In this document: positions 1 through 64,000 of the stretch, piece after piece
How positions within the stretch are numbered: the first letter of the stretch is position 1
How the letters are laid out: every line of letters starts with the position of its first letter
Assembly: GCA_013151335.1 (NCBI GenBank)
Contig: JAADIJ010000042.1
Span: forward strand, 6,480 to 70,479
DNA: 64,000 bases
Origin: Alphaproteobacteria bacterium
Lineage (GTDB): Bacteria > Pseudomonadota > Alphaproteobacteria > Rhodobacterales > Rhodobacteraceae
Direction of reading: 5' to 3'
Notes under the pieces: model-generated
Told to the model about the DNA's origin: nothing
The model's input: only the letters and a program-made list of their open reading frames with translations
The model's database searches: none
Made by a program: the position numbers and the translations under genes

Positions 1-1455
1 ATGCTTGGGTCGTTTGAATTTCGCGACCGCCGTTTCAATCCCGGCCCTGACATCATCAAGGTCAATTTCCTCGCCCGCCCTTGGCACCAGCACCGCCACA
101 ACCGCCTCGCCAAAATCAGGATGAGGCACACCGATCACCGCCGTTTCCAGCACGCCGGGCAGGCCATCCAGCAGCAACTCCAACTCTTTTGGATAGATAT
201 TCAGCCCGCCGGAAATAATCATATCGTTTTGTCGGCCAACAATGCTGACATAGCCGTCGCCATCGATAATCCCGAGATCGCCAGTGATAAAAAACCCCGA
301 GGCTCGCAACTCCTGCGCGGTTTTCTCGGGCATCTGCCAATAGCCCGCAAACAGGTTTGGCCCACGCACCTCCAGCATCCCGATCTCGTTTTCACCAAGC
401 CGCTCGCCGGTTTCAGGGTCAGTCACAATCACCTCAACCCCCGGCAACGAGAGGCCAACCGTTCCCGCCCGACGTGCGCCATCATACGGGTTCGACGTGT
501 TCATATTGGTTTCGGTCATACCGTAACGCTCTAAAATCGCGTGACCAGTCACCTCGCGCCACCGCTCATGGGTTTCGCTCAGCAAGGGCGCCGAGCCCGA
601 GATAAACAGCCGCATATTGCGCGAAGCGTGCGCAAGCGACGGCTGGTTCAGCAGGCGGGTATAAAACGTCGGAACCCCCATCATCGCCGTGGCCTCGGGC
701 ATCACCGAACAGATCGCCGCCGCATCAAATCGAGGCATAAATATCGCGCGTCCACCAGCCATCAAGGTGATGTTGGTGGCAACAAACAAACCGTGAGTGT
801 GAAAAATCGGCAATGCGTGGATCAGCACATCATGCGCGCTAAATCGCCAGTATTGCTTGAGGGTTTGCGAGTTTGACGCCAACGCCCCATGGCTCAGCAT
901 CGCCCCTTTAGAGCGCCCGGTCGTTCCCGAAGTATAAAGGGTCGCCGCCAGATCATCGGCCCCGTGAGCACGCGCCTCAAACCCCATGTTTTGGGCATCA
1001 CGCGCAGCGATCAGGCTGCCGGTCTCATCCCCAGACAAGCTCCAAATATCGGCCACCTGAGCCGCACGCGCCACCTCGCCCAACGCCTCGATCTTGCTTG
1101 GATCACACACCAACAGCTTTGGCGTGGCATCCCCCAAAAAGTAGCTGACCTCGCTGGTGGTATAGCCCGGATTAAGCGGCAAAAACACCGCGCCAGCCAG
1201 CAGCGTGGCCACATAAAGCTCCAACATCGCCACCGATTTCTCCACCTGAACGGCCACACGGTCGCCAGGACAAACGCCAACCTCAACCAAGGCGGCGGCC
1301 AGCTTTTCGGCGTTGGAAAAGAACTCGCCAAAGCTGACGACCTCACACCCCGGATGCCGGATCACAAAAACATCGCCCTCGCGACCAACACTCGCCGCGC
1401 GCAATTGCGCCGCCAGATGATTGCCAAGATATGCACCGGGAAGGGTTGCTGTCAT
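1..1455 (-). CDS. AMP-dependent acyl-CoA synthetase/ligase, malonyl-CoA synthetase (MatB)-like; C-terminal end runs off the window
   Basis: Not in the supplied ORF track because it is open at the window edge. My minus-strand translation from ATG (plus-strand CAT 1453-1455) reads MTATLPGAYLGNHLAAQL... and stays open in frame to base 1 (485 codons). It contains AMP-binding signatures LYTSGTTGRSKGAML, ERYGMTETNMNTSNP and ITGDLGIIDGDGYVSIVGRQNDMIISGGLNIYPKE. Plus-strand ORFs 1..534, 541..876 and 889..1470 are its antisense shadows. Confidence 0.85.
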   Translation of the reverse strand, partial: MTATLPGAYLGNHLAAQLRAASVGREGDVFVIRHPGCEVVSFGEFFSNAEKLAAALVEVGVCPGDRVAVQVEKSVAMLELYVATLLAGAVFLPLNPGYTTSEVSYFLGDATPKLLVCDPSKIEALGEVARAAQVADIWSLSGDETGSLIAARDAQNMGFEARAHGADDLAATLYTSGTTGRSKGAMLSHGALASNSQTLKQYWRFSAHDVLIHALPIFHTHGLFVATNITLMAGGRAIFMPRFDAAAICSVMPEATAMMGVPTFYTRLLNQPSLAHASRNMRLFISGSAPLLSETHERWREVTGHAILERYGMTETNMNTSNPYDGARRAGTVGLSLPGVEVIVTDPETGERLGENEIGMLEVRGPNLFAGYWQMPEKTAQELRASGFFITGDLGIIDGDGYVSIVGRQNDMIISGGLNIYPKELELLLDGLPGVLETAVIGVPHPDFGEAVVAVLVPRAGEEIDLDDVRAGIETAVAKFKRPKH

Positions 1456-1623
1456 CTCGTCGCCTCATGAGAAATTACTGCGTCACCTCCCGATTTGCCC
1501 GAGTTCCACCGCCCAAGTCAATTGGCGACAAGCCCCCAACGCCCATTGAGCGCGCTGCCCGAATGGCTTATTGAGCCTCTAAACCCTGTCGCCACGCGAT
1601 AAACTCATGAGAAGGCCGATCAA

Positions 1624-2235
1624 TTGACCAATTACACCTACAAAGGCGACCTGCCTGACGATTTGAACCTCGGCCAAGTGGTCGCAATTGACTGCGAGAC
1701 CATGGGCCTCAATCCCCATCGCGACCGCCTGTGCGTGGTGCAGCTTTCCTCGGGCGACGGCCATGCCCATGTGGTGCAGATCGCCCAAAACCAGACCAGC
1801 GCGCCCAATCTCTCGCGCCTGCTACTTGATCCTGATGTGCTGAAACTGTTTCACTTTGGCCGCTTTGACATTGCCGCGATGTATAATCGGTTCGGCGCGC
1901 TGGCCGCCCCGGTTTATTGCACCAAGATCGCCAGCAAGCTGATCCGCACCTATACCGACCGTCACGGGCTGAAAAATCTGTTGCAGGAATTGCTGTCGAT
2001 CGACATCTCCAAACAACAGCAAAGCTCTGATTGGGGGGCAGAGACACTGACCCGCGCGCAGATCGATTACGCCGCCTCTGACGTGTTATATCTGCACCAG
2101 TTGCGCGAAAAGCTCGACGTCAACCTGCAGCGCGAAAACCGCGCCGATCTGGCCAAAGCCTGCTTTGAGTTCCTGCCCCAACGCGCCTTGCTCGACCTTG
2201 AGGGCTGGCCTGAAATTGACATATTTGCCCATTAA
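1624..2235 (+). CDS. Short RNase D-like 3'-5' exonuclease (DEDD family)
   Basis: 203 aa. Exo motifs VAIDCETMGL, KLFHFGRFDIAAM and YAASDVLYLHQL. The start is TTG at 1624; the upstream in-frame ATG at 1607 hits a stop. Confidence 0.8.
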   Translation: MTNYTYKGDLPDDLNLGQVVAIDCETMGLNPHRDRLCVVQLSSGDGHAHVVQIAQNQTSAPNLSRLLLDPDVLKLFHFGRFDIAAMYNRFGALAAPVYCTKIASKLIRTYTDRHGLKNLLQELLSIDISKQQQSSDWGAETLTRAQIDYAASDVLYLHQLREKLDVNLQRENRADLAKACFEFLPQRALLDLEGWPEIDIFAH

Positions 2236-2241
2236 ATCTGA

Positions 2242-3219
2242 GTGATGACCATGCCTTCGCTAAAAACCACCGCATTGAAAACCGGCCGCAGCGTCATCGC
2301 GCGCGAGGCCGAGGCTTTGTCGATGCTGGCCCACGCGCTTGACGATAATTTTGCGCGCGCGGTCACGCTTTTGCTAGAGGCCAAGGGTCGCGTGATCATC
2401 AGTGGCATGGGCAAATCCGGCCATATCGCACGAAAAATTGCCGCAACGCTGGCCTCCACCGGCACGCCTGCCCATTTTGTTCATCCCGCAGAGGCCAGCC
2501 ACGGTGATCTCGGCATGATGGCGGAGGGAGACACCGCGCTGGTCTTGTCAAACTCCGGCGAAACACCCGAGCTGGCCGACATTATCGCCTACACCCGCCG
2601 GTTCCAAATTCCGCTGATCGGTGTTGCCGGACGCGCGGGCAGCACCTTGCTCAAACAAGCCGATGTAGCCCTGCTTTTGCCCGACGCACCGGAGGCCTGC
2701 GAGCATGGGATCGTGCCCACATGCTCAACCACCATGACACTTGCCCTTGGCGATGCACTGGCTATCGCCTTGATGCAACACAGAAAATTCACGCCAGAGA
2801 ACTTTCGCATATTCCATCCCGGCGGCAAGCTTGGCGCACAGCTTTCGACCGTTGCCGACCTTATGCACCAAGGCGATGAAATCCCGCTGATCTCGCCTGA
2901 AACCCCCATGAGCGAAGCGCTGTTAACCATCAGCCAAAAGGGATTTGGCGTGGTAGGCGTGGTCGCAGACGGCAAGCTTGTTGGCGCAATCACCGACGGG
3001 GATTTACGCCGCAACATGCAAGGCCTGCTGGAAAAAACCGCCGCCGATGTCATGACGCACAGCCCGAAAATGATCGCAGCCGACGCCTTGGCCGTAGAGG
3101 CGCTCGGCATCATGAACAGCGGCAAAATCACCACGCTGTTCGTCAGCAAAACCGCCGATTGCACCGAGGTCAGCGGCGTTTTGCACATTCACGATTGCCT
3201 GCGTGCCGGGGTTGGCTGA
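2242..3219 (+). CDS. kdsD: Arabinose-5-phosphate isomerase (KdsD/KpsF; SIS + 2xCBS)
   Basis: SIS motif ISGMGKSGHIARKIAATLASTG with a tandem CBS C-terminus. Lies directly upstream of lptC-lptA-lptB. The ORF-track start is GTG; ATG at 2245 or 2251 is also possible. Confidence 0.9.
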   Translation: MMTMPSLKTTALKTGRSVIAREAEALSMLAHALDDNFARAVTLLLEAKGRVIISGMGKSGHIARKIAATLASTGTPAHFVHPAEASHGDLGMMAEGDTALVLSNSGETPELADIIAYTRRFQIPLIGVAGRAGSTLLKQADVALLLPDAPEACEHGIVPTCSTTMTLALGDALAIALMQHRKFTPENFRIFHPGGKLGAQLSTVADLMHQGDEIPLISPETPMSEALLTISQKGFGVVGVVADGKLVGAITDGDLRRNMQGLLEKTAADVMTHSPKMIAADALAVEALGIMNSGKITTLFVSKTADCTEVSGVLHIHDCLRAGVG

Positions 3220-3837
3220 ATGCGCAGGCGCAACATCAACGCCTATTCGCGCTTTGTCGCTTGGGCAAAAATCATCCTGCCACTAACCGGATTGGCGATC
3301 CTCAGCGGGTTGTTTTTGTTCTCTGAAACCAGCGCGCCCGACTTGCCTGTGGGGATAACCAAGGCCGAGCTCAATGATTTTGCCAGCAAACAACGCATCA
3401 CCAATCCGCGCTTTGCCGGCATGACCACCTCGGGCATCGCCATCCAGCTTTCCGCCGCCGAGGCCAGCCCGGATAGCCGCGACGCAACCGCCTATACCGC
3501 CAATGATCTGCACGCCAAAATAGAGATGCCCGACGGGGCCACCATCGCCATTACCGCATTGCGCGGCACGATCGATTCAATCTCACGGTTTGCCCAACTG
3601 ACGGACGAAATCTCTCTGACCACATCCGACGGTTATGTGGCCAAAACCTTTGGCCTGCGCTTTTCTCTGGATCAGCTCGATATCACAAGTCAGGGCGAGA
3701 TCACCGCCAAAGGACCGCTGGGTCTGATCAAGGCTGGCGGCTTGCAAATTATATCTGAAACATCGGGCAAACGGGGTGACAGTGGCGGGTATGTTCTGCT
3801 GTTCAAAGATGGCGTAAAGCTGATATACAAGCCCTGA
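3220..3837 (+). CDS. lptC: LPS export protein LptC-like (single N-terminal TM anchor)
   Basis: 205 aa with an N-terminal TM helix IILPLTGLAILSGLFLF. The ATG abuts the kdsD stop. Called mainly from its position between kdsD and lptA; the sequence itself is weakly diagnostic. Confidence 0.6.
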   Translation: MRRRNINAYSRFVAWAKIILPLTGLAILSGLFLFSETSAPDLPVGITKAELNDFASKQRITNPRFAGMTTSGIAIQLSAAEASPDSRDATAYTANDLHAKIEMPDGATIAITALRGTIDSISRFAQLTDEISLTTSDGYVAKTFGLRFSLDQLDITSQGEITAKGPLGLIKAGGLQIISETSGKRGDSGGYVLLFKDGVKLIYKP

Positions 3838-3857
3838 CAACCGTTTATAGGCAGATT

Positions 3858-4373
3858 ATGAATAGAAAAATTAAAATATTGATCGTTGGGACTTTGGCGA
3901 TTTTCATGACCCAGACCGCTCCTGCGCTGGCGCAATCGACCTCGGTGCCGTTTGGCGGACTGAGCCACGACACCAGCCAGCAGGTCGAGATCGTGTCCGA
4001 CAGCTTCACCGTTTCGCAAAGCGACGGCACCGCCGAATTCGTCGGCAATGTTGTCGTCGGTCAGGGCGATATGCGCCTGTCAGCCGGTAAAATCGTGGTT
4101 AAATACGCGGCTGGCGACGGCAAAGCCACGGGCCGCATCAACCTTTTGATCGCCTCGGGAGGCGTCACGCTGGTCAGCGGTACCGAGGCGGCAGAGGCCA
4201 AGCGCGCGGTTTATTCGATCAAAAAGGGCAACATCGTCATGACCGGAGACGTGATCCTGACCCAAGGCAAAAACGTGTTGTCCGGCCAGAAAATGATCAT
4301 CGATCTTAAGACCGGATCGGCCAAAATCGAAGGCCGCGTCAAGACCATTTTCCAGACCGGCACCTCAAAATGA
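3858..4373 (+). CDS. lptA: LPS transport periplasmic protein LptA (OstA-like)
   Basis: Signal peptide ending APALAQ. Repetitive OstA-type strands ([43 protein letters not shown]). ATGA overlap with lptB. Confidence 0.8.
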
Positions 4374-5131
4374 CCACGGCTCCGGACCTCCAGCTTGCCG
4401 ATATCAGCGGCGGTCTCTCGGTCCGAAATCTCGGCAAAAGCTACAAGCGCCGCCGGGTGATCCATGACGTCTCGATGGACCTCAACCGAGGCGAAGTGGT
4501 AGCCCTGCTTGGTCCCAATGGTGCTGGCAAAACCACCTGTTTTTACGCAATCGCCGGTCTCGTCACACCAGAGGCCGGTCGGGTTTTCGTCGAAGGCCGC
4601 GATGTCACCACCTTGCCGATGTATCGCCGCGCGCGGCTCGGGATTGGCTATCTGCCGCAAGAGGCCTCTATTTTTCGCGGCATGACCGTTGAGGATAACA
4701 TCACGGCGATCCTTGAACGCTGGGTGCCGGATCGCAAAAAACGCCACGAGCGACTGGAGGAACTGCTGGGCGAGTTTTCCGTCGAACACCTGCGCCGCGC
4801 CTCCGCCATGTCGCTTTCCGGTGGCGAGCGTCGTCGCGTCGAGATCGCCCGCTGTCTGGCCAGCGAGCCGAAATATGTGCTGCTGGACGAGCCGTTTGCC
4901 GGTGTTGACCCAATCGCAGTCGCCGATATTCGCCACCTCGTCTCGCAGCTCAAAAATCGCGGCATCGGCGTGCTGATTACCGACCACAACGTGCGCGAGA
5001 CCCTCGGCATCGTTGATCGCGCCTATATTTTGCACGAGGGCCAAGTGCTGATGAGCGGAACTGCCGAGGAGGTCGTGAACGACGAAAACGTTCGCCGCGT
5101 CTATCTCGGCCAGAATTTCCGCATCATCTAA
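4370..5131 (+). CDS. lptB: LPS export ABC transporter ATPase LptB
   Basis: Walker [13 protein letters not shown] signature [13 protein letters not shown], Walker [13 protein letters not shown]. Confidence 0.93.
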
Positions 5132-5149
5132 GCGGCGCGCGAGGCCAAT

Positions 5150-6442
5150 ATGTCGCTCAAACCCGGCCTGCGCCTCAGCCAATCCCAGCGCCTGACGCTA
5201 ACCCCGGCCCTGCGCCAGTCGATCTCTGTTCTGGGCATGTCGAACTCCGAGCTGCTCGATCATGTCGAGGCCGAACTGGCCCAAAACCCGCTTTTGCTGG
5301 CCGAAACATCGCGATATTCCGGCGCTTCGGGAGATTTTGACCTCGCGCTTGATACCGTTGCCGCCCGCAAAACCCGAGGGGAAAATCTGCGCGACCAAAT
5401 CGCCCTACTTGCCGCAAATCGCCAAACCGCCCTGATCGCCGGATATCTGGCTGATGACCTGACCGACGAGGGCTATCTTTGCGACGACGACGCGGAACTG
5501 GCGCAAACGTTGAAGATCGATGTCAGCGAAATCACCAAGGCCATCTCGCTGTTGCAGCGCTGCGAGCCGACCGGGATCGGGGCCAGAAACCTGCGCGAAT
5601 GTCTTGATTTACAACTTTGCGCGCTAGAACAACCGCCACAAATTCGCGAGCTAATCCTTGATAATCTAGGCCTTTTTGCTGACTCCGATTGGGCAAAACT
5701 GCAAAATCTATCGGGCCAAAGCCGCGCCGATCTTGACATTCTAAACGATCTTTTACGCGCGCTGAACCCATTTCCGGGCGAGGATCTTTCACCCAATATG
5801 GCCGAGGTTCTTTACCCCGATATTCGCATAACACCGCTGCCCGAGGGCGGATTTTCAATCGAATCCGTCAACTCCACCTTGCCGTCGCTTACCGTGAACG
5901 CCGATTTGATGAATGAAAAATCCACCGCCAACGCTGAGGCCACACAATATTTCAACGATCGTATTTCGCGCGCCAAAATCCTGATCCGCGCGATTGAAGC
6001 ACGCTCAAAAACCATCCTGCGGGTCGGCCGGCAGATCGCGACCGAGCAACACAGGTTTTTCGCCGACGGGCACGCCCATCTGCGGCCTCTGCGTCAGATC
6101 GACGTGGCACAATCGCTCGGACTGCATCCATCAACCGTGGCCCGCGCCATCGCCAACAAGGCGCTGGAGTGTCGTTTTGGCATCCTGCCGCTCAAATTTT
6201 TCTTCACGCCGGGATTGAAGTCCCTGACCGACCAACAAGCCGTATCGGCCTATGTTATCCAACAGCGGATCACTCGGCTGGTTCATGCCGAAAATCCGGC
6301 GCAAATCCTGTCCGATGCGAAAATTACAGCGCATTTACAGCAAAGTGGAGTTGACATCGCACGCCGTACTGTAGCCAAATACAGACAATGTCTGAAAATT
6401 CCGTCGTCAGTTCAGCGCCGCAAGTCAAAGAAACTTCTTTGA
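5150..6442 (+). CDS. rpoN: RNA polymerase sigma-54 factor RpoN
   Basis: Region I LRLSQSQRLTLTPALRQSI and a C-terminal RpoN box ARRTVAKYRQCL. At 430 aa it has a short region II. Canonical position after lptB. Confidence 0.93.
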   Translation: MSLKPGLRLSQSQRLTLTPALRQSISVLGMSNSELLDHVEAELAQNPLLLAETSRYSGASGDFDLALDTVAARKTRGENLRDQIALLAANRQTALIAGYLADDLTDEGYLCDDDAELAQTLKIDVSEITKAISLLQRCEPTGIGARNLRECLDLQLCALEQPPQIRELILDNLGLFADSDWAKLQNLSGQSRADLDILNDLLRALNPFPGEDLSPNMAEVLYPDIRITPLPEGGFSIESVNSTLPSLTVNADLMNEKSTANAEATQYFNDRISRAKILIRAIEARSKTILRVGRQIATEQHRFFADGHAHLRPLRQIDVAQSLGLHPSTVARAIANKALECRFGILPLKFFFTPGLKSLTDQQAVSAYVIQQRITRLVHAENPAQILSDAKITAHLQQSGVDIARRTVAKYRQCLKIPSSVQRRKSKKLL

Positions 6443-6544
6443 GCGCGCGCACTTGTATTGTGCCCGACCCAATCCCCATTTTTCAGATATACCGCCCGCG
6501 TAATGTTAGCGGGCCTCAATTTCCCAACTAAAGAAGGAGAGAAA

Positions 6545-7114
6545 ATGCGCTATCAAATCAGCGGCAAGCAAATCGACATCGGCGACGCTTTGCGCGAGCA
6601 TGTAGAAACCGAACTTGGCGAGGCAGTTCGCAAATATGCCCAGCGTCCGACCGATGCTCAAGTGGTATTTTCCAAGGATGCGACCGAGTTTGTTTGCGAG
6701 GCCACCGTCCACCTGTCAACCGGCCTGACCACACAAGCGAGCGCGCATGCCTTTGATATTTATGAGTCTTTTGAACAGTGTAGCGAGAAAATCGAAAAAC
6801 AGATGCGTCGGTATAAGCGGCGATTGAAGGATCATCACAAGGATCACGAATCACCGGTTGAATCTATGATAGCATCGTCCTATATCCTCGCCGGATCAGA
6901 TGACGACTCGCAAGAGCCGGAACCGGAGACATTGCAGCCTATCATCGTTGCCGAGTTGACGACCAAGATCAACTCTCTCTCGGTCGGCGAGGCGGTCATG
7001 CAGATGGAACTGAACCACGCGTCGGTCTTGGTGTTCAACAACGAGCGCCACAATCGCCTCAACGTGGTCTATAAACGAGACGACGGAAATATCGGTTGGA
7101 TTGACCCGTCATAA
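6545..7114 (+). CDS. hpf: Ribosome hibernation promoting factor (long HPF)
   Basis: MRYQISGKQIDIGDALREHVE... N-terminus. RBS AAGGAGAG at 6533-6540 precedes ATG 6545. The ORF-track start 6458 is an upstream extension. Conserved rpoN-hpf-ptsN order. Confidence 0.9.
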   Translation: MRYQISGKQIDIGDALREHVETELGEAVRKYAQRPTDAQVVFSKDATEFVCEATVHLSTGLTTQASAHAFDIYESFEQCSEKIEKQMRRYKRRLKDHHKDHESPVESMIASSYILAGSDDDSQEPEPETLQPIIVAELTTKINSLSVGEAVMQMELNHASVLVFNNERHNRLNVVYKRDDGNIGWIDPS

Positions 7115-7172
7115 GCCATAATTGGCCGGAACTGGAGGCTCTGGAACCGGCCACTAAAGAGCGGGGGGATCG

Positions 7173-7637
7173 ATGGAGCTTTCTGAAATCCTTAAGCCGA
7201 GTGCCGTCAAATCAATCGGCCAGTCCGTCAGTAAAAAGCGTCTGTTGCAAGAGTTGTCAGCTCTTGCAGCGGAGCTTTATGATATTGACGAGAACACGGC
7301 CTTTGATGCGTTGCAAGAACGCGAAAGCCTCGGCCCGACCGGCGTTGGCGAAGGTATTGCCATTCCGCATGCTCGAATTGAGGGCCTGAAATCGGTGGTT
7401 GCGGTGTTCTTCCGGCTTGAAAAACCTATGGAGTATGATTCGGTTGACCGCATACCCGTCGACCTTATTTTCACATTGTTTGCGCCGATGGATTCAGGTG
7501 TTGATCATTTGAAGGCGCTGGCCGTCGTGTCGCGACTTCTGCGCCAGCCATCCGTGCGCGCTAAGCTGCGCGCCAATGACGACCCGTCAGTCCTTTACAC
7601 GATCTTAACCGAGGTTAATGCCAGCAAAGCCGCCTGA
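7173..7637 (+). CDS. ptsN: Nitrogen-regulatory PTS EIIA protein PtsN
   Basis: EIIA type-2 fold with phosphorylatable His in GIAIPHARIEG. Follows rpoN-hpf. Confidence 0.9.
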   Translation: MELSEILKPSAVKSIGQSVSKKRLLQELSALAAELYDIDENTAFDALQERESLGPTGVGEGIAIPHARIEGLKSVVAVFFRLEKPMEYDSVDRIPVDLIFTLFAPMDSGVDHLKALAVVSRLLRQPSVRAKLRANDDPSVLYTILTEVNASKAA

Positions 7638-7649
7638 GCGACGCCGCCA

Positions 7650-9095
7650 TCACCCCTCCCAATCGCCAAACCCGAAATTCAGATAGTCCCGCACATAAAT
7701 CTCGCGGGTCTTTTTCTCGATCTCGGGGTCGTAAATCTGTGACAGGGAAAATGGCGCGAACGGCAACTCTGGCGCCTCAATCTTGCGGCCCCCCGGAAAA
7801 CCACAAATATCCTCAATATAAGCGCAAGTCGTTGCCAAGTCCTGCTCCTTCACGATGTGCATGGGCGACATAACGCCCGAAAACCCTTTGAGAACAGCGC
7901 TCTGACTGGCCCAAGCGGCATCAACGCGAAGATTGGTCTGACCAGCCAAACTCTTCTTGAGAAAACCTAAGAAATCCAGAAATGCCGCTTTATGCGCAGC
8001 CAGATCATAGCCAGTCGCATCCGCGTCGTTCTTGGGAATGCCGATCTTGAATTCGCGAATAAGCACTTTGCGAATATCTTGATAGGTTGCCTGATGAGCG
8101 GGCAAAATATAGGTGCAAAAGGCAAAATATGCCCGAGCTACCGGATGGCGAACCACGGTAATGCTCTGAAAATCACGCCGCGACCGCAGCCATTCCCGCA
8201 GGGATTTCTGGCTGAACTCACCCAAAAGCGCCGCCCCGCCAAGCGCTGTCTCATGCGCCTTGATCCAATCCACAACCGCTGCACCGGGCGCAGCTTTTAT
8301 CGGCATGAACAAAAGTGCTGCTTTGTCGCCCGCCACATATTGCGGCACGCTCGCCCCACGTCGAGGCTCAAAGCTTGGCGCGCTATTCAACCCCATCAAA
8401 TCCATGTCACCGAGAGCGCCGATCATCGCGACGAAATTGGCAACCTTGCTTTCCAGAGAGGCCGGATTTTGTTTTTTCAGCTTGCGGCTAAGCGACGGAA
8501 TTTGGTGGTTCGAGCCAAGAAACCGCGCCAAACCATTGATCACGTCAAGCGAGCCGATATCGTCGTAATTAATATAAAATGCCGTCTGCCCGCTGGTTTG
8601 CAAACCATTAAGCAGGCGCAACTGAAACTCTTGCAAGCGCTCCAGATATTCGCTGAACTCCTGCGCATCAAAGTCGATCATCGCGGTTTTTTGGTGTTTC
8701 ACGTTGGTCAGCCGCCACTGATTGGTGACAGCGGCGATCTTGCGCGACACATAGCTGTCCAGAGGGTTGCGCGTCAAAATCACCTTCGCACAATCTCGAT
8801 CCTCAAGACATCGCGCCAAGACCCTTGGATCGTGGTCGCCGAAAAACCGAAACCCCGGCATCTCGTCAGGATTGGCCGTGCACATGGCATCAAGCAACGT
8901 GATCGGGTCTTTTTGCCGCGCGCCAAGATCAATACCGAACATGTTGTCCTTTTTAGGGCCGCCAACAAAATGCGGGTTGAACAGTTCCCCGTAGCTGGTC
9001 AAATCAGGGAATAAATTGATGTTCTCTTCCAGATAGTTCGACCCGGTTCGCATATCTGCAAACACCACAAAATACCGAAATTGCCGCCCAGCCAT
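7650..9095 (-). CDS. Two-domain sulfotransferase (NodH/Stf0-like N-half fused to sulfotransferase-family-2-like C-half)
   Basis: 481 aa. N-half: FVVFADMRTGSNYLEENI (5'-PSB-like) and ILTRNPLDSYVSRKIA (3'-PB-like). C-half: LLFMPIKAAPGAAVVDWI and VVRHPVARAYFAF (RHPxxR). The start ATG overlaps the upstream GT14 stop as TGATG. Confidence 0.7.
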   Translation of the reverse strand: MAGRQFRYFVVFADMRTGSNYLEENINLFPDLTSYGELFNPHFVGGPKKDNMFGIDLGARQKDPITLLDAMCTANPDEMPGFRFFGDHDPRVLARCLEDRDCAKVILTRNPLDSYVSRKIAAVTNQWRLTNVKHQKTAMIDFDAQEFSEYLERLQEFQLRLLNGLQTSGQTAFYINYDDIGSLDVINGLARFLGSNHQIPSLSRKLKKQNPASLESKVANFVAMIGALGDMDLMGLNSAPSFEPRRGASVPQYVAGDKAALLFMPIKAAPGAAVVDWIKAHETALGGAALLGEFSQKSLREWLRSRRDFQSITVVRHPVARAYFAFCTYILPAHQATYQDIRKVLIREFKIGIPKNDADATGYDLAAHKAAFLDFLGFLKKSLAGQTNLRVDAAWASQSAVLKGFSGVMSPMHIVKEQDLATTCAYIEDICGFPGGRKIEAPELPFAPFSLSQIYDPEIEKKTREIYVRDYLNFGFGDWEG

Positions 9096-10792
9096 CAGCG
9101 CACCGCATAGGGTTTGGCGGGCGAAACAGGCTGGTCGCTCTGGCGCCCCAGCGGGAAATCACCGACCGAATGGGGGTTCATCCCCTCGTTTTTCAGCTTT
9201 TGCACGAACTGCCCAAAACCAGTCAGATCGGCCATTTTCGGCACTTCGGTCAATTTCCGGCTGGCGGTCGGATCAACCCCGTCAAGGATGGTTTGCAAGA
9301 TCGGCATCGGCGTCTCCACAAACTCCGCCAGCGACCAGATATTGACATGCGCACGCACCTCGTGTTGGCGCAGCCAGTTCACATGCCGCGCCTCAATCGA
9401 CTGATAGCGCGCCGCGACCCGACGGACCCGCTGAAAGTTTAATTTAGAGTGAAACAGCGGCACAGCCCACGCGCCGGTGATGACAAAAAAGCTGGCATTG
9501 GGGTCACCACTGGCAAAGCCCGAGATATCCTGACGGTCAGCAGGACCGAACTGAAAGCTCTGATGCTCGCCTTGCGTATTCCAGATCAGGCTGGCAAGAA
9601 ACTTCTCCGGGTTGTAGTCGCGCAACTTTGCGCTGTTAGCCAAGCACCCGTTGTAAATCGTTGCATTTCCAGCAAATTTCACCGTTCGCTTGTTAAATAA
9701 ATGGCCATGAACCCGCGTCCCTGTCCGCTTTTCCAACCACGTTTCAAAGTTGGAAAATAGATCGCTGAACCCCTCAAAAACACTGTAGGACGCGCAGGTC
9801 CGTGGCAGGTTCCACAGATGCGCTTTGGGAAAGCGGCTCTGCATTTGCAAACCATCGCGCCCGTTCAAACGCTTGTCGATGGCCTTGGCGAAAATCTTGT
9901 CGAGCTTGCGCGGATTAGGTTCGATCCGCGCGAGTTTCTTCAAATCTCCCCCCAAAAACTCGCGATAAAGTAGGTTGGCTCGGGGCCAGATCTTGCGCGC
10001 AACGAAACAATCCGAGCGCTGCAACAGTTGCAAATGATCCTCGTAAAACACATGCGGTTTTCCCTGAAAATCAAACCGTGACAGGGTTAGCGAGCGGCTT
10101 TCGATCATGGTTGAATGTTTGCGCACAAGTGTTTGAAAATAGGCCTCGTCAGGGATCCAGACTGTGCTGAAATAGCTGTCATAAACCTCGCGATCCGGGT
10201 CGGTCAAAATCGCCTCAAGCGTCTCGCGCGTCAAACACCACCATTGCGATCCAAGATGCGGCCGCACCCCCTCGGGAATGGCCCGACTGATCCCCAATCG
10301 ACGTTGCAGCTTGACGTAACCATCAAAAATCCGCCGCCGACGCTTCCACGAAAACGGAAACCGCAGCGTAAACCGCTCAAGATCAAGGCCGCCAACCGTC
10401 CAGGTCACCTCTTGCGTGGTGACAGATTCGATGAAATCGGTGCCGGCGTGCTTGTCGAGATAAGCGTTCATCTCTTCCAACGGACGCAGCGGCAGACAAG
10501 AGCCGCTGGCGAGAAAAACGTGACTAATATCGTCGGAATTGCTCAGCAACAGGGTCGCCGCGTCCAAAGTTGCCGACACGATCGAGAACCGACCCCATTC
10601 ACATGCCCGCCGTTCGACAAACCGGATATTGTCAAACCGCGCCAACCCATCCTGCAACTCGCGATAATCTTCGTCATCGGCGCGCGCATCCACATGGATC
10701 ACCACAGGACTGCGCCGCTGCGCCCAATACCCCGCAACCTGCGCCACCCGATCCAGATGCTCATGCGCCAATATGATGAACCCAACCGCCAT
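9095..10792 (-). CDS. GT14 (core-2/I-branching, 'Branch' domain)-like glycosyltransferase with an uncharacterised ~300-aa C-terminal half
   Basis: 565 aa. N-half motifs FIILAHEHLDRV, FLASGSCLPLRPLEEM and GSQWWCLTRETLEAIL resemble Branch-domain enzymes. I recognise no catalytic motif in residues ~270-565. Confidence 0.65.
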   Translation of the reverse strand: MAVGFIILAHEHLDRVAQVAGYWAQRRSPVVIHVDARADDEDYRELQDGLARFDNIRFVERRACEWGRFSIVSATLDAATLLLSNSDDISHVFLASGSCLPLRPLEEMNAYLDKHAGTDFIESVTTQEVTWTVGGLDLERFTLRFPFSWKRRRRIFDGYVKLQRRLGISRAIPEGVRPHLGSQWWCLTRETLEAILTDPDREVYDSYFSTVWIPDEAYFQTLVRKHSTMIESRSLTLSRFDFQGKPHVFYEDHLQLLQRSDCFVARKIWPRANLLYREFLGGDLKKLARIEPNPRKLDKIFAKAIDKRLNGRDGLQMQSRFPKAHLWNLPRTCASYSVFEGFSDLFSNFETWLEKRTGTRVHGHLFNKRTVKFAGNATIYNGCLANSAKLRDYNPEKFLASLIWNTQGEHQSFQFGPADRQDISGFASGDPNASFFVITGAWAVPLFHSKLNFQRVRRVAARYQSIEARHVNWLRQHEVRAHVNIWSLAEFVETPMPILQTILDGVDPTASRKLTEVPKMADLTGFGQFVQKLKNEGMNPHSVGDFPLGRQSDQPVSPAKPYAVR

Positions 10793-10798
10793 GACGCC

Positions 10799-11818
10799 TT
10801 AGATCCAGTTGCCCTTGGACATCAGCCCAAGGATCTCAAGCTGTCGCCAATTGATGTATTTCTCTGACCATTTGCACCACAGGCTCGGATTTTGACGCAT
10901 ACCCTTCTTGTAAGCCTTATATTCAAAACTATCCGCAAAGTGTTGTTTTCGCTTACTTTCTTCCTCGGCCTTGGCCTCGAAGCTATTAAGAAACTTGGCG
11001 TGCATCAAACAGCCAGAGGCCATTTCGCCGCCGGTTTCGCTGAAGGTCATGTTAAGGCCACGCGGCAAAAGCGTGTGGGTCGAGCTGACATAAATATTTC
11101 TGCGCGACCATTTCACCAGCGGGATTTTGTTCAAGGCCGGTGCGCGTTCCGGCGCGTTGGGGAAAAATGCGCGCGCGCGTGGCCCGCCCTGTATCCACAG
11201 ATTGCCATATTTCTTATTGCGTGAAATCATGTAGTTGCCCGCGTCAAAATACTCGGCAACCTCCATCGGGTTCTGGCCCTCGTGATACTCGGTCTCGTTG
11301 ACGGATTTTTTGGGATAGATATCGACCAGCATCGCCGCGAATGAGCGAACCTTGGAGGAATCGAGCCAGTCTGTCAGCGCCGCCAATGGCCGTGTGTCGC
11401 AAAACGGATAGACGAAAAATTCGTCCACATCGACCACCAGCGTCCAACGGTCATGACCATATTTGCTCAACAGCCAGTTGAGCCAATCCATGCCGAAATG
11501 AGCGCTCTTATAACTGGCAGTCGTGCCCCAAACCGAGGCATCCGATTGCTCGGCCAGATATTCCCTGCTGCCATCGTCAGAGCCATTATCCACGAATAAA
11601 AAATGCCCGACCCCGAGATTGCGGTAATATTCCATGAAAAACGGCAGCCGCACCCGTTCATTTCGCAACGTGCAAAACAACAAGATATCATCCGCGCGCA
11701 GATCGGCCGTACGGTTAACAACGCCGTTCAGCTCCCTGCTTTTTCGCAAAGCCCGAACTCGTCGCTTTTTCCGCTCAAGCCTGAGTTTGTAAGAACTCAA
11801 CAGACCCACAAGCCGCAC
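10799..11818 (-). CDS. Glycosyltransferase family 2-like protein (paralogue A)
   Basis: 339 aa. FLFVDNGSDDGSREYL (GT2 DxD-region) and VVDVDEFF. Basic N-terminus KLRLERKKRRVRALRK. Roughly half the residues match ORF 12084..13112 by eye. The start codon is uncertain (GTG 11818 or 11809). Confidence 0.7.
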   Translation of the reverse strand: MRLVGLLSSYKLRLERKKRRVRALRKSRELNGVVNRTADLRADDILLFCTLRNERVRLPFFMEYYRNLGVGHFLFVDNGSDDGSREYLAEQSDASVWGTTASYKSAHFGMDWLNWLLSKYGHDRWTLVVDVDEFFVYPFCDTRPLAALTDWLDSSKVRSFAAMLVDIYPKKSVNETEYHEGQNPMEVAEYFDAGNYMISRNKKYGNLWIQGGPRARAFFPNAPERAPALNKIPLVKWSRRNIYVSSTHTLLPRGLNMTFSETGGEMASGCLMHAKFLNSFEAKAEEESKRKQHFADSFEYKAYKKGMRQNPSLWCKWSEKYINWRQLEILGLMSKGNWI

Positions 11819-12083
11819 CTTTCCTCAACACACACCAAAACTCCCGCAATTATGCAGACAGTCTCGCAGACGAATCTGAAGATATGGTCAAACTGCTCAA
11901 TCCGGCCTGAAATACTTTCAGACCCGCCCCCGCATTTGCCTCAACGCTCCTGATCCCCGTTTATGACTTGTCCGCCCGAGAATTCATTTGGCCCGAAGAT
12001 ATGAGTTATCCACAATCAAGTAAAGTCACCAAACCACCGAGGCCACTCGATAATCACCATTAAACCAAGGGATTATGGCCCTA

Positions 12084-13112
12084 TTATGGCCGCCAGTCGC
12101 CCTGCGACATCAGCCCCAGCTCGGCCAGTTGCTGCCAGCCCTCATAGTGTAGCGAAGCCTCGCACCACATATCCGGGTTTGCCATCAAGCCGTCGTAATA
12201 GTGGTCATAGCGGCTGCTATAGGTGAAATGCTCTTGGCGCTGTTTTTCCTCGCGGGATTTGTCAATCACCACATGCAGAAATTTGCTGTGCAGCAACACG
12301 CCGGTAGGCGGGTTTTGCGCTGATTGACCGAACACCTTATTAAGGCGACGCGGCAAAATGGCGTGGGTCGAGCTGACATAGGCAAAGCGCCGGTTCCATT
12401 TGACCAACGGGATTTTGTTGAGATGCGGCGCATGGCTCGGCTCGTTCGGGAAAAACACCCGCCCGCGAACGCCGCCCTGCACCGACAGATAATAAGTCCG
12501 ATCCTGCATTTTGGAGATATAATCATCGTGATCAAACCAGCACAAAATCTCGAACGGGTTCTGACCCGAGCGATAAATCTGCCGATCAAGTCGCCCTTTT
12601 GGATACATATCAAGCATCAAAGCCCCAAAAGACGGGATCGAGCGCGCGTCGAGCCAGCCCGTTAACGCCCGCAACGGGCGCGTCTCGTTGTCAGGATAAA
12701 CGAGGATTTCATCGGCATCGACACTCAGACACCAATGCCCGTGACCATGGCGAATTTGCAACCAAGTCAGCCAATCGACCCCGAACCGCGACTTTTTGTA
12801 GCTGTGAGTGCTGCCCCAAACCGACACATCCGGCTGCTCGGCCAGGTATTCGCGCGTGCCGTCATCGCTGTTATTGTCGACAATAAGAAAATGCTCAACG
12901 CCAAGCGCACGGTAATGTTTGAGGAAAAACGGCAGCCGCAAAATCTCGTTGCGAACGGTTGAAAAGCCCAAAATAGCGTCGCGCGTAATCTGCCTAGTCC
13001 GGTTGCGCACCACCGAAAGCTGGTGGCGCTTTCTAAGCGCGCGCCACAGCAACCACCGCCGTTTCAAACGCAGCTTATAGGCCATCCAGAGTTTGGAGGA
13101 GGTGCTTTGCAT
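12084..13112 (-). CDS. Glycosyltransferase family 2-like protein (paralogue B)
   Basis: 342 aa. FLIVDNNSDDGTREYL and SVDADEIL. Basic N-terminus KLRLKRRWLLWRALRKR. ATG at 13112, with an alternative ATG at 13085. Confidence 0.7.
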   Translation of the reverse strand: MQSTSSKLWMAYKLRLKRRWLLWRALRKRHQLSVVRNRTRQITRDAILGFSTVRNEILRLPFFLKHYRALGVEHFLIVDNNSDDGTREYLAEQPDVSVWGSTHSYKKSRFGVDWLTWLQIRHGHGHWCLSVDADEILVYPDNETRPLRALTGWLDARSIPSFGALMLDMYPKGRLDRQIYRSGQNPFEILCWFDHDDYISKMQDRTYYLSVQGGVRGRVFFPNEPSHAPHLNKIPLVKWNRRFAYVSSTHAILPRRLNKVFGQSAQNPPTGVLLHSKFLHVVIDKSREEKQRQEHFTYSSRYDHYYDGLMANPDMWCEASLHYEGWQQLAELGLMSQGDWRP

Positions 13113-13128
13113 TACTCAATTCCTGCGC

Positions 13129-14118
13129 TCAACCCTCGTAATGCCCCGATTGATGCCACCGCCACGCATCGCCAATCATCTGCGCCATATCAGAGCGATC
13201 AGGGCTCCACCCCAGCTCGGCCTTAGCCCGCTGACTGGCGCTGACCAGCTTGGTACAATCCCCGGCCCGGCGCAGACCCAGCACATGAGGGATTTCGCGA
13301 TTGGTCACACTCCCCGCCTGATCCATCACCTCTTTGACAGAAAAGCCACTGCCCGTGCCAAGATTAAACACCCGCCCGCCCTTGCCAGCAAGCAGCCATT
13401 CCAGCCCCAGAATATGCGCGTCAACCAGATCGCTGACATGGACATAATCGCGAATACAGGTGCCATCCGGCGTGTCATAATCCGTGCCAAAAATCGTCAA
13501 CGCATCACGCCGCCCGATAATCGAGTCAAGTATAAGCGGCACAAGATGCGTCTCCGGTCGATGAAACTCGCCAATTTCAGCCTCGGGATCGGCCCCGGCC
13601 ACGTTGAAATAACGAAAAATCACATTGGTCATGCCGTCGCTGGCCGCGAAATTCCCCAGCATGTCCTCGATCGCCTTTTTGCTAGAGCCATAGGCGTTGA
13701 TCGGCTGTTGCACGCATGTCTCGTCCAACATCACCCCGTCTTGCTCGCCATACGTGGCACAGGTTGACGAAAACACCATATTCTTGCAATCCGCCGCAAC
13801 CATCGCCTCGATCAGCGCCAGTGAGCCGGCCACATTGTCGTGCCAATAACGCCCCGGCTCGCGCATGGATTGGGCCACATCCGACAGGCCACCAAAATGC
13901 ATCACCGCCAGCGGTTGGTATTTCTCAAACACCTGATCAAGCCGCACGCGATCCGTTAAATCGCCCTGTTCCAAAGGCCCGAACTTAACCGCATCTGCCC
14001 AACCCGTGCTAAGATTATCATAGGTTACAGGACAAAAACCCGCTTGTTTCAACGCCTTACAAGCATGAGAGCCGATATACCCAGCGCCGCCCGTAACCAA
14101 AATATTACGTGTTTTCAT
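13129..14118 (-). CDS. galE: UDP-glucose 4-epimerase
   Basis: Rossmann VTGGAGYIGSH and catalytic YGSSK (YxxxK). 329 aa. Confidence 0.92.
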   Translation of the reverse strand: MKTRNILVTGGAGYIGSHACKALKQAGFCPVTYDNLSTGWADAVKFGPLEQGDLTDRVRLDQVFEKYQPLAVMHFGGLSDVAQSMREPGRYWHDNVAGSLALIEAMVAADCKNMVFSSTCATYGEQDGVMLDETCVQQPINAYGSSKKAIEDMLGNFAASDGMTNVIFRYFNVAGADPEAEIGEFHRPETHLVPLILDSIIGRRDALTIFGTDYDTPDGTCIRDYVHVSDLVDAHILGLEWLLAGKGGRVFNLGTGSGFSVKEVMDQAGSVTNREIPHVLGLRRAGDCTKLVSASQRAKAELGWSPDRSDMAQMIGDAWRWHQSGHYEG

Positions 14119-14139
14119 GATATCCCCAAATATCCCAGA

Positions 14140-15036
14140 TTATTCCGCCGCGCCACCCGAGGCCACCAGATCGCGTAAAAATGCTCCGAACTCGTCGCGC
14201 AGATCCTCACGCGCCAGACCAAACGCCACCGTCGCCTTCAAAAATCCAGCCTTAGAGCCGCAATCAAACCGCCGCCCGTCAAACCGATAGCCATAAACAT
14301 TGTCCGAAACCTCGATCTCATGCGCAATCGCGTCGGTTAGCTGAATTTCCCCGCCAGAGCCGATCATTTTTTGCCCAAGGTTTTTCAAAATATTCGGCGT
14401 CAGAATATAACGACCAATCACCGCCATATTAGACGGCTCCTGCCCCGGAGCGGGCTTTTCAACCATGCCTTTCACCGACATAAGCTTGCCGATTTCCCCG
14501 CGCACATCCAGCAACCCATAAGAGCCAGCCTCGCTCGCAGGCACCTCCATCGTCGCCACCATATTGCCGCCGATTTCCTGATAAGCGTCGATCATCTGCT
14601 TCAGACACGGCGTATCGGCGGAAATAACGTCGTCGGGCAGGATCACCGCGAACGGCTCGTTGTTGCGCATCAATCGGCGCGCGCACCAAACCGCATGACC
14701 CAGACCCAGCGGCTCTCGTTGGCGAATATAGGCAATCTCGCCGCTTTCCATCGTTGTGCGTTTTAGCGCCTGAAGCATCTCTTTTTTGTTTTGTTTTCTG
14801 AGACTTGTCTCAAGTATTGGGGCAGCGTCGAAATAGTCCTCAAGCGCACCTTTGCCTCGTGATGTGACAAAAATGAACTCCTTGATCCCGGCCTCGCGCG
14901 CCTCGTCAATCGCGTATTGGATCAACGGGCGATCCACCAGCGACATGATCTCTTTGGGAATGGATTTGGTCGCAGGCAAAAACCGTGTGCCCAGACCGGC
15001 CACCGGCAATATCGCCTTGGTCACTTTATTACGCAT
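14140..15036 (-). CDS. galU: UTP-glucose-1-phosphate uridylyltransferase
   Basis: AILPVAGLGTRFLPATKSIPKE signature. I place the start at ATG 15036 (MRNKVTKA...); the ORF-track start 15063 is an upstream GTG. Confidence 0.92.
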   Translation of the reverse strand: MRNKVTKAILPVAGLGTRFLPATKSIPKEIMSLVDRPLIQYAIDEAREAGIKEFIFVTSRGKGALEDYFDAAPILETSLRKQNKKEMLQALKRTTMESGEIAYIRQREPLGLGHAVWCARRLMRNNEPFAVILPDDVISADTPCLKQMIDAYQEIGGNMVATMEVPASEAGSYGLLDVRGEIGKLMSVKGMVEKPAPGQEPSNMAVIGRYILTPNILKNLGQKMIGSGGEIQLTDAIAHEIEVSDNVYGYRFDGRRFDCGSKAGFLKATVAFGLAREDLRDEFGAFLRDLVASGGAAE

Positions 15037-15130
15037 GTTTTCCCACCAATCCAATGCAGGCACTTGCCTGATTTACCGTTACCAAAGCGTTAATATTTCA
15101 GAAATGCGGAGTAAATATGGCCAAGACGTC

Positions 15131-15931
15131 TCAAGCAACCCCCATCTCCGCCAGCTTTCGCTCAATCCTCGGCACATCCTCGGGGTTGTTCAGCTCCCAA
15201 AACGCGCGCCCCTTACCGTCAACCTCGACACATTGCACCGGCCAACCGTTCTCCATAAACCGAAGCTGCTCCAGCCCCTCAAAGGTTTCCAGCGGGCCAG
15301 CTTTCCAGCCAAGATACGCATCAAGCGCTGCCGGTCGATAGGCGTAAACCCCCACATGATGAAACACCGGCACTTGCTCGTTTGCCCCAAAATCGCGCCC
15401 TGTAAACGGGATCACTTCCTTGCTGAAATAAAGCGCGCGACCCTTGCCATCAAACACCGCTGTCGTGCCGCCAACACGGTCATTGCGACGATCCTCGCGA
15501 AAGCCCGCAAGCGCCTCCACATCGCAGCGAAGCACCGGCGTCGCCACCTGAATTTCGGGGTTTTCTTGCATCGCGCTCACCAAATCTTCGACAAACCAAT
15601 GGGGCGTCAGCGGCGCATCTCCTTGCAAATTAACCACGATATCATAAGGCTGTCCCAGCCGCGAAAGCGCATCAGCGCAGCGTTCGGTCCCATTGCCGCA
15701 CTCTTCAGACGTCATGATAACATCGGCTCCGAAGTCTTTGGAAGCGTTGTATATTCTCTCATCATCCGTGGCGACCACGACCCTATCAATACCGGCAACA
15801 CTAACGGCAGCCTCCCAGCTTCGACGGATCAAGGTTTTGGCCTCGCCCCTCGCCCCTCGAAGCGCCACCAACGGCTTGCCGGGGTATCGACTAGAGGCAT
15901 AGCGCGCGGGGATGACGATCAGAACGCTCAT
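15131..15931 (-). CDS. kdsB: 3-deoxy-manno-octulosonate cytidylyltransferase (CMP-Kdo synthetase)
   Basis: N-terminus MSVLIVIPARYASSRYPGKPL. 266 aa. Confidence 0.9.
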   Translation of the reverse strand: MSVLIVIPARYASSRYPGKPLVALRGARGEAKTLIRRSWEAAVSVAGIDRVVVATDDERIYNASKDFGADVIMTSEECGNGTERCADALSRLGQPYDIVVNLQGDAPLTPHWFVEDLVSAMQENPEIQVATPVLRCDVEALAGFREDRRNDRVGGTTAVFDGKGRALYFSKEVIPFTGRDFGANEQVPVFHHVGVYAYRPAALDAYLGWKAGPLETFEGLEQLRFMENGWPVQCVEVDGKGRAFWELNNPEDVPRIERKLAEMGVA

Positions 15932-15934
15932 CCC

Positions 15935-16717
15935 TTAAGGTGCCTTCAATTCAACGCCGGGTGCGTAGGCGATGAAAAACGGATTGGCATAATCCGGCTT
16001 GCCATAAGCCAGCGTGGTGTGATCGTCAAACCGAACCACCTGCCCACCTGCACCCGATAAAACCGCATGACCCGCTGCCGTGTCCCACTCCATCGTGCGG
16101 CCGAGTCGCGGGTAAAGATCAGCCTCGCCCGTGGCCACAAGACAGAACTTCAACGACGAACCGGCACTAGCGCTATCCTTGAGCGCATATTTGTTAATAT
16201 AGTCGTCAGTCGCCTGATCGCGGTGCGATTTAGAGGCCACCACCACCAACCCCTGATTGTCCGGCTTCGCCACATGGATTGGCGCTGTCGGCCCGATCTT
16301 GTCCACACTATGCGCACCACTTTCCTCGACCGATTGCCCGTCAGCATCGGTATAAAACAGCCGTTTTCGTGCAGGCGCGTAAACCACGCCCCGAATGGGC
16401 ACACCGTTTTCCACATAGGCGATATTGACGGTAAAATCACCGCGCCGCTTGATAAACTCCTTGGTGCCATCGAGCGGATCAACGATGACAAAGGTGTTGC
16501 CGCGAACCTGATGTGTGTCTGATTGCTCCTCCGTCACCAGCACCATATCGGGAAACGCCGCTCGAATTCCCGCCGAGATCAGCGCATCCGCTGCCTCATC
16601 CGCTGCCGTGACCGGACTGTTGTCGGACTTTGAGCGGATATCAAAATCATCACTCTCATAGACCTCCATGATCTTGGCACCGGCTTGCAAAGCCAATGCG
16701 CGAAACACCTCTGTCAT
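15935..16717 (-). CDS. cysQ: 3'(2'),5'-bisphosphate nucleotidase (PAP phosphatase)
   Basis: IMPase-fold motifs VDPLDGTKEF and WDTAAGHAVL. N-terminus MTEVFRALALQAGAKIMEVYE aligns with CysQ-type starts. The ORF-track start 16741 is GTG. Confidence 0.85.
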   Translation of the reverse strand: MTEVFRALALQAGAKIMEVYESDDFDIRSKSDNSPVTAADEAADALISAGIRAAFPDMVLVTEEQSDTHQVRGNTFVIVDPLDGTKEFIKRRGDFTVNIAYVENGVPIRGVVYAPARKRLFYTDADGQSVEESGAHSVDKIGPTAPIHVAKPDNQGLVVVASKSHRDQATDDYINKYALKDSASAGSSLKFCLVATGEADLYPRLGRTMEWDTAAGHAVLSGAGGQVVRFDDHTTLAYGKPDYANPFFIAYAPGVELKAP

Positions 16718-16902
16718 GTGGCTAAAGTCCAACTCGACCACCTCCCGAAACTGTGAATTTCGACCTTGTCGCCGAATTCTTGATATTTTTTCCTATCGCT
16801 CTTATGATGCGGCCTTAATCGAACAGCAAGGTTTCAAACAATAAAATCAGGCGAAACCGAACCAGACCGGCCTTCAATCGGCCAAAACCACTACAGGCAG
16901 GT

Positions 16903-17727
16903 GTGATGCTTCAATACGAGAACCAGAATTCCGGCCTGTGGGCATTTGTGCGCATCTCTGATTTGCTCTATCACACAACCGTGCGGGTGGTGCGCAAGAC
17001 CAACCGCAATGCGCTGACCGGGCTTATCCAAAACATCCTGCAATCGGCGGTGCTGATCGCGGTATTTTACCTGATGTTTGCGTTTTTCGGCATTCGCAGC
17101 AGTGCGCTGCGCGGCGATTTTATGATTTATCTGATGACCGGAATTTTCCTGTTTTTGACCCACACCAAGACCATGGGCGCGGTTGTCGGCTCTGAAGGGC
17201 CAGCCTCGGCGATCATGAAACACGCACCGATGACCACTTTTATCAGTATCTCGTCGGCAGCTTTTGCCGCTCTTTACCTGCAAATTCTGTCGCTTGGGGT
17301 TATTTTATTTGTGTTTGACGTGGCCGTAAGACCTGTGGTGATCGAAGATCCCGCCGGTGTTTTTCTGGCCTTTATTATGGCTTGGCTCAGCGGAATTGCG
17401 ATCGGGCTTATCTTTCTGTCGATCAAGCCGTTCGCGCCAAATATCTCCTCGGTCGGGGTAATGATTTATTCGCGCGCCAATTTGATCTTTAGCGGCAAGA
17501 TGTTTGTCGCCAATCAGTTGCCCGCCTATATGCTGCCCTATTTCACTTGGAATCCACTGTTTCACACCATTGATCAGGCGCGCGGTGCGGCGTTCATCAA
17601 TTACACGCCACACGTGACTTCGATGATGTATCCTGTATACTTTAGTCTGGTGTTGTTGGTGATCGGCATGATGGCCGAGTTCTTTGCCCGCCAGAACGCC
17701 TCGGCCAGTGGAGAAGGAATGAAATAG
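16903..17727 (+). CDS. ABC-2 type polysaccharide export permease (KpsM-like)
   Basis: 274 aa with about 6 predicted TM segments. The WNPLFHTIDQARGAAF motif resembles KpsM WNPLVHVVE. No ABC ATPase gene is adjacent. Confidence 0.7.
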   Translation: MMLQYENQNSGLWAFVRISDLLYHTTVRVVRKTNRNALTGLIQNILQSAVLIAVFYLMFAFFGIRSSALRGDFMIYLMTGIFLFLTHTKTMGAVVGSEGPASAIMKHAPMTTFISISSAAFAALYLQILSLGVILFVFDVAVRPVVIEDPAGVFLAFIMAWLSGIAIGLIFLSIKPFAPNISSVGVMIYSRANLIFSGKMFVANQLPAYMLPYFTWNPLFHTIDQARGAAFINYTPHVTSMMYPVYFSLVLLVIGMMAEFFARQNASASGEGMK

Positions 17728-17754
17728 CCACCAACATTAACGAAGGATGCCAAC

Positions 17755-18411
17755 ATGTTGTTTTATAAATCATTTATTGCTGCCGTTATCCTATTTGTTA
17801 CCAGCCTTATCGTCGTACCTGCCTCGGCGCAGATCGCACTTGGCACCTATGACGTCGCCAATGTCGCCAGCAATGATGTGCTGAATATTCGCCAGCGGGC
17901 TGATGCGTCTGCCTTGAAAATTGGCGCACTGCCGTTTGATCTGACCGAGATCGAGGTCATCGCCGCCTCTCGCAACGGCAAATGGGGTCTGGTCAATTAT
18001 CAAGGCGTGATCGGCTGGGTTTCCACCAGATATTTACAGCCAAGCGCCACCATCATCGCCGACTTGCCTGCAGGCTTGGAGTGCAGCGGAACCGAGCCGT
18101 TCTGGTCGCTCTCGTTCCTGCTCGATGGCAGTGCTGTCGGCGATTGGAGCCCGCTGGGATTGGCCAACGCTCGACAAAGCTTTTACAACGGCTACTGGTC
18201 AGACACCCCCATGAACCGACCCGACCAATCCTACGCATTCACCCTGCAAAACGAGACCACAACCTCCGGCGTTCGCGCCTCGGGCATCATCAGACAAGCC
18301 GCGTGCAATGACGGCATGTCTGATCAAACCTACGGCTATGCCATTGATGTGTTGCTCAGCGGTCAGGGGCAAACTTATGTGACGGGCTGCTGCTCGATGG
18401 CCTCTAATTAG
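17755..18411 (+). CDS. Secreted SH3b-domain protein with Cys-containing C-terminal domain
   Basis: Signal peptide ...VVPASAQ. SH3b-like LNIRQRADASALKIGAL...GKWGLVNYQGVIGWVSTRYL. The C-half has CSGTEPFWSL and a C-terminal GCCS. Confidence 0.55.
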   Translation: MLFYKSFIAAVILFVTSLIVVPASAQIALGTYDVANVASNDVLNIRQRADASALKIGALPFDLTEIEVIAASRNGKWGLVNYQGVIGWVSTRYLQPSATIIADLPAGLECSGTEPFWSLSFLLDGSAVGDWSPLGLANARQSFYNGYWSDTPMNRPDQSYAFTLQNETTTSGVRASGIIRQAACNDGMSDQTYGYAIDVLLSGQGQTYVTGCCSMASN

Positions 18412-18505
18412 GGGCAAAAACCGGCCCGACTCACGTCTAACAGCCAAACTGTTGCAAATTCATCGTTTTTATAACGAAAAACCTGCGCTTTAGGACATGC
18501 TGCCG

Positions 18506-18534
18506 CTTGCAGGGTTTCCTCCACGAACCTATAT
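18506..18534 (+). promoter_or_regulatory. Candidate dnaK promoter, CTTGCA-N17-CTATAT (also reads as CTTG-N18-CCTATAT)
   Basis: CTTG at 18506-18509 and CCTATAT at 18528-18534, 112 nt upstream of the dnaK ATG. It fits both the alphaproteobacterial housekeeping consensus (CTTGAC-N17-CTATAT) and the RpoH-type consensus (CTTG-N17/18-CYTATNT). I cannot tell these apart by eye. Confidence 0.4.
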
Positions 18535-18645
18535 ACCGCTCAAATCATGGTCGGAACCGATCGGGTCTGGCCTCTTGGGATAAGATGGCGGGGGCCGATT
18601 TCGGGCTCGCCATTTGCAAATCGCCTCTTAGAAAGGACTTTAGGA

Positions 18646-20565
<1,920 letters not shown>

Positions 20566-20590
20566 CGGTCTCGAATTTTAAAAATACTGC

Positions 20591-20618
20591 CGTCGGCCCC
20601 TTAATGGGGTCGGCGTTT
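20591..20618 (+). terminator. Weak stem-loop between dnaK and dnaJ (possible attenuator)
   Basis: CGTCGGCCCC (20591-20600) pairs with GGGGTCGGCG (20606-20615): 10 bp including 2 G-U pairs, loop TTAAT. Followed by only TTT. Confidence 0.35.
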
Positions 20619-20640
20619 GGTCACGGTAAGGTCAGTCTAA

Positions 20641-21780
20641 ATGTCTAAACGCGATTTTTATGAGGTTCTGGGGGTGTCCAAAGGGGCCTCCGAAACAGAG
20701 CTGAAGAAAGCCTATCGCAAAAAGGCGATGGAGCTGCATCCTGACCGCAACAAGGATAACCCCGAGGCCGAGGCCAAGTTCAAGGACGTGAACGAGGCCT
20801 ATAACATCTTGAAAGACAACGATAAAAAAGCTGCCTATGACCGATATGGCCACGCAGCCTTTGAAGGTGGCGGTCCCGGTTTCGGACAAGCTGGCGGACA
20901 AGGTGGTGATTTCTCCTCGGCATTTTCCGACGTGTTCGAGGATCTGTTCGGCGATTTCACCGGTGGCGGTCGTCGCCCTGGCGGCCAGCGCGCAACTCGT
21001 GGCTCGGACCTGCGCTACAATTTACGCATCTCGCTTGAGGACGCGTTTTCAGGTAAACACCGCACCATCTCGGTTCAAAGCTCGGTCGCTTGCGACAGTT
21101 GCAACGGCACTGGCGCCGAAGGCGGGGCCGAACCCTCCAACTGCCCAACCTGCTCTGGCATGGGAAAAGTGCGTGCCCAACAAGGCTTTTTCACGGTCGA
21201 ACGCACCTGTCCGACCTGTTCGGGCCGCGGCCAGATCATCAATAACCCGTGCAAATCCTGCGCCGGTGCCGGGCGCAAACAAAAAGACCGCTCGCTCTCG
21301 GTCAACATTCCCGCAGGTGTTGAAACCGGCACCCGCATCCGCTTGTCAGGCGAGGGCGAGGCCGGATTGCGCGGCGGTCCCTCCGGTGATCTTTATATTT
21401 TCATCGAAGTTATGGATCACCAGATTTTCGAGCGTGATTCTCAAAACCTGTTCTGCCGAATTCCGGTCTCCTTCGCCACCGCAGCCCTTGGCGGCGAGAT
21501 CGAAGCCCCGACAATTGATGGCGGTCGCAGCCGTGTGAAAATCCCCGCAGGCAGCCAGACCGGCAAACAAATGCGCCTGCGCGGCAAAGGAATGCCCGCC
21601 CTGCGCGGTGGTCCATCGGGTGATCTTTACATTGAACTGGCAATTGAAACGCCGGTTAACCTGACCGCAAAACAAAAAGAACTGCTGACAGAATTTGACG
21701 AACTTGGTGCCGACAATAACCCCGAAGGTTCAAATTTCTTTCGTAAAGTCAAGACGTTCTGGGACAGCATGAAGGGATAA
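20641..21780 (+). CDS. dnaJ: Co-chaperone DnaJ
   Basis: J-domain with HPDRN, a G/F-rich linker, and four CxxCxGxG zinc motifs ([32 protein letters not shown]). Confidence 0.97.
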
Positions 21781-21787
21781 CCTTAAG

Positions 21788-22669
21788 TTATCCACCCAGC
21801 CGCTGCTCCAAAAACTCCTCAACCTCGTCAAGCTTTGGGATCGCCTCAGCAGTTCCTTGCCGCGTAACTTGAATGGCCGCAGCCGCAGCCGCAAAGGTCA
21901 TGGCCCCCTTAATGTCAATCCCCGCATCAATCCCGGCCACGAAAAACCCCAGATACGTATCACCTGCCCCCGTGGTATCGACCGGCTGAACCTCAAACGC
22001 GGCAACCGAAATTTCCGTCGCTCCAGCACGATACTCGGCCCCATCGCCACCCTTGGTGATCAGAACTTCCGGCACGGGCAACTTATCGGCCCCAACCCCC
22101 AGCGCCTGCGAAAGCTGCGCCGCCTCAACCTCGTTCACCACCAGCAAATCGACAAACGGCAACACCCCCGCCGCGTGATCCGCATCAAAAGGAGCTGCCG
22201 AATAAATCACCCGCATCCCTTTTTGGTGCGCCAACTCCGCCGTGAACCGCACCAGATTGGTTTCGTTTTGCAAAATGCAAACGTCGTCCTTGCGGGCAAG
22301 ATCCAACGCCGCCCTGATCCGTTCTTCGTCCTGCGCCACATTGGCCGAACTAAAAATCACAATCGAGTTTTCACCCTCGCGATCCACATTGATAATCGCG
22401 TGTCCGGTCGGCATTTCAAGCACGGCCACATGCTCCACATCGACCCCGATTTCGCCCAGACGATCGCGTGCCCAGATGCCATCCGTGCCGATCGCGCCCA
22501 TATGAATGACTTTCGCACCACCAAAAACCGCCGCAATCGACTGATTAGCGCCCTTGCCGCCAAGGCCGACGATAAAATCATCCGCCGCCAAGGTCTCTCC
22601 GGCGGCGGGTAGATGATCTAGGCCGTAAAAATAGTCAGCGTTGATCGAACCAAGATTGAAAATCGCCAT
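21788..22669 (-). CDS. rbsK: Ribokinase / PfkB-family sugar kinase
   Basis: MAIFNLGSINADYFY, GGKGANQS, VDTTGAGDTYLG. ATG at 22669 overlaps the maeB stop as TGATG. The ORF-track start 22684 is TTG. Confidence 0.8.
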   Translation of the reverse strand: MAIFNLGSINADYFYGLDHLPAAGETLAADDFIVGLGGKGANQSIAAVFGGAKVIHMGAIGTDGIWARDRLGEIGVDVEHVAVLEMPTGHAIINVDREGENSIVIFSSANVAQDEERIRAALDLARKDDVCILQNETNLVRFTAELAHQKGMRVIYSAAPFDADHAAGVLPFVDLLVVNEVEAAQLSQALGVGADKLPVPEVLITKGGDGAEYRAGATEISVAAFEVQPVDTTGAGDTYLGFFVAGIDAGIDIKGAMTFAAAAAAIQVTRQGTAEAIPKLDEVEEFLEQRLGG

Positions 22670-24927
22670 CACGCCACCTTGCAAGCAGCCATCACAGCCA
22701 TGTGCAAAATATCGGTTTCCGTCGAATTACTACTGCAAAGCTGCACCGATTTTTCGATCCCTGCAAGGATCGGCCCGATCACCGTCGCCCCGCCCATCTC
22801 CTGCAACAGCTTGACCGAGATCGAGGCCGAGTGGCGCGCCGGAACCACCAGCACGTTGGCCGGGCCGGTCAATTTACAAAACGGATATTGGGCCATAACG
22901 TCGGTGTTCAAGGCAACATCGGCCGTCATCTCGCCGTCAAACTCAAAATCCACATCGCGCCGTTCCAGAACCTCGCAGGCCACATGCATCTTTTCGGCGC
23001 GCTCCGACACCGGATACCCGAAGTTGGAGAAGCTGACGAAAGCGACCCGAGGCTCCAGCCCCAGACTGCGCGCAACATGGGCCGCGCGTTCGGCAATATC
23101 GGCCAAATCCTCTTCCTCGGGCCACTCATGGACCAACGTGTCGGCCAGCAAGACCATACGTCCGCGCAACAAAACCGCCGTAACACCGACCGCGCCATCC
23201 GACGCGGTGGCGTCAATAACGTGGTTCAAAAGCTGCAACACCAGCGCCGATTTTCGCGTCGCACCTGTGACCATTCCATCGCCATGACCATGCGCAACCA
23301 TCAGTGCGGCAAAGATATGCCGGTCGCGCGAGGCCAGCCGATGGCAATCCGCCATATCATAACCTTTACGCTGTAAGCGTTTGTAAAGATGAACTTTATA
23401 TTCTTCAAGATGTGGCGAGTTTGCCGCATTTATAACCTCGAGCTCGTCATAAGCATCACCAAGCCCTGCCTCCTCCAGCCGCTTTTTGACACTGGCCTCG
23501 CGGTCAATAACCACCGCCTGACCAAGCCCCGAGCGCACATAAGAAACCGCCGCGCGCAACACGCGAATATCGTCCCCCTCGGCGAAAACCATCCGAGCTT
23601 GAGCATGTTTTGCACGCACATAAAGCGACTGCAAAATTAGCGCGGTCGGATCAAGCCGCGCTTTCAGCGACAGCGTATACGCATCCATATCGATGATCGG
23701 TCGCCGCGCAACGCCGGTATCCATCCCCGCCTTGGCAACCGCCGGCGGGATCAAATAGATCAGCCGCGGATCAAACGGCGTCGGCAAAATATAATCGCGC
23801 CCGAACGACATCTTGGTCCCATAAGCCAACGCAACCTCGTCAGGCACATCTTGTCGTGCCAGATCGGCCAGCGCATGCGCACAGGCCAGCTTCATTTCAT
23901 CGTTAATGGCGCGTGCATGAATATCCAAAGCGCCGCGAAAAAGATAAGGAAAGCCTAATACGTTATTAACCTGATTGGGATAATCCGAGCGCCCCGTAGC
24001 CACGATCGCATCCTCGCGAACCGCATGGGCCTCCTCCGGCGTAATCTCGGGATCGGGGTTGGCCATGGCGAAAATAACCGGGTCAGGAGCCATTGACGCG
24101 ATCATCTCGGCAGTCACCGCCCCCTTGGCCGATACGCCGAGAAACACGTCCGCATCCTTAATCGCATCCGCCAACGAGCGCGCCTTGGTCTTGGCCGCAT
24201 GTGCCGATTTCCACTGGTTCATCCCAGCGCTACGCCCTTGATAAATAACCCCTTTGGTGTCGCACACGATGCAATTATCATGCTTGGCCCCCATCGCTTT
24301 GATCAGCTCGATACAGGCAATCCCCGCCGCCCCCGCGCCGTTCAAGACAATCTTACATTCCTCGATTTTCTTGCCCGACAGGTATAGCGCGTTGATCAAT
24401 CCGGCAGCACAAATCACCGCCGTACCGTGCTGGTCGTCGTGAAAAACCGGTATGTCCATCTCTTCTTTGAGACGCTGCTCGATGATAAAACACTCCGGTG
24501 CTTTGATATCCTCAAGGTTAATGCCGCCAAAAGACGGACCCATCAGCCGAACCGCGTTAATGAATTCTTCGGGGTCTTCGGTATCAAGCTCCAGATCAAT
24601 CGAGTTCACGTCGGCGAAGCGTTTGAACAGAACCGATTTCCCCTCCATCACCGGCTTGGAGGCCAGCGCTCCCAGATTACCCATACCCAAAATCGCCGTG
24701 CCATTGGTAATCACCCCGACCATATTCCCTTTGGTGGTGTAATCGTAAACGCACTCGGGATTATCGGCGATGGCCTGAACCGGAACCGCAACACCAGGCG
24801 AATAGGCCAGCGACAAATCCCGCTGCGTGGTCATCGGCACCGACGCATGAATTTCCAGCTTTCCGGGTTTTGGGTTCAAATGATAGGCAAGCGCCTCTTC
24901 GGGTGTCGTCTTGGTCTTATCGGCCAT
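22669..24927 (-). CDS. maeB: NADP-dependent malic enzyme (malic enzyme + phosphotransacetylase-like domain)
   Basis: From ATG 24927: MADKTKTTPEEALAYHLNPKPGKLEI...LAYSPGVA...GTAILGMGNLGALASKPVMEGK. 752 aa. The ORF-track start 25281 adds 118 implausible residues and overlaps mutS. Confidence 0.93.
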   Translation of the reverse strand: MADKTKTTPEEALAYHLNPKPGKLEIHASVPMTTQRDLSLAYSPGVAVPVQAIADNPECVYDYTTKGNMVGVITNGTAILGMGNLGALASKPVMEGKSVLFKRFADVNSIDLELDTEDPEEFINAVRLMGPSFGGINLEDIKAPECFIIEQRLKEEMDIPVFHDDQHGTAVICAAGLINALYLSGKKIEECKIVLNGAGAAGIACIELIKAMGAKHDNCIVCDTKGVIYQGRSAGMNQWKSAHAAKTKARSLADAIKDADVFLGVSAKGAVTAEMIASMAPDPVIFAMANPDPEITPEEAHAVREDAIVATGRSDYPNQVNNVLGFPYLFRGALDIHARAINDEMKLACAHALADLARQDVPDEVALAYGTKMSFGRDYILPTPFDPRLIYLIPPAVAKAGMDTGVARRPIIDMDAYTLSLKARLDPTALILQSLYVRAKHAQARMVFAEGDDIRVLRAAVSYVRSGLGQAVVIDREASVKKRLEEAGLGDAYDELEVINAANSPHLEEYKVHLYKRLQRKGYDMADCHRLASRDRHIFAALMVAHGHGDGMVTGATRKSALVLQLLNHVIDATASDGAVGVTAVLLRGRMVLLADTLVHEWPEEEDLADIAERAAHVARSLGLEPRVAFVSFSNFGYPVSERAEKMHVACEVLERRDVDFEFDGEMTADVALNTDVMAQYPFCKLTGPANVLVVPARHSASISVKLLQEMGGATVIGPILAGIEKSVQLCSSNSTETDILHMAVMAACKVA

Positions 24928-25065
24928 TTGAATATTCGTCCTTTTTCCAACACTCCAAGTCTTACAGACCAGTCGAGCACTGTTCAACCGGACGCCGCTA
25001 ATACCACTTTCACCGGAGCGAGCGCGCGTGTAAGTTCCAAACTCGACAAAGATCTGGGGGGTCGA

Positions 25066-27729
25066 GTGAATATCGCAAACGCAAATATCACGCCGATGAT
25101 GGCGCAATATACCGCGATCAAAGACGGCTATAAGGACGCTTTGCTGTTTTACCGCATGGGCGATTTTTACGAGATGTTTTTTGATGATGCGGTGCTGGCG
25201 GCCGAGGCATTGGACATCGCCCTGACCAAACGCGGCAAACATCTTGGGCAGGATATTCCCATGTGCGGCGTGCCTATTCATGCGGCCGAGAACTACCTTT
25301 TATCGTTAATTAAGAAGGGCTTCCGGGTCGCTGTTTGCGAACAACTTGAACCTCCATCCGAGGCCAAGAAGCGCGGCGCGAAATCGGTGGTTAAGCGAGA
25401 CGTTGTCCGTCTGGTAACGCCCGGCACTTTGACCGAGGATACTCTGCTAGATGCGCGTAAAAACAACTACTTAGCCGCCTATTCTCATGTAAGAGGCGAA
25501 GGCGCTTTTGCGTGGGTAGATGTCTCAACCGGCGCGTTTTTCGTTCAAGCTTGCCCAAACGCCGCCCTTTCCCCACAACTGGCCAGATTATCACCGCGAG
25601 AGGTGCTGATCTCTGCTTCCTCCGAGCAAGAATATCGCCCGCTCATTGAGGAAACCGGTGCCGCCCTGACCCCGCTTGCGCGCGCGAGTTTTGACAGCGA
25701 AGGCGCGAAAAAACGTCTGTGTCAGCTTTATGCGGTCCAGTCTCTTGACGGGTTCGGGCAGTTTGGTCAGGCAGAACTTTCCGCACTTGGCGCGATTGTT
25801 GAATATCTTGACCTCACCCAAAAAGGCAAACTCCCGCTGCTAAAGCCCCCGGTTTTAGAGGTCTACAGTCGGATTATGCAAATCGACGCCGCCACGCGCC
25901 GCAATCTGGAACTGACACAAAGCCTCTCTGGTGCGCGCGAAGGCTCGCTTTTGTCGGTCATCGACCGAACGATCACCGGTGCAGGCGCAAGATTGCTGGC
26001 AAACCGCCTCCAAAGCCCCTCAACCCATCTGAAAACCATCCAGACCCGTCTTTTGGCCATCGACGCTTATCTTGATACACCGATTCTCGGCGAAAAGACC
26101 CGTGTTGAGCTGAGAAAAACCCCGGATATCGACCGCTCGCTTTCGCGCTTATCGCTTGATCGCGGCGGCCCGCGCGACATCACCGCGATCCGTGAGGGTG
26201 CGCGTCAGGCAGGCGTTATCGCCGCACTTCACCTTCAAATTAGCGACGTTGCGCAACAATCTCTGGCAATAAATTCGTTAACCGGGTTTGAGCACCTCGC
26301 CGACCTTTTGGATCGCTCGATTGTTGCCGAACCTCCTCTATTGGCGCGCGATGGTGGGTTTGTCAAAACCGGTTATGATCCTGAGCTTGACGAGATGCGA
26401 ACCCTGCGTGATCAGGGTCGTAGTGTGATCGCCGAGATGCAGAAAACCTACGCCACAGACACTGGCATCAATGCACTTAAGATCAAACATAACAACGTGT
26501 TGGGGTACTTTATTGAGACGCCATCTTCACATGCAAACAAGATGCTCTCCCCCCTTTTTTGCGACAGGTTCAAGCACCGTCAAACCACCGCCAGCGCCAT
26601 TCGTTTTACCACGCCCGAGCTGGCGGAGATGGAGACGAAAATCCTTAACGCGGGCGGTCGCGCCATTGAGATTGAGCTGCGTATTTTCCATGAAATTCGC
26701 GCGGAAATCATTAACAATTCGGCCAAACTTGGCCAAGCAGCGGCCAGCCTCGCCAATATCGACCTTTCAAGCGCGCTCGCGGATCTCGCGATTGGCGAGA
26801 ACTGGTGCCGCCCGGTTTTAACCTCGGATCGCGCCTTTGAGATAACGGACGGACGCCATCCCGTGGTTGAAAACGCGCTCAAACGTGGGAGCGGTAATCC
26901 GTTCGTTGCCAACTCGTGCGATTTGACCCCGAATTCTGCCGATGCCGCCTGTATTTGGCTGCTGACCGGTCCAAATATGGCCGGTAAATCGACCTTTTTG
27001 CGGCAGAACGCATTGATCGCCCTGCTGGCACAGATCGGCAGTTACGTGCCGGCCAAATCCGCCCATATAGGCATCGTGACGCAACTGTTTTCGCGGGTTG
27101 GGGCCTCTGACGATCTCGCGCGCGGACGCTCGACATTTATGGTCGAGATGGTCGAAACCGCCGCTATTCTCAATCAAGCCGAGGAAGGAGCGCTGGTTAT
27201 CCTTGACGAGATCGGGCGCGGAACCGCGACCTATGATGGGCTGTCAATTGCCTGGGCAACGCTTGAGCATTTGCACGAAATAAACAACTGCCGCACGATT
27301 TTTGCCACGCATTATCATGAACTTACCTCGCTTTCTTCAAGTTTAGACGGCCTGTGCAATACCACTATTTCCGTGCGCGAATGGGACGGCGAAGTGATCT
27401 TTTTGCATGAGGTCAAGAAGGGCGCCGCCGACCGATCTTATGGGGTTCAGGTGGCGCAGCTTGCTGGTCTGCCAAAATCAGTGGTTGCCCGCGCGCGCAC
27501 TGTTTTGGAGGCCTTGGAGAAATCCGACGTCAACGGTGCCGGAAAATCCACCGCATTGATCGACGATCTACCGCTGTTTTCGCTAACGCCGCAACCTCAG
27601 GCAAGCGCCAGCGCCCCATCCAAGGTTGAGGCGGCGCTTAAATCAGCGCATCCAGACGACCTCTCGCCGCTGGAAGCGCTTAAACTTGTTTATGAACTTC
27701 GTGATTTATTAAAGAGTGATGAAAAATGA
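25066..27729 (+). CDS. mutS: DNA mismatch repair protein MutS
   Basis: ...TPMMAQYTAIKDGYKDALLFYRMGDFYEMFFDDA, Walker A GPNMAGKST, DEIGRGTATYDG. Start is GTG 25066 or ATG 25096. ORF-track start 24427 overlaps maeB and is rejected. Confidence 0.95.
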   Translation: MNIANANITPMMAQYTAIKDGYKDALLFYRMGDFYEMFFDDAVLAAEALDIALTKRGKHLGQDIPMCGVPIHAAENYLLSLIKKGFRVAVCEQLEPPSEAKKRGAKSVVKRDVVRLVTPGTLTEDTLLDARKNNYLAAYSHVRGEGAFAWVDVSTGAFFVQACPNAALSPQLARLSPREVLISASSEQEYRPLIEETGAALTPLARASFDSEGAKKRLCQLYAVQSLDGFGQFGQAELSALGAIVEYLDLTQKGKLPLLKPPVLEVYSRIMQIDAATRRNLELTQSLSGAREGSLLSVIDRTITGAGARLLANRLQSPSTHLKTIQTRLLAIDAYLDTPILGEKTRVELRKTPDIDRSLSRLSLDRGGPRDITAIREGARQAGVIAALHLQISDVAQQSLAINSLTGFEHLADLLDRSIVAEPPLLARDGGFVKTGYDPELDEMRTLRDQGRSVIAEMQKTYATDTGINALKIKHNNVLGYFIETPSSHANKMLSPLFCDRFKHRQTTASAIRFTTPELAEMETKILNAGGRAIEIELRIFHEIRAEIINNSAKLGQAAASLANIDLSSALADLAIGENWCRPVLTSDRAFEITDGRHPVVENALKRGSGNPFVANSCDLTPNSADAACIWLLTGPNMAGKSTFLRQNALIALLAQIGSYVPAKSAHIGIVTQLFSRVGASDDLARGRSTFMVEMVETAAILNQAEEGALVILDEIGRGTATYDGLSIAWATLEHLHEINNCRTIFATHYHELTSLSSSLDGLCNTTISVREWDGEVIFLHEVKKGAADRSYGVQVAQLAGLPKSVVARARTVLEALEKSDVNGAGKSTALIDDLPLFSLTPQPQASASAPSKVEAALKSAHPDDLSPLEALKLVYELRDLLKSDEK

Positions 27730-27733
27730 TCGC

Positions 27734-28309
27734 TCACTCTTTCGGCGTTGACGAAACCCCAACCTGCGCCGGGCGCAACAAACGATCACCAATTACAAAC
27801 CCTTCGGTCATCAGCTGAATGATGTTTCCAGCCGCAATATCAGGCACTGGAGCCTCAAACATTGCCTGGTGAAGCTGCGGATCAAATTTCTCGCCAATTT
27901 CAGGCACCAACCGTTCAATCTTGTGCTTGTTAAAGGCTGACAGAAGCTCGCGCCGTGTCAATTCTATCCCATCAATCAATGCCTTAGAGGCTTCTCTTTG
28001 TGTATCGTCGACCGCGTCAAGCGCGCGCGTCAGATTGTCGTAAACCGACAGCAAATCGCGCGCCAAACGCGAGCCGCCGTAAATTTCGGCGTCGCGACGA
28101 TCCCGCTCGCCACGTTTGCGCGAATTTTCAGCCTCGGCCAAAGCCCGCATCAAGCGATCCTTGAGATTGTCACGCTCGGCGGTCAACTCGTCCCACTCGT
28201 TTGCGACATCGTCCAGCGCCAGCGGGTCTTTTTCGTCAAACTCCGCCGGATTAAATTTCGGCATCTCTGCTGCACTCGCTGTCACGTCTTGTTCCTTTTC
28301 TTCAGACAT
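27734..28309 (-). CDS. grpE: Nucleotide exchange factor GrpE
   Basis: 191 aa with an acidic N-terminus, a coiled region (LKDRLMRALAEAENSRKR) and C-terminal GFVIGDRLLRPAQVGV. Confidence 0.93.
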   Translation of the reverse strand: MSEEKEQDVTASAAEMPKFNPAEFDEKDPLALDDVANEWDELTAERDNLKDRLMRALAEAENSRKRGERDRRDAEIYGGSRLARDLLSVYDNLTRALDAVDDTQREASKALIDGIELTRRELLSAFNKHKIERLVPEIGEKFDPQLHQAMFEAPVPDIAAGNIIQLMTEGFVIGDRLLRPAQVGVSSTPKE

Positions 28310-28323
28310 TTTCGCCTCTTGTT

Positions 28324-29388
28324 CTAAGTTCGACTGGACAACATGCGTCCAACCAACTGCGCGGTATAATCGACAATGGGCACGATCCGTCCGTAATTCA
28401 GGCGAGTCGGCCCAATCACCCCCACCGCACCAATAATTTTCCGGTCAGAGTTCATATATGGAGAAACCACCAAAGAGCTACCCGAAAGTGAAAAAAGTTT
28501 GTTCTCTGAGCCAATAAAAACACGCACCCCTTCGCCCTCTTCTGTCAGGTCGAGGAATTGTGCCAGATCGCGCTTGCGCTCCAGATCGTCAAACAGGGTT
28601 TTGATCCGCTCCAAATCCTCACCGATTGCATCGTTTTCGATCAAATTGGACTGGCCGCGCACAATCAACCGCTCATGCGCGCTACCTTTATTGTCCCAAA
28701 CCGCGATCCCGTCTTGAATAAGCTGCTGCGCCAGAACATCAAGTTCCTGCCGGTTGTCATTGATTTCATTACTAATAGCGGCGCTAAGTTCGGAAAGCGT
28801 TCGTCCCTTGACCGTCGCGTTTAGAAAATTCGCAGCTTCCTGCATCGAGGATGGCGTTTGTCCGGCAGGAGGGGTGAATATCCGGTTTTCAACCTGCCCG
28901 TCCGCGGTTACCAGCACCACCATCGCCCGCTCTGGCGAAAACATGACAAATTCGATGTGTTTTATCGGCGCTTCGGATTTCGGCGCAAGCACCAATCCGG
29001 CCCCTTGCGTCAGCCCTGATAAAACCGCACTTGCCTTATCAAGCATCCGCGTCACATCGTCTTGGTCGCCATCCATGGTGCTTTCGATCTGCTGACGCTC
29101 CTCTTTGGAGATATCGCCAACCTCCAGCAGCGAATCGACGAACATCCGCATGCCTTGCTGGGTCGGAATTCGCCCAGCCGAAATATGCGGGCTATCAAGC
29201 AGGCCCAGCATCTCTAGATCCTGCATGACATTACGAATTGTCGCGGCAGAAATGCTCTCTGTCAGGGCACGAGACAGGGTTCTGGAGCCGACCGGCGCAC
29301 CGATATCAATATAGGTCTCAACCAGCGTGCGAAAAACATCGCGACTGCGCGTGCTCATTTCGTCGAGGGGATTAAGAGGAGTGGTCAT
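28324..29388 (-). CDS. hrcA: Heat-inducible transcription repressor HrcA
   Basis: 354 aa. N-terminal winged helix (RSRDVFRTLVETYIDIGAPVGSRTLS) and C-terminal GAVGVIGPTRLNYGRIVPIVDY. hrcA-grpE arrangement. Confidence 0.92.
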   Translation of the reverse strand: MTTPLNPLDEMSTRSRDVFRTLVETYIDIGAPVGSRTLSRALTESISAATIRNVMQDLEMLGLLDSPHISAGRIPTQQGMRMFVDSLLEVGDISKEERQQIESTMDGDQDDVTRMLDKASAVLSGLTQGAGLVLAPKSEAPIKHIEFVMFSPERAMVVLVTADGQVENRIFTPPAGQTPSSMQEAANFLNATVKGRTLSELSAAISNEINDNRQELDVLAQQLIQDGIAVWDNKGSAHERLIVRGQSNLIENDAIGEDLERIKTLFDDLERKRDLAQFLDLTEEGEGVRVFIGSENKLFSLSGSSLVVSPYMNSDRKIIGAVGVIGPTRLNYGRIVPIVDYTAQLVGRMLSSRT

Positions 29389-29520
29389 CTGATGTCGGCT
29401 CTTTGTTTGCAGCAGATATTTCTAGATAACCTGCGGCCTCGCGTCAATTGCTGATCTGAGGTCTTTACTCTTATCAACAGGTGGGGATATCTGGGTAAAA
29501 CTAAAATCATAGGATCAGCC

Positions 29521-30237
29521 ATGCGCCCTTCTGGAAGAAAAATTGACCAACTTCGCTCTGTTTCCATCGAAACTGGGGTGACCAAACATGCCGAGGGCTC
29601 TTGCCTGATTAAATGCGGCGATACCCATGTTCTGTGCACCGCCTCATTGGAAGAGCGCGTGCCGCCATTTTTGCGCAATTCGGGTCTGGGCTGGGTCACC
29701 GCAGAATACGGGATGTTGCCGCGCGCAACCACATCGCGCAATCGCCGCGAGGCTGCCGCTGGAAAGCAATCCGGCAGAACTCAAGAGATTCAACGGCTTA
29801 TCGGTCGTTCTTTGCGTGCCGGCATTGATCGCTCGGCTCTGGGAGAGCGTCAAATCACCGTTGATTGTGACGTTATTCAAGCCGACGGAGGCACACGATG
29901 CGCCTCTATTACCGGCGGCTGGGTTGCGTTGCGCTTGGCAGTTAACAAGTTGTTAAAGGCTGGCGACATTTCAAGCGATCCTCTGACAGATCATGTTGCT
30001 GCGGTCAGTTGCGGTATTTATGGCGGACAGCCAGTGTTGGACCTTGATTATGCCGAGGATAGCGAGGCGGGGACGGATGCTAATTTCGTCATGACCGGCA
30101 CCGGCGGTTTGATTGAAATTCAGGCCTCAGCAGAGGGAGCAACATTTTCGCGTGATGAGTTCACTCAACTGCTCGATCTGGCGCAAAGCGGCGTTGAAAC
30201 GCTGGTTGCCGCGCAATTGGCCGCTACAACGAATTAA
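29521..30237 (+). CDS. rph: Ribonuclease PH
   Basis: [12 protein letters not shown]...[17 protein letters not shown]...[18 protein letters not shown]. 238 aa. Confidence 0.95.
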
Positions 30238-30238
30238 C

Positions 30239-30850
30239 ATGCGCAAGCTTTCGGAAAAAAGCCTGGTTATTGCTTCGCATAATCAGGGCAAACTGATCGA
30301 GATCCGAGCGTTGTTAGAGCCGTTCGGTTATCAAATCACCTCCGCCGCCGAATTGGGTTTTGACGAGCCGGAGGAAACAGAGGATAACTTCGCCGGAAAC
30401 GCTCGGATCAAGGCGCATTTTGCGGCTAAAAACAGCGGCTTACCGGCATTATCTGATGATAGCGGCATTGCCGTCGATGCACTGAACGGCGCTCCTGGCG
30501 TGTACACGGCCAATTGGGCCGAAACCTCAAACGGCCGTGATTTCACCATGGCCATGACCAAAGTTTGGGACCGTTTAGAGGATATTAACGCGCCCGAACC
30601 CCGAGTCGCCCGATTTGTCTGCACTTTATGTCTGGCTTGGCCCGATGGCGACGATTTGCTGTTTGAGGGCAAGGTCGAGGGGCGTCTGATCTGGCCCGTG
30701 CGCGGCGCAAACGGGTTTGGGTTTGATCCAATGTTTCTTCCCGACGGCAAAACCCAAACTTTTGGCGAAATGGACCCTGCCGAAAAGCACGCCATGAGCC
30801 ATCGGTCCGTTGCTTTCGCCCAGCTTGTAGCCTGCTTAAGAGATGCTTAA
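30239..30850 (+). CDS. rdgB: Non-canonical purine NTP pyrophosphatase (RdgB/Ham1)
   Basis: From ATG 30239: [22 protein letters not shown]..., [15 protein letters not shown]. Starts 1 nt after the rph stop. The ORF-track start 30113 lies inside rph. Confidence 0.92.
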
Positions 30851-32003
30851 CGATTGGCGCAACGGCGGGTTCGGCATCTATATTCACTGGCCGTTTTGCG
30901 AATCTAAATGCCCGTACTGCGATTTTAACTCTCATGTTGTTGCGGAAGTTGATCAACGAAGTTGGGCGCAAGCGTTTGTTTCAGAGTTAGAGCGATACAG
31001 TGAGGAACTCCCGGAACGTATTGTTAACTCAGTGTTTTTCGGCGGTGGCACACCTAGTCTGATGTCGCCTGAGTTGGTGGAAACCGTCCTTGCCTGTATC
31101 GCCGAAAACTGGCGTCTGGCCAATGATGTCGAGATCACGCTTGAGGCCAATCCCTCGTCGGTGGAGGCTGGTAAGTTTCGCGATTTTCAGGCTTCGGGCA
31201 TTAACCGGGTGTCGCTTGGCGTTCAATCTCTTAACGACCACGATCTTCGCCGTTTGGGTCGTCGCCATACTGCGCAGGAGGCGCGCGAAGCCATTGAAAT
31301 TGCGCAAAAAGCGTTTCTGCGGGTGAGTTTTGATCTGATTTATGCGCGACAAGAACAAACAATCGCCGAGTGGCGCGCCGAGCTTACCCAAGCTTTGGCG
31401 TTTGGGACCGAGCACCTCTCACTTTATCAACTCACCATCGAAAATAATACCGCGTTTGGACGTTTGAACGCGCTCGGGAAATTGCGAGGGTTACCGGCTG
31501 ATGATCTGGCCGCCGACCTCTATAATGTGACGCAGGAAATCTGCGGCGCACACGACCTTCCAGCCTATGAGGTTTCAAATCACGCAAAACCTTATGCACA
31601 ATCGCGCCATAATCTGATTTATTGGCGTGGCGGCGATTATATTGGCATTGGCCCGGGTTCTCATGGGCGTATTACCGTTAAAAATCAACGTTTTACGACC
31701 AGTTGTTGCGGTTCTCCTTCGGTTTGGCTGGACCAAGCCCTTGCCGGAAAAACCAAAGAATCACGCTCGGTTTTGTCGAAAACAGATCGCGCGATTGAGT
31801 ACGTGATGATGGGTCTGCGTCTGGACGAGGGGCTGTCTGTGGATCGGCTCTTAGACATGTGCCCTAGCGTTCTTGCCTCTAAAAACATCGAACTTTTGCA
31901 AGAAATCGGCCATCTGGAGGTGAGCGAAAATGCGCTGCGCGTAACCCCGTCCGGGCGCATGGTGCTGAACGCGATTACTGGCGCGCTTCTCGAACAGCTT
32001 TAG
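30843..32003 (+). CDS. hemW: Radical SAM heme chaperone HemW (HemN-like, oxygen-independent coproporphyrinogen oxidase family)
   Basis: [17 protein letters not shown] (CxxxCxxC radical-SAM cluster). 386 aa. rph-rdgB-hemW synteny. Confidence 0.88.
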
Positions 32004-32908
32004 GTCTGCGTGTTGGCGGTCAGAATTTGACACAGCTCGTCAAGCTGATCCAAAGAGGCATAGCTGACGATTAGCGAGCCGGTTTGCGTTCCGGCATTGT
32101 GCGAAATCGTTACTTTCATGCCAATATTTGCCGCCAAATCAAGTTCAAGTGCTACAGTATCTGCGTCCTTCTCCTGCTTGATAACATTGGAGGATTCCTG
32201 TTTCGGGGCCTTGGATTTTGCCAGCTTTTCCGCCTGCCTTACCGAAAGACGCTTGGAAATGATTTGCCGGGCCAGTTCGCCGGGATTTTCAGCAGTTACC
32301 AGCGCGCGCGCATGTCCGGCCGACAGCTTTCCCTCGCGCAGATAGTCAAGCACTTCGTCTGGCAAGGTCAGCAACCTCAGCAAATTAGCAATATGGCTGC
32401 GGCTTTTTCCCAGCACTTCGGCCAGTTTTTCTTGTGTATGGCCGAATTTATCCATCAATTGGCGATACCCTTGAGCCTCCTCGACAGAATTGAGGTCGGC
32501 GCGCTGGATATTTTCAATAATTGCGTATTCAATTACTTCCGTGTCGTTAAGATCGCGGATTAGGACCGGAATTTCATGCAAATTTGCCATCTGGGCCGCT
32601 CGCCAGCGACGCTCACCAGCGACGATTTGATATTTATCGGCGGAGCTTGGATCTTGCCTGACAATTAGCGGCTGGATGATGCCCTTTTCGCGGATCGACG
32701 TGGCAAGCTCGTCAAGATTGGCTTTGACAAAGTCGCGCCGGGGTTGCTCTGGGTTCGGAACCAACTTTTCGATCGGCACCAAGCTGTCCGGTTGGCGCAA
32801 AACCACATTGTCGGAGGCGGTTTCTTGCACGGTTGGAGCGTTAATATCTGCCATCAGCGCTGATAACCCTCGCCCGAGACCGCGTTTTTCAGGTTTCGAT
32901 TTTGTCAT
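32000..32908 (-). CDS. parB: Chromosome partitioning protein ParB
   Basis: From ATG 32908: MTKSKPEKRGLGRGLSALM, ParB box IVAGERRWRAAQMA. The ORF-track start 33148 is an extension into parA. Confidence 0.93.
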   Translation of the reverse strand: MTKSKPEKRGLGRGLSALMADINAPTVQETASDNVVLRQPDSLVPIEKLVPNPEQPRRDFVKANLDELATSIREKGIIQPLIVRQDPSSADKYQIVAGERRWRAAQMANLHEIPVLIRDLNDTEVIEYAIIENIQRADLNSVEEAQGYRQLMDKFGHTQEKLAEVLGKSRSHIANLLRLLTLPDEVLDYLREGKLSAGHARALVTAENPGELARQIISKRLSVRQAEKLAKSKAPKQESSNVIKQEKDADTVALELDLAANIGMKVTISHNAGTQTGSLIVSYASLDQLDELCQILTANTQT

Positions 32909-33755
32909 TATTATCAACCCTTTGTGATGGTTTCTTCTGAGTATTATGGCGCCGTAAAATCTCTGCTGCCAGCTTTTGATAGGCAATACTACCTTTGCTG
33001 GTGTGATCGTAAAGCAAAGCAGGCATCGCGTAAGACGGCGCCTCGGACAGTCGCACGTTTCGCGGAATAATCGTGGTGTATACCATGTCGCCAAGATTGC
33101 CGCGAACATCTTCTTCAACCTGTTTGGACAGATTATTGCGCGCGTCATACATGGTCAAAACCACTCCCTCGATGCGAAGCTCGGGATTGAGCGACTGGCG
33201 CACTTCTCTGATCGACAACATAAGCTGCGAAAGTCCTTCGAGGGCGAAAAATTCGCATTGCAGCGGGACCAACACGGAATGCGCGGCAACCATGGCATTA
33301 ACAGTCAGCAAATTCAGCGACGGTGGGCAATCTATTAACACATAGTCAAGCTTTAGCGCTGCAAGTTCCGGGCCGCGCAATATCTTTCGCATCTGCGTCG
33401 CCCGATTGTCATTTCCAGCGAGCTGAACATCGGCAGAGTTCAAATCTGTCGTCGCTGGGACGATAAGCAGATTGGGCACAAGCGTTTGGCACACTACATC
33501 TGCTAACTTCGCATCTTCCAACAACAAGTCATAGGTCGTAAGCTTACGTTGATCAGGTCCGACGCCCAGACCAGTCGAAGCGTTTCCTTGCGGATCGATG
33601 TCAACCAACAGCACTGACTTGCCAACCGCAGCGAGGGCAGTTCCCAGATTTATTGCCGTGGTGGTTTTGCCAACGCCGCCTTTTTGATTGGCCAGCGCGA
33701 TAATTTTTGGTTTTATGTCGGTATTTGATGGGTTAAGCACGCCCGATCTCTCCAA
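32889..33755 (-). CDS. parA: Chromosome partitioning ATPase ParA
   Basis: Deviant Walker A ALANQKGGVGKTTT. The start is uncertain (TTG 33755 or GTG 33740). Confidence 0.93.
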   Translation of the reverse strand: MERSGVLNPSNTDIKPKIIALANQKGGVGKTTTAINLGTALAAVGKSVLLVDIDPQGNASTGLGVGPDQRKLTTYDLLLEDAKLADVVCQTLVPNLLIVPATTDLNSADVQLAGNDNRATQMRKILRGPELAALKLDYVLIDCPPSLNLLTVNAMVAAHSVLVPLQCEFFALEGLSQLMLSIREVRQSLNPELRIEGVVLTMYDARNNLSKQVEEDVRGNLGDMVYTTIIPRNVRLSEAPSYAMPALLYDHTSKGSIAYQKLAAEILRRHNTQKKPSQRVDNNDKIET

Positions 33756-34368
33756 TTCGAAGTATTACCCCACCTGAATCGGTCCTGCTGGGCGTTTTTT
33801 GTAATGTGAATGTCCAGTATTTTCGCGCGTGGGTCAATTCGTTTTCTGCATTTTCGCCCTTAGAAAACAGACAAATTCCGTTATCGCCTAAATGCCTCTC
33901 GGCCAGCCCAAGTAGCTTGTTTAAGGGAGCAAGTGCGCGCGCTGACACGACATCCGCGGAATGTGGTGTTAAGTGTTCCGCTCGGTTGATTAATATTTTC
34001 GGCGATAGCCCTAAATCTACACTCGTTTTGAGCAAAAATGAGGCTTTTCTAGTATCGCTTTCGACAAGCCCAATCTTCATGTCGGGTTTTAGCTCTTTTG
34101 CGAGAATGGCAATTACAAGACCCGGAAAGCCACCTCCTGTCCCAATATCGAGCCAAAACCGCGCCGATTTTGGTTGCTGGTCCCAAATCTGGGCTGAGTC
34201 GATGATATGCCGAGGCCAAATGTGGTTAATTGTGGATCGGCTTATGAGGTTTATCGCGGGATTCCACTTTTTGACCAACGCTTCATACTCAAAAAAGCGA
34301 TCAATTGTTTCACGTGAAACATTATACCGCGCGCGAAACGCATCTATGACCGGACTATTGCTGCTCAC
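33733..34368 (-). CDS. rsmG: 16S rRNA (guanine527-N7)-methyltransferase RsmG (GidB)
   Basis: [12 protein letters not shown]-terminal motif and SAM motif [10 protein letters not shown]. Confidence 0.9.
34306..34321. other. parS centromere-like site (perfect 16-nt palindrome TGTTTCACGTGAAACA)
   Basis: Exact match to the parS consensus TGTTNCACGTGAAACA. It lies inside rsmG, where it encodes NVSRET, about 0.55 kb from parA. Confidence 0.85.
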
Positions 34369-36248
34369 GCCGACTTCTTTCTCTGTAGTCGCTTCAGTCT
34401 GGCAAGCACCAGCGTCAATCCAGCTGCGGTCATTCCCTCGATTCGGCTAGCATGGCCTAGCGTAAGCGGATTGAGCCGCGATAGCTTCTCAACCAACTCA
34501 ATCGATAGGCCAGTAACCGACGAATAGTCAAATTCCGGTGGAATCTGATGCGCCTCATCACGTTTTAGTGCCAAAACATCGTTTTTCTGCCGATCTATGT
34601 AATTTGAGTAGAGCGCATCCCTTTCGATCTGATCGACAATTTCCCGTTTGGTTTGTGCCAACTCAGGCCAAATACCAAGAAGGGACGAAAAATTTACGCC
34701 TTGATAAGCCAATAGGTCCACTCCCGAGCGCTTCACCCCATCCTGATTGACCTTAATGCCAAATTTTCCAGCTTCGTTGGGTGAAATCGTTTTTGACGAC
34801 AAGATCGCGCGGGTTTTATCAATCTCGGCAATTTTGCGATCAAATGCTATCTGCCGGAACTCACCAACGCAGCCGATTTCCAATCCCAGCGGCGTCAAGC
34901 GCTGGTCGGCGTTATCGGCGCGCAGCGACAAACGAAATTCCGCGCGCGAGGTGAACATCCGATAAGGCTCCGACACCCCGCGCGTAACCAAATCATCAAT
35001 CATCACGCCAATATATGCCTGCGAGCGATCAAATATCACCGCCGAAAGCCCCTTTGAAGCCCGCGCAGCATTCAATCCCGCAACCAAGCCTTGCGCGGCA
35101 GCCTCCTCATATCCGGTCGTGCCGTTAATTTGCCCCGCCAAATACAGACCCGGCATGGTTTTGACTTCTAAACTTAGCCTCAGCGCGGTCGGATCGACAA
35201 AATCATATTCAATCGCATAGCCGGGTTGAAGAATTTTAGCATGTTCCAGACCTTTGATGGTCGCAACATAGGCGCGTTGGACGTCTTCGGGCAACGACGT
35301 GGAAATTCCGTTGGGATAAACCGTATAATCGTCGAGCCCCTCTGGTTCCAAAAAAATTTGGTGAGAGGTCTTCTCGGCGAATCTGACCACCTTATCCTCA
35401 ACGGACGGACAGTAACGCGGACCAACTCCATCTATTCTACCGCCATACATCGCTGATTTTGTTAGGTTTTCGCGAATTATATCATGGGTTTGCTGGTTGG
35501 TGTGAGTAATTCCGCAAGCGATTTGCCGTGCGGAGGGCCTTGATGACAGGGACGAAAACATGGTTGGTGTTTCGTCGCCATGTTGCCGTTCGAGCGCCGC
35601 CCACGCGATTGTTCGCCCGTCGAGCCTTGGTGGTGTGCCGGTTTTCAAGCGTCCTAGCGGCAATCCGAGGCTTTCTATCCGTTCAGCCAGTGGAATTGCT
35701 GGCTGATCCCCCATTCGTCCTCCAGGAATGGACTTCTCGCCGATATGAATCACGCCTCGCAGAAAGGTACCGGTGGTCAGAACGACTTGATTAGACATCA
35801 TACTGCTGCCGTCGCCCAAAATAATCCCTACGATCTTGTTATTCTTGATCTTTAGATCACTTACCTCAGCCTCAATCACGGTCAGGTTTTCAGCCGCCGA
35901 AATTTCGTGCTGCATAGCCTGGCGGTAGAGACCGCGGTCGGCCTGCGCCCGCGGGCCTTGGACGGCTGGCCCCTTTTTTCGGTTTAGCAACCGAAACTGA
36001 ATCCCTGCCCGATCGGCCACTCGGCCCATCAAACCATCAAGCGCATCTATTTCCCGAACGAGGTGGCCCTTTCCAAGCCCACCAATGGCAGGATTACAGG
36101 ACATCTCGCCGATTTTTTTGAAATCATGGGTAACAAGCACGGTGCGAACACCCAATCGCGCGGCGGCATGGGCCGCGTCGCAGCCAGCATGACCACCTCC
36201 TATGACGATAACGTCAAAATCTTGACCAAGATGTTTCACGTGAAACAT
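34365..36248 (-). CDS. mnmG: tRNA uridine 5-carboxymethylaminomethyl modification enzyme MnmG (GidA)
   Basis: [19 protein letters not shown] motif. 627 aa. Confidence 0.96.
36232..36247. other. parS centromere-like site (perfect 16-nt palindrome TGTTTCACGTGAAACA)
   Basis: Second exact copy. It sits within the 18-nt palindrome ATGTTTCACGTGAAACAT (36231-36248), which is also codons 1-6 (MFHVKH) of mnmG. Confidence 0.85.
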
Positions 36249-36251
36249 TCC

Positions 36252-37547
36252 TCACTTACCGAGACAAAAACTCGCGAAAATTTCGTCCAAAACATGCTCG
36301 ACATCAACCCGACCAATCAAAGAATCCAGAGATCTGATAGCTTGGTGTAGATCCTCAGAAGCAAATTCCGCTCTTTCAGGTCCGCTCAATACAACATCGC
36401 GGGCTGATTCCAACAGTGAAATCGCACGGTCGAGCGCCAAACGATGTCGGATACGCGTCGCGGTTGCCGCCCCCGCTGCGCGCGTCTGAAGAATTTTCCC
36501 GATGTTTTCAACCAGACCCGCAACACCCAACCCAGTTAGACCAGAAATACCTACTACACTGTTTTTATTATATTTATCGGCTTTTCCAATCATCACCAGA
36601 TCATCAGGATCAAGCATAACGCCGAGGTCATCTGTGTAGTTTTCCTCGATCAAAACCACCCTTAGATCCGCTTGATCTGCCCTACTCCGAGCCCGCGCGA
36701 CACCCAAAACTTCAACCTTGTCGTCCGTGTCGCGAATTCCGGCTGTATCCAAAAAGGTCACGGCGAAACCATCCAAATCCATCCGAACCTCTATCACGTC
36801 CCGGGTTGTCCCGGCAACTTCCGAGGTTATCGCTGCTTCACGACCAGCGAGTCGATTTAGAAGGGTCGATTTTCCAATATTTGGGGGACCGATAATCGCC
36901 ACCTCAAAGCCGTCGCGAATACGCTCGGAGATGTGGCTACCGCGACTTTCCCGTATCAGCGAGTTTGACGTTTTATCAATTAAATCAACAACCTCTGGTG
37001 TGACATCAATCGGGACATCTTCATCAACGAAATCTATTGTCGCCTCTAACAAAGAAACCGCGCGGATCAAATCCTGACGCCACGACGTGGCAAGATCGCC
37101 CAGCGCGCCATCAAACACGCGCAAGGCCTGCTTTCGCTGAATTTCGGTTTCGGCCTCGATAAGATCACCGAGTCCTTCTACCTGCGCCAAATCCAGACAT
37201 CCGTTTTCAAGCGCTCTGCGGGTAAATTCTCCCGGTTCAGCCAAACGAACGCCCTCAAAGCCCCCAAGAGCCATCAGAACCGCTGAAATAATCGCGGGCG
37301 ATCCGTGTAAATGAAATTCAACCACGTCCTCGCCGGTGAAACTACTGCCTTGCGCGAAAACAAGCACCAGCGCTGCGTCCAACACTCCAAAATCGGGGTG
37401 TTTAAGGTGTCTTAACCCCGTCTGGCGCGGCAAGGGCAAGGTTCCGGCAAGCGAGGTGGCCACCTTAATGGCTTGAGGTCCTGACAGTCTTATAACGGCC
37501 ACGCCAGCCTTGCCTCGCGCCGAAGCCAGTGCGAAAATGGTGTCCAT
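36252..37547 (-). CDS. mnmE: tRNA modification GTPase MnmE (TrmE)
   Basis: G-domain [12 protein letters not shown] and DTAGIR. C-terminal FCLGK tetrapeptide. Confidence 0.95.
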
Positions 37548-37599
37548 TACTCAACGCTCCTGCATTAAACCTTATGGGTATTACCGCAGGATTACCAAA

Positions 37600-38871
37600 T
37601 CAGGTGTTCATGGAGTCAAAAAACTCGGCATTTGATTTAGTTTGTTTCAATTTCCCGAGCAGGAATTCAATCGCATCGGTCGTTCCCATGGGGTTGAGGA
37701 TACGGCGCAGAACGAAGGTCTTGGTCAGATCGACTTTGTTAACCAACAACTCCTCTTTGCGGGTGCCGGATTTGAGAATATCAATCGCCGGGAACACGCG
37801 TTTGTCGGCGACTTTACGATCCAGAACCAGTTCGGAGTTACCGGTGCCTTTGAATTCTTCAAAGATCACCTCATCCATCCGGCTGCCGGTTTCGATCAAT
37901 GCAGTCGCGATAATGGTAAGCGAGCCGCCTTCCTCGATGTTACGCGCCGCGCCAAAAAACCGCTTGGGTCGTTGCAGCGCATTGGCGTCAACCCCGCCAG
38001 TGAGAACCTTGCCCGATGATGGCACCACGGTGTTGAAGGCGCGGCCAAGGCGGGTGATGGAATCAAGCAAAATAACCACGTCGCGCTTATGCTCGACCAG
38101 CCGTTTGGCCTTTTCAATCACCATCTCGGCAACCGCCACGTGACGGGTCGCCGGCTCGTCGAAAGTCGAGGACACCACCTCGCCTTTGACCGAGCGTTGC
38201 ATGTCCGTGACCTCTTCGGGTCGCTCGTCAATCAGCAGCACAATCAGGTAAATTTCAGGATGATTGGCGGCGATCGAGCGCGCAATATTTTGCAAAATCA
38301 CCGTTTTACCCGTGCGCGGCGGGGCCACCACAAGCGAGCGTTGGCCTTTGCCAATCGGCGCGACAAGGTCGATCACACGGGCAGTTTTATCTTTTATGGT
38401 TGGATCAGTGACCTCCATAATAAGCCGCTCATCGGGGTAGAGAGGCGTCAAATTGTCGAAATGAACCTTGTGTTTGGCTTGTTCGGGATCGGTGAAATTG
38501 ATCTGGGTGACTTTTACCAAGGCGAAATAGCGCTCGTTATCCTTAGGGGCCTGAATAACCCCCTCGACAGTGTCGCCCGTACGCAACGAGAATTTTCGGA
38601 TTTGGTTGGGGCTGATATAAATGTCCTCGGGACCGGCCAAATAGTTTGACTCAGGCGAGCGCAAAAACCCAAACCCATCTTGCACGACTTCAAGCACACC
38701 GTCACCGGAAATTTCCACACCATCTTCGGCGGTTTCTTTTAGGATGGCGAACATCATGTCGCCCTTGCGCATGGTCGAGGCGTTCTCGATCTCCAACTCG
38801 TCGGCGAGGGTCAACAGATCGGCCGGGCTTTTGGCCTTTAATTCGGACAAATACATTTTTTCTTGGGTCAT
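37600..38871 (-). CDS. rho: Transcription termination factor Rho
   Basis: From ATG 38871: [20 protein letters not shown]..., [17 protein letters not shown], Walker A APPRTGKT. The ORF-track start 38895 is TTG. Confidence 0.96.
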
Positions 38872-39014
38872 GATATCTCTCTGATCATCAGACAAAGCAT
38901 CAATGCCAGCCGGATCATAATTTTCAGGTTTGGAATCGTCTTGAGCGGCCGGACGGCCAGACTGGTTGAACTGTTACACTAAATGGTTAAAGAATGTCAA
39001 ACATTGCAACGATT

Positions 39015-39467
39015 TTAGAATGGGCGCGCTATAATCATGATTACGATTATGATCATCAAAACCGTGGGAACCTCGTTCATCAGCCGGAATTGTTTTCCCG
39101 ATGTTTCACACGTTCCCGTGGTCAACTCTTTGCGCCGCCGACCCAGCCAGTGATGAAATAACGTCATGCCGATAACCATGATCGCCTTGACCCACGGCCA
39201 ACCTTCAGACCAGGCAACGATGCCGGGCGTAAAAGCAAGGGTCAGGCCAAAAATCCATGTGGCGATCATTGCCGGATTCATGATCAGGCGGTAAAGCTTG
39301 ACCTCCATCATCTGAAATAACTTGTCCGTCTCGCTATTGGCATTAACTTGTTCGACGTGATGAACCATCAATCTGGGCAGGTAAAGTAACCCGGCCATCC
39401 AGCTTATAACCGAAATAACGTGCAGCGCCTTAACCCACGGATACATGTTTGATAACAGATCGCTCAT
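39015..39467 (-). CDS. hemJ: Protoporphyrinogen IX oxidase HemJ-type membrane protein
   Basis: 150 aa, about 4 TM segments. WVKALHVISVISWMAGLLYLPRLMVHH is characteristic of the HemJ (UPF0093) family. Confidence 0.8.
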   Translation of the reverse strand: MSDLLSNMYPWVKALHVISVISWMAGLLYLPRLMVHHVEQVNANSETDKLFQMMEVKLYRLIMNPAMIATWIFGLTLAFTPGIVAWSEGWPWVKAIMVIGMTLFHHWLGRRRKELTTGTCETSGKQFRLMNEVPTVLMIIIVIMIIARPF

Positions 39468-39503
39468 CTTTTCTTTGCCTTTGTTAAGCGCCAGATTTCG
39501 ACC

Positions 39504-39536
39504 TATCTAATATAAATATATATTTAGAGAAAGTAG
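39504..39536. other. AT-rich tract (candidate DNA unwinding element)
   Basis: tatctaatataaatatatatttagagaaagtag is 28/33 A/T. The core at 39508-39526 is 19/19 A/T. This is the most AT-rich stretch I saw in the window. Confidence 0.45.
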
Positions 39537-39577
39537 TGGTTTTAGTAGAAGCATTTGAATTAGGGGATATACCATGT

Positions 39578-39586
39578 TTATCCAGA
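39578..39586 (+). promoter_or_regulatory. DnaA box-like, TTATCCAGA (1 mismatch)
   Basis: Compared with the TTATCCACA consensus. Inside the oriC candidate. Confidence 0.4.
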
Positions 39587-39664
39587 TATGCACATCAAGT
39601 CGGGATAAATCGGCCAATGGGAGGGAAAAATATACGTGCTTGGTAAAACCTGATTTTCATCATA

Positions 39665-39679
39665 TTAATAACAAGTTAA
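39665..39679. promoter_or_regulatory. CtrA binding-site consensus TTAA-N7-TTAA
   Basis: TTAATAACAAGTTAA: TTAA at 39665-39668, a 7-nt spacer, TTAA at 39676-39679. Exact full-site match inside the oriC candidate. Confidence 0.5.
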
Positions 39680-39749
39680 CCCATGATAACTCTGTGCATA
39701 AGATATTGAAAACCTTTGGGTAGCATTTAGGACACTTTGAAAACCAGTT

Positions 39750-39758
39750 TGTTCCACA
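39750..39758 (+). promoter_or_regulatory. DnaA box-like, TGTTCCACA (2 mismatches)
   Basis: Compared with TTATCCACA. Inside the oriC candidate. Confidence 0.3.
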
Positions 39759-39779
39759 GGGGTTGATAAGGTTATACGT

Positions 39780-39788
39780 TGTGGAAAA
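39780..39788 (-). promoter_or_regulatory. DnaA box-like, TTTTCCACA on minus strand (1 mismatch)
   Basis: The plus strand reads TGTGGAAAA. Inside the oriC candidate. Confidence 0.4.
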
Positions 39789-39818
39789 AACCGGTGTAAA
39801 ATCTTAACAAACCTGCCT

Positions 39819-39827
39819 TTATCAACA
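39819..39827 (+). promoter_or_regulatory. DnaA box-like, TTATCAACA (1 mismatch)
   Basis: Compared with TTATCCACA. Inside the oriC candidate. Confidence 0.4.
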
Positions 39828-39881
39828 GCCCTGCCCAACCGAGCCAATTTCACCTCTTTCATCCCAAGGTCGCACGCCCAT

Positions 39882-39890
39882 TTATCCACA
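39882..39890 (+). promoter_or_regulatory. Perfect DnaA box TTATCCACA
   Basis: Exact 9-mer consensus, 11 nt upstream of the maf ATG. Confidence 0.6.
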
Positions 39891-39901
39891 AGGATATCCT
39901 C

Positions 39902-40513
39902 ATGACCAAACCGACAAGCCCGGCACTTATCCTCGCCTCTGCCTCGACTATCCGCGCCGAGATGCTGCGCAATGCTGGCGTTGCGTTCAAGGCTATCCAA
40001 GCACGAACAGATGAAGACAGTGTTAAAGCCGCCATGCTAAATGAGGGTGCCAAATCGCGCGATATTGCCGACGCACTGGCCGAGCTAAAGGCGCGGCGGG
40101 TGTCAATGATGCATCCGATAGCGCGGGTGATTGGTGCGGATCAGGTGCTGGAGTTTCAGGGCGAGATCCTGAGTAAGCCGACCTCTATGACCGAGGCGCG
40201 CCAGCATCTTGTCGCGCTGAGAGGTCAAAAACACAGCCTAATTTCCGCCGCTGTGATATATCACAACAACCGGCCTGAATGGCGCCATGTCGCCAAAACC
40301 GATCTCTGGATGCGCGATTTCTCCGACGCTTATCTTGACCATTATCTGACACGTTTGGGCGAAGAGGCGCTTTCGTGCGTTGGCAGTTACAAACTTGAAG
40401 CCGAGGGTGTAAGATTGTTTTCACGAATTGAAGGAGACTATTTCTGCGTGTTAGGCATGCCACTGGTCCAAATTCTGGGCCACCTGACCAACATAGGACA
40501 ACTTGAAAAATGA
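39902..40513 (+). CDS. maf: Maf-like nucleoside triphosphate pyrophosphatase
   Basis: LILASASTIRAEMLRNAGV N-terminus. 203 aa. ATGA overlap with aroE. Confidence 0.9.
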   Translation: MTKPTSPALILASASTIRAEMLRNAGVAFKAIQARTDEDSVKAAMLNEGAKSRDIADALAELKARRVSMMHPIARVIGADQVLEFQGEILSKPTSMTEARQHLVALRGQKHSLISAAVIYHNNRPEWRHVAKTDLWMRDFSDAYLDHYLTRLGEEALSCVGSYKLEAEGVRLFSRIEGDYFCVLGMPLVQILGHLTNIGQLEK

Positions 40514-41346
40514 CCAGCGAAACAGCGCTTTTGGCCGGGGTGACCGGCGCGCCGATTGGGCATAGTCTATCGCCGCGATTGCATGGCTATTGGCTGAAGA
40601 AATATCAGATTAACGGCTATTATATTCCGGTGGAGCTGGCCTCTGATCAGTTGGAGGAGGGGCTTCGCGCCTTGGCCACCCTTGGGTTTCGCGGCGTGAA
40701 TGTGACCCTGCCGTTCAAGGAAAAGGCGCTGGCAATCGCTGACAAGATCACCGATCGGGCGGCGCTGATCGGGGCGGCTAATACGCTGAGTTTTCGCAAA
40801 AACGGCAACATTCAGGCCGACAATACCGATGGGCACGGGTTTATCGCTAATATTCGCCAAAACGCGCCGGAGTGGGAGCCAAAGGTCGGGCCCGCGTTGG
40901 TGCTTGGGGCAGGTGGGGCGTCGCGCGCGGTGATCTCGTCTTTGCTGGCCGAGGGGGTGCCTGAGATCCGTCTTGCCAATCGTACCCGCAGTCGCGCCGA
41001 TATGTTATGCGAGCATTTTGGCGCGCGTCTCAAAGCTATTGACTGGAACCGCGCCTCAAGTGAAATCGCCGAGGCCAAGACCGTGGTTAACACGACCTCG
41101 CTGGGGATGGAGGGTCAGCCAGCGCTGCCGATCAGCCTTGATAAAATTCGCAAGAATACTCTGGTCACCGACATCGTTTACACGCCGCTGATGACCGATT
41201 TCTTACAAGCCGCCGCTGCCAAGGGCTGCGTCACCGTTGATGGTCTGGGCATGTTGTTGCATCAGGCCGCTCCCGGATTTGAGAACTGGTTTCGTCAAAA
41301 ACCCACGGTCGATCAGGGTCTTCGCGATGCGGTTTTAGCACCGTGA
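40510..41346 (+). CDS. aroE: Shikimate 5-dehydrogenase
   Basis: GAPIGHSLSPRLHGYW, NVTLPFKE, LGAGGASRAV. Confidence 0.9.
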   Translation: MTSETALLAGVTGAPIGHSLSPRLHGYWLKKYQINGYYIPVELASDQLEEGLRALATLGFRGVNVTLPFKEKALAIADKITDRAALIGAANTLSFRKNGNIQADNTDGHGFIANIRQNAPEWEPKVGPALVLGAGGASRAVISSLLAEGVPEIRLANRTRSRADMLCEHFGARLKAIDWNRASSEIAEAKTVVNTTSLGMEGQPALPISLDKIRKNTLVTDIVYTPLMTDFLQAAAAKGCVTVDGLGMLLHQAAPGFENWFRQKPTVDQGLRDAVLAP

Positions 41347-41954
41347 GCCAGCGGCCCTTTATCCTTGGTTTAACCGGATCAATCGGCATGGGGAAATCGA
41401 CCACGGCGGCGATGTTTGCAGCCCTCGGCGTACCGGTTTGGGACGCGGATGCGGCTGTGCATCGTCTTTATGCCAAGGGCGGGGCGGGGGTTGAGGCGAT
41501 TGGTAAGGTTTGCCCCGAAGCGGTCACTGGCGATGGTGTGGATCGTGCCAAACTGCGCGACTGGATCGCCCGCGATGGCAGTGCGATCCAGCAGATCGAG
41601 GCGGTAATTCATCCGCTTGTTGCCAAGGATCGCGCGGCATTTATCGCCAAGGCTGCCGGCAAGCATGATCTGGTGCTGGTCGATATTCCGCTGTTATATG
41701 AGACCGGCGGCGAGGCGCATGTAGACGCCGTGGTTGTGGTAACCGCGCCAGAGGTTGAGCAAAAACGTCGGGTTTTGGCGCGTGATGGCATGTCGAGCGC
41801 GCATTTCGCCAAAATTCTAGCCTCGCAATTGCCCGATCAACAAAAACGAGCGCGCGCCGATTATGTGGTCAAAACCACCAGTTTGGATGTTGCGCGCCAA
41901 GCCGTAGCAGATATTCTTGCAGACCTGAAAAACAAGGCAGGCCTCCATGCGTGA
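41343..41954 (+). CDS. coaE: Dephospho-CoA kinase
   Basis: LGLTGSIGMGKST P-loop. The GTG start overlaps the aroE stop (GTGA). Confidence 0.9.
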   Translation: MSQRPFILGLTGSIGMGKSTTAAMFAALGVPVWDADAAVHRLYAKGGAGVEAIGKVCPEAVTGDGVDRAKLRDWIARDGSAIQQIEAVIHPLVAKDRAAFIAKAAGKHDLVLVDIPLLYETGGEAHVDAVVVVTAPEVEQKRRVLARDGMSSAHFAKILASQLPDQQKRARADYVVKTTSLDVARQAVADILADLKNKAGLHA

Positions 41955-42651
41955 GATCGTTTTAGACACCGAAACCACCGGCTTTGATCCCACCTCCGGG
42001 GATCGGCTGGTTGAGATCGGCGCGGTTGAGCTGCTCAACCATATGCCCACCGGCAAGATCTATCACCAGCAGATTAACCCCGAACGCTCTATGCCCGAGG
42101 GCGCGTTTGCGGTGCATGGTTTGGGTGACAAGCTTTTGGCGACGAAACCCTTGTTTAAAGAGGTGGTTGACGCGTTTCTGGCCTTTATCGGAGACTCAAA
42201 ACTGGTCATTCACAACGCCAGTTTCGACATGAAGTTCCTCAATGCAGAGCTGGGCTGGATCGATCGCCCGCTATTGGGGATGGATCAGTCGATTGACACG
42301 CTGGAGATGGCGCGCAAGAAATTTCCCGGTGCGCAAAACTCGCTTGATGCGTTGTGTCGTCGGTTCGGGATCAATAACGCCCATCGCGAGAAACACGGCG
42401 CGTTGCTGGATAGCGAGCTTTTGGCCGAAGTGTATCTGGAGCTTATCGGTGGGCGGCAGCCGGATTTCGCGCTGGCCGGTGCCTATCAGCAAGGCGGCTC
42501 GCAGAATGGCCAAGCCTCCAGTGTTTGGAAGGCAGGGCCGCGCTCCAAACCATTGCCAAGCCGCCTGACCCAAGACGAGATCAAGCGGCATGACGCGTTT
42601 GTCACCTCGTTCTCTAGCCCGAGCCAGTGGCCCAAAGCTGAAAACACCTGA
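41947..42651 (+). CDS. dnaQ: DNA polymerase III epsilon subunit (proofreading exonuclease)
   Basis: Exo I IVLDTETTGFDP, Exo II VIHNASFDMKFL, Exo III HGALLDSELLAEVY. Confidence 0.92.
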   Translation: MREIVLDTETTGFDPTSGDRLVEIGAVELLNHMPTGKIYHQQINPERSMPEGAFAVHGLGDKLLATKPLFKEVVDAFLAFIGDSKLVIHNASFDMKFLNAELGWIDRPLLGMDQSIDTLEMARKKFPGAQNSLDALCRRFGINNAHREKHGALLDSELLAEVYLELIGGRQPDFALAGAYQQGGSQNGQASSVWKAGPRSKPLPSRLTQDEIKRHDAFVTSFSSPSQWPKAENT

Positions 42652-42654
42652 CCT

Positions 42655-43167
42655 TCAGGAAATCGGCTGTCCGGCTTTTTCCGCCTCGGCCCGTCGTGCC
42701 AGTTCTTGGCGGTAAAGCATCAGAAAATCGATGTTTTCCAGATTAAGCGGCGGATATCCGCCATCGCGGGTCACGTCGCTGACGATGCGGCGCAGATAGG
42801 GAAATGTCATGCGCGGGCACTCGATCAACAAGAACGGATGCAACTGATCTTCGGGCACATTCTCAAGCGCAAACAGGCCAGCATATTCAATCTCGAGAAT
42901 GAACAGAACCTCGTCGGCTTCTTTGCTCTTGCTCTCGATATTAAGCTTGATGACCACCTCGTAATTGCCGTCATGCTCGCGTTTGCGCGCGTCAAGATTG
43001 ACCTGCACCTGAATGTCGGGCTGAAGATTGCCGACTAGACCCTTTTGGGCGGCGACATTTTCAAACGACATATCGCGGATGAATTGGCCGAGGATTTGCA
43101 GGCGCGGACCTTCGGCCTCTGCGGTTTCGGTTTTGGGTTGATCGGTTTTGGCGGTCTCGTCAGCCAT
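42655..43167 (-). CDS. secB: Protein-export chaperone SecB
   Basis: 170 aa. LQILGQFIRDMSFE... and LLIECPRMTFPYLRRIVSDVTRDGGYPPLNL. Confidence 0.92.
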   Translation of the reverse strand: MADETAKTDQPKTETAEAEGPRLQILGQFIRDMSFENVAAQKGLVGNLQPDIQVQVNLDARKREHDGNYEVVIKLNIESKSKEADEVLFILEIEYAGLFALENVPEDQLHPFLLIECPRMTFPYLRRIVSDVTRDGGYPPLNLENIDFLMLYRQELARRAEAEKAGQPIS

Positions 43168-43252
43168 GGTAAGCTCCTGAAGTCATTACATTGTCCGGCG
43201 CCATCACTAGCAGGTCACCTGCGGCGCGACAATCGTTGAAAATCCTGCAATA

Positions 43253-43744
43253 TCAGGGGTTTGTCCAGCCAGAGGGATTCTTGGGCGGGGTTTCGTCCTC
43301 GTCGTCAACCACCGCATACTCGCCATCAATGGTTTGACCGCCTGCCTCTGGTCGCGGCTGGCTGTGGGTTTGGCTGGTGGAAAACGACATGCCGCCAACG
43401 CTTATGCGCGAAGAGACCCAGCGGATGATCACGCTGCGCACCGGCGGCAGCAACAGCAAAAATCCCAGCGTGTCAGTGAAAAACCCCGGCGTCAGCAATA
43501 GTATGCCGGCCACTAGTATCATCGCCCCCTGCACCATGGGATCGGCGGGGTTTTCGCCAGTGGCTAGCGCGCTCTGCAGTCGGTTGAGTGTCATCAACCC
43601 CTGCCTGCGCATCAGCGAGGTACCCGCCAGCGCTGTCAAAACCACAATCGCCAATGTCGGCCATAAACCGATTGCGCCACCGACCTGAACAAACAGGCCG
43701 ATCTCGATGACCGGTACGACCACAAAGATCAAAAATAGCCACAT
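43253..43744 (-). CDS. fxsA: FxsA family membrane protein
   Basis: From ATG 43744: MWLFLIFVVVPVIEIGLFVQVGG. The ORF-track start 43846 adds 34 residues. Confidence 0.8.
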   Translation of the reverse strand: MWLFLIFVVVPVIEIGLFVQVGGAIGLWPTLAIVVLTALAGTSLMRRQGLMTLNRLQSALATGENPADPMVQGAMILVAGILLLTPGFFTDTLGFLLLLPPVRSVIIRWVSSRISVGGMSFSTSQTHSQPRPEAGGQTIDGEYAVVDDEDETPPKNPSGWTNP

Positions 43745-43865
43745 TTCCAAAACCTCATTAATTCGTTTGCTTAGCTGTGGTAGACTTGACCCCAGCCCTG
43801 CCATACATATGTGCAAACTAGCCGGGTTACCATGATCCGGCAGCAATTTTCAGGAGACCCAGGTC

Positions 43866-44531
43866 ATGAATTCCGCCTTTATCCAACTTCTCGTGCTTGG
43901 CGGGATCGCTCTTTTTCTGGTTATTCGGCTGAAGAACGTGCTTGGAACCCGCACCGGTTTTGAAAAACCGCCCGTGAGCGATGGAGCAGAGACCGGCCCG
44001 ACCACCAAGCGCCGCGACTTTGAGGTGATCGAGGGCGGCATTGACCACGACATTGCCGATCACATCGACATCAATAGCACGGGCGGCAAGGCCTTGGCCT
44101 CGATGAAATCAATCGAGCATGATTTTGGCGTTACCGATTTTCTTAACGGCGCGCGCGGTGCTTATGAGATGATCCTGATGGCGTTTCAAAATGGTGAAAT
44201 CGCTCCGATCAAACAGTTCTTGTCGGACGATGTTTACACCAGCTTTCTCGACGTGATCGAAACCCGCAGCGCCAACGCGGTGCATATCGACGCGACATTC
44301 ATCGGCGTGCGAGAGCTGAAACTGACGGCTGCCGAATTTGACAACAAAACCAAAGAGGGCGAGATCACCATAAAATTTGTGGCCGAAATGACTTCGGTTG
44401 TGCGGGATCGCGCCGGTGAAATCGTCGAAGGTAATCCCACCGAGATCAAACGGCAAAAAGACATCTGGACCTTTGCGCGGGTCATGGGCAGCGACAATCC
44501 AAACTGGAAATTGGTGGCTACTGGCGGATGA
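43866..44531 (+). CDS. Tim44-like domain protein (N-terminal TM anchor)
   Basis: N-terminal helix FIQLLVLGGIALFLVI. C-terminal domain with FLNGARGAYEMILMAF...WTFARV, typical of bacterial Tim44 homologues next to secB in alphaproteobacteria. Confidence 0.75.
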   Translation: MNSAFIQLLVLGGIALFLVIRLKNVLGTRTGFEKPPVSDGAETGPTTKRRDFEVIEGGIDHDIADHIDINSTGGKALASMKSIEHDFGVTDFLNGARGAYEMILMAFQNGEIAPIKQFLSDDVYTSFLDVIETRSANAVHIDATFIGVRELKLTAAEFDNKTKEGEITIKFVAEMTSVVRDRAGEIVEGNPTEIKRQKDIWTFARVMGSDNPNWKLVATGG

Positions 44532-45565
44532 GACCGCAACTGGCTCTGCTGACTTTGCTTTTGGCGATGGCGGCGAGCCCGACGCTTGCGGCCGATCGCT
44601 ATAAAACGCTGCGATTTGATCAGTTGCTGGGCTGGCAGGCCGACGATCATAAGGCGGCGCTTAACACATTCATCAAATCCTGCGTTGATATTCGCGCGCC
44701 CGAGTGGAAGCCGCTTTGCATGTTGGCCAAAACCGGACCTGACGCCAAAACCTTCTTTGAAACGTTTTTCACGCCTGTTGCCGTTCGTGCAGATAAAAAC
44801 GCGTTATTTACGGGCTATTTCGAGCCGGTTCTTAATGGCTCGCTCTACCGTGTCGGCCCGTATCTTTATCCGATTTACACCAAGCCCAAAAACATGAAAC
44901 CTGCCGATCCAAAGCTCACCCGCAAAGCGATTGATAATGGCGCGTTGAAATATAAGGGCCTTGAGATCGCTTATGTGGATGATCCGGTCGAGGCTTATTA
45001 TCTGCATATTCAAGGCTCTGGCCGTATCAATTTGACCAATGGTAACTCGATCAGGGTTGGGTATGCTGGCGAAAACGGCCATGTTTATCGCTCGGCCCCC
45101 GGTCAGTTGGTCAAGCTTGGCAAGATCAGCTATGGCGATGCCTCGATTGAGGGGATTAAGGCGTGGGTCAAGAAAAATCCGGTCGAGGGCATCAAGGCGC
45201 TTGAGTATAATCCGTCCTATGTTTTCTTTCGCCGGATGGAGATCTCGGCCAATGATGCGGGCGGGGATACGGGTCCAAGAGGGGCGCTGGATCGACCGAT
45301 CACGCCGCTGCGAACCCTGGCGGTTGACCCGAAATTCACCCAGATGGGGGCGCCGGTCTGGATTGAAAAAGGTGGGCGTGGTGCGATGCGGCGTCTTATG
45401 GTCGCCCAAGATGTGGGCTCTGCCATCAAAGGGCCGCAACGCGCCGATATTTTCTATGGCACGGGCGATCTTGCGGGCAAACTTGCGGGGCAGACCAATA
45501 ATGGCGGGCGCATGGTCGTGCTCTTGCCCATCGCCATCGCCAATCGCCTTGCACCAAACGGGTGA
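44528..45565 (+). CDS. mltA: Membrane-bound lytic murein transglycosylase A
   Basis: Signal peptide LLLAMAASPTLAA. FTGYFEP, YYLHIQGSGRI, LAVDPKF...VAQDVGSAIKGPQRADIFYGTG (3D domain). Confidence 0.85.
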   Translation: MRPQLALLTLLLAMAASPTLAADRYKTLRFDQLLGWQADDHKAALNTFIKSCVDIRAPEWKPLCMLAKTGPDAKTFFETFFTPVAVRADKNALFTGYFEPVLNGSLYRVGPYLYPIYTKPKNMKPADPKLTRKAIDNGALKYKGLEIAYVDDPVEAYYLHIQGSGRINLTNGNSIRVGYAGENGHVYRSAPGQLVKLGKISYGDASIEGIKAWVKKNPVEGIKALEYNPSYVFFRRMEISANDAGGDTGPRGALDRPITPLRTLAVDPKFTQMGAPVWIEKGGRGAMRRLMVAQDVGSAIKGPQRADIFYGTGDLAGKLAGQTNNGGRMVVLLPIAIANRLAPNG

Positions 45566-45571
45566 ACTGGG

Positions 45572-46168
45572 ATGACGCGGCGACAGAAATCCCGGCTTAG
45601 CGCCGATGATCAGGCGATCTGGCAAAAGGTAGCCCGCCAGATCACGCCGTTGCGCGAGGCCAAATCGTTTGATGTTATTTTGGATATGCCGGTCGCTCCG
45701 TCTCGTCCGTTGCCGGTGCCAAAGACGATCAGGCGGTTTGAAATCGGTCAAAAGGCGCTTGTATCGTCCCCAAAGAGCGATCTTAAACCGTCGCTTGATC
45801 AGATGTTTGCCAATGTCTCGCCCAACATGGATAAAAACAATTTCGCGCGCTTGAAAAAGGGCAAATTTGCGGTTGAAGGTCGGCTGGATTTGCATGGGAT
45901 GACGTTGGACGAGGCGCATCCGGCGCTGAGCGGATTTGTGCAAGATGCTCATACCGCGCAAAAGCGTTTACTGTTGGTGATCACCGGCAAGGGCAAGATG
46001 CGCCGCGATGATGCGATCATGTCGTCGCGATTAGGTGTGTTGCGCCATCAAGTTCCCGTCTGGCTGTCGATGGCCCCACTTTCGCCGCTGATTTTGCAAG
46101 TGACGCAGGCGCATGCAAAACATGGCGGCGGTGGAGCCTATTACGTTTACCTTAGGCGGCAGCGGTAG
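45572..46168 (+). CDS. Smr domain protein
   Basis: C-terminal Smr: GRLDLHGMTLDEAHPALSGFV...LLVITGKG...GGGGAYYVYL. Confidence 0.75.
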   Translation: MTRRQKSRLSADDQAIWQKVARQITPLREAKSFDVILDMPVAPSRPLPVPKTIRRFEIGQKALVSSPKSDLKPSLDQMFANVSPNMDKNNFARLKKGKFAVEGRLDLHGMTLDEAHPALSGFVQDAHTAQKRLLLVITGKGKMRRDDAIMSSRLGVLRHQVPVWLSMAPLSPLILQVTQAHAKHGGGGAYYVYLRRQR

Positions 46169-47642
46169 CGGCGGATTTTGCGGCGACAAATGTAGCCGCA
46201 CTGGCCGGATAATCGGTGGCTATTGCTGCGGCGGAATGAGCCAACTCGACCACCGAGCGCAAGATATAGTCAACCTCACTCTCATCCATCAGATAGCTGA
46301 GATTGAGACGGATAAAGCCGGGCTTGTCGCTCTCGTCGCCATTACGGATTTTGTCGCGGATTTGGTTTGACCACGCGGCGTCAATATTCAAAAGCCGATG
46401 CACATATGGCCCGGCGCAAGCGCAGCCTCCTCGTGCTTGAATGCCGTAAATATCGCTGAGCATCCGTGTGAAAATATCGTAATCCACCGGCGCGCCATCC
46501 TGATCGCGAACGATAAACGACAGGATCGGCAGACGGTTTTCATGGGTCGCGCCGAGCAACTGAATGTCGTCGTTGCCGCGCCATGCGTTAAACGCCCGCG
46601 CTGTCAGATCGGCGTTTTTGGCGGTGATAAACTCCTGCCCAATCGCGTCTTTCACCAGCATCACCAAGGCTGCGCGAATGTCACCGATAATGTTTGGGGT
46701 GCCACCCTCCTCGCGCTCTTCCAGATGGGGCGAATAGTCCTGAACCTCGTCATTCACGAACGCCACCGTGCCACCACCGGGTCGAGCGGGGATTTGGGCA
46801 ACCACAAGATCGCGCCGCACGAGCAACAGACCCGATGCCCCCGGCCCGCCGATGAATTTATGCGCCGAAATCGCGACGGCATCAATCAACGCCTCCTCCT
46901 CGGGCGACATATCAATCGGCAGATATGGGGCCCCACCGGCAAAGTCCCACACCATCTTGGCACCAGCGGACTTAACGAGCTTGGTCACCGGCACGATATC
47001 AGTCAAAATTCCGGTCACATTAGAGGCGGCTGAAAAGGCGCAAATAACCGGTCCTTTGGGCGAAACCTCGGCCAAAACCTTGGCCAGATGCGCCAGATCC
47101 GGGCCGCCGTGCGGGGCCTCGTCAATTGCGATCACGTTGGCCCCGCTTTCGCGCCACGGCAAAAGGTTTGAGTGATGCTCGTAAGGCCCAACCAGGATTT
47201 GCGGTGCTTGCCCGGCCTCAATCGCTTCTTCTATCCCAAGCAGATGTACCAACTGGTTCAGAGCGGCAGTCGCGCCAGAGCCGGAAAAAATCGCGGCATG
47301 ATCGCGCGAATTACCCCCGCAAAGGTCAAGAATAATCGCCCGCGCTTGTTCGCGCATGGCCGTCATATAGCCGCCACAAAAAGACGAGTCCGTATGGCTG
47401 TTGGCGTAATAGGGCAGCACCTGCTCCATCACGAAATCCTCAACCTGCCGCAGCGCGCGACCCGAGGCGACATAATCGGCATAGACCAGCTTTTGCTTCC
47501 CAAACGGCGTGTCAAACAGCGCGTTTTTGCCAATTATTCCGGCGCGAATATAGTCGGCAACGGGCCCGGCGGCGGTAAGGCTGGCGGCAAACTCCGTCAG
47601 AGGAGAACGGGGTGTTTGGGTTGGAATTTCGGTGATCGACAT
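46152..47642 (-). CDS. Class V-fold PLP-dependent aminotransferase / cysteine desulfurase-like enzyme
   Basis: 496 aa. The SAHKFIGGPGASGLL motif carries the PLP-lysine context. Substrate unknown. Confidence 0.75.
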   Translation of the reverse strand: MSITEIPTQTPRSPLTEFAASLTAAGPVADYIRAGIIGKNALFDTPFGKQKLVYADYVASGRALRQVEDFVMEQVLPYYANSHTDSSFCGGYMTAMREQARAIILDLCGGNSRDHAAIFSGSGATAALNQLVHLLGIEEAIEAGQAPQILVGPYEHHSNLLPWRESGANVIAIDEAPHGGPDLAHLAKVLAEVSPKGPVICAFSAASNVTGILTDIVPVTKLVKSAGAKMVWDFAGGAPYLPIDMSPEEEALIDAVAISAHKFIGGPGASGLLLVRRDLVVAQIPARPGGGTVAFVNDEVQDYSPHLEEREEGGTPNIIGDIRAALVMLVKDAIGQEFITAKNADLTARAFNAWRGNDDIQLLGATHENRLPILSFIVRDQDGAPVDYDIFTRMLSDIYGIQARGGCACAGPYVHRLLNIDAAWSNQIRDKIRNGDESDKPGFIRLNLSYLMDESEVDYILRSVVELAHSAAAIATDYPASAATFVAAKSAATAAA

Positions 47643-47741
47643 CTCGGCATCCTTGAGTTTTTATGTTAGAATCAGTCTATCACCCAAATATTAAGGAAAC
47701 ATGATGAGAATATAGTTGTTTTGCCGTCTAACTTGTGTCAA

Positions 47742-48218
47742 ATGAACGAAATGGCAGATAAAATCGATTATATTGATCGAAAGATACTGGACTGCTTGCA
47801 ACGCAACGCCGATCTTTCGCAACGCGAGGTCGCCGACCATATTGGCCTCTCGCAAAACGCCTGTTGGCGGCGGTTGAAACGGCTTCAGGAAACCGGGATT
47901 ATCACTGGTGCGAGAACCCGGATCAACGCTGCCGCGCTGGGCCTTGATCTGACCGTGTTTGTGATGATCAAAACCCGCAATCACTCGATGGAATGGTCAG
48001 AGAAATTTCGTCGTCACGTCGATCTGATCCCGCAGGTGACCGAGCTGCATCGCATTGGTGGCGACTGGGATTATATGCTCAAAATCGTGACCAGTGGCAT
48101 GGCCGGTTATGACAAGGCTTATCGCCGTTTGATCACTGGCATCGAGCTTGAAACCATCACCGGATTTTTCTCGATGGAGACCATTCTGGACGACCGACCA
48201 CTGGATGTATTCGAGTAA
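47742..48218 (+). CDS. Lrp/AsnC family transcriptional regulator
   Basis: IDRKILDCLQRNADLSQREVADHIGLSQNACWRRLKRLQETGII HTH plus a C-terminal RAM domain. Divergent from the aminotransferase. Start is ATG 47742 or 47751. Confidence 0.9.
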   Translation: MNEMADKIDYIDRKILDCLQRNADLSQREVADHIGLSQNACWRRLKRLQETGIITGARTRINAAALGLDLTVFVMIKTRNHSMEWSEKFRRHVDLIPQVTELHRIGGDWDYMLKIVTSGMAGYDKAYRRLITGIELETITGFFSMETILDDRPLDVFE

Positions 48219-48251
48219 GGTTTTAGCAGTAAACTCAACGGTTTACGCGAC

Positions 48252-49553
48252 CTAAAGAACGTAACGGCTTAAGTCGGTAGAGCGTGACAACTCGCCCAGA
48301 TTTTCCTCGACAAAATCCTCATCCACCACGACCTTGTCGCCTGCACGATCCGGCGCGGTAAAACTGATATCTTCAAACACCCGCTCAAGCACGGTATAGA
48401 GCCGCCGCGCGCCGATATTCTCGACCGATTGATTGACCTCGGCGGCAATATGGGCGAGTGCGGCGATGCCGTCTTTGGTGAACTCGACGGTCACCTCTTC
48501 GGTCGCCATCAGGGCGGTATATTGACGGGTCAGAGCGTTGTCAGTCTCGGTCAGAATACGCACGAAATCCTCTTCGGTGAGGGCGCGAAGTTCGACCCTG
48601 ATCGGCAGCCGCCCTTGCAATTCTGGCAGCAAATCCGAAGGTTTAGCGGTGTGAAAAGCGCCCGAGGCGATGAACAGCACATGGTCGGTTTTCACCGGGC
48701 CGTGCTTGGTTGAAACCGTGGTTCCCTCGATCAGCGGTAGCAAATCGCGCTGCACCCCTTCGCGAGAAACATCGGCCCCGCGAGCGTCAGAGCGCGCGCA
48801 AACCTTGTCGATCTCGTCCAGAAACACGATGCCGTTTTCCTCCACCGCTTTGATGGCCTCGCGGGTGACGATTTCTTGGTCGACCAGCTTATCGGCCTCC
48901 TCATTGATCAGCAATTGATAGCTGTCAGCGACGTTCAACTTGCGCCGCTGGGTGCGCCCGCCCATCGCCTTGCCGAACATCTCGCCAAGATTGAGCATAC
49001 CCATCCCCGGTTGCCCCGGCATATCGAGCATTTGCATCGGGTTGGAGGTGTCGGCAAATTCAAGCTCGATCATCTTGTCGTCAAGCAGCCCCTCGCGCAG
49101 CTTTTTGCGAAACATCTCGCGGGTGGTTTCGCGCGAATCAGTCCCGGCGAGCGCGTCGATCACCCGCTCTTCGGCGGCACCATGCGCGCTGGCTTTGACC
49201 TCGTCACGCATCCGTTCGCGCACCATCAAAATTGCGCTGTCAACCAGATCACGCACGATCTGTTCAACATCGCGACCCACATAACCGACCTCGGTGAATT
49301 TCGTCGCCTCGATTTTCAGGAACGGTGCATGGGCGAGCTTGGCCAGACGGCGCGAAATCTCGGTCTTGCCAACGCCGGTCGGGCCGATCATCAGGATATT
49401 TTTGGGGTAAACCTCTGCTTTAAGATCGTCGTCTAACTGCTTGCGCCGCCAACGATTTCTTAGAGCGACAGCCACGGCTCGCTTGGCATCGCTTTGTCCG
49501 ATGATAAAGCGGTCAAGCTCGGAGACGATCTCGCGCGGGGTAAGGTTTGTCAT
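48252..49553 (-). CDS. hslU: ATP-dependent protease ATPase subunit HslU
   Basis: [17 protein letters not shown], Walker [20 protein letters not shown]. Confidence 0.96.
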
Positions 49554-50110
49554 GCGTCGATCACTTCCACAGTTACGTTGCCATTGGTGTAAACACAGAT
49601 TTCAGCGGCGATTTCCAAGGCGCGGCGGGCCACTTGTTCGGCGCTTAAATCACTTCCGTCAAGGGCGCGGGCCGCTGCCAGTGCGAAGTTGCCGCCAGAG
49701 CCGATTGCGGCGATATCATGCTCGGGTTCCAGCACGTCGCCAGCACCGGTGATCACCAGCAAATCGTTGCCATCTGTGACGATCAACATGGCCTCCAGAT
49801 TGCGCAGGTATTTGTCCATCCGCCAGTCTTTGGCCAGCTCAACAGAGGCGCGGGCGAGTTGGCCGGGCGAGGCCTCAAGCTTGGCCTCCAGCCGTTCAAG
49901 CAGGGTAAACGCATCGGCGGTCGAGCCTGCAAAGCCGCAAACCACGTCAAATCCGCCCGGCGAAATCCGCCGTACTTTTCGCGCCGAGCCTTTGATCACG
50001 GTTTGCCCAAGCGTCACCTGACCATCGCCGACAATCGCAACCTGGCCGTTTTTTTTGACACCGATAATAGTCGTGCCATGCCAGCCGGGAAATTTCATGG
50101 TTTCAGCCAT
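49550..50110 (-). CDS. hslV: ATP-dependent protease subunit HslV
   Basis: [26 protein letters not shown], with the Thr nucleophile after a short propeptide. Overlaps the hslU start. Confidence 0.95.
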
Positions 50111-50177
50111 CGCACCCTCCGTTTACTGATTTCTATATGGAAGTTCTCGCCGCCCAAAACAACCAAAAGCGGCGTTT

Positions 50178-52454
50178 TTATCGCGCCTCGATTATTGCCA
50201 CAACTTCGGCGGCGATCTTCTCTTGTCGCGGCAGAATTTCTGTGGCGTCAAGTCGGGCCTGAGCGTCGTCTGCGCGACCAAGCTCGGCTAGCATACGCGC
50301 CTCAAACAGGCAGAAATCCACGTTCTTTGGTGTGAATTCAACCGCTTGCTGGGCATAGGTAAGCGCCTCTTCCAGATGGCCTTGGCGATATTTCAGGCGC
50401 GCGATCAAATTGTGAACCCGGCGCAGTGAGCCACCTTCGCGCGCCAGTTTCTCCAATCGCGGCAGATATTCGACCGGCGCGCGATAGGTCAGGATCGAGC
50501 GCACGTGTTCGACCGTGTATGGGTCAAGCCAGCCGGTCTCGTTCAGGCAGTCAAGCGACAGGGCCTCGGCCTCGTCAAACCGCTTTTCGCGCCGCAAAAG
50601 ATTGGCGTGGCGCATGGCAAAAACCGGATAATCGGCGCGACCGGGATTGGCGCGGGCGTAGTGGTCAAGCGAGGCGTCAAAATTGCGCAGCTCGTAATAA
50701 ATATCCGCCAGCAGGCCGTGATAACAGGCAATTTCAGGGGCCATCTCGACCAACCGCTCGGCGGCTTTGGCGCTGGTTTTTAGGTCGCCAGATTTGCGCA
50801 GATTCAGAACATAGCGTTGCAAAGCCATCCGGTTATCGGGGTTTTGGGTGGCCAGCGCGCGCGAAGTTTTCAGCGCCAGATCCTGATCGCCGACCTCCAT
50901 TTCGATCAGCGTGCGAAAGCTTTCAAGCGACAAAACCAGCGCATCATCGCGGCCAGTATAGCGCAAGATCGTCCGGCTGATCGCATCCTGCATGAGCCGC
51001 GCAAGACCTCCGGTTGTCAGGGTTCGAAGCATGGTGCCGAGCAGAAAATACCGCACTTCCCAGCAAAACATCCGCATATCAAACACCAGATGACCGGAAG
51101 GAGTTATGCCTTTTGTCAGACCTTTGGCTTGAAATATATTTACATCAATCGGATAAAATCGCTTTAGATCAACATCTTGAGAGGCGAAAAGCTGGCTGAT
51201 GCCATCACGGGTTTTCTTGCCAAATGGCGCAAGACAAGCGGCGCGGCGCAGCAACTCGGTTGCGGCTTTTGTGTTATCGCTGTTGATCTCCAACAGGGCA
51301 TTCATCGCGTCGGTTTCAGCAAAAACGCTGCGCTCAAACAGCATCGCATCGCGGCTTTTGGTGGAGAGCGCGCCGAGTTGTGCGCGGTCTCCGGCCTCAA
51401 AGGCAAGGTTGGCCCAGAGCAGATATAAAAACGGAACGGTGTTGCCACGCTCAATCTCGCCTGACAAAAGTTGTTGGGCTTTTTTGCCGTGGCCCGATTT
51501 GCTCAGATGTGGGACCAGATGGCCAAGGCACTGGGCGGCATCGCCGTCATTTGAGAAACTCGCGCGGTTATTTTCCAGTCGCTCGGTCAGGTTGGCAAAT
51601 GCGGCGTTCAATCGCGCGGGCGACAGATCTTCCATGATATCCAGCACCTCGATCTCGCCAATCGCGCCGGCCATCTGGGAAAAGCCGCTCATCTTTGGCG
51701 CAACGATTTTGGCGGCGCGAGACATGGCATAAAGTTCGAGAAAATCGCGCTGCAACGAATTCACCTGATCAAGCGCGATCAGATCGCCAATCAGCTTGGC
51801 TGCCGGATGGTGGTTTTTCAGCCAATCCAGCGCCTCCGGGCAGTCGCCAAAAATCAAGGCACTTGCGCCGGTGTCGTTCTGACTTTGCCGCATATGCTCC
51901 AGATAAATCTCGTTGGGAATGTATTTGGAGGCCCAGATTTTGCCGCGGGTGCGATAGTGCCGGGTCAGGTCGCCGTGGCGAACATGATAGGCAACGGGCG
52001 GGGCGGCGGCGAACACGCGGTCGATCTCTGTCATATAGGTGTGCACGGTTTCGCTGAATGAAATCAACGAGATAGCTTGGCCGTATTGCTCGGATACATC
52101 TTCTTCACTCTCGGAAATCAGCTGGGTTTTATTCATGGGGATCGAAAAAGCAAAGTTCTTGCCGCGCGCGATTTCGGCTTGCAAAGCCTCAGGTGCGAGT
52201 TTCAAAACCGTCTCGATCGGTGCGGCGCGCGCGTTCAGAGCCTTGTGCTCGGCGTCCGACAAGAAATGATCGCGGATGAATTCCTCGCTGAACAGGCTGG
52301 CGTATTCGCCGGTATTATGCGTGCCTTCAAACAACACTGGCCAGTGGATTTTGGTGTCGATGCCCAGTTCCCGGCCCAATCGAAGCGCCGAGATTATCGG
52401 CAATAGTCGCGCGCCGAGGCCGTCATTTCTAGAGACCAAAAAGCAGCCGCTCAT
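50178..52454 (-). CDS. Fucosyltransferase-superfamily-like glycosyltransferase domain (N, ~290 aa) fused to a long TPR-repeat region (C, ~470 aa)
   Basis: 758 aa. N-domain motifs SRNDGLGARLLPIISAL, AYHVRHGDL, ALIFGDCPEAL and DFLELYAMSRAAKIVAPKMSGFSQMAG resemble the three conserved motifs of the GT11/GT23 (NodZ)/O-FucT superfamily. The C-half has repeated A/Y/L-rich TPR-like helices (e.g. GLLADIYYELRNFDASLDHYARA, ARLKYRQGHLEEALTYAQQAVEF). The fold assignment is from motif memory only. Confidence 0.55.
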   Translation of the reverse strand: MSGCFLVSRNDGLGARLLPIISALRLGRELGIDTKIHWPVLFEGTHNTGEYASLFSEEFIRDHFLSDAEHKALNARAAPIETVLKLAPEALQAEIARGKNFAFSIPMNKTQLISESEEDVSEQYGQAISLISFSETVHTYMTEIDRVFAAAPPVAYHVRHGDLTRHYRTRGKIWASKYIPNEIYLEHMRQSQNDTGASALIFGDCPEALDWLKNHHPAAKLIGDLIALDQVNSLQRDFLELYAMSRAAKIVAPKMSGFSQMAGAIGEIEVLDIMEDLSPARLNAAFANLTERLENNRASFSNDGDAAQCLGHLVPHLSKSGHGKKAQQLLSGEIERGNTVPFLYLLWANLAFEAGDRAQLGALSTKSRDAMLFERSVFAETDAMNALLEINSDNTKAATELLRRAACLAPFGKKTRDGISQLFASQDVDLKRFYPIDVNIFQAKGLTKGITPSGHLVFDMRMFCWEVRYFLLGTMLRTLTTGGLARLMQDAISRTILRYTGRDDALVLSLESFRTLIEMEVGDQDLALKTSRALATQNPDNRMALQRYVLNLRKSGDLKTSAKAAERLVEMAPEIACYHGLLADIYYELRNFDASLDHYARANPGRADYPVFAMRHANLLRREKRFDEAEALSLDCLNETGWLDPYTVEHVRSILTYRAPVEYLPRLEKLAREGGSLRRVHNLIARLKYRQGHLEEALTYAQQAVEFTPKNVDFCLFEARMLAELGRADDAQARLDATEILPRQEKIAAEVVAIIEAR

Positions 52455-52457
52455 GGG

Positions 52458-53435
52458 TTACTTCTCCCGACCTGTGGGCATATCTTTTTGCGCTTCCCAG
52501 AATTTTTTACGCCGGTTTCGCAAGATTTTTTCAAGGTTAACGTTGCCAGAGGCCGCCTCTGCCGCGCGAATAATCCGGTCTGATAGTTGCCGATGGCCGC
52601 GTTCCAGCGCCAAATCCATCAGGCCGAAATAGTACCACGGCAGCAATCGTCGTTTGCGATAAAGCGCTGCAAACCGCGCGGGCGTCATGCGGTTTTCCAT
52701 GCACAGAGCGGTTACTTGTTTCAAAACCTCAGCGCGGCGTAGGAACACCACGGTTTTGTGGCCGACATAATTTGAAGGGAGATGCACGATATTTTGGCCC
52801 GAAAACCGGTCCGCGTGGCGTTTGTCGCCCTCCATATAGGGGTCATAGCAAAGGTAGACCTTGCTCGCGTCGCCGGTGTGAAGCGCGGCATCCTGATAGC
52901 GGCCCGACCAGTCTTGCCGACGGCCGCGATTGAAGCGTTTTTCCCACGGCACCAGATCCTTTTTCAGGGTCGATTGCGGCGAATAGGCGATCACGGTTGA
53001 GCCCGGTGCGAGGCCGGAAAATGCGCAGGCGGCGTACCCGCCCATCGAGGTGCCGGTGAATACTACGTGTTTGAATTGTTTGAAGAAACCTTGCGCGCAC
53101 AGCCCTTCGAGATAGTCAAACAGCACTTCGTCGCGATACCAGTTGGCGTCAAATGACAGGATGCCGAGGCTTGAATAATTGTTGTCGCTGTAGAATTTGT
53201 CGCCCCAGGTTTCGCGCGCGAGGCTGTCGTCATTGACCGACGAGAGGTTATCAAACGCTACTACCAGCCGTTTTTTGCCGCGCGCCGAATAGATCGCGGC
53301 GAATTTGTCGTAATTGACGTAAAAGCCGCGGGGTCTTTTGACGTGATCGCCGTCAACTTCACTTTTGCGCATTCCCGCCAGCCAACGCGGAGCTGAATTT
53401 GCATCGGCTGGCTTTGGAGGAGGAGATTTGGGCAT
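52458..53435 (-). CDS. Alpha/beta-hydrolase-like protein of unknown function
   Basis: 325 aa. Nucleophile-elbow-like HVVFTGTSMGGYAACAF (GxSxG), with candidate acid and His residues downstream (YDPYMEGD, YVGHKTV). Basic helical C-terminus. Ends 3 nt before the GT-TPR gene start. Confidence 0.45.
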   Translation of the reverse strand: MPKSPPPKPADANSAPRWLAGMRKSEVDGDHVKRPRGFYVNYDKFAAIYSARGKKRLVVAFDNLSSVNDDSLARETWGDKFYSDNNYSSLGILSFDANWYRDEVLFDYLEGLCAQGFFKQFKHVVFTGTSMGGYAACAFSGLAPGSTVIAYSPQSTLKKDLVPWEKRFNRGRRQDWSGRYQDAALHTGDASKVYLCYDPYMEGDKRHADRFSGQNIVHLPSNYVGHKTVVFLRRAEVLKQVTALCMENRMTPARFAALYRKRRLLPWYYFGLMDLALERGHRQLSDRIIRAAEAASGNVNLEKILRNRRKKFWEAQKDMPTGREK

Positions 53436-53500
53436 GAAGTCCTTCGTAAACTAGGGCGAGGTATACACCACGGATGGATATGCCCACCACCCTAGCTACA

Positions 53501-56014
53501 TCATAGGCTACGTTCAATCTCTTCAGTTTCGAAAATTTCGATCACGTCACCCTCGCGGATATCCTCGTAATTCTCAAACGCCATGCCACATTCTTGCCCG
53601 CCCTTAACCTCTTTGACTTCGTCTTTGAAGCGTTTGAGGGTTTTGAGCTTGCCGGTGTGGATCACGATATTGTCGCGCAGCAAGCGCACGCCAGCCTCGC
53701 GACGGGCGACGCCTTCGGTGACGGTACAGCCAGCGATTTTGCCGGTGCCGGTGATTTTGAACACCTCTTTGATCGAGGCGTACCCGATAAAGGTTTCCTT
53801 GATTTCCGCCGAGAGCAAACCACTTGCCGCCTGTTTCACGTCGTCAACCAGATCATAGATGATTGAATAATAACGGATTTCTACGCCTTTTTGACGCGCT
53901 GAGTCGCGTGCCGGAGCGTTTGCGCGCACGTTAAAGCCGATGATTGGCGCACCCGAGGCTTCGGCCAAGGTCACGTCACTTTCGGTGATCGCGCCAACGC
54001 CGGAATGCAGAACCCGCACCCGAACCTCGTCATTGCCGACCTTTTCCATCGCCTGAACGATGGCTTCGGCAGAACCCTGAACGTCTGATTTCACCAAAAT
54101 CGGCAACTCCGAGACGTCTTGGTCGGCCTTGGCCTTAGCCAGCAATTGGTCGAGCGTGGTGGCAGAACCTGCCGCCGCTTTTTTGTCTTTGGCGAGCTGA
54201 TGGCGATAATCGGCGATCTCGCGCGCGGCAGCCTCGTCGGCAACCACATTGAGAACATCGCCTGCTTCTGGTGTGCCATTGAGGCCCAGAACTTCGACCG
54301 GCGAGGATGGTCCGGCCTCGTTCACCCGATCTCCATTGTCGTCGATCAGGGCACGAACCCGGCCCCATTGTTCGCCAACAACAAAGATGTCGCCTTTTTT
54401 CAGTGTGCCTTTTTGCACCAGAACTGTGGCAACCGGGCCACGGCCTGTGTCAAGCTTGGCCTCGATCACGGCCCCTTCGGCGTCGCGATCAGGGTTGGCT
54501 TTCAATTCCAGCAACTCCGATTGCAGCACGATGTTTTCCAGCAGCTTATCAAGCCCCTGACCTGTGATCGCAGAGACCTCCACATCCAGAACATCGCCGG
54601 ACATTTGCTCGACGATAACCTCGTGTTGCAGCAACTCGGTGCGCACCTTATTGGCGTCGGCACCGGGACGGTCGATCTTGTTGATGGCAACAATCATCGG
54701 CACGCCTGCGGCCTTGGCATGGGCAATGGCCTCGATGGTTTGCGGCATCACACTGTCGTCGGCGGCGACAACAAGGACAACGATATCAGTCACTTGCGCT
54801 CCACGCGCACGCATCGACGTAAACGCCGCGTGGCCCGGAGTATCAAGGAATGTCAGCAATGTGCCATCATCGGTGGTGATCTGGTAGGCACCGATATGCT
54901 GGGTGATACCGCCAGCCTCGCCAGAGACCACGTTGGTTTTACGCAAGGCGTCGAGCAGCGAGGTTTTGCCGTGGTCAACATGGCCCATGATGGTGATGAC
55001 CGGCGCGCGGGGCAGCAGATCTTCGGTCGCATCATCGACAGAATCAATCGCATCCTCGACATCGGCGTCGGAGACACGCACCACTTTGTGGCCGAATTCC
55101 TCGACAATAAGTTGCGCTGTATCGGCGTCGATGGTCTGGTTCTGGGTCGCCATGATGCCGTTTTGCATCAGGGTTTTCACCACGGCGGCGACACGTTCGG
55201 CCATGCGGTTGGCCAGTTCCTGAACGGTGATTGCCTCGGGAACCTGAACGTCGCGCACGACTTTTTCATGCTCTTGGGTTTGGCCCATGGCTTGGCGTTT
55301 TTCGCGTTCTTGCGCGCGCCTCATCGCCGCCATTGAGCGTTGGCGTCCACCATCACGGCCCGAAAGCGCCTGATTGATGGTCAGCTTGCCAGAGCGGCGG
55401 CGATCGTCACCCCCCTTATTGCGTTGCTTTTTCGGCTCTTCCTTGGCGCGATCCGGTCGTTTGCTGGCCAAAGGCGAGCGCATGGGCGCGGCGGCGCGTG
55501 GCTCGCTTGCCTTGACGGGTTCGACAGGAGCAGCAGGGGCCTCGGCCTGTTCTTTGGCGGCTTTGGCGGCGGCAACTGCGCGCTTTTCCTCTTGTTCTTT
55601 TTCGCGAATGCGGTCTTCGCGTTCTTGAATCTCGCGCTCTTTTTCCTCTTTTTCTGCCCGACGCGCGTTGCGCTCAGCTTCGCGTTTGGCGGATTCAGCT
55701 TCGCGTTTGGCCGTTTCTTCGGCTTCGCGTGCTTTGGCCGCTTTCAACGCTGCCATGCGGCGATCCATTTCAGCATCGGTAATGCCGGCAGGGCGTCGCG
55801 AGGGTGCGGCTGCCGAGGGCTTGTTGCCAACCAGATTAGAGGCCGATGCCGAAGGTGGGATCGCGCCCGCCTTGGGGATGATCACCCGTTTGCGTTTTTT
55901 CTCGACCACAACGGATTTTGACCGCCCGTGGGAAAAGCTCTGACGGACATGACTCCGGTCGCCGCCACTGCGCAGGCCAAGGGGTTTGCCGGATTTGTTG
56001 TCGGAATCGCTCAT
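53501..56014 (-). CDS. infB: Translation initiation factor IF-2
   Basis: [26 protein letters not shown]. Lys/Glu/Ala-rich N-terminal region. 837 aa. Confidence 0.97.
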
Positions 56015-56673
56015 TCGTCTTTTTCACCTTCTTGTTCCGGGGAGTTCCCGGATGCGTCGGCCCGCTTTGAGGGCCCCATCATGCGGAGGCCTGCCAGCTT
56101 TGAGGCTTCCTCTACAATACGTTGCGTGAGTCCACCAGCGCCAAGCGCGGCATGTATCACATTTTCCCGACCAAATGCCAAACCCAATTCGCGGCCATAA
56201 AGGCAGGAAATCAGGGCATTTGTGCCGTTTGGTGGGCGAATTTTGCCCTTTTGCGCCGTTGATCCGTCAACAGCCTGTAGCAGAACGGCAACGGAGCCTT
56301 CCGTGACCGCCTCTTTAACCTTTTCAAACCCGGTGATTGCCAGACCGCCTTTTCGGGCCAGCGAGATCAGGTTGACCACATATTGGGTCAGCAAACTCTC
56401 GGTCAGGGTCACCAGATCGGGCGGCAGTTCGACCGATTGTTTAGCGGCGCGGGCAAACAATCTCTTGCCCACGGCCTTTTCAAGCGCGGCGTGATCAGCA
56501 GAGATCCAGATGCCACGACCGGGTAGCTTGGCCGCAATATCGGGCACGATCATGCGATCCGGTCCAACCACAAACCGGAGCAGCTCTGATTTGGGCTTGC
56601 TGTCGCCGGTGGCAATGCACCGACGTTCAGCTTGTTGTTTGGTTTTGATGCGGCCGCCGCGAGTCACGAGCAA
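56011..56673 (-). CDS. YlxR (DUF448)-like RNA-binding protein fused to L7Ae-like domain
   Basis: [23 protein letters not shown] YlxR motif. Located between nusA and infB. Start is TTG 56673 or GTG 56667. Confidence 0.75.
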
Positions 56674-56691
56674 ATTCCGAAGTCTGAAAAA

Positions 56692-58320
56692 TCAGACCTC
56701 GGCCTCCGCTGTTGTGGCTTCTTCGCCTTCTTTGTCGCCGTCTTCTTCATCTTCCTCTGTCACAAGATCCGCCGGATCGACCCAGCCAAGCTGAATTCGA
56801 GCGGTCATAATCAGGTTTTGCGCCTCTTCAAGCGACATGTCGAATTTCTCGAGCGAGCCGTTATCCTTGACGCGTTCGCCGTCAACGGTGGTATAGCCGC
56901 CCGCAAGTTCCCAATCGGCGCAAGTGGCGAAATCGTCCAGCGTTTTCACGCCATCCTCGGCCAACGCTACGAACATTTCGGGCGCGAGGCCTTCGAAATT
57001 GAACAAGCTGTCCTCGACGCCCATTTCGCGGGCTTTGGCAATCGCCTTGGCGTGGATTTCTTCCAGACATTCGCGTGCGCGGGCCTGAAGCTCCTCGGCG
57101 GTGGTCTCGTCAAAACCGTCGATAAGCAACAGCTCGTCGGTGTCCACATAGGCGACCTCTTCCAAGGTGGCAAAGCCCTCAGAGACCAGCAATTGGGCGA
57201 CAACCTCGTCCACATTCATGGTTTCCATGAACAATTGCGAGCGTTCGGCGAATTCTGCCTGACGGCGTGCGGATTCCTCGGCTTCGGTCATGATATCAAT
57301 GTCAAAGCCGGTGAGCTGGCTGGCCAGACGCACGTTTTGACCGCGACGGCCAATGGCGAGGCTGAGTTGCTCGTCGGGCACCACGACCTCGATGCGCTCG
57401 GCGTCCTCATCGAGCACAACCTTGGTCACTTCGGCCGGTTGCAGCGCGTTGACAAGGAAGGTCGGTGCGTCGTCATTCCATGGAATGATGTCGATCTTCT
57501 CGCCTTGCAGTTCGTTGACCACGGCCTGAACCCGGCTGCCGCGCATACCGACGCAGGCCCCGACAGGATCGATCGAGTTGTCGTAAGAAATCACGCCGAT
57601 CTTGGCACGAGAGCCGGGATCACGAGCGACCGCCTTGATCTCGATAATACCGTCGTAAATTTCCGGCACTTCCATTTTAAACAGCTCGGCCATGAATTCA
57701 GGCGCTGTACGGCTGAGGAAAATCTGTGGACCACGGACCTCTTCACGCACTTCGCGAATATAGGCACGCACCCGCTCGCCCGTGCGAAAGCCTTCGCGGT
57801 TGACCAACTGATCGCGGCGCAAAACTGCCTCGCCCCGGCCCACATCGACGATGACATTGCCATATTCGACGCGCTTGACCACCCCGTTGATGATCTCGCC
57901 CACGCGATCCTTGAACTCGGCGAATTGACGCGCGCGCTCGGCCTCGCGGACCTTTTGCAAGATCACCTGTTTGGCGGATTGAGCGGCGATACGGCCAAAA
58001 TCCATCGGCGGCAGAATATCCTCGATCAGATCGCCGACTTCGGGATTGTCCAGATGCGCGCGCGCATCGGCAACGGTCATCTCGATAGAGTGGTTTTCAA
58101 CCTCGTCCACCACGAAACGCACACGGGTCATGGTCAGCTCGCCGGATTTGCGGTCGATATGGGCACGAATGTCCAGCTCGGCCCCGTAGCGGGATTTCGC
58201 CGCCTTGGCCATGCTTTCTTCCATCGCCTCGATCACAAGACCGGTCTCGATCATTTTTTCCCGCGCGACCGCATCGGCGATCTGCAAAAGCTCCAGCCTG
58301 TTGGCACTGGTGATGCTCAT
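56692..58320 (-). CDS. nusA: Transcription termination/antitermination factor NusA
   Basis: [13 protein letters not shown]-terminus, an S1 domain, two KH domains ([35 protein letters not shown]), and a C-terminal HhH repeats/acidic tail. Confidence 0.96.
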
Positions 58321-58892
58321 GGTGTTTCCTTTTCAGGGGTTTGTTCGGTTTCAATTTCGTCAAAGTCGGCCTCGTTAAAACCGGCCACTTTGCGCGCTTT
58401 CAGCATTTCAGAGATCAGCTCGTCGGTTAGCACCAGCTTGGCCTCGACCAGCCAGTCAAACTTCAGACCAATCGTGCCCTCGGGGATTTCGATCAGTATT
58501 TCGTCGCCCTCAATGCCTTTGAGCGCGCCCTTAAAGCGTTTGCGCCCGTCGATCAGTTGATCGGTCTCGATCTTGGCCTCGTAATCGGCCCACGCCGCGA
58601 AATCCTTGAGACGGGTCAAGGGCCGGTCGATGCCGGGCGACGAGACCTCGAGCGCGTATTCTTCCTCGATCGGGTCCTCGACATCCAAAACTGCCGATAA
58701 AGCGCTGGAGATTTTGGCGCAATCATCAACCTCGATCCCGCCCTCGGGCTTGTCGGCCATGATTTGCAAGGTCGGGTGCTTGCCGCCCATAAGACGCAGG
58801 CGCACCAGCTCAAACCCAAGCCCCTCGATCAGGGGTTGGACGATCTCGGCCAGACGCTTGTCTATCGCGGTTTTGGCAATAAGGTTGGTCAT
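58317..58892 (-). CDS. rimP: Ribosome maturation factor RimP
   Basis: From ATG 58892: [34 protein letters not shown]. The ORF-track start 59018 would read through the leader terminator. Confidence 0.88.
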
Positions 58893-58910
58893 CAGCTCTC
58901 TTTTAAGCAC

Positions 58911-58933
58911 AAAAAAACGGGCGCGCGGCCCGT
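58911..58933 (-). terminator. Intrinsic-terminator-like hairpin + U7 in the rimP-nusA-infB leader (candidate attenuator)
   Basis: Minus strand reads ACGGGC-CGCGC-GCCCGT followed by TTTTTTT (plus-strand A7 at 58911-58917, hairpin at 58917-58933). The U-tract ends 18 nt before the rimP ATG. No upstream minus-strand gene exists for it to terminate. Confidence 0.55.
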
Positions 58934-58990
58934 TAGAATTTTCGGTGGAAGTCTGGGGGTGGAAGCCAGTCTTGCCGCTGTTGAGAGGGG

Positions 58991-59019
58991 ATATAGGCGG
59001 GTTGGCGGTAAATGGCAAG
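58991..59019 (-). promoter_or_regulatory. Candidate rimP operon promoter CTTGCC-N17-CTATAT
   Basis: Minus strand: CTTGCC (59019-59014), a 17-nt spacer, CTATAT (58996-58991). This would give a ~90-nt leader containing the terminator hairpin. Confidence 0.4.
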
Positions 59020-59343
59020 GGCCTTGGTTTTGTCGTGTACTATCATCTCGACAATAAGGCGCATATACCGCCGTCAAAGCGGGTTTTTGACACAATTGAG
59101 AACCGCACCAACGCCGTTTTCTGCCTAGATTGTTCTCACTTCGGGCAGGTTAACCCCCTGTTTCATTGCTATTGTCGCTCAATTGGGCTGATCGTCGCTG
59201 ATCTGGCAACAAACCATCGGCGACGGTTTCCAATTAACTAACAGTTCCTGCAAATGACCTGCAATTGTCCGGTTGTTTCCAAAGTCCTGACAAATTCAGA
59301 GTGCCTAATCCTAGTCAGTTCCGAGGCATGAAGGATTTGAAAT

Positions 59344-60249
59344 ATGGACAGGTTAACTGAAATGGAGGCGTTCGCCAGCGTGGTCGATCAGGGGGGATTT
59401 ACCGACGCGGCGCGCAAGATGGGAATTTCGAAATCGGCGGTGTCAAAGCATGTGTCGTCGCTGGAGGCTCGCTTAGGCGCACGGCTCCTGAACCGGACAA
59501 CACGCCGGGTCAGCCCGACCGAAATCGGCCTTGCCTATTACGACAAGGCGCGGCGAGTTTTGAACGATGCGGGCGAAGCGGACGCGATGGTGACCTCGAT
59601 GCAATCGGCGCCGAGTGGGTCGTTGCGACTGTCGGCGGCCAATGATTTTGGCGTTAACCATATCTCCAACGCGCTCGGAGCGTTCCTGCACCAATACCCG
59701 GAAATCAACGTTAACCTCGTGCTGAACAACCGCTATGTGGAGCTGATCTCGGAGGGGTTTGACCTCGCCATTCGCATCGGCGAGATGGAGGACAGCACCC
59801 TTCGCGCGCGCAAACTGACCGAGGCCAATATGAAGATGGTCGGCGCGCCGGAATATTTCAAACTGCACGGCAAACCGGCCCGCATCGACGATCTGAACGA
59901 GCATATGCTGCTGCATTATTCCAACCAGTCCAACGGCAATGTCTGGAAACTGACCTCTCCCACCGGCGAAAAGCGCCAAATTCGCACCACCGGTTGTTTG
60001 ACGGTCAATGACGGTCAATCCTTGCTGACAGCGGCCTCAGCCGGGCTTGGCATCGCCTATCTGCCGAGTTTTCTCTACTATGAAAAGCTGGAGCTGGGCT
60101 TGCTGGAAGAGGCCATGCCCGACCTGCCGATCGAGACCCGTGGCATCTATGCCGTCTATCCGCCGGGTCGTTACACCCAGCCCAAATTGCGCGCATTCAT
60201 TGATTTTCTGGTGGATCACTTCAAGCATAAGGGACCAGAGGAATGGTAA
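59344..60249 (+). CDS. LysR family transcriptional regulator
   Basis: N-terminal HTH FASVVDQGGFTDAARKMGISKSAVSKHVSSLEARLGARLLNRTTR. 301 aa. Confidence 0.88.
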   Translation: MDRLTEMEAFASVVDQGGFTDAARKMGISKSAVSKHVSSLEARLGARLLNRTTRRVSPTEIGLAYYDKARRVLNDAGEADAMVTSMQSAPSGSLRLSAANDFGVNHISNALGAFLHQYPEINVNLVLNNRYVELISEGFDLAIRIGEMEDSTLRARKLTEANMKMVGAPEYFKLHGKPARIDDLNEHMLLHYSNQSNGNVWKLTSPTGEKRQIRTTGCLTVNDGQSLLTAASAGLGIAYLPSFLYYEKLELGLLEEAMPDLPIETRGIYAVYPPGRYTQPKLRAFIDFLVDHFKHKGPEEW

Positions 60250-60287
60250 CATTCCGCCTTCCTTAAATGTGGAATGGTAACATTCCG
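60240..60287. repeat. Two copies of a 17-nt self-complementary motif GGAATGGTAACATTCCG (31-nt period)
   Basis: Copies at 60240-60256 and 60271-60287. Each is GGAATG-GTAA-CATTCC (6-bp stem, 4-nt loop). The first contains the lysR stop codon (TAA 60247-60249). Confidence 0.8.
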
Positions 60288-60343
60288 ACAGCGCGCAAAC
60301 GCCCCTGTCGAACGTCGCCTACGAGGAACAGGCTAGCCTGACT

Positions 60344-60964
60344 TCAGGGGCTTTCAGTTCGGCAGGTCAGCATCCCGTGAAACACGAAATCCAGATTGGC
60401 CTTCAGCCAGCGGCGGCGATAATCTCGGTCGGTTAACACATTGTGACCGCTGGTTTTTTCGATCCATGAGGCAAACAGGATCTGGTTGCCAAGCCGATCC
60501 AGAACGAAGCCGGTCAGCATCTCTATATCCAAGGCTTCGCGCACGAACCCTGCCTGCTTTGCTGCCTCGATATAGCGCACGAACTGGGTGGTATAAGAGG
60601 TGAAAACCTCAAAAATCATTTTTTCGCGCACGGCCATCTCGTAAAGACGGCGATGGGAGACCAGCGCTTCGAACGTCTCTTCAAAGAAGATCTCAAGCCG
60701 CGAAATCAGGTTTTGCCGACTTTCGGCAGGGGCTGAAATAATACGCATCGGCACTTGCCAAACATCTTCGGTAAAGCCGGACATGATCTCGTCAAACAGC
60801 CCCTGTTTGTTGCCAAAATAATGGTGAACCATATTGCCGCCAACATCGGCGAGCCCGCAAATTTCGCGCACGGTGGCCGCAGCAAAGCCGTGCTGCGAAA
60901 ACAGGGCGGTCCCGGCTTCTATCAGGCGGTCTCGCGGCAATATCGATTTTTGCGGCTGCTCCAA
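60344..60964 (-). CDS. TetR family transcriptional regulator
   Basis: N-terminal HTH RDRLIEAGTALFSQHGFAAATVREICGLADVGGNMVHHYFGNKQGL. Non-ATG start (TTG 60964 or 60940). Confidence 0.85.
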   Translation of the reverse strand: MEQPQKSILPRDRLIEAGTALFSQHGFAAATVREICGLADVGGNMVHHYFGNKQGLFDEIMSGFTEDVWQVPMRIISAPAESRQNLISRLEIFFEETFEALVSHRRLYEMAVREKMIFEVFTSYTTQFVRYIEAAKQAGFVREALDIEMLTGFVLDRLGNQILFASWIEKTSGHNVLTDRDYRRRWLKANLDFVFHGMLTCRTESP

Positions 60965-61078
60965 GGTCGGCCCCTGTCTGGCAATTTCAGTCTCTCTATC
61001 CGCGCAGCTTTTGCCGACTTAGGCAATATCCGCAGTGGGTTTTTTGGTGGGTTTTTGATAGAACGTACTTTACATATA

Positions 61079-61096
61079 ATATAACGACCGTTATAT
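61079..61096. promoter_or_regulatory. Candidate TetR operator: palindrome ATATAACG-AC-CGTTATAT
   Basis: 8-bp perfect arms with a 2-nt spacer, in the divergent tetR/MAPEG intergenic region. It ends 38 nt upstream of the MAPEG ATG. Confidence 0.4.
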
Positions 61097-61134
61097 GGCA
61101 ACAAATCATTTCCAACTACCAGAGGAGCCTCCCC

Positions 61135-61524
61135 ATGGCCTATACCACCGCACTTTACCTGTTCGCGCTTTTGACCCTGCTGATGTTGAACGTCGAGATT
61201 ATGTTCACCTATGCGACCCAGGGGTTCGGCTTCGGGTTTTCCTCAAATCGCAACCCGGCGGCAGAGTTTTCACCACTGGCCGTGCGCATCAAGCGCGCCT
61301 ATCAAAATCAGATCGAATCGGCGGCTTACGGCGTTCCGGTTTTGGCAGCGGCGGCGCTGACCGACCTGCAAAGCCCCAGCGCCGAGACCGCGGCCATGCT
61401 GTTCGTGCTGGGTCGCGCGCTGTTTACGGTGCTTTATTACACCGGCATTCCTATGGCTCGCCTGATCGGTTTTGGCATGGGAGCGCTGTCGATTTTTTAC
61501 ATCATCTATGCGCTTGCGATGTAA
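61135..61524 (+). CDS. MAPEG family membrane protein (membrane glutathione-transferase-like)
   Basis: 129 aa, about 4 TM segments, with a RAYQNQIESAAYGVP-type loop typical of bacterial MAPEG proteins. The overlapping ORF 61095..61541 in another frame is rejected. Confidence 0.75.
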   Translation: MAYTTALYLFALLTLLMLNVEIMFTYATQGFGFGFSSNRNPAAEFSPLAVRIKRAYQNQIESAAYGVPVLAAAALTDLQSPSAETAAMLFVLGRALFTVLYYTGIPMARLIGFGMGALSIFYIIYALAM

Positions 61525-61527
61525 GGG

Positions 61528-62724
61528 CTAGCCCCGTTTAATCGGCGCGCGAACCAGAATGGGCCAAAAGATGACGACGAAACTGCCGAAGGCCAGCAGC
61601 CAAAACCCTCCGGCTATGGAGATCAGCAAGTCGTGCGGCTCAAAAACTCCGGCAGCAAATCGGGTGAGGGTAGCTGCGATAATCGCGAAGTAAATCAACG
61701 AGATAGAGGGTGTTGCTGTTAAGGCACGCCCACTATGCCCAAGGCTCGCGCGGGTCATCATCGCCAGCGTCATCGTGCCGATCCCGCCAACCATCCACAC
61801 ATGCTGCGCCCCCGCCACGGCAAAAACGCCGGTGCTGAAATGGGCCAGACCGATCGACAAAAACCCAATGGCGGTGAAGCCAAAGCCGAAATGCAGTACC
61901 AGAACCAGCGGCTCGCGCCATGTTTTGTGACCCTGCCAACGGGCCAGACGCACCAGATTAAGCGCGCCTGCAAGCAGGTTAAGTTCAGCCGTCAGGGTGG
62001 CGGTAGGGGCGAAAATCCAACTGATTACCGCAACCCCCGCGCCAAGTAACGCAATCTGGTCAAACCGTCCCAAGCTGGCTGGCAATTTGGTCAGACCCTG
62101 TTTAACCATCCAGTTGCGCGTAAAGCTCGGCGTGACCCGCCCACCGATCAACAAGATCAGCATCACGGCGGCGCCAAGTCCGACCCGCAGGCCGATATCC
62201 TCGGCGGCATAGGCCCCCATGATGACCTCAAGATGATAGAGAATATTGCCGATCAGCAACAGGACCACCATCGCCACCACCATCAGATTGCGCCAATTGC
62301 GCCCGATGATGATCTCGCGCCCCAGCACAATCGCCAGACCCGCCAGAAACGCCGCGTCGGCCAGCGTGGTCACAACCGGCGGCAACCATGCCGACACCGC
62401 AACCGCCATGCGCCCCAACAGCCACAAGCCCGCCAACGTGGCCACCGGCCAGCCAACCACCGGCAAGCGTCCGGTCCAGTTTGGCACCGCTGTCAGCAAA
62501 AATCCGGCCATAACGGCAGTGAAATAGCCCCAAAGGAACTCATGCGCATGCCAAGACACCGGATCAAGCGCGCTTGGCAGGCTGACCGCTCCGGTCAGCG
62601 TCAGTATCCACAAAACCATCGCCAGCACGGCCCATAATCCCGCCATGAGGAAAAACAGCCGAAAGCCGTTTTTCAATATCACCGGCCCGGTCCATGCGCG
62701 CTGCTGTTGTGCTGTGGTTTTCAT
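61528..62724 (-). CDS. nnrS: NnrS family heme/copper membrane protein (NO-response regulon member)
   Basis: About 12 TM segments. N-terminus from ATG 62724: MKTTAQQQRAWTGPVILKNGFRLFFL, and conserved AHEFLWGY. The ORF-track start 62751 is GTG. Confidence 0.8.
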   Translation of the reverse strand: MKTTAQQQRAWTGPVILKNGFRLFFLMAGLWAVLAMVLWILTLTGAVSLPSALDPVSWHAHEFLWGYFTAVMAGFLLTAVPNWTGRLPVVGWPVATLAGLWLLGRMAVAVSAWLPPVVTTLADAAFLAGLAIVLGREIIIGRNWRNLMVVAMVVLLLIGNILYHLEVIMGAYAAEDIGLRVGLGAAVMLILLIGGRVTPSFTRNWMVKQGLTKLPASLGRFDQIALLGAGVAVISWIFAPTATLTAELNLLAGALNLVRLARWQGHKTWREPLVLVLHFGFGFTAIGFLSIGLAHFSTGVFAVAGAQHVWMVGGIGTMTLAMMTRASLGHSGRALTATPSISLIYFAIIAATLTRFAAGVFEPHDLLISIAGGFWLLAFGSFVVIFWPILVRAPIKRG

Positions 62725-62877
62725 CTTGAAATGTCCCAAACTCGCAGACACCCCGATTGGTCGACTGCGCTACCCACCAGATAACACACCGCGTGGTGGT
62801 GGCAATATCCAGCGTGGGAACCCGTGACGTAAAGCCAGTTCTGGTTCGCAAGTTTTTCGATGAGAAGAGCAGAGGGG

Positions 62878-62999
62878 CGCGCTGAACCTTGGGGTGGCGC
62901 TTTGCGACGGCAATGGGCTTCGGGACAGAGTTACATGCTGAACCATGGTGATTTTTCGCAACCTCGCATCGCGCCTCCCCGGGGGGAAGGTTCAGCGCG
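62878..62999. repeat. 13-bp perfect inverted repeat CGCGCTGAACCTT / AAGGTTCAGCGCG enclosing 96 nt
   Basis: Arms at 62878-62890 and 62987-62999. A third partial copy, GCTGAACC, lies at 62937-62944. A 6-bp hairpin CCCGGC-ctatca-GCCGGG follows at 63001-63018. It sits in the 552-bp nnrS/tnaA-like intergenic region. Confidence 0.8.
62948..62961. promoter_or_regulatory. FNR/NnrR-type box-like sequence (minus strand TTGCG-AAAA-ATCAC)
   Basis: One half matches the NnrR half-site TTGCG exactly. The other matches the FNR half-site ATCAA at 4/5. It is ~230 nt upstream of the nnrS ATG, which is far for a class II site. Confidence 0.25.
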
Positions 63000-63276
63000 G
63001 CCCGGCCTATCAGCCGGGCGGTATGGTTTGAGAGGAGATGCGCTTATCGCTGAAACCTGCGGTAATCTTTTGACCATAACGGCGCGGCCATAGGAAGGCA
63101 AAACCCCCGACATCTTCGCCGATTTCCCATTGACTCCGGCCGCGCATCCGCTCAAAAATCCGCCCGCAACCATTGGGCGCTGAGCGCGGCATGCAGAAAT
63201 TGCAGCAACCGCGGCGCAGGCCCCTTTTGTGTTTAAGGTTGCCACATATTTTGGGGCCGATATCAGGAGAGCCCCG

Positions 63277-64000
63277 ATGAAAACCATCATAGAACCATTT
63301 CGTATCAAGGCTGTAGAGCCGATTCGCATGACCACTCGCACTGAGCGTGTGACCAAGCTGGCAGCGGCACATCACAACCTTTTCACGCTCAATTCCCAAG
63401 ACGTTCTGATTGATTTGCTGACCGACAGCGGCACTGGCGCCATGAGCGCCGAGCAATGGGCCGCGATCATGCGCGGCGACGAAAGCTATGCCGGCTCGCC
63501 GTCATTTGCGCGGTTTTGCGACGCAATCCAGAACCTGATGCCGTTTGACCATATCATCCCCACCCACCAGGGCCGCGCCGCCGAGGCGATCTTGTTCTCG
63601 ATCATGGGCGGTGTGGGGCGCAACATCCCCTCCAACACCCATTTTGACACCACGCGCGGCAATATCGAGGCCAGTGGGGCGATGGCGCATGACCTCGTGA
63701 TCGACGAGGGCAAAGACCCGGCATCCGAGCATCCTTTTAAGGGAAACATGGACCTCGCGCAGCTTGAAACCTATCTGACTAAGCATGGCGACAGTGTGCC
63801 TTGCGTGATGATTACCATCACCAATAACGCTGGCGGTGGCCAACCCGTCAGCCTTGAAAATATCCGCGCGGTGGCGCAGGTCGCCCATAACCACAGCCGC
63901 CCGTTTTTCATCGACGGCTGCCGTTTTGCCGAGAATGCGTGGTTCATCAAACAGCGCGAGCCGGGCCAGCAAGACCGCTCGATCGAGGATATTGTGCGCG
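63277..64000 (+). CDS. Tryptophanase-like beta-eliminating lyase (TnaA/TPL family); runs off window
   Basis: Not in the ORF track because it is open to the window end. My translation from ATG 63277 (RBS AGGAGA at 63265-63270): MKTIIEPFRIKAVEPIRMTTRTER...VLIDLLTDSGTGAMS...IIPTHQGRAAE...HFDTTRGN...ITNNAGGGQPVSLENIRAV...DGCRFAENAWFIKQRE. FDTTRG and RFAENAWFIKQRE look closer to tryptophanase than to tyrosine phenol-lyase. Confidence 0.85.
   Translation, partial: MKTIIEPFRIKAVEPIRMTTRTERVTKLAAAHHNLFTLNSQDVLIDLLTDSGTGAMSAEQWAAIMRGDESYAGSPSFARFCDAIQNLMPFDHIIPTHQGRAAEAILFSIMGGVGRNIPSNTHFDTTRGNIEASGAMAHDLVIDEGKDPASEHPFKGNMDLAQLETYLTKHGDSVPCVMITITNNAGGGQPVSLENIRAVAQVAHNHSRPFFIDGCRFAENAWFIKQREPGQQDRSIEDIVR

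What the first reader, a model, noticed from the sequence alone, without database searches (positions are those of the whole stretch)
7650..17727. Nine-kb co-directional locus predicting a sulfated, Kdo-associated surface glycan built by an uncharacterised enzyme set
Seen in sequence:
- Eight minus-strand genes run from 16717 down to 7650 with tiny spacers: cysQ-kdsB 3 nt, galU-galE 21 nt, galE-GT2b 16 nt, GT2a-GT14 6 nt.
- The GT14 stop and the sulfotransferase start overlap as TGATG.
- Only two larger gaps interrupt the run: 94 nt (kdsB-galU) and 265 nt (GT2b-GT2a).
- A kpsM-like ABC-2 permease diverges from cysQ.

Established knowledge:
- CysQ removes PAP, the inhibitory by-product of PAPS-dependent sulfotransferases.
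- KdsB activates Kdo.
- GalU and GalE supply UDP-Glc and UDP-Gal.
- KpsM-type permeases export Kdo-anchored polysaccharides.

Inference: the locus makes and exports a sulfated hexose-containing glycan, either a capsule or an LPS decoration. The catalytic core is a GT14-like enzyme with an unknown C-terminal half, two GT2 paralogues with basic N-termini, and a fused double sulfotransferase. It matches no characterised capsule or LPS pathway that I know. GT14 plus sulfotransferases is a combination better known from eukaryotic mucin and glycosaminoglycan synthesis.
Basis: partly seen in the sequence, partly recalled or inferred. Interest (0 to 1): 0.72.

Follow-up and report, generated by a model that had tools for sequence, protein, structure and literature searches.

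The report
Conserved sulfated-glycan operon of Rhodobacteraceae
This is a real, uncharacterised gene cluster, inherited across the marine Rhodobacteraceae, that most likely builds and exports a sulfated sugar chain for the cell envelope; its link to Kdo and to a classical capsule is not established.

Summary
Eight minus-strand genes (7650-16717) lie at the stated spacings, with a divergent KpsM-family permease.

Profile and fold searches confirm CysQ, KdsB, GalU, GalE, two PF13704 GT-A glycosyltransferases, a GT14 enzyme fused to DUF5927, and a two-domain sulfotransferase.

New findings:
- **Family-wide locus.** In 97 related loci, GT2a sits beside GT14 in 84/84, the sulfotransferase follows in 76/78, and permease, cysQ and galU are present in 29-30 of 31. 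It almost always lies between dnaK and ptsN-hpf-lptBAC-kdsD.
- **One convincing sulfotransferase domain.** The N-terminal NodH/Stf0-like domain has invariant PAPS motifs. The C-terminal Sulfotransfer_2-like domain has lost the key Lys and Ser.
- **Two exclusive cassettes.** GT2b occurs alone (20 loci, as here), or a GT4-like gene plus a 417-aa GT2 (32 loci).
- **The 265-nt gap is a relic** of the displaced GT4-like gene.
- **Weak Kdo link.** kdsB and galE are dispensable locus members, and kdsB sits beside kdsD-lptCAB.
- **No export partners or PAPS genes.** KpsT/E/D/C/S and cysDN/C are absent from the window.
- **Recurring pairing.** GT14-fusion genes lie beside sulfotransferases in Paracoccus and Shinella too.

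Best reading: a conserved sulfated envelope glycan, exported capsule-like or as an LPS-core decoration. No literature was found on it.

The parts
7650..9095 (-). Two-domain sulfotransferase, 481 aa. The N-terminal domain (about residues 1-235, nt 8391-9095) is NodH/Stf0-like and predicted active. The C-terminal domain (about residues 236-481, nt 7653-8390) is Sulfotransfer_2-like and degenerate.
   Evidence: N half: matches PDB 9vki 'LPS sulfotransferase NodH', E 3.4e-5. M15-R-T-G-S-N20 and R109, N110, S117 are invariant in 34/34 orthologues.

C half: Pfam PF03567 at 25.3 bits against a cut-off of 22, matched by 9/12 orthologues. hhalign to a canonical Sulfotransfer_2 protein gives probability 90.7%, but only from position 73 onward. 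At the PSB-equivalent position the residues are K14 R11 A5 Q3 G1, and the 3'-PB Ser is replaced.

AlphaFold2 model pLDDT 86.9. Foldseek top hits are sulfotransferases 3rnl, 3-OST and Stf0.
9095..10792 (-). GT14 (Branch) glycosyltransferase fused to DUF5927, 565 aa.
   Evidence: Pfam Branch E 1e-19 (residues 12-247) and DUF5927 E 2.4e-128 (residues 266-565).

A profile matches human xylosyltransferase 1 at E 7e-10. HVD, GSQWW and IPDE216 align to XT1 HVDKR, GSDWF and PAES.

Foldseek: XT1 5.5e-11, C2GnT 5.7e-9. Model pLDDT is only 66.8.

DUF5927 has only 218 clusters among 1.84 billion representatives. All 10 full-length divergent members tested are Branch+DUF5927.
10799..11818 (-). GT2a: PF13704 (Glyco_tranf_2_4) GT-A glycosyltransferase, 339 aa, with a basic N-terminus. 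It is the invariant partner of the GT14 gene.
   Evidence: Pfam PF13704 E 3.4e-32, with a weak GT92 hit at E 0.006, below cut-off.

Invariant DNxSxDG and D130-x-D132-E133.

Adjacent to GT14 in 84/84 loci.

A 44%-identical homologue also abuts a GT14-like gene on Shinella plasmid pShin-11.
11853..12026 (-). Relic of the 3' end of a displaced GT4-like glycosyltransferase gene, inside the 265-nt GT2b-GT2a spacer (11819-12083).
   Evidence: blastn gives 78% identity over 175 nt to the end of the GT4-like gene of L006, E 3e-36. tblastn gives 62% over 34 aa, window 12025-11924.

My own reading of the frame in the sequence shows in-frame stop codons.
12084..13112 (-). GT2b: paralogue of GT2a (51% identity), 342 aa. 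It is the variable cassette gene.
   Evidence: Pfam PF13704 E 3.5e-34. Alignment.

Present in 20 of 53 loci with a fully visible interior, and never together with the GT4-like + GT2(417 aa) pair.
13129..14118 (-). GalE, UDP-glucose 4-epimerase. Facultative member of the locus.
   Evidence: TIGR01179 at 393.5 bits against a cut-off of 262. Present in 12/31 loci.
14140..15036 (-). GalU, UTP-glucose-1-phosphate uridylyltransferase. Probable start at ATG 15036; the ORF extends to GTG 15063.
   Evidence: TIGR01099 at 320.9 bits, just under the cut-off of 326.8. Present in 30/31 loci.
15131..15931 (-). KdsB, CMP-Kdo synthetase. Probably the housekeeping copy.
   Evidence: NF003950 at 346 bits against a cut-off of 234.

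Present in 25/31 loci and absent in, for example, L003 and L015.

kdsD-lptC-lptA-lptB lie at 2242-5131.
15935..16717 (-). CysQ, 3'(2'),5'-bisphosphate nucleotidase (PAP phosphatase). First gene of the run.
   Evidence: TIGR01331 at 257.8 bits against a cut-off of 228.8. Present in 29/31 loci at 66-79% identity.
16780..16830 (.). Conserved divergent promoter-like region between cysQ and the permease gene.
   Evidence: The + strand has TTGATA-17-TATGAT (10/12 matches) at 16780-16808.

On the cysQ strand, CTTGC.GTTC ... ATAA is conserved at 80% or more in 51 aligned intergenic regions.

Promoter function is inferred and was not tested.
16906..17727 (+). KpsM-family ABC-2 permease, 273 aa from ATG 16906. 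No ATPase gene is adjacent.
   Evidence: NCBIfam VexB E 4e-10 and KpsM E 6e-8, both below cut-off; no Pfam hit.

A profile of 11 orthologues matches the 8tsh 'Transport permease protein' chain at E 3.8e-9, positions 19-265 of 268. It was the only PDB hit at E <= 1.

Present in 30/31 loci. Sources name it 'ABC-type polysaccharide/polyol phosphate export permease'.
17755..18411 (+). SH3_3-domain protein with a hydrophobic, signal-peptide-like N-terminus, 218 aa. Downstream partner of the permease.
   Evidence: Pfam SH3_3 E 1.1e-8. The hydrophobic N-terminus is visible in the translation.

It follows the permease in related loci. In Sulfitobacter the two genes overlap by 4 nt, and the product also hits UCP028175.

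Best explanation
The run cysQ-kdsB-galU-galE-GT2b-GT2a-GT14/DUF5927-sulfotransferase is a vertically inherited operon. It assembles a sulfated envelope glycan on the cytoplasmic side of the inner membrane.

**Proposed steps**
1. GalU, and GalE where present, supply UDP-Glc and UDP-Gal.
2. Two glycosyltransferases are always adjacent:
   - GT2a, a DxD-type GT-A enzyme with a basic, probably membrane-seeking N-terminus.
   - The GT14-DUF5927 enzyme, an inverting GT-A whose catalytic-Glu motif IPDE is conserved.
   These two build the conserved part of the glycan, possibly by alternating.
3. An exchangeable cassette adds the variable part. Here it is GT2b; elsewhere it is a GT4-like enzyme plus a 417-aa GT2.
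4. The NodH/Stf0-like N-terminal domain of the 481-aa protein transfers sulfate from PAPS. Its degenerate Sulfotransfer_2-like C-terminal domain probably binds acceptor or nucleotide rather than catalysing.
5. CysQ removes the inhibitory PAP.
6. The divergently transcribed KpsM-family permease, with its periplasmic SH3 partner, most likely forms part of the exporter. Its ATPase and outer-membrane components would be encoded elsewhere.

**Shown:** the gene identities, motifs, folds and synteny.
**Inferred:** the order of action, the donor sugars, the acceptor, the export route, and that kdsB serves general LPS synthesis rather than this glycan specifically.
For: **Gene and domain identities:**

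**Motifs**
- Invariant PAPS-binding motifs in the N-domain.
- Invariant DxD in GT2a/b.
- HVD, GSQWW and IPDE align to XT1.

**Synteny**
- GT2a-GT14 adjacent in 84/84 loci.
- Sulfotransferase downstream in 76/78.
- cysQ 29/31, galU 30/31, permease 30/31.

**Conservation**
- Locus proteins are 40-79% identical across loci, like flanking ptsN and hpf (51-77%).
- GC matches the surroundings.

**Other support**
- Mutually exclusive GT cassettes, 32 versus 20 loci, plus a relic of the displaced gene in this window.
- A conserved shared intergenic promoter-like motif.
- Sulfotransferases lie near paralogous GT14 fusions in Paracoccus and Shinella, and in Shinella a GT2a homologue abuts the GT14-like gene.
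- A sulfated O-polysaccharide has been reported from Poseidonocella sedimentorum, a genus I place in Rhodobacteraceae from my own knowledge (PMC9912281).
Against: - No ABC ATPase, KpsE/D, KpsC/S, Wza/Wzc or priming transferase lies in the locus. None is in the 64-kb window, and none was seen in the related loci inspected gene by gene.
- No PAPS-synthesis genes are in the window.
- Two loci cleanly lack the sulfotransferase yet keep cysQ. One lacks cysQ yet keeps the sulfotransferase.
- The function of DUF5927 is unknown, and the model of that protein is only moderate (pLDDT 66.8).
- Such strong conservation is unusual for an exported capsule.
- No promoter or terminator signal exceeds chance inside the run.
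- No experimental data exist for any orthologue in the searched literature.
Confidence: 0.5

Rival explanations
1. The locus builds and sulfates the LPS core (lipooligosaccharide outer core) on lipid A-Kdo. The product is flipped by MsbA. The two cassettes are two core types. The KpsM-like permease belongs to a different process.
For: - Family-wide, housekeeping-like conservation and a fixed chromosomal site beside kdsD-lptC-lptA-lptB, usually with kdsB included.
- Only three or four glycosyltransferases, and no polymer-export or chain-length genes.
- Two discrete cassette types, reminiscent of core types.
- PF13704 glycosyltransferases occur in Acinetobacter LOS outer-core loci (PMC10327509).
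- Sources name orthologues 'LPS sulfotransferase NodH'.
Against: - The permease and SH3 pair stays with the locus (30/31), including where a flank differs (L001, L017), and shares a conserved intergenic region with cysQ.
- No WaaA, heptosyltransferase or O-antigen ligase gene is in the window.
- No GT14 enzyme is known to me to act in LPS core synthesis (own knowledge).
Confidence: 0.3
2. The product is another sulfated glycoconjugate that is neither a capsule nor LPS. Candidates are a sulfated glycolipid or oligosaccharide (as Stf0 makes sulfotrehalose for sulfolipid-1), a periplasmic glucan decoration, or a protein-linked glycan (as the GT14 relative XT1 glycosylates protein).
For: - The N-domain resembles Stf0 and NodH, which sulfate small saccharides.
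- The closest solved GT14 relative is a peptide O-xylosyltransferase.
- The set of enzymes is small, with no polymerase or priming transferase.
- GalU is universal in the locus.
Against: - The KpsM-family permease is a polysaccharide or glycolipid exporter type.
- Three or four glycosyltransferases with a variable cassette suggest a larger glycan.
- There are no lipid-synthesis or acceptor-protein genes in the locus.
Confidence: 0.12
3. The adjacency is partly historical rather than functional. cysQ, kdsB, galU and galE would be general housekeeping genes that happen to lie beside a three-gene glycosyltransferase/sulfotransferase module.
For: - kdsB and galE are dispensable members (25/31 and 12/31).
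- Loci exist with cysQ but no sulfotransferase, and the reverse.
- The whole region between dnaK and lptB is conserved housekeeping synteny.
Against: - cysQ and galU are retained at 29-30 of 31 loci, with 3-nt to 21-nt spacers and one strand.
- From my own knowledge, many alphaproteobacteria assimilate sulfate through APS reductase. If so, PAP removal is mainly needed for sulfotransferases.
- There is a conserved promoter-like motif upstream of cysQ.
Confidence: 0.08

Closest known systems
Group 2 (Kps) ABC-transporter-dependent capsule systems, e.g. E. coli K1/K5 (KpsMT-KpsED, KpsCS, KpsFU)
   Same: - A KpsM-family permease (profile match to the 8tsh chain).
- Cytoplasmic glycosyltransferases without transmembrane segments.
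- CMP-Kdo synthetase and arabinose-5-P isomerase genes nearby.
   Different: - No KpsT next to KpsM. No KpsE/D and no KpsC/S in the window, and none seen in the related loci inspected.
- The biosynthetic genes are conserved across a whole family instead of being serotype-variable.
- kdsB and kdsD look like the housekeeping LPS copies.
Rhizobial sulfated surface polysaccharides (Sinorhizobium meliloti LpsS, Mesorhizobium loti KpsS, NodH; recalled from own knowledge, not re-read here)
   Same: PAPS-dependent sulfation of LPS or capsule in alphaproteobacteria. The N-domain is NodH-like.
   Different: Those sulfotransferases are single-domain proteins. As far as I recall they are not embedded in an operon with GT14-DUF5927, PF13704 glycosyltransferases and cysQ. 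Orthology to them was not tested here.
Eukaryotic GT14 enzymes (xylosyltransferase 1, core-2 beta-1,6-GlcNAc transferase) acting with Golgi sulfotransferases in glycosaminoglycan and mucin synthesis
   Same: GT14 fold and motifs, including the catalytic-Glu motif. Pairing with sulfotransferases.
   Different: Here the enzyme is cytoplasmic and bacterial and is fused to the bacteria-specific DUF5927. Identity is 14-19%. The donor and acceptor are unknown.
Paralogous bacterial modules: Paracoccus Branch+DUF5928 with an adjacent Sulfotransfer_2 gene; Shinella pShin-11 Branch + PF13704 GT with Sulfotransfer_3 and Galactosyl_T genes nearby
   Same: A GT14-fusion gene next to or near a sulfotransferase. 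In Shinella the GT14 and GT2a-like genes are adjacent (44% identity to GT2a).
   Different: - The C-terminal domain differs: DUF5928, or only a weak DUF5927 match.
- The sulfotransferase families and surroundings differ.
- These modules are also uncharacterised.

Membership tests
Group 2 / Kps-type capsule system | KpsM-type ABC-2 permease | tested here: met
   A profile of 11 orthologues matches the 8tsh 'Transport permease protein' chain, E 3.8e-9, positions 19-265 of 268, the only PDB hit at E <= 1. I recall 8tsh as a KpsMT-KpsE structure; this is from memory. NCBIfam KpsM and VexB scores are far below the equivalog cut-offs, so this is a family-level relative, not an orthologue.
Group 2 / Kps-type capsule system | KpsT ATPase encoded with KpsM | tested here: not met
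   The gene after the permease is an SH3_3 protein. No ABC ATPase other than lptB is in the window. None is adjacent in the related loci inspected. The rest of the genome is not visible.
Group 2 / Kps-type capsule system | KpsE/KpsD periplasmic and outer-membrane export proteins and KpsC/KpsS beta-Kdo transferases | tested here: not met
   No such Pfam families appear among the ORFs of at least 150 aa in the 64-kb window or in the called genes of L001, L003 and L017. Presence elsewhere in the genome could not be tested.
Group 2 / Kps-type capsule system | Dedicated Kdo supply genes (KpsF/KpsU paralogues) | tested here: inconclusive
   KdsB and a SIS+CBS KdsD-like gene are present. However, they sit in the canonical kdsD-lptCAB neighbourhood, and kdsB is absent from 6/31 loci. 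Copy number in the genome is unknown.
PAPS-dependent sulfotransferase (NodH/Stf0-like), N-terminal domain | 5'-phosphosulfate-binding loop and 3'-phosphate-binding R...S motif on a P-loop-like fold | tested here: met
   MRTGSN and R109/N110/S117 are invariant in 34/34 orthologues. PDB NodH match E 3.4e-5. Foldseek hits sulfotransferases.
Sulfotransfer_2 (PF03567), C-terminal domain | Pfam match above the gathering score | tested here: met
   25.3-26.9 bits against a cut-off of 22. 9/12 orthologues match. hhalign probability 90.7% to a canonical member.
Sulfotransfer_2 (PF03567), C-terminal domain | Conserved PSB-loop lysine (PKxGxT) and 3'-PB serine needed for PAPS binding and catalysis | tested here: not met
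   The Pfam and hhalign matches start only at profile position 70-73. The equivalent loop is P-[IVL]-[K14 R11 A5 Q3 G1]-x-x-P. The Ser position is variable (A/F/H/R...).
Glycosyltransferase family 14 (Branch) | Branch-domain match, GT-A fold like XT1/C2GnT, conserved catalytic Glu in the xPxE motif | tested here: met
   PF02485 at 71.6 bits against a cut-off of 23.4. Foldseek XT1 5.5e-11 and C2GnT 5.7e-9. IPDE216 aligns to XT1 PAES and is invariant.
CysQ 3'(2'),5'-bisphosphate nucleotidase | Equivalog model above the trusted cut-off | tested here: met
   TIGR01331 at 257.8 bits against a cut-off of 228.8.
LPS core (waa-like) biosynthesis locus | Enzymes acting on lipid A-Kdo (WaaA, core glycosyltransferases of known families, ligase) and a truncated LPS in mutants | not testable with these tools
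   No WaaA or ligase is in the window. The acceptor specificity of these glycosyltransferases cannot be read from sequence.

The most novel reading that the evidence does not exclude
Rhodobacteraceae carry a family-wide 'common antigen'. It would be a sulfated, glycosaminoglycan- or poly-LacNAc-like polymer built by alternating action of a eukaryote-type GT14 enzyme (with DUF5927 as a new accessory or catalytic domain) and a GT92-like PF13704 enzyme. It would be sulfated by a catalytic/pseudo-catalytic sulfotransferase fusion. Export would go through a KpsM-family permease working with a periplasmic SH3 protein, that is, an export arrangement different from classical KpsMT-ED. Such a polymer could shape interactions of roseobacters with algae, phages and gene transfer agents.
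Probability: 0.15. Interest if true: 0.8.

Novelty: new variant of a known kind. Interest (0 to 1): 0.55.

Why it matters
Roseobacter-group and related Rhodobacteraceae are among the most abundant and best-studied marine heterotrophs. Their surface chemistry governs attachment to algae, phage and gene-transfer-agent adsorption, and particle colonisation.

A sulfated glycan locus conserved at one chromosomal site across the family, with only two cassette variants, would be a tractable genetic handle on a shared envelope component. It would also give a first functional context for DUF5927, for bacterial GT14 enzymes, and for a sulfotransferase/pseudo-sulfotransferase fusion.

If instead it is an LPS-core decoration, it would be a family-wide case of LPS sulfation.

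Tried and rejected
- **Are the two sulfotransferase halves duplicates?** hhalign probability 0.8%, so they are different families.
- **Is DUF5927 a hidden sulfotransferase or a second GT14 domain?** hhalign probability is at most 8.7%, so no support. Foldseek on the full model reported only the N-terminal GT-A domain.
- **GT2a/b profile against the PDB:** nothing useful (GmaR, E 0.29).
- **C-domain profile against PDB sequences:** nothing.
- **Rfam scan of the whole window:** no hits. **tRNA scan:** none.
- **Promoter and terminator scan of the locus:** counts are near the shuffled expectation.
- **Literature.** No paper on DUF5927, and none linking NodH or a sulfotransferase to roseobacters or Rhodobacterales.
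  - The Rhodobacter capsulatus GTA-receptor capsule is a different, strain-variable locus (rcc01081-86) exported by wza/wzb/wzc (PMC10218006).
  - My recollection that Poseidonocella makes a sulfated Kdo polymer was checked. The review cites GlcA2S3Ac and Kdn9Me for P. sedimentorum, not Kdo. It is therefore not evidence for a Kdo link.
- **Reaching distant relatives.** The genome-contig scan with a single protein returned only 13 loci. The metagenome scan with a divergent alignment kept only the 80 closest loci. Contexts of distant (<50% identical) Branch-DUF5927 genes were not seen, except on plasmids.
- **A relic of the 417-aa GT2 in the 94-nt kdsB-galU gap:** none found.

Full report
**1. 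Observation**

The eight minus-strand ORFs and the divergent plus-strand ORF exist as described.
- The spacers are 3, 21, 16 and 6 nt.
- The GT14 stop and the sulfotransferase start overlap as TGATG.
- The 94-nt and 265-nt gaps hold with the ATG 15036 start for galU and the GTG 11818 start for GT2a.

GC content of the run (0.53-0.555) does not stand out from the window.

A consensus promoter and terminator scan found nothing above shuffled expectation inside the run. Co-transcription therefore rests on spacing and conservation.

**2. Gene identities**

| Gene | Evidence |
|---|---|
| CysQ | TIGR01331, above cut-off |
| KdsB | NF003950, above cut-off |
| GalU | TIGR01099, just under cut-off |
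| GalE | TIGR01179, above cut-off |
| GT2a, GT2b | PF13704 GT-A proteins |
| 565-aa protein | Branch/GT14 domain plus Pfam DUF5927 |
| 481-aa protein | C-terminal Sulfotransfer_2 match |

- The N-terminal half of the 481-aa protein matches a solved 'LPS sulfotransferase NodH', E 3.4e-5.
- The GT14 domain matches human xylosyltransferase 1 by sequence. It matches XT1 and C2GnT by fold. The motifs HVD, GSQWW and IPDE are conserved.
- The permease has no Pfam hit and only sub-threshold VexB/KpsM hits. A profile of 11 orthologues matches the permease chain of PDB entry 8tsh at E 3.8e-9 over its full length, the only PDB hit. I recall that entry as a KpsMT-KpsE structure.
- The gene after the permease encodes an SH3_3 protein with a hydrophobic, signal-peptide-like N-terminus, not an ATPase.

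**3. The sulfotransferase fusion**

In 34 orthologues the N-domain motifs MRTGSN (5'-PSB) and R109/N110/S117 (3'-PB) are invariant.

The C-domain is a true Sulfotransfer_2 relative.
- Pfam scores are above the cut-off, and 9 of 12 orthologues match.
- hhalign probability to a canonical member is 90.7%.
- The match starts only at position 70-73.
- The loop equivalent to PKxGxT reads P-[IVL]-[K14 R11 A5 Q3 G1]-x-x-P.
- The 3'-PB serine is replaced.

The two halves are not detectably related to each other.

The AlphaFold2 model is confident (pLDDT 86.9). Its best PDB matches are sulfotransferases: 3rnl, 3-OST and Stf0.

I conclude that there is one catalytic domain plus one probably non-catalytic, sulfotransferase-derived domain. 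This is inferred from the motifs.

**4. Surroundings**
- Upstream lie an exonuclease gene, kdsD (SIS+CBS), lptC, lptA, lptB, rpoN, hpf and ptsN.
- Downstream lie dnaK and dnaJ.
- The rest of the window is housekeeping: mutS, grpE, hrcA, parAB, gidAB, mnmE, rho, maf, aroE, coaE, secB, infB, nusA and others.
- There is no kpsT/E/D/C/S and no cysDN/cysC.

**5. Conservation**

The sulfotransferase, the GT14-DUF5927 protein and the permease each have thousands of homologues in Rhodobacteraceae/Paracoccaceae. These are full-length and 45-80% identical. The window's own proteins come from an alphaproteobacterial MAG.

I collected 97 related loci and mapped the window's proteins onto them.

| Feature | Loci with it / loci with enough flank |
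|---|---|
| GT2a directly upstream of GT14 | 84/84 |
| Sulfotransferase downstream | 76/78 |
| ptsN next | 64/70 |
| Permease | 30/31 |
| cysQ | 29/31 |
| galU | 30/31 |
| kdsB | 25/31 |
| galE | 12/31 |
| GT2b | 10/31 |

- Two loci cleanly lack the sulfotransferase, and one lacks cysQ.
- Identities of the locus proteins (40-79%) resemble those of flanking ptsN and hpf.
- This pattern is that of a vertically inherited, purified trait, not of a hypervariable antigen locus.

**6. Two cassettes and a relic**

Where GT2b is absent, two other genes are present:
- a GT4-like gene (382-426 aa) in its place;
- a GT2 gene (about 417 aa) between kdsB and galU.

Among 53 loci with a visible interior, 32 have GT4-like + GT2(417) and 20 have GT2b alone. 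They are never mixed.

The window's 265-nt GT2b-GT2a spacer contains a 175-nt relic of the GT4-like gene's 3' end (78% identity, E 3e-36). By my reading of the frame it has in-frame stops. It also shows that a cassette replacement occurred in this lineage.

**7. Regulatory region**

The cysQ-permease intergenic regions of 51 loci share a motif on the cysQ strand, CTTGC.GTTC ... ATAA. It overlaps a plus-strand TTGATA-17-TATGAT site at 16780-16808. This suggests divergent overlapping promoters and a regulatory link between the permease-SH3 pair and the operon. This is an inference.

**8. DUF5927 and paralogues**

DUF5927 is a small family: 218 clusters at 50% identity among 1.84 billion representatives. 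It has a single architecture, and 10/10 full-length divergent members are Branch+DUF5927. Its fold could not be assigned.

Related fusions also sit by sulfotransferases:
- In Paracoccus, a Branch+DUF5928 gene is divergent from a canonical Sulfotransfer_2 gene.
- On Shinella plasmid pShin-11, a Branch protein with a weak DUF5927 match is followed by a 44%-identical GT2a homologue. Sulfotransfer_3 and Galactosyl_T genes lie nearby.

The GT14-sulfotransferase pairing is thus recurrent in alphaproteobacteria.

**9. Interpretation**

The data support a conserved operon for a sulfated glycan. Its parts are:
- an invariant two-enzyme core (GT2a plus GT14-DUF5927);
- a swappable cassette;
- one active sulfotransferase domain;
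- PAP removal by CysQ.

The export route is open. A KpsM-family permease argues for capsule-like export. Against that stand the missing partner genes, the housekeeping-like conservation and the position beside the LPS genes, which make an LPS-core decoration a serious rival.

The specific claim of Kdo association is weak. kdsB is a facultative member next to kdsD-lptCAB.

**10. Literature**

No paper in the searchable library treats this locus, DUF5927, or sulfotransferases of roseobacters.
- A sulfated O-polysaccharide has been reported from Poseidonocella sedimentorum, with GlcA2S3Ac and Kdn9Me (PMC9912281). No genes are attached to it. I place the genus in Rhodobacteraceae from my own knowledge.
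- The Rhodobacter capsulatus capsule is a different, strain-variable locus exported by wza/wzb/wzc (PMC10218006).
- PF13704 enzymes are uncharacterised. They occur, for example, in Acinetobacter LOS outer-core loci (PMC10327509).

**11. Verdict**
- It is an uncharacterised variant of a known kind of system (a cytoplasmic, nucleotide-sugar-dependent envelope-glycan pathway with sulfation).
- It is notable for its family-wide conservation and its enzyme set.
- Interest is moderate at 0.55. The locus is a good experimental target, but nothing in the sequence forces a mechanism outside known glycan biology.

Noticed in passing
window 39468-39901: Probable chromosomal replication origin. Five DnaA-box-like sites (at most 1 mismatch to TTATCCACA) cluster at 39578-39890. 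They lie in the low-GC intergenic region between a UPF0093/HemJ-like gene (39015-39467) and maf (39902). parAB, gidAB, mnmE and rho are just upstream.
   Followed up: partly
window 5150-6442: rpoN lies between lptB and hpf here. It is absent from that position in many related loci, such as L001, L003 and L008-L012. Where present it is only 39-53% identical, much less conserved than its neighbours.
   Followed up: no
L048 and L092 (11690-11820); L020 (3547-3710): Natural variants exist. Two metagenomic loci go directly from GT14-DUF5927 to ptsN with no sulfotransferase gene, yet keep cysQ. One locus lacks cysQ but keeps the sulfotransferase. These would be useful natural controls.
   Followed up: partly
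L001 15318-20986: Some relatives carry a second polysaccharide export set just beyond lptC and rnd. It comprises an ABC ATPase (217 aa), a 526-aa protein with no Pfam hit, an ABC2_membrane permease and an 832-aa GT2+GT1 fusion. It is absent from this window, where 1-1470 holds two ORFs without Pfam hits.
   Followed up: partly
L099 (Paracoccus plasmid pNSM5TCa) 11028-13569: A Branch+DUF5928 fusion (525 aa) is divergently paired with a canonical Sulfotransfer_2 gene (272 aa). The pair sits among housekeeping genes (rpmF-plsX-fabH, polA). It is a second, apparently uncharacterised GT14-sulfotransferase module.
   Followed up: partly
window 52458-53435 and 50178-52454: A 325-aa ORF with no Pfam match lies next to a 758-aa TPR-repeat protein, upstream of infB-nusA-rimP.
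   Followed up: no
window 12006-12014: A perfect TTATCCACA (DnaA-box consensus) lies inside the GT4-like gene relic. It corresponds to conserved coding sequence (…VDNSY…) of the intact gene in other loci, so it is probably coincidental.
   Followed up: partly

Follow-up and report, generated by a model that had tools for sequence, protein, structure and literature searches.

The question raised by this locus is what a pair of genes lying between the housekeeping genes infB and hslVU does for the cell, and our answer is that the pair probably attaches modified fucose to a glycan or a protein of the cell. The window analysed is a 64,000-nucleotide stretch of contig JAADIJ010000042.1 from a member of the Rhodobacteraceae. 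Both open reading frames lie on the minus strand, one (50178–52454) encoding a 758-aa protein, here called FucT-TPR, and the other (52458–53435) a 325-aa alpha/beta-hydrolase-fold protein, here called ABH. Read on that strand the gene order is rimP-nusA-ylxR-infB-325-758-hslV-hslU, and a TAA-CCC-ATG junction leaves a 3-nt gap between the 325-aa and 758-aa genes. This layout, described in an earlier note on the same DNA, was confirmed in the sequence, as were all the motifs quoted there: GLGARL (aa 13–18), HVRHGDL (157–163) and SGFSQMAG (256–263) in the larger protein and GTSMGG (128–133) in the smaller. Both are real genes, homologs for each reaching E values of 1e-150 or below; the homologs of FucT-TPR are 640–760 aa long and share its architecture. 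The GC content of the pair (0.55, against 0.57–0.58 in the flanks) shows no anomaly and ABH is syntenic behind infB in several genera, so recent foreign insertion was rejected. A scan from infB to hslV detected no minus-strand terminator and no strong promoter, which is compatible with read-through though it is no evidence for it. No polysaccharide-export or flagellar gene was found within about 6 kb of the pair, either in the window or at a Pfam-annotated syntenic locus (L005), as the earlier note had stated.

Single-sequence searches of Pfam, NCBIfam and the PDB gave no match for the N-terminal domain of FucT-TPR (aa 1–300; 51555–52454, minus strand); family profiles and structure models succeeded. 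The model is confident (pLDDT 91.4, pTM 0.89) and has a GT-B fold, and the top 50 Foldseek matches in the PDB are all FUT8, NodZ, POFUT1/2 or AtFUT1 at a probability of 1.00 (best E value 5e-9), at TM-scores of only about 0.5 and identities of 10–15%. When a profile of 19 family members was compared with PDB sequences the top 12 matches were all fucosyltransferases, with NodZ at 5.7e-10 and FUT8 at 3e-4. The assignment of this domain to the fucosyltransferase superfamily, first made from a few motifs, is therefore borne out, and by homology we place it as a GT-B enzyme related to NodZ and FUT8, in a GT23-like branch of the GDP-fucose-dependent superfamily. NodZ itself is a rhizobial GT23 fucosyltransferase, which uses GDP-L-fucose and forms an alpha-1,6 linkage to GlcNAc.

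The residues expected of such an enzyme are in place. The motif H157-V-R159-H-G161-D162 (51969–51986, minus strand) contains three residues, H157, R159 and D162, that are invariant across the 19 diverse members and align to NodZ H175, R177 and D183, while the segment from E240 to S256 (LELYAMS...SGFS; 51687–51737, minus strand) is equivalent to NodZ D270 to S287. S256 is likewise invariant and aligns to the serine in the TSAF segment of NodZ, which by counting is residue 287. An acidic residue always occupies position 240, Glu in the window protein and those nearest to it and Asp in the most distant members, and it is Glu240 to which the catalytic Asp of NodZ (A. caulinodans D275 = WM9 D270) aligns. 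Four residues have been reported, with their roles, as nearly invariant in NodZ-like proteins (bioRxiv 10.64898/2026.10.04.756492), among them the catalytic Arg (A. caulinodans R182 = WM9 R177) and the GDP-binding His (WM9 H175) and Ser (WM9 S287), and these near-invariant positions map to the invariant H157, R159 and S256 and to acidic position 240 of FucT-TPR. By homology H157 and S256 would hold GDP, and R159 and E240 would catalyse transfer as do their NodZ equivalents.

FucT-TPR shares with NodZ and FUT8 the GT-B fold, the H-x-R-x-G...D motif, the GDP-binding His and Ser and the catalytic Arg, together with an acidic residue, and a GDP-L-fucose supply is present in the window's genome. 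It differs in that identity is only about 12–14%, the acid is Glu rather than Asp, and some 450 aa of C-terminal helical/TPR sequence are present that NodZ does not have; FUT8 for its part carries a coiled coil and an SH3 domain. No nod genes accompany FucT-TPR. The window protein has no match to the Pfam NodZ model (PF05830), which is reached by one of the 19 family members (E = 8e-4), and since that threshold is missed we treat FucT-TPR as a separate family inside the superfamily and not, by that model, as a NodZ-family member. It numbers 134 clusters at E ≤ 1e-30 and 744 at E ≤ 1e-10, and a search with the catalytic-domain profile for stand-alone proteins, within a limited length window, returned eight. 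FucT-TPR is a previously undescribed family of a known enzyme superfamily, in which the catalytic core of NodZ/FUT8 is retained and fused to a TPR-type C-terminus and which lies outside the Pfam NodZ model.

The C-terminal part had been described as about 470 aa of TPR repeats, and this stood for part of its length. Pfam supports a TPR array at aa 514–740 (50235–50915, minus strand; TPR_16, TPR_19, TPR_2 and TPR_14 matches), and its PDB sequence matches are the TPR parts of OGT and designed TPR proteins. The region at aa 313–420 (51195–51518, minus strand) has no Pfam match and is recognized as helical and TPR-like by hhalign alone, at a moderate probability of 62–66% against the C-terminal block and in several registers, and approximately aa 430–510 form a conserved linker without repeats. 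The helical/TPR part of about 450 aa would serve to hold the enzyme in place at its acceptor or at partner enzymes. The analogy with OGT-type enzymes drawn in the earlier note holds for the TPR part, with OGT matching only aa 561–716 of the 758-aa protein, but not for the remainder. Like OGT, SPINDLY (SPY; a protein O-fucosyltransferase, PMC9715652) and FlmG, FucT-TPR appears to be a cytoplasmic enzyme in which a TPR array is fused to a GT-B domain, but compared with OGT and SPY its catalytic domain is N-terminal and NodZ/FUT8-like, not GT41, so that the domain order is reversed; in FlmG too the TPR is N-terminal and the GT-B domain C-terminal.

These enzymes suggest one alternative, in which the TPR array binds a cytoplasmic or pre-export protein, the NodZ-like domain O-fucosylates it and ABH acylates or de-acylates the sugar, the system being a bacterial analogue of FlmG, OGT or SPY on a different catalytic fold. 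We regard this as possible but doubtful. In its favour, FlmG, which combines TPRs with a GT-B domain, binds flagellin through its TPR domain (PMC7591256), and the protein O-fucosyltransferases POFUT1 and POFUT2 are among the structural matches of our N-domain. On the other hand the nearest sequence relatives, NodZ and FUT8, use oligosaccharides, and Pfam detects few or no TPRs in distant family members.

The upstream protein had been called alpha/beta-hydrolase-like with a plausible triad, and this reading was upheld. In single-sequence searches ABH has no NCBIfam or PDB sequence match, and Pfam Abhydrolase_6 scores 17.1 bits, under the gathering cut-off of 26.3, but its AlphaFold model (pLDDT 91.2) places the GTSMG elbow (G128-T-S130-M-G132; 53040–53054, minus strand; invariant in 40 homologs) between strand 123–129 and helix 131–142. 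The candidate triad acid Asp198 (codon 52842–52844, minus strand) comes directly after strand 192–197 and the candidate base His226 (codon 52758–52760, minus strand) lies in the loop following strand 216–220; with Ser130 they are invariant in the family alignment and occupy canonical topological positions in the model. In the Foldseek ranking CsaC, which O-acetylates the capsule of Neisseria meningitidis serogroup A, stands first, ahead of esterases, Ag85 and a Gap123 chain; since the E values are modest (about 1e-5, TM 0.4–0.5) and plain esterases score nearly as well as CsaC, a hydrolase reading stands beside that of a transferase. The triad of CsaC is S114/H228/D198, extended by Q138, and the enzyme transfers acetyl from acetyl-CoA to a sugar hydroxyl through an acetyl-Ser intermediate (PMC7501274). 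ABH (S130/H226/D198) has the same fold and Ser-His-Asp triad, and both genes lie beside glycosyltransferases; its invariant Q154 falls 24 residues after the serine, as does Q138 of CsaC, a positional parallel only. ABH differs from CsaC in having no detectable sequence homology with it, in lying outside a capsule locus and in an additional C-terminal helical bundle (aa 238–317 in the model). As the closest structural match is a polysaccharide O-acetyltransferase, the earlier suggestion of glycosylation combined with acylation or de-acylation fits; most probably ABH is CsaC-like and would move an acyl group, by way of an acyl-serine intermediate, onto or off a sugar hydroxyl of the product made by FucT-TPR. 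The Gap123 chain, which belongs to a glycoprotein-modifying complex, is at the same time a point for a protein substrate.

The genes found near FucT-TPR bear on the donor. A Cognatiyoonia homolog has Gmd and an Fcl equivalog directly upstream, three other homologs (G049, L004 and L074) adjoin a colitose-type cassette of ManC, Gmd, ColD/RfbH-like and Fcl-like genes, and that at L073 is flanked by GDP-mannose-pathway genes. Gmd lies within 2 kb of the FucT-TPR homolog in three genomes (G049, G161 and G328), and is present in 10 of the 13 carrier genomes compared with 156 of 401 overall. The window's genome has a gmd-fcl pair 45 kb upstream with no glycosyltransferase adjoining it (its Fcl equivalog scores 504 bits against a cut-off of 500). 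From this context the donor of the family is most likely GDP-L-fucose or a colitose-type sugar, with GDP-L-fucose for the window's genome, where it would come from that gmd-fcl pair; FucT-TPR itself would be a cytoplasmic glycosyltransferase whose donor is a GDP-activated sugar with the L-fucose configuration. In some clade members the donor appears to be of colitose type, and colitose is not known outside O-antigens and capsules, which speaks for a glycan rather than flagellin as acceptor. As the donor is well constrained by gene context, the family is directly testable in vitro.

The two families are distributed very differently: ABH was found in 320 of the 401 sampled family genomes and FucT-TPR in 13. 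ABH is fused or adjacent to glycosyltransferases at most loci, its partners being GT92-like, GT61 or FucT-TPR enzymes, and it adjoins FucT-TPR at five loci, at a minimum of two different genomic sites. (Two further neighbours, a 422-aa Paracoccus protein considered as an ABH and a 313-aa protein in G049 considered as a member of shared unknown families, were tested and rejected.) In most carrier genomes the two genes are unlinked, and FucT-TPR often occurs without ABH. The idea of a dedicated two-gene system had to be given up, as ABH is near-ubiquitous with several unrelated glycosyltransferase partners and FucT-TPR is rare. The earlier note had let its proposal hang on the fold of the N-domain, the linkage of the genes and the triad, and none of the three told fully against it. 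Our best explanation, to which we give a probability of about 0.55, is that the NodZ/FUT8-like transferase and the CsaC-like ABH make up one variant of a swappable decoration cassette, most likely for a cell-envelope glycan, in which ABH would be combined with a variable glycosyltransferase (GT61, GT92-like or FucT-TPR). The acceptor would most likely not be flagellin but an LPS O-chain, capsule or other glycoconjugate whose assembly is encoded elsewhere in the genome.

Other partners of FucT-TPR are sugar O-methyltransferases, sulfotransferases and GT92-like glycosyltransferases; the sulfotransferase, GT92-like and methyltransferase partners are typical of glycan tailoring and count against a protein acceptor. 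Together with the acyl-transferase-like ABH, the O-methyltransferases and sulfotransferases recall, by analogy only, the Nod-factor set, in which the fucose added by NodZ is decorated by NoeI (methyl), NolL (acetyl) and NoeE (sulfate). The difference is that the FucT-TPR partners come from other families, NolL being a membrane acyltransferase and not an ABH, and that no chitooligosaccharide synthesis gene is present. A TylF-type O-methyltransferase is recurrently next to FucT-TPR and in P0038 is fused to it. This, the single glycosyltransferase per cassette and the ABC2-type transporter genes near some loci would suit a narrower version of the glycan reading, in which one fucose-type residue, often O-methylated or O-acylated, caps the non-reducing end of an O-polysaccharide of the ABC-transporter pathway and the long helical C-terminus acts as scaffold or ruler, the analogue in mind being WbdD. 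We think such a chain-terminating role improbable: no methyltransferase adjoins the window's genes (a TylF search of its genome gave no match, but is uninformative because the control matched nowhere either), nothing ties the genes directly to an O-antigen cluster, and the argument is purely one of analogy.

No flippase, polymerase, exporter or other polysaccharide-assembly gene lies beside any of the FucT-TPR cassettes examined. A set of sugar-nucleotide genes with one glycosyltransferase and a TPR fusion is also what a protein-glycosylation system would be expected to look like, and genes for RTX-type secreted proteins are close to two of the clusters. Against this, no conserved candidate target is found beside the genes, and several carriers have no flagellin. 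In its more specific form, that FucT-TPR acts in the bacterial cytoplasm as an O-fucosyl or colitosyl transferase of proteins, whose TPRs select the substrate and whose attached sugar is O-acylated by ABH, we hold the proposal to be rather unlikely; if true, it would be the first bacterial protein-glycosylating enzyme on the NodZ/FUT8 fold and convergent with plant SPINDLY.

Flagellin was also considered as the substrate. The window's genome encodes one long (535-aa) flagellin, FlmG provides the precedent of a TPR and glycosyltransferase fusion, and GT61, the alternative partner at this site, was matched in Caulobacter alone among 14 control genomes, but we consider an FlmG-like or Maf-like flagellin glycosylation module very improbable. 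No flagellar gene adjoins any locus examined, and a separate island of the genome on contig C84 (an MptE/Maf-like gene, two GT2 genes and gmd-fcl) is a better candidate for that task. As flagellin is missing from carrier genomes G049, G161 and G328, which are 99–100% complete (G190 and G319 show marginal matches only), it is ruled out on phyletic grounds as a general target, and for the whole family the proposal is largely refuted.

To return to the decoration cassette, CsaC-like ABH constitutes a second unannotated family, present in about 80% of sampled genera of the Rhodobacteraceae and habitually fused or adjacent to glycosyltransferases. Across marine members it may serve as a general module that O-acylates or de-acylates glycans. 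A relative of the same genus has infB-hydrolase-GT61-hslV at the same site. The variable cassette at the 3' end of infB (ABH with GT61, FucT-TPR or both) resembles a small hotspot at which surface glycans diversify, and its variability bears on the interactions of roseobacters with phage, grazers and hosts.

The two minus-strand open reading frames that the earlier note had placed at 50178–53435 were recovered at the same coordinates, a 325-aa protein with a predicted alpha/beta-hydrolase fold (ABH, 52458–53435) being followed across a TAA-CCC-ATG junction by the 758-aa protein (FucT-TPR, 50178–52454), and every motif quoted in that note was found in the translations. As had also been said, the pair lies between infB (53501–56014, on the ABH side) and hslV-hslU (48252–50110, on the FucT-TPR side), with rimP-nusA-ylxR upstream of the stretch from infB to hslV. 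The GC content of the locus is not unusual. Between infB and hslV a consensus scan detected no terminator on the minus strand, so co-transcription of the two genes with the flanking operons is possible. In the window hslV and hslU overlap, unlike in G287, a relative of the same genus, where the gene for a 365-aa multi-pass membrane protein, unmatched in Pfam, is inserted between them (L063:12359-13456).

The N-terminal 300 residues of the 758-aa protein have no match in the curated libraries (Pfam, NCBIfam) and are strongly conserved across an alignment of homologues, which are 640–760 aa long and mostly unnamed proteins of Paracoccaceae/Rhodobacteraceae. AlphaFold2, supplied with this alignment, gave a model with pLDDT 91.4 and pTM 0.89, and the top 50 Foldseek matches to it in the PDB were GDP-fucose-dependent GT-B enzymes only (FUT8, NodZ, POFUT1, POFUT2 and Arabidopsis FUT1; E-values down to 5e-9, TM-scores of about 0.5). 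When a profile made from a broader alignment of 19 members was compared with PDB sequences the top 12 matches were fucosyltransferases throughout, the E-value being 5.7e-10 for NodZ, 3e-4 for FUT8 and 8e-3 for a plant GT37 enzyme, with POFUT2 matched weakly. The invariant core of these 19 members is W38, H157, R159, D162 and S256, and position 240 is acidic in all of them. Four residues are near-invariant in 332 NodZ-like proteins (bioRxiv 10.64898/2026.10.04.756492), Arg and Asp for catalysis and His and Ser for the binding of GDP; in a HMMER alignment the first two of these correspond to R159 and E240 and the others to H157 and S256, and the predicted active site is apparently intact. The Foldseek matches, the profile matches and this correspondence of key residues together identify the domain as a NodZ/FUT8-like member of the fucosyltransferase superfamily, bearing out what had been read from its motifs, and its mode of action would be like that of NodZ and FUT8. 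One family member reaches the Pfam NodZ model (E = 8e-4), and no other glycosyltransferase family was detected among the members apart from one non-significant match to GT11 fucosyltransferases (E = 0.25). NodZ is, according to a recent preprint, the sole known bacterial member of GT23; the window protein fails its curated model, and FucT-TPR, too divergent for Pfam NodZ, is best regarded as a family of its own.

An exhaustive profile search over 1.84 billion representatives put FucT-TPR at 744 clusters with E ≤ 1e-10, of which 134 reach E ≤ 1e-30; almost all of these proteins are 640–760 aa long and have an N-terminal catalytic domain. The proposal that some 470 residues of TPR repeats follow this domain held in part: Pfam supports TPRs at residues ~514–740, and in profile-profile comparison residues 313–420 align with that block in several registers with moderate probability (62–66%), but residues ~430–510 form a conserved non-repeat linker. 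Distant members have few or no TPRs by Pfam. No description of a catalytic domain followed by TPRs was found in the literature, and OGT/SPY and FlmG are similar in architecture alone. In one 951-aa homologue (P0038) a TylF/Methyltransf_24 domain is fused C-terminal to the TPR region, mirroring the stand-alone methyltransferase gene beside FucT-TPR at other loci.

FucT-TPR is a real, sizeable and uncharacterised family, the donor of which can be inferred well from gene context: because independent loci agree, a GDP-activated sugar of L-fucose configuration is well supported. In Cognatiyoonia sediminum the genes immediately before the homologue encode Gmd and a protein scoring 520 bits, above the cut-off of 500, with the curated GDP-L-fucose synthase equivalog model, and the cluster also has a TylF-type methyltransferase. 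At three other loci (G049, L004 and L074) it is preceded by ManC, Gmd, an RfbH/ColD-like PLP enzyme and an Fcl-like reductase that is sub-threshold for the equivalog, the TylF methyltransferase being present or absent. We take this set to be the enzymes of the GDP-L-colitose pathway, colitose being 3-deoxy-L-fucose; the compact cassette resembles an insertion, among housekeeping genes, of a colitose-type GDP-3,6-dideoxyhexose pathway. A further locus (L073) has, besides ManC, genes for a nucleotide-sugar dehydrogenase and for two epimerases/dehydratases. Among 401 genomes of Rhodobacteraceae, sampled at about one per genus, true Gmd (TIGR01472) occurs in 156 overall and in 10 of the 13 FucT-TPR carriers, lying within 2 kb of FucT-TPR in three. 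In the window's own genome gmd and the gene for an Fcl equivalog (504 bits) stand as a pair just before the window start, 45 kb upstream of the module on its contig (C55:4290-6383), and probably provide its GDP-L-fucose. Their neighbours are unrelated metabolic genes, one dimethylglycine-dehydrogenase-like and the other coding for an AMP-binding ligase, and no glycosyltransferase gene adjoins the pair.

The 325-aa protein has only a sub-threshold Pfam match (Abhydrolase_6) and no NCBIfam or PDB sequence match. A G-T-S130-M-G elbow, D198, D204 and H226 are invariant in its family, and in the structure model (pLDDT 91.2) Ser130 sits where a strand gives way to a helix, and Asp198 and His226 follow strands 192–197 and 216–220 respectively, the canonical triad positions. 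The model thus confirms an alpha/beta-hydrolase fold with a Ser-Asp-His triad, in keeping with the hydrolase-like partner envisaged earlier. Its best Foldseek match was CsaC, with esterases, Ag85 mycolyltransferases and one chain of Gap123, a streptococcal complex that processes glycoproteins, next in rank. CsaC is the acetyl-CoA-dependent capsule O-acetyltransferase of Neisseria meningitidis serogroup A, with S114/H228/D198 extended by Q138 (PMC7501274); the two are alike in fold and triad, not in sequence, and an invariant ABH Gln has the same Ser+24 spacing as Q138, a parallel that is positional only. The enzyme may be a transferase or a hydrolase. Although neither Pfam nor NCBIfam has a model for it, 320 of the 401 sampled genera carry this family; 2–6 copies are common, as are tandem arrangements and fusions with GT92-like or other glycosyltransferase domains, the fused open frames being 650–1700 aa long.

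That the two genes form one unit, as first supposed, is true only in part. They are adjacent at at least two sites, which argues for functional coupling: besides infB, ABH and FucT-TPR share a cluster with two GT92-like glycosyltransferases and a sulfotransferase in G190, and are divergent with FkbM-type methyltransferases nearby at L069, both unrelated to infB. However, ABH is found in 320 of the 401 genomes against 13 for FucT-TPR, and four carriers (G049, G177, G319 and G328) have no ABH within ~9 kb of FucT-TPR; neither depends on the other. A GT92-like/GT2_4 glycosyltransferase is adjacent or fused in 16 of the best 30 ABH matches, and other glycosyltransferase-like domains serve as fusion partners in some members. 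Synteny in relatives keeps ABH after infB with a changing glycosyltransferase slot, the order being infB-ABH-GT61-hslV without FucT-TPR in G287, infB-ABH-GT61 also in G103, and infB-ABH-FucT-TPR-GT61 in two metagenomic orthologues (57–59% identity); GT61 is absent altogether from the window's lineage. ABH is therefore the conserved element at the infB 3' end and the adjoining glycosyltransferase the variable one. The C. sediminum, G190 and L069 clusters have a GT92-like family and a 315-aa unknown family in common, and a Rep3-type replication gene adjoining the first (L001:1-651) may indicate a plasmid or chromid location. An unannotated 422-aa protein follows the Paracoccus FucT-TPR gene (L002:10199-11467), and a conserved, likewise unannotated ~580-aa protein with a faint HAD match lies near ABH genes in Paracoccus and Loktanella (L070:11151-12908 and L071:15072-16808; 61% identity).

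For the acceptor we favour a glycan, with FucT-TPR as a chain terminator among the variants (probability roughly 0.55), because NodZ and FUT8, the nearest sequence relatives, act on oligosaccharides, CsaC, the best analogue of ABH, acts on a polysaccharide, and the recurrent partners tailor sugars (TylF/FkbM methyltransferases, sulfotransferases, GT92-like glycosyltransferases). The cassette swapping between close relatives also resembles surface-glycan diversification, and colitose is, to our knowledge, known from O-antigens and capsules only. A protein other than flagellin is a less probable target, one for which FlmG provides a TPR fusion precedent (PMC7591256) and with which cassettes holding one glycosyltransferase and consistently no polymerase, flippase or export genes agree; FucT-TPR would be of greater interest were this true. 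Action on flagellin is very improbable: it was not found in carriers G049, G161 and G328 (99–100% complete), which excludes it as a general target, and matches in G190 and G319 are marginal only. A better candidate than FucT-TPR for flagellin glycosylation is an island on another contig of the window's genome (C84, 5.7 kb; L016:1-5729), which carries the genome's second gmd-fcl pair (a partial Gmd and an Fcl equivalog), two GT2 genes and an MptE/Maf-like (PF01973) gene, adjoins a DDE transposase and could also be a candidate for glycan modification. A few kb from two ABH/FucT-TPR clusters lie genes for proteins with RTX calcium-binding repeats (L064:14043-15947, in G190, and L071:13572-15008), one of the proteins also having a Hint domain; this proximity could be due to chance or could hint that the target is secreted.
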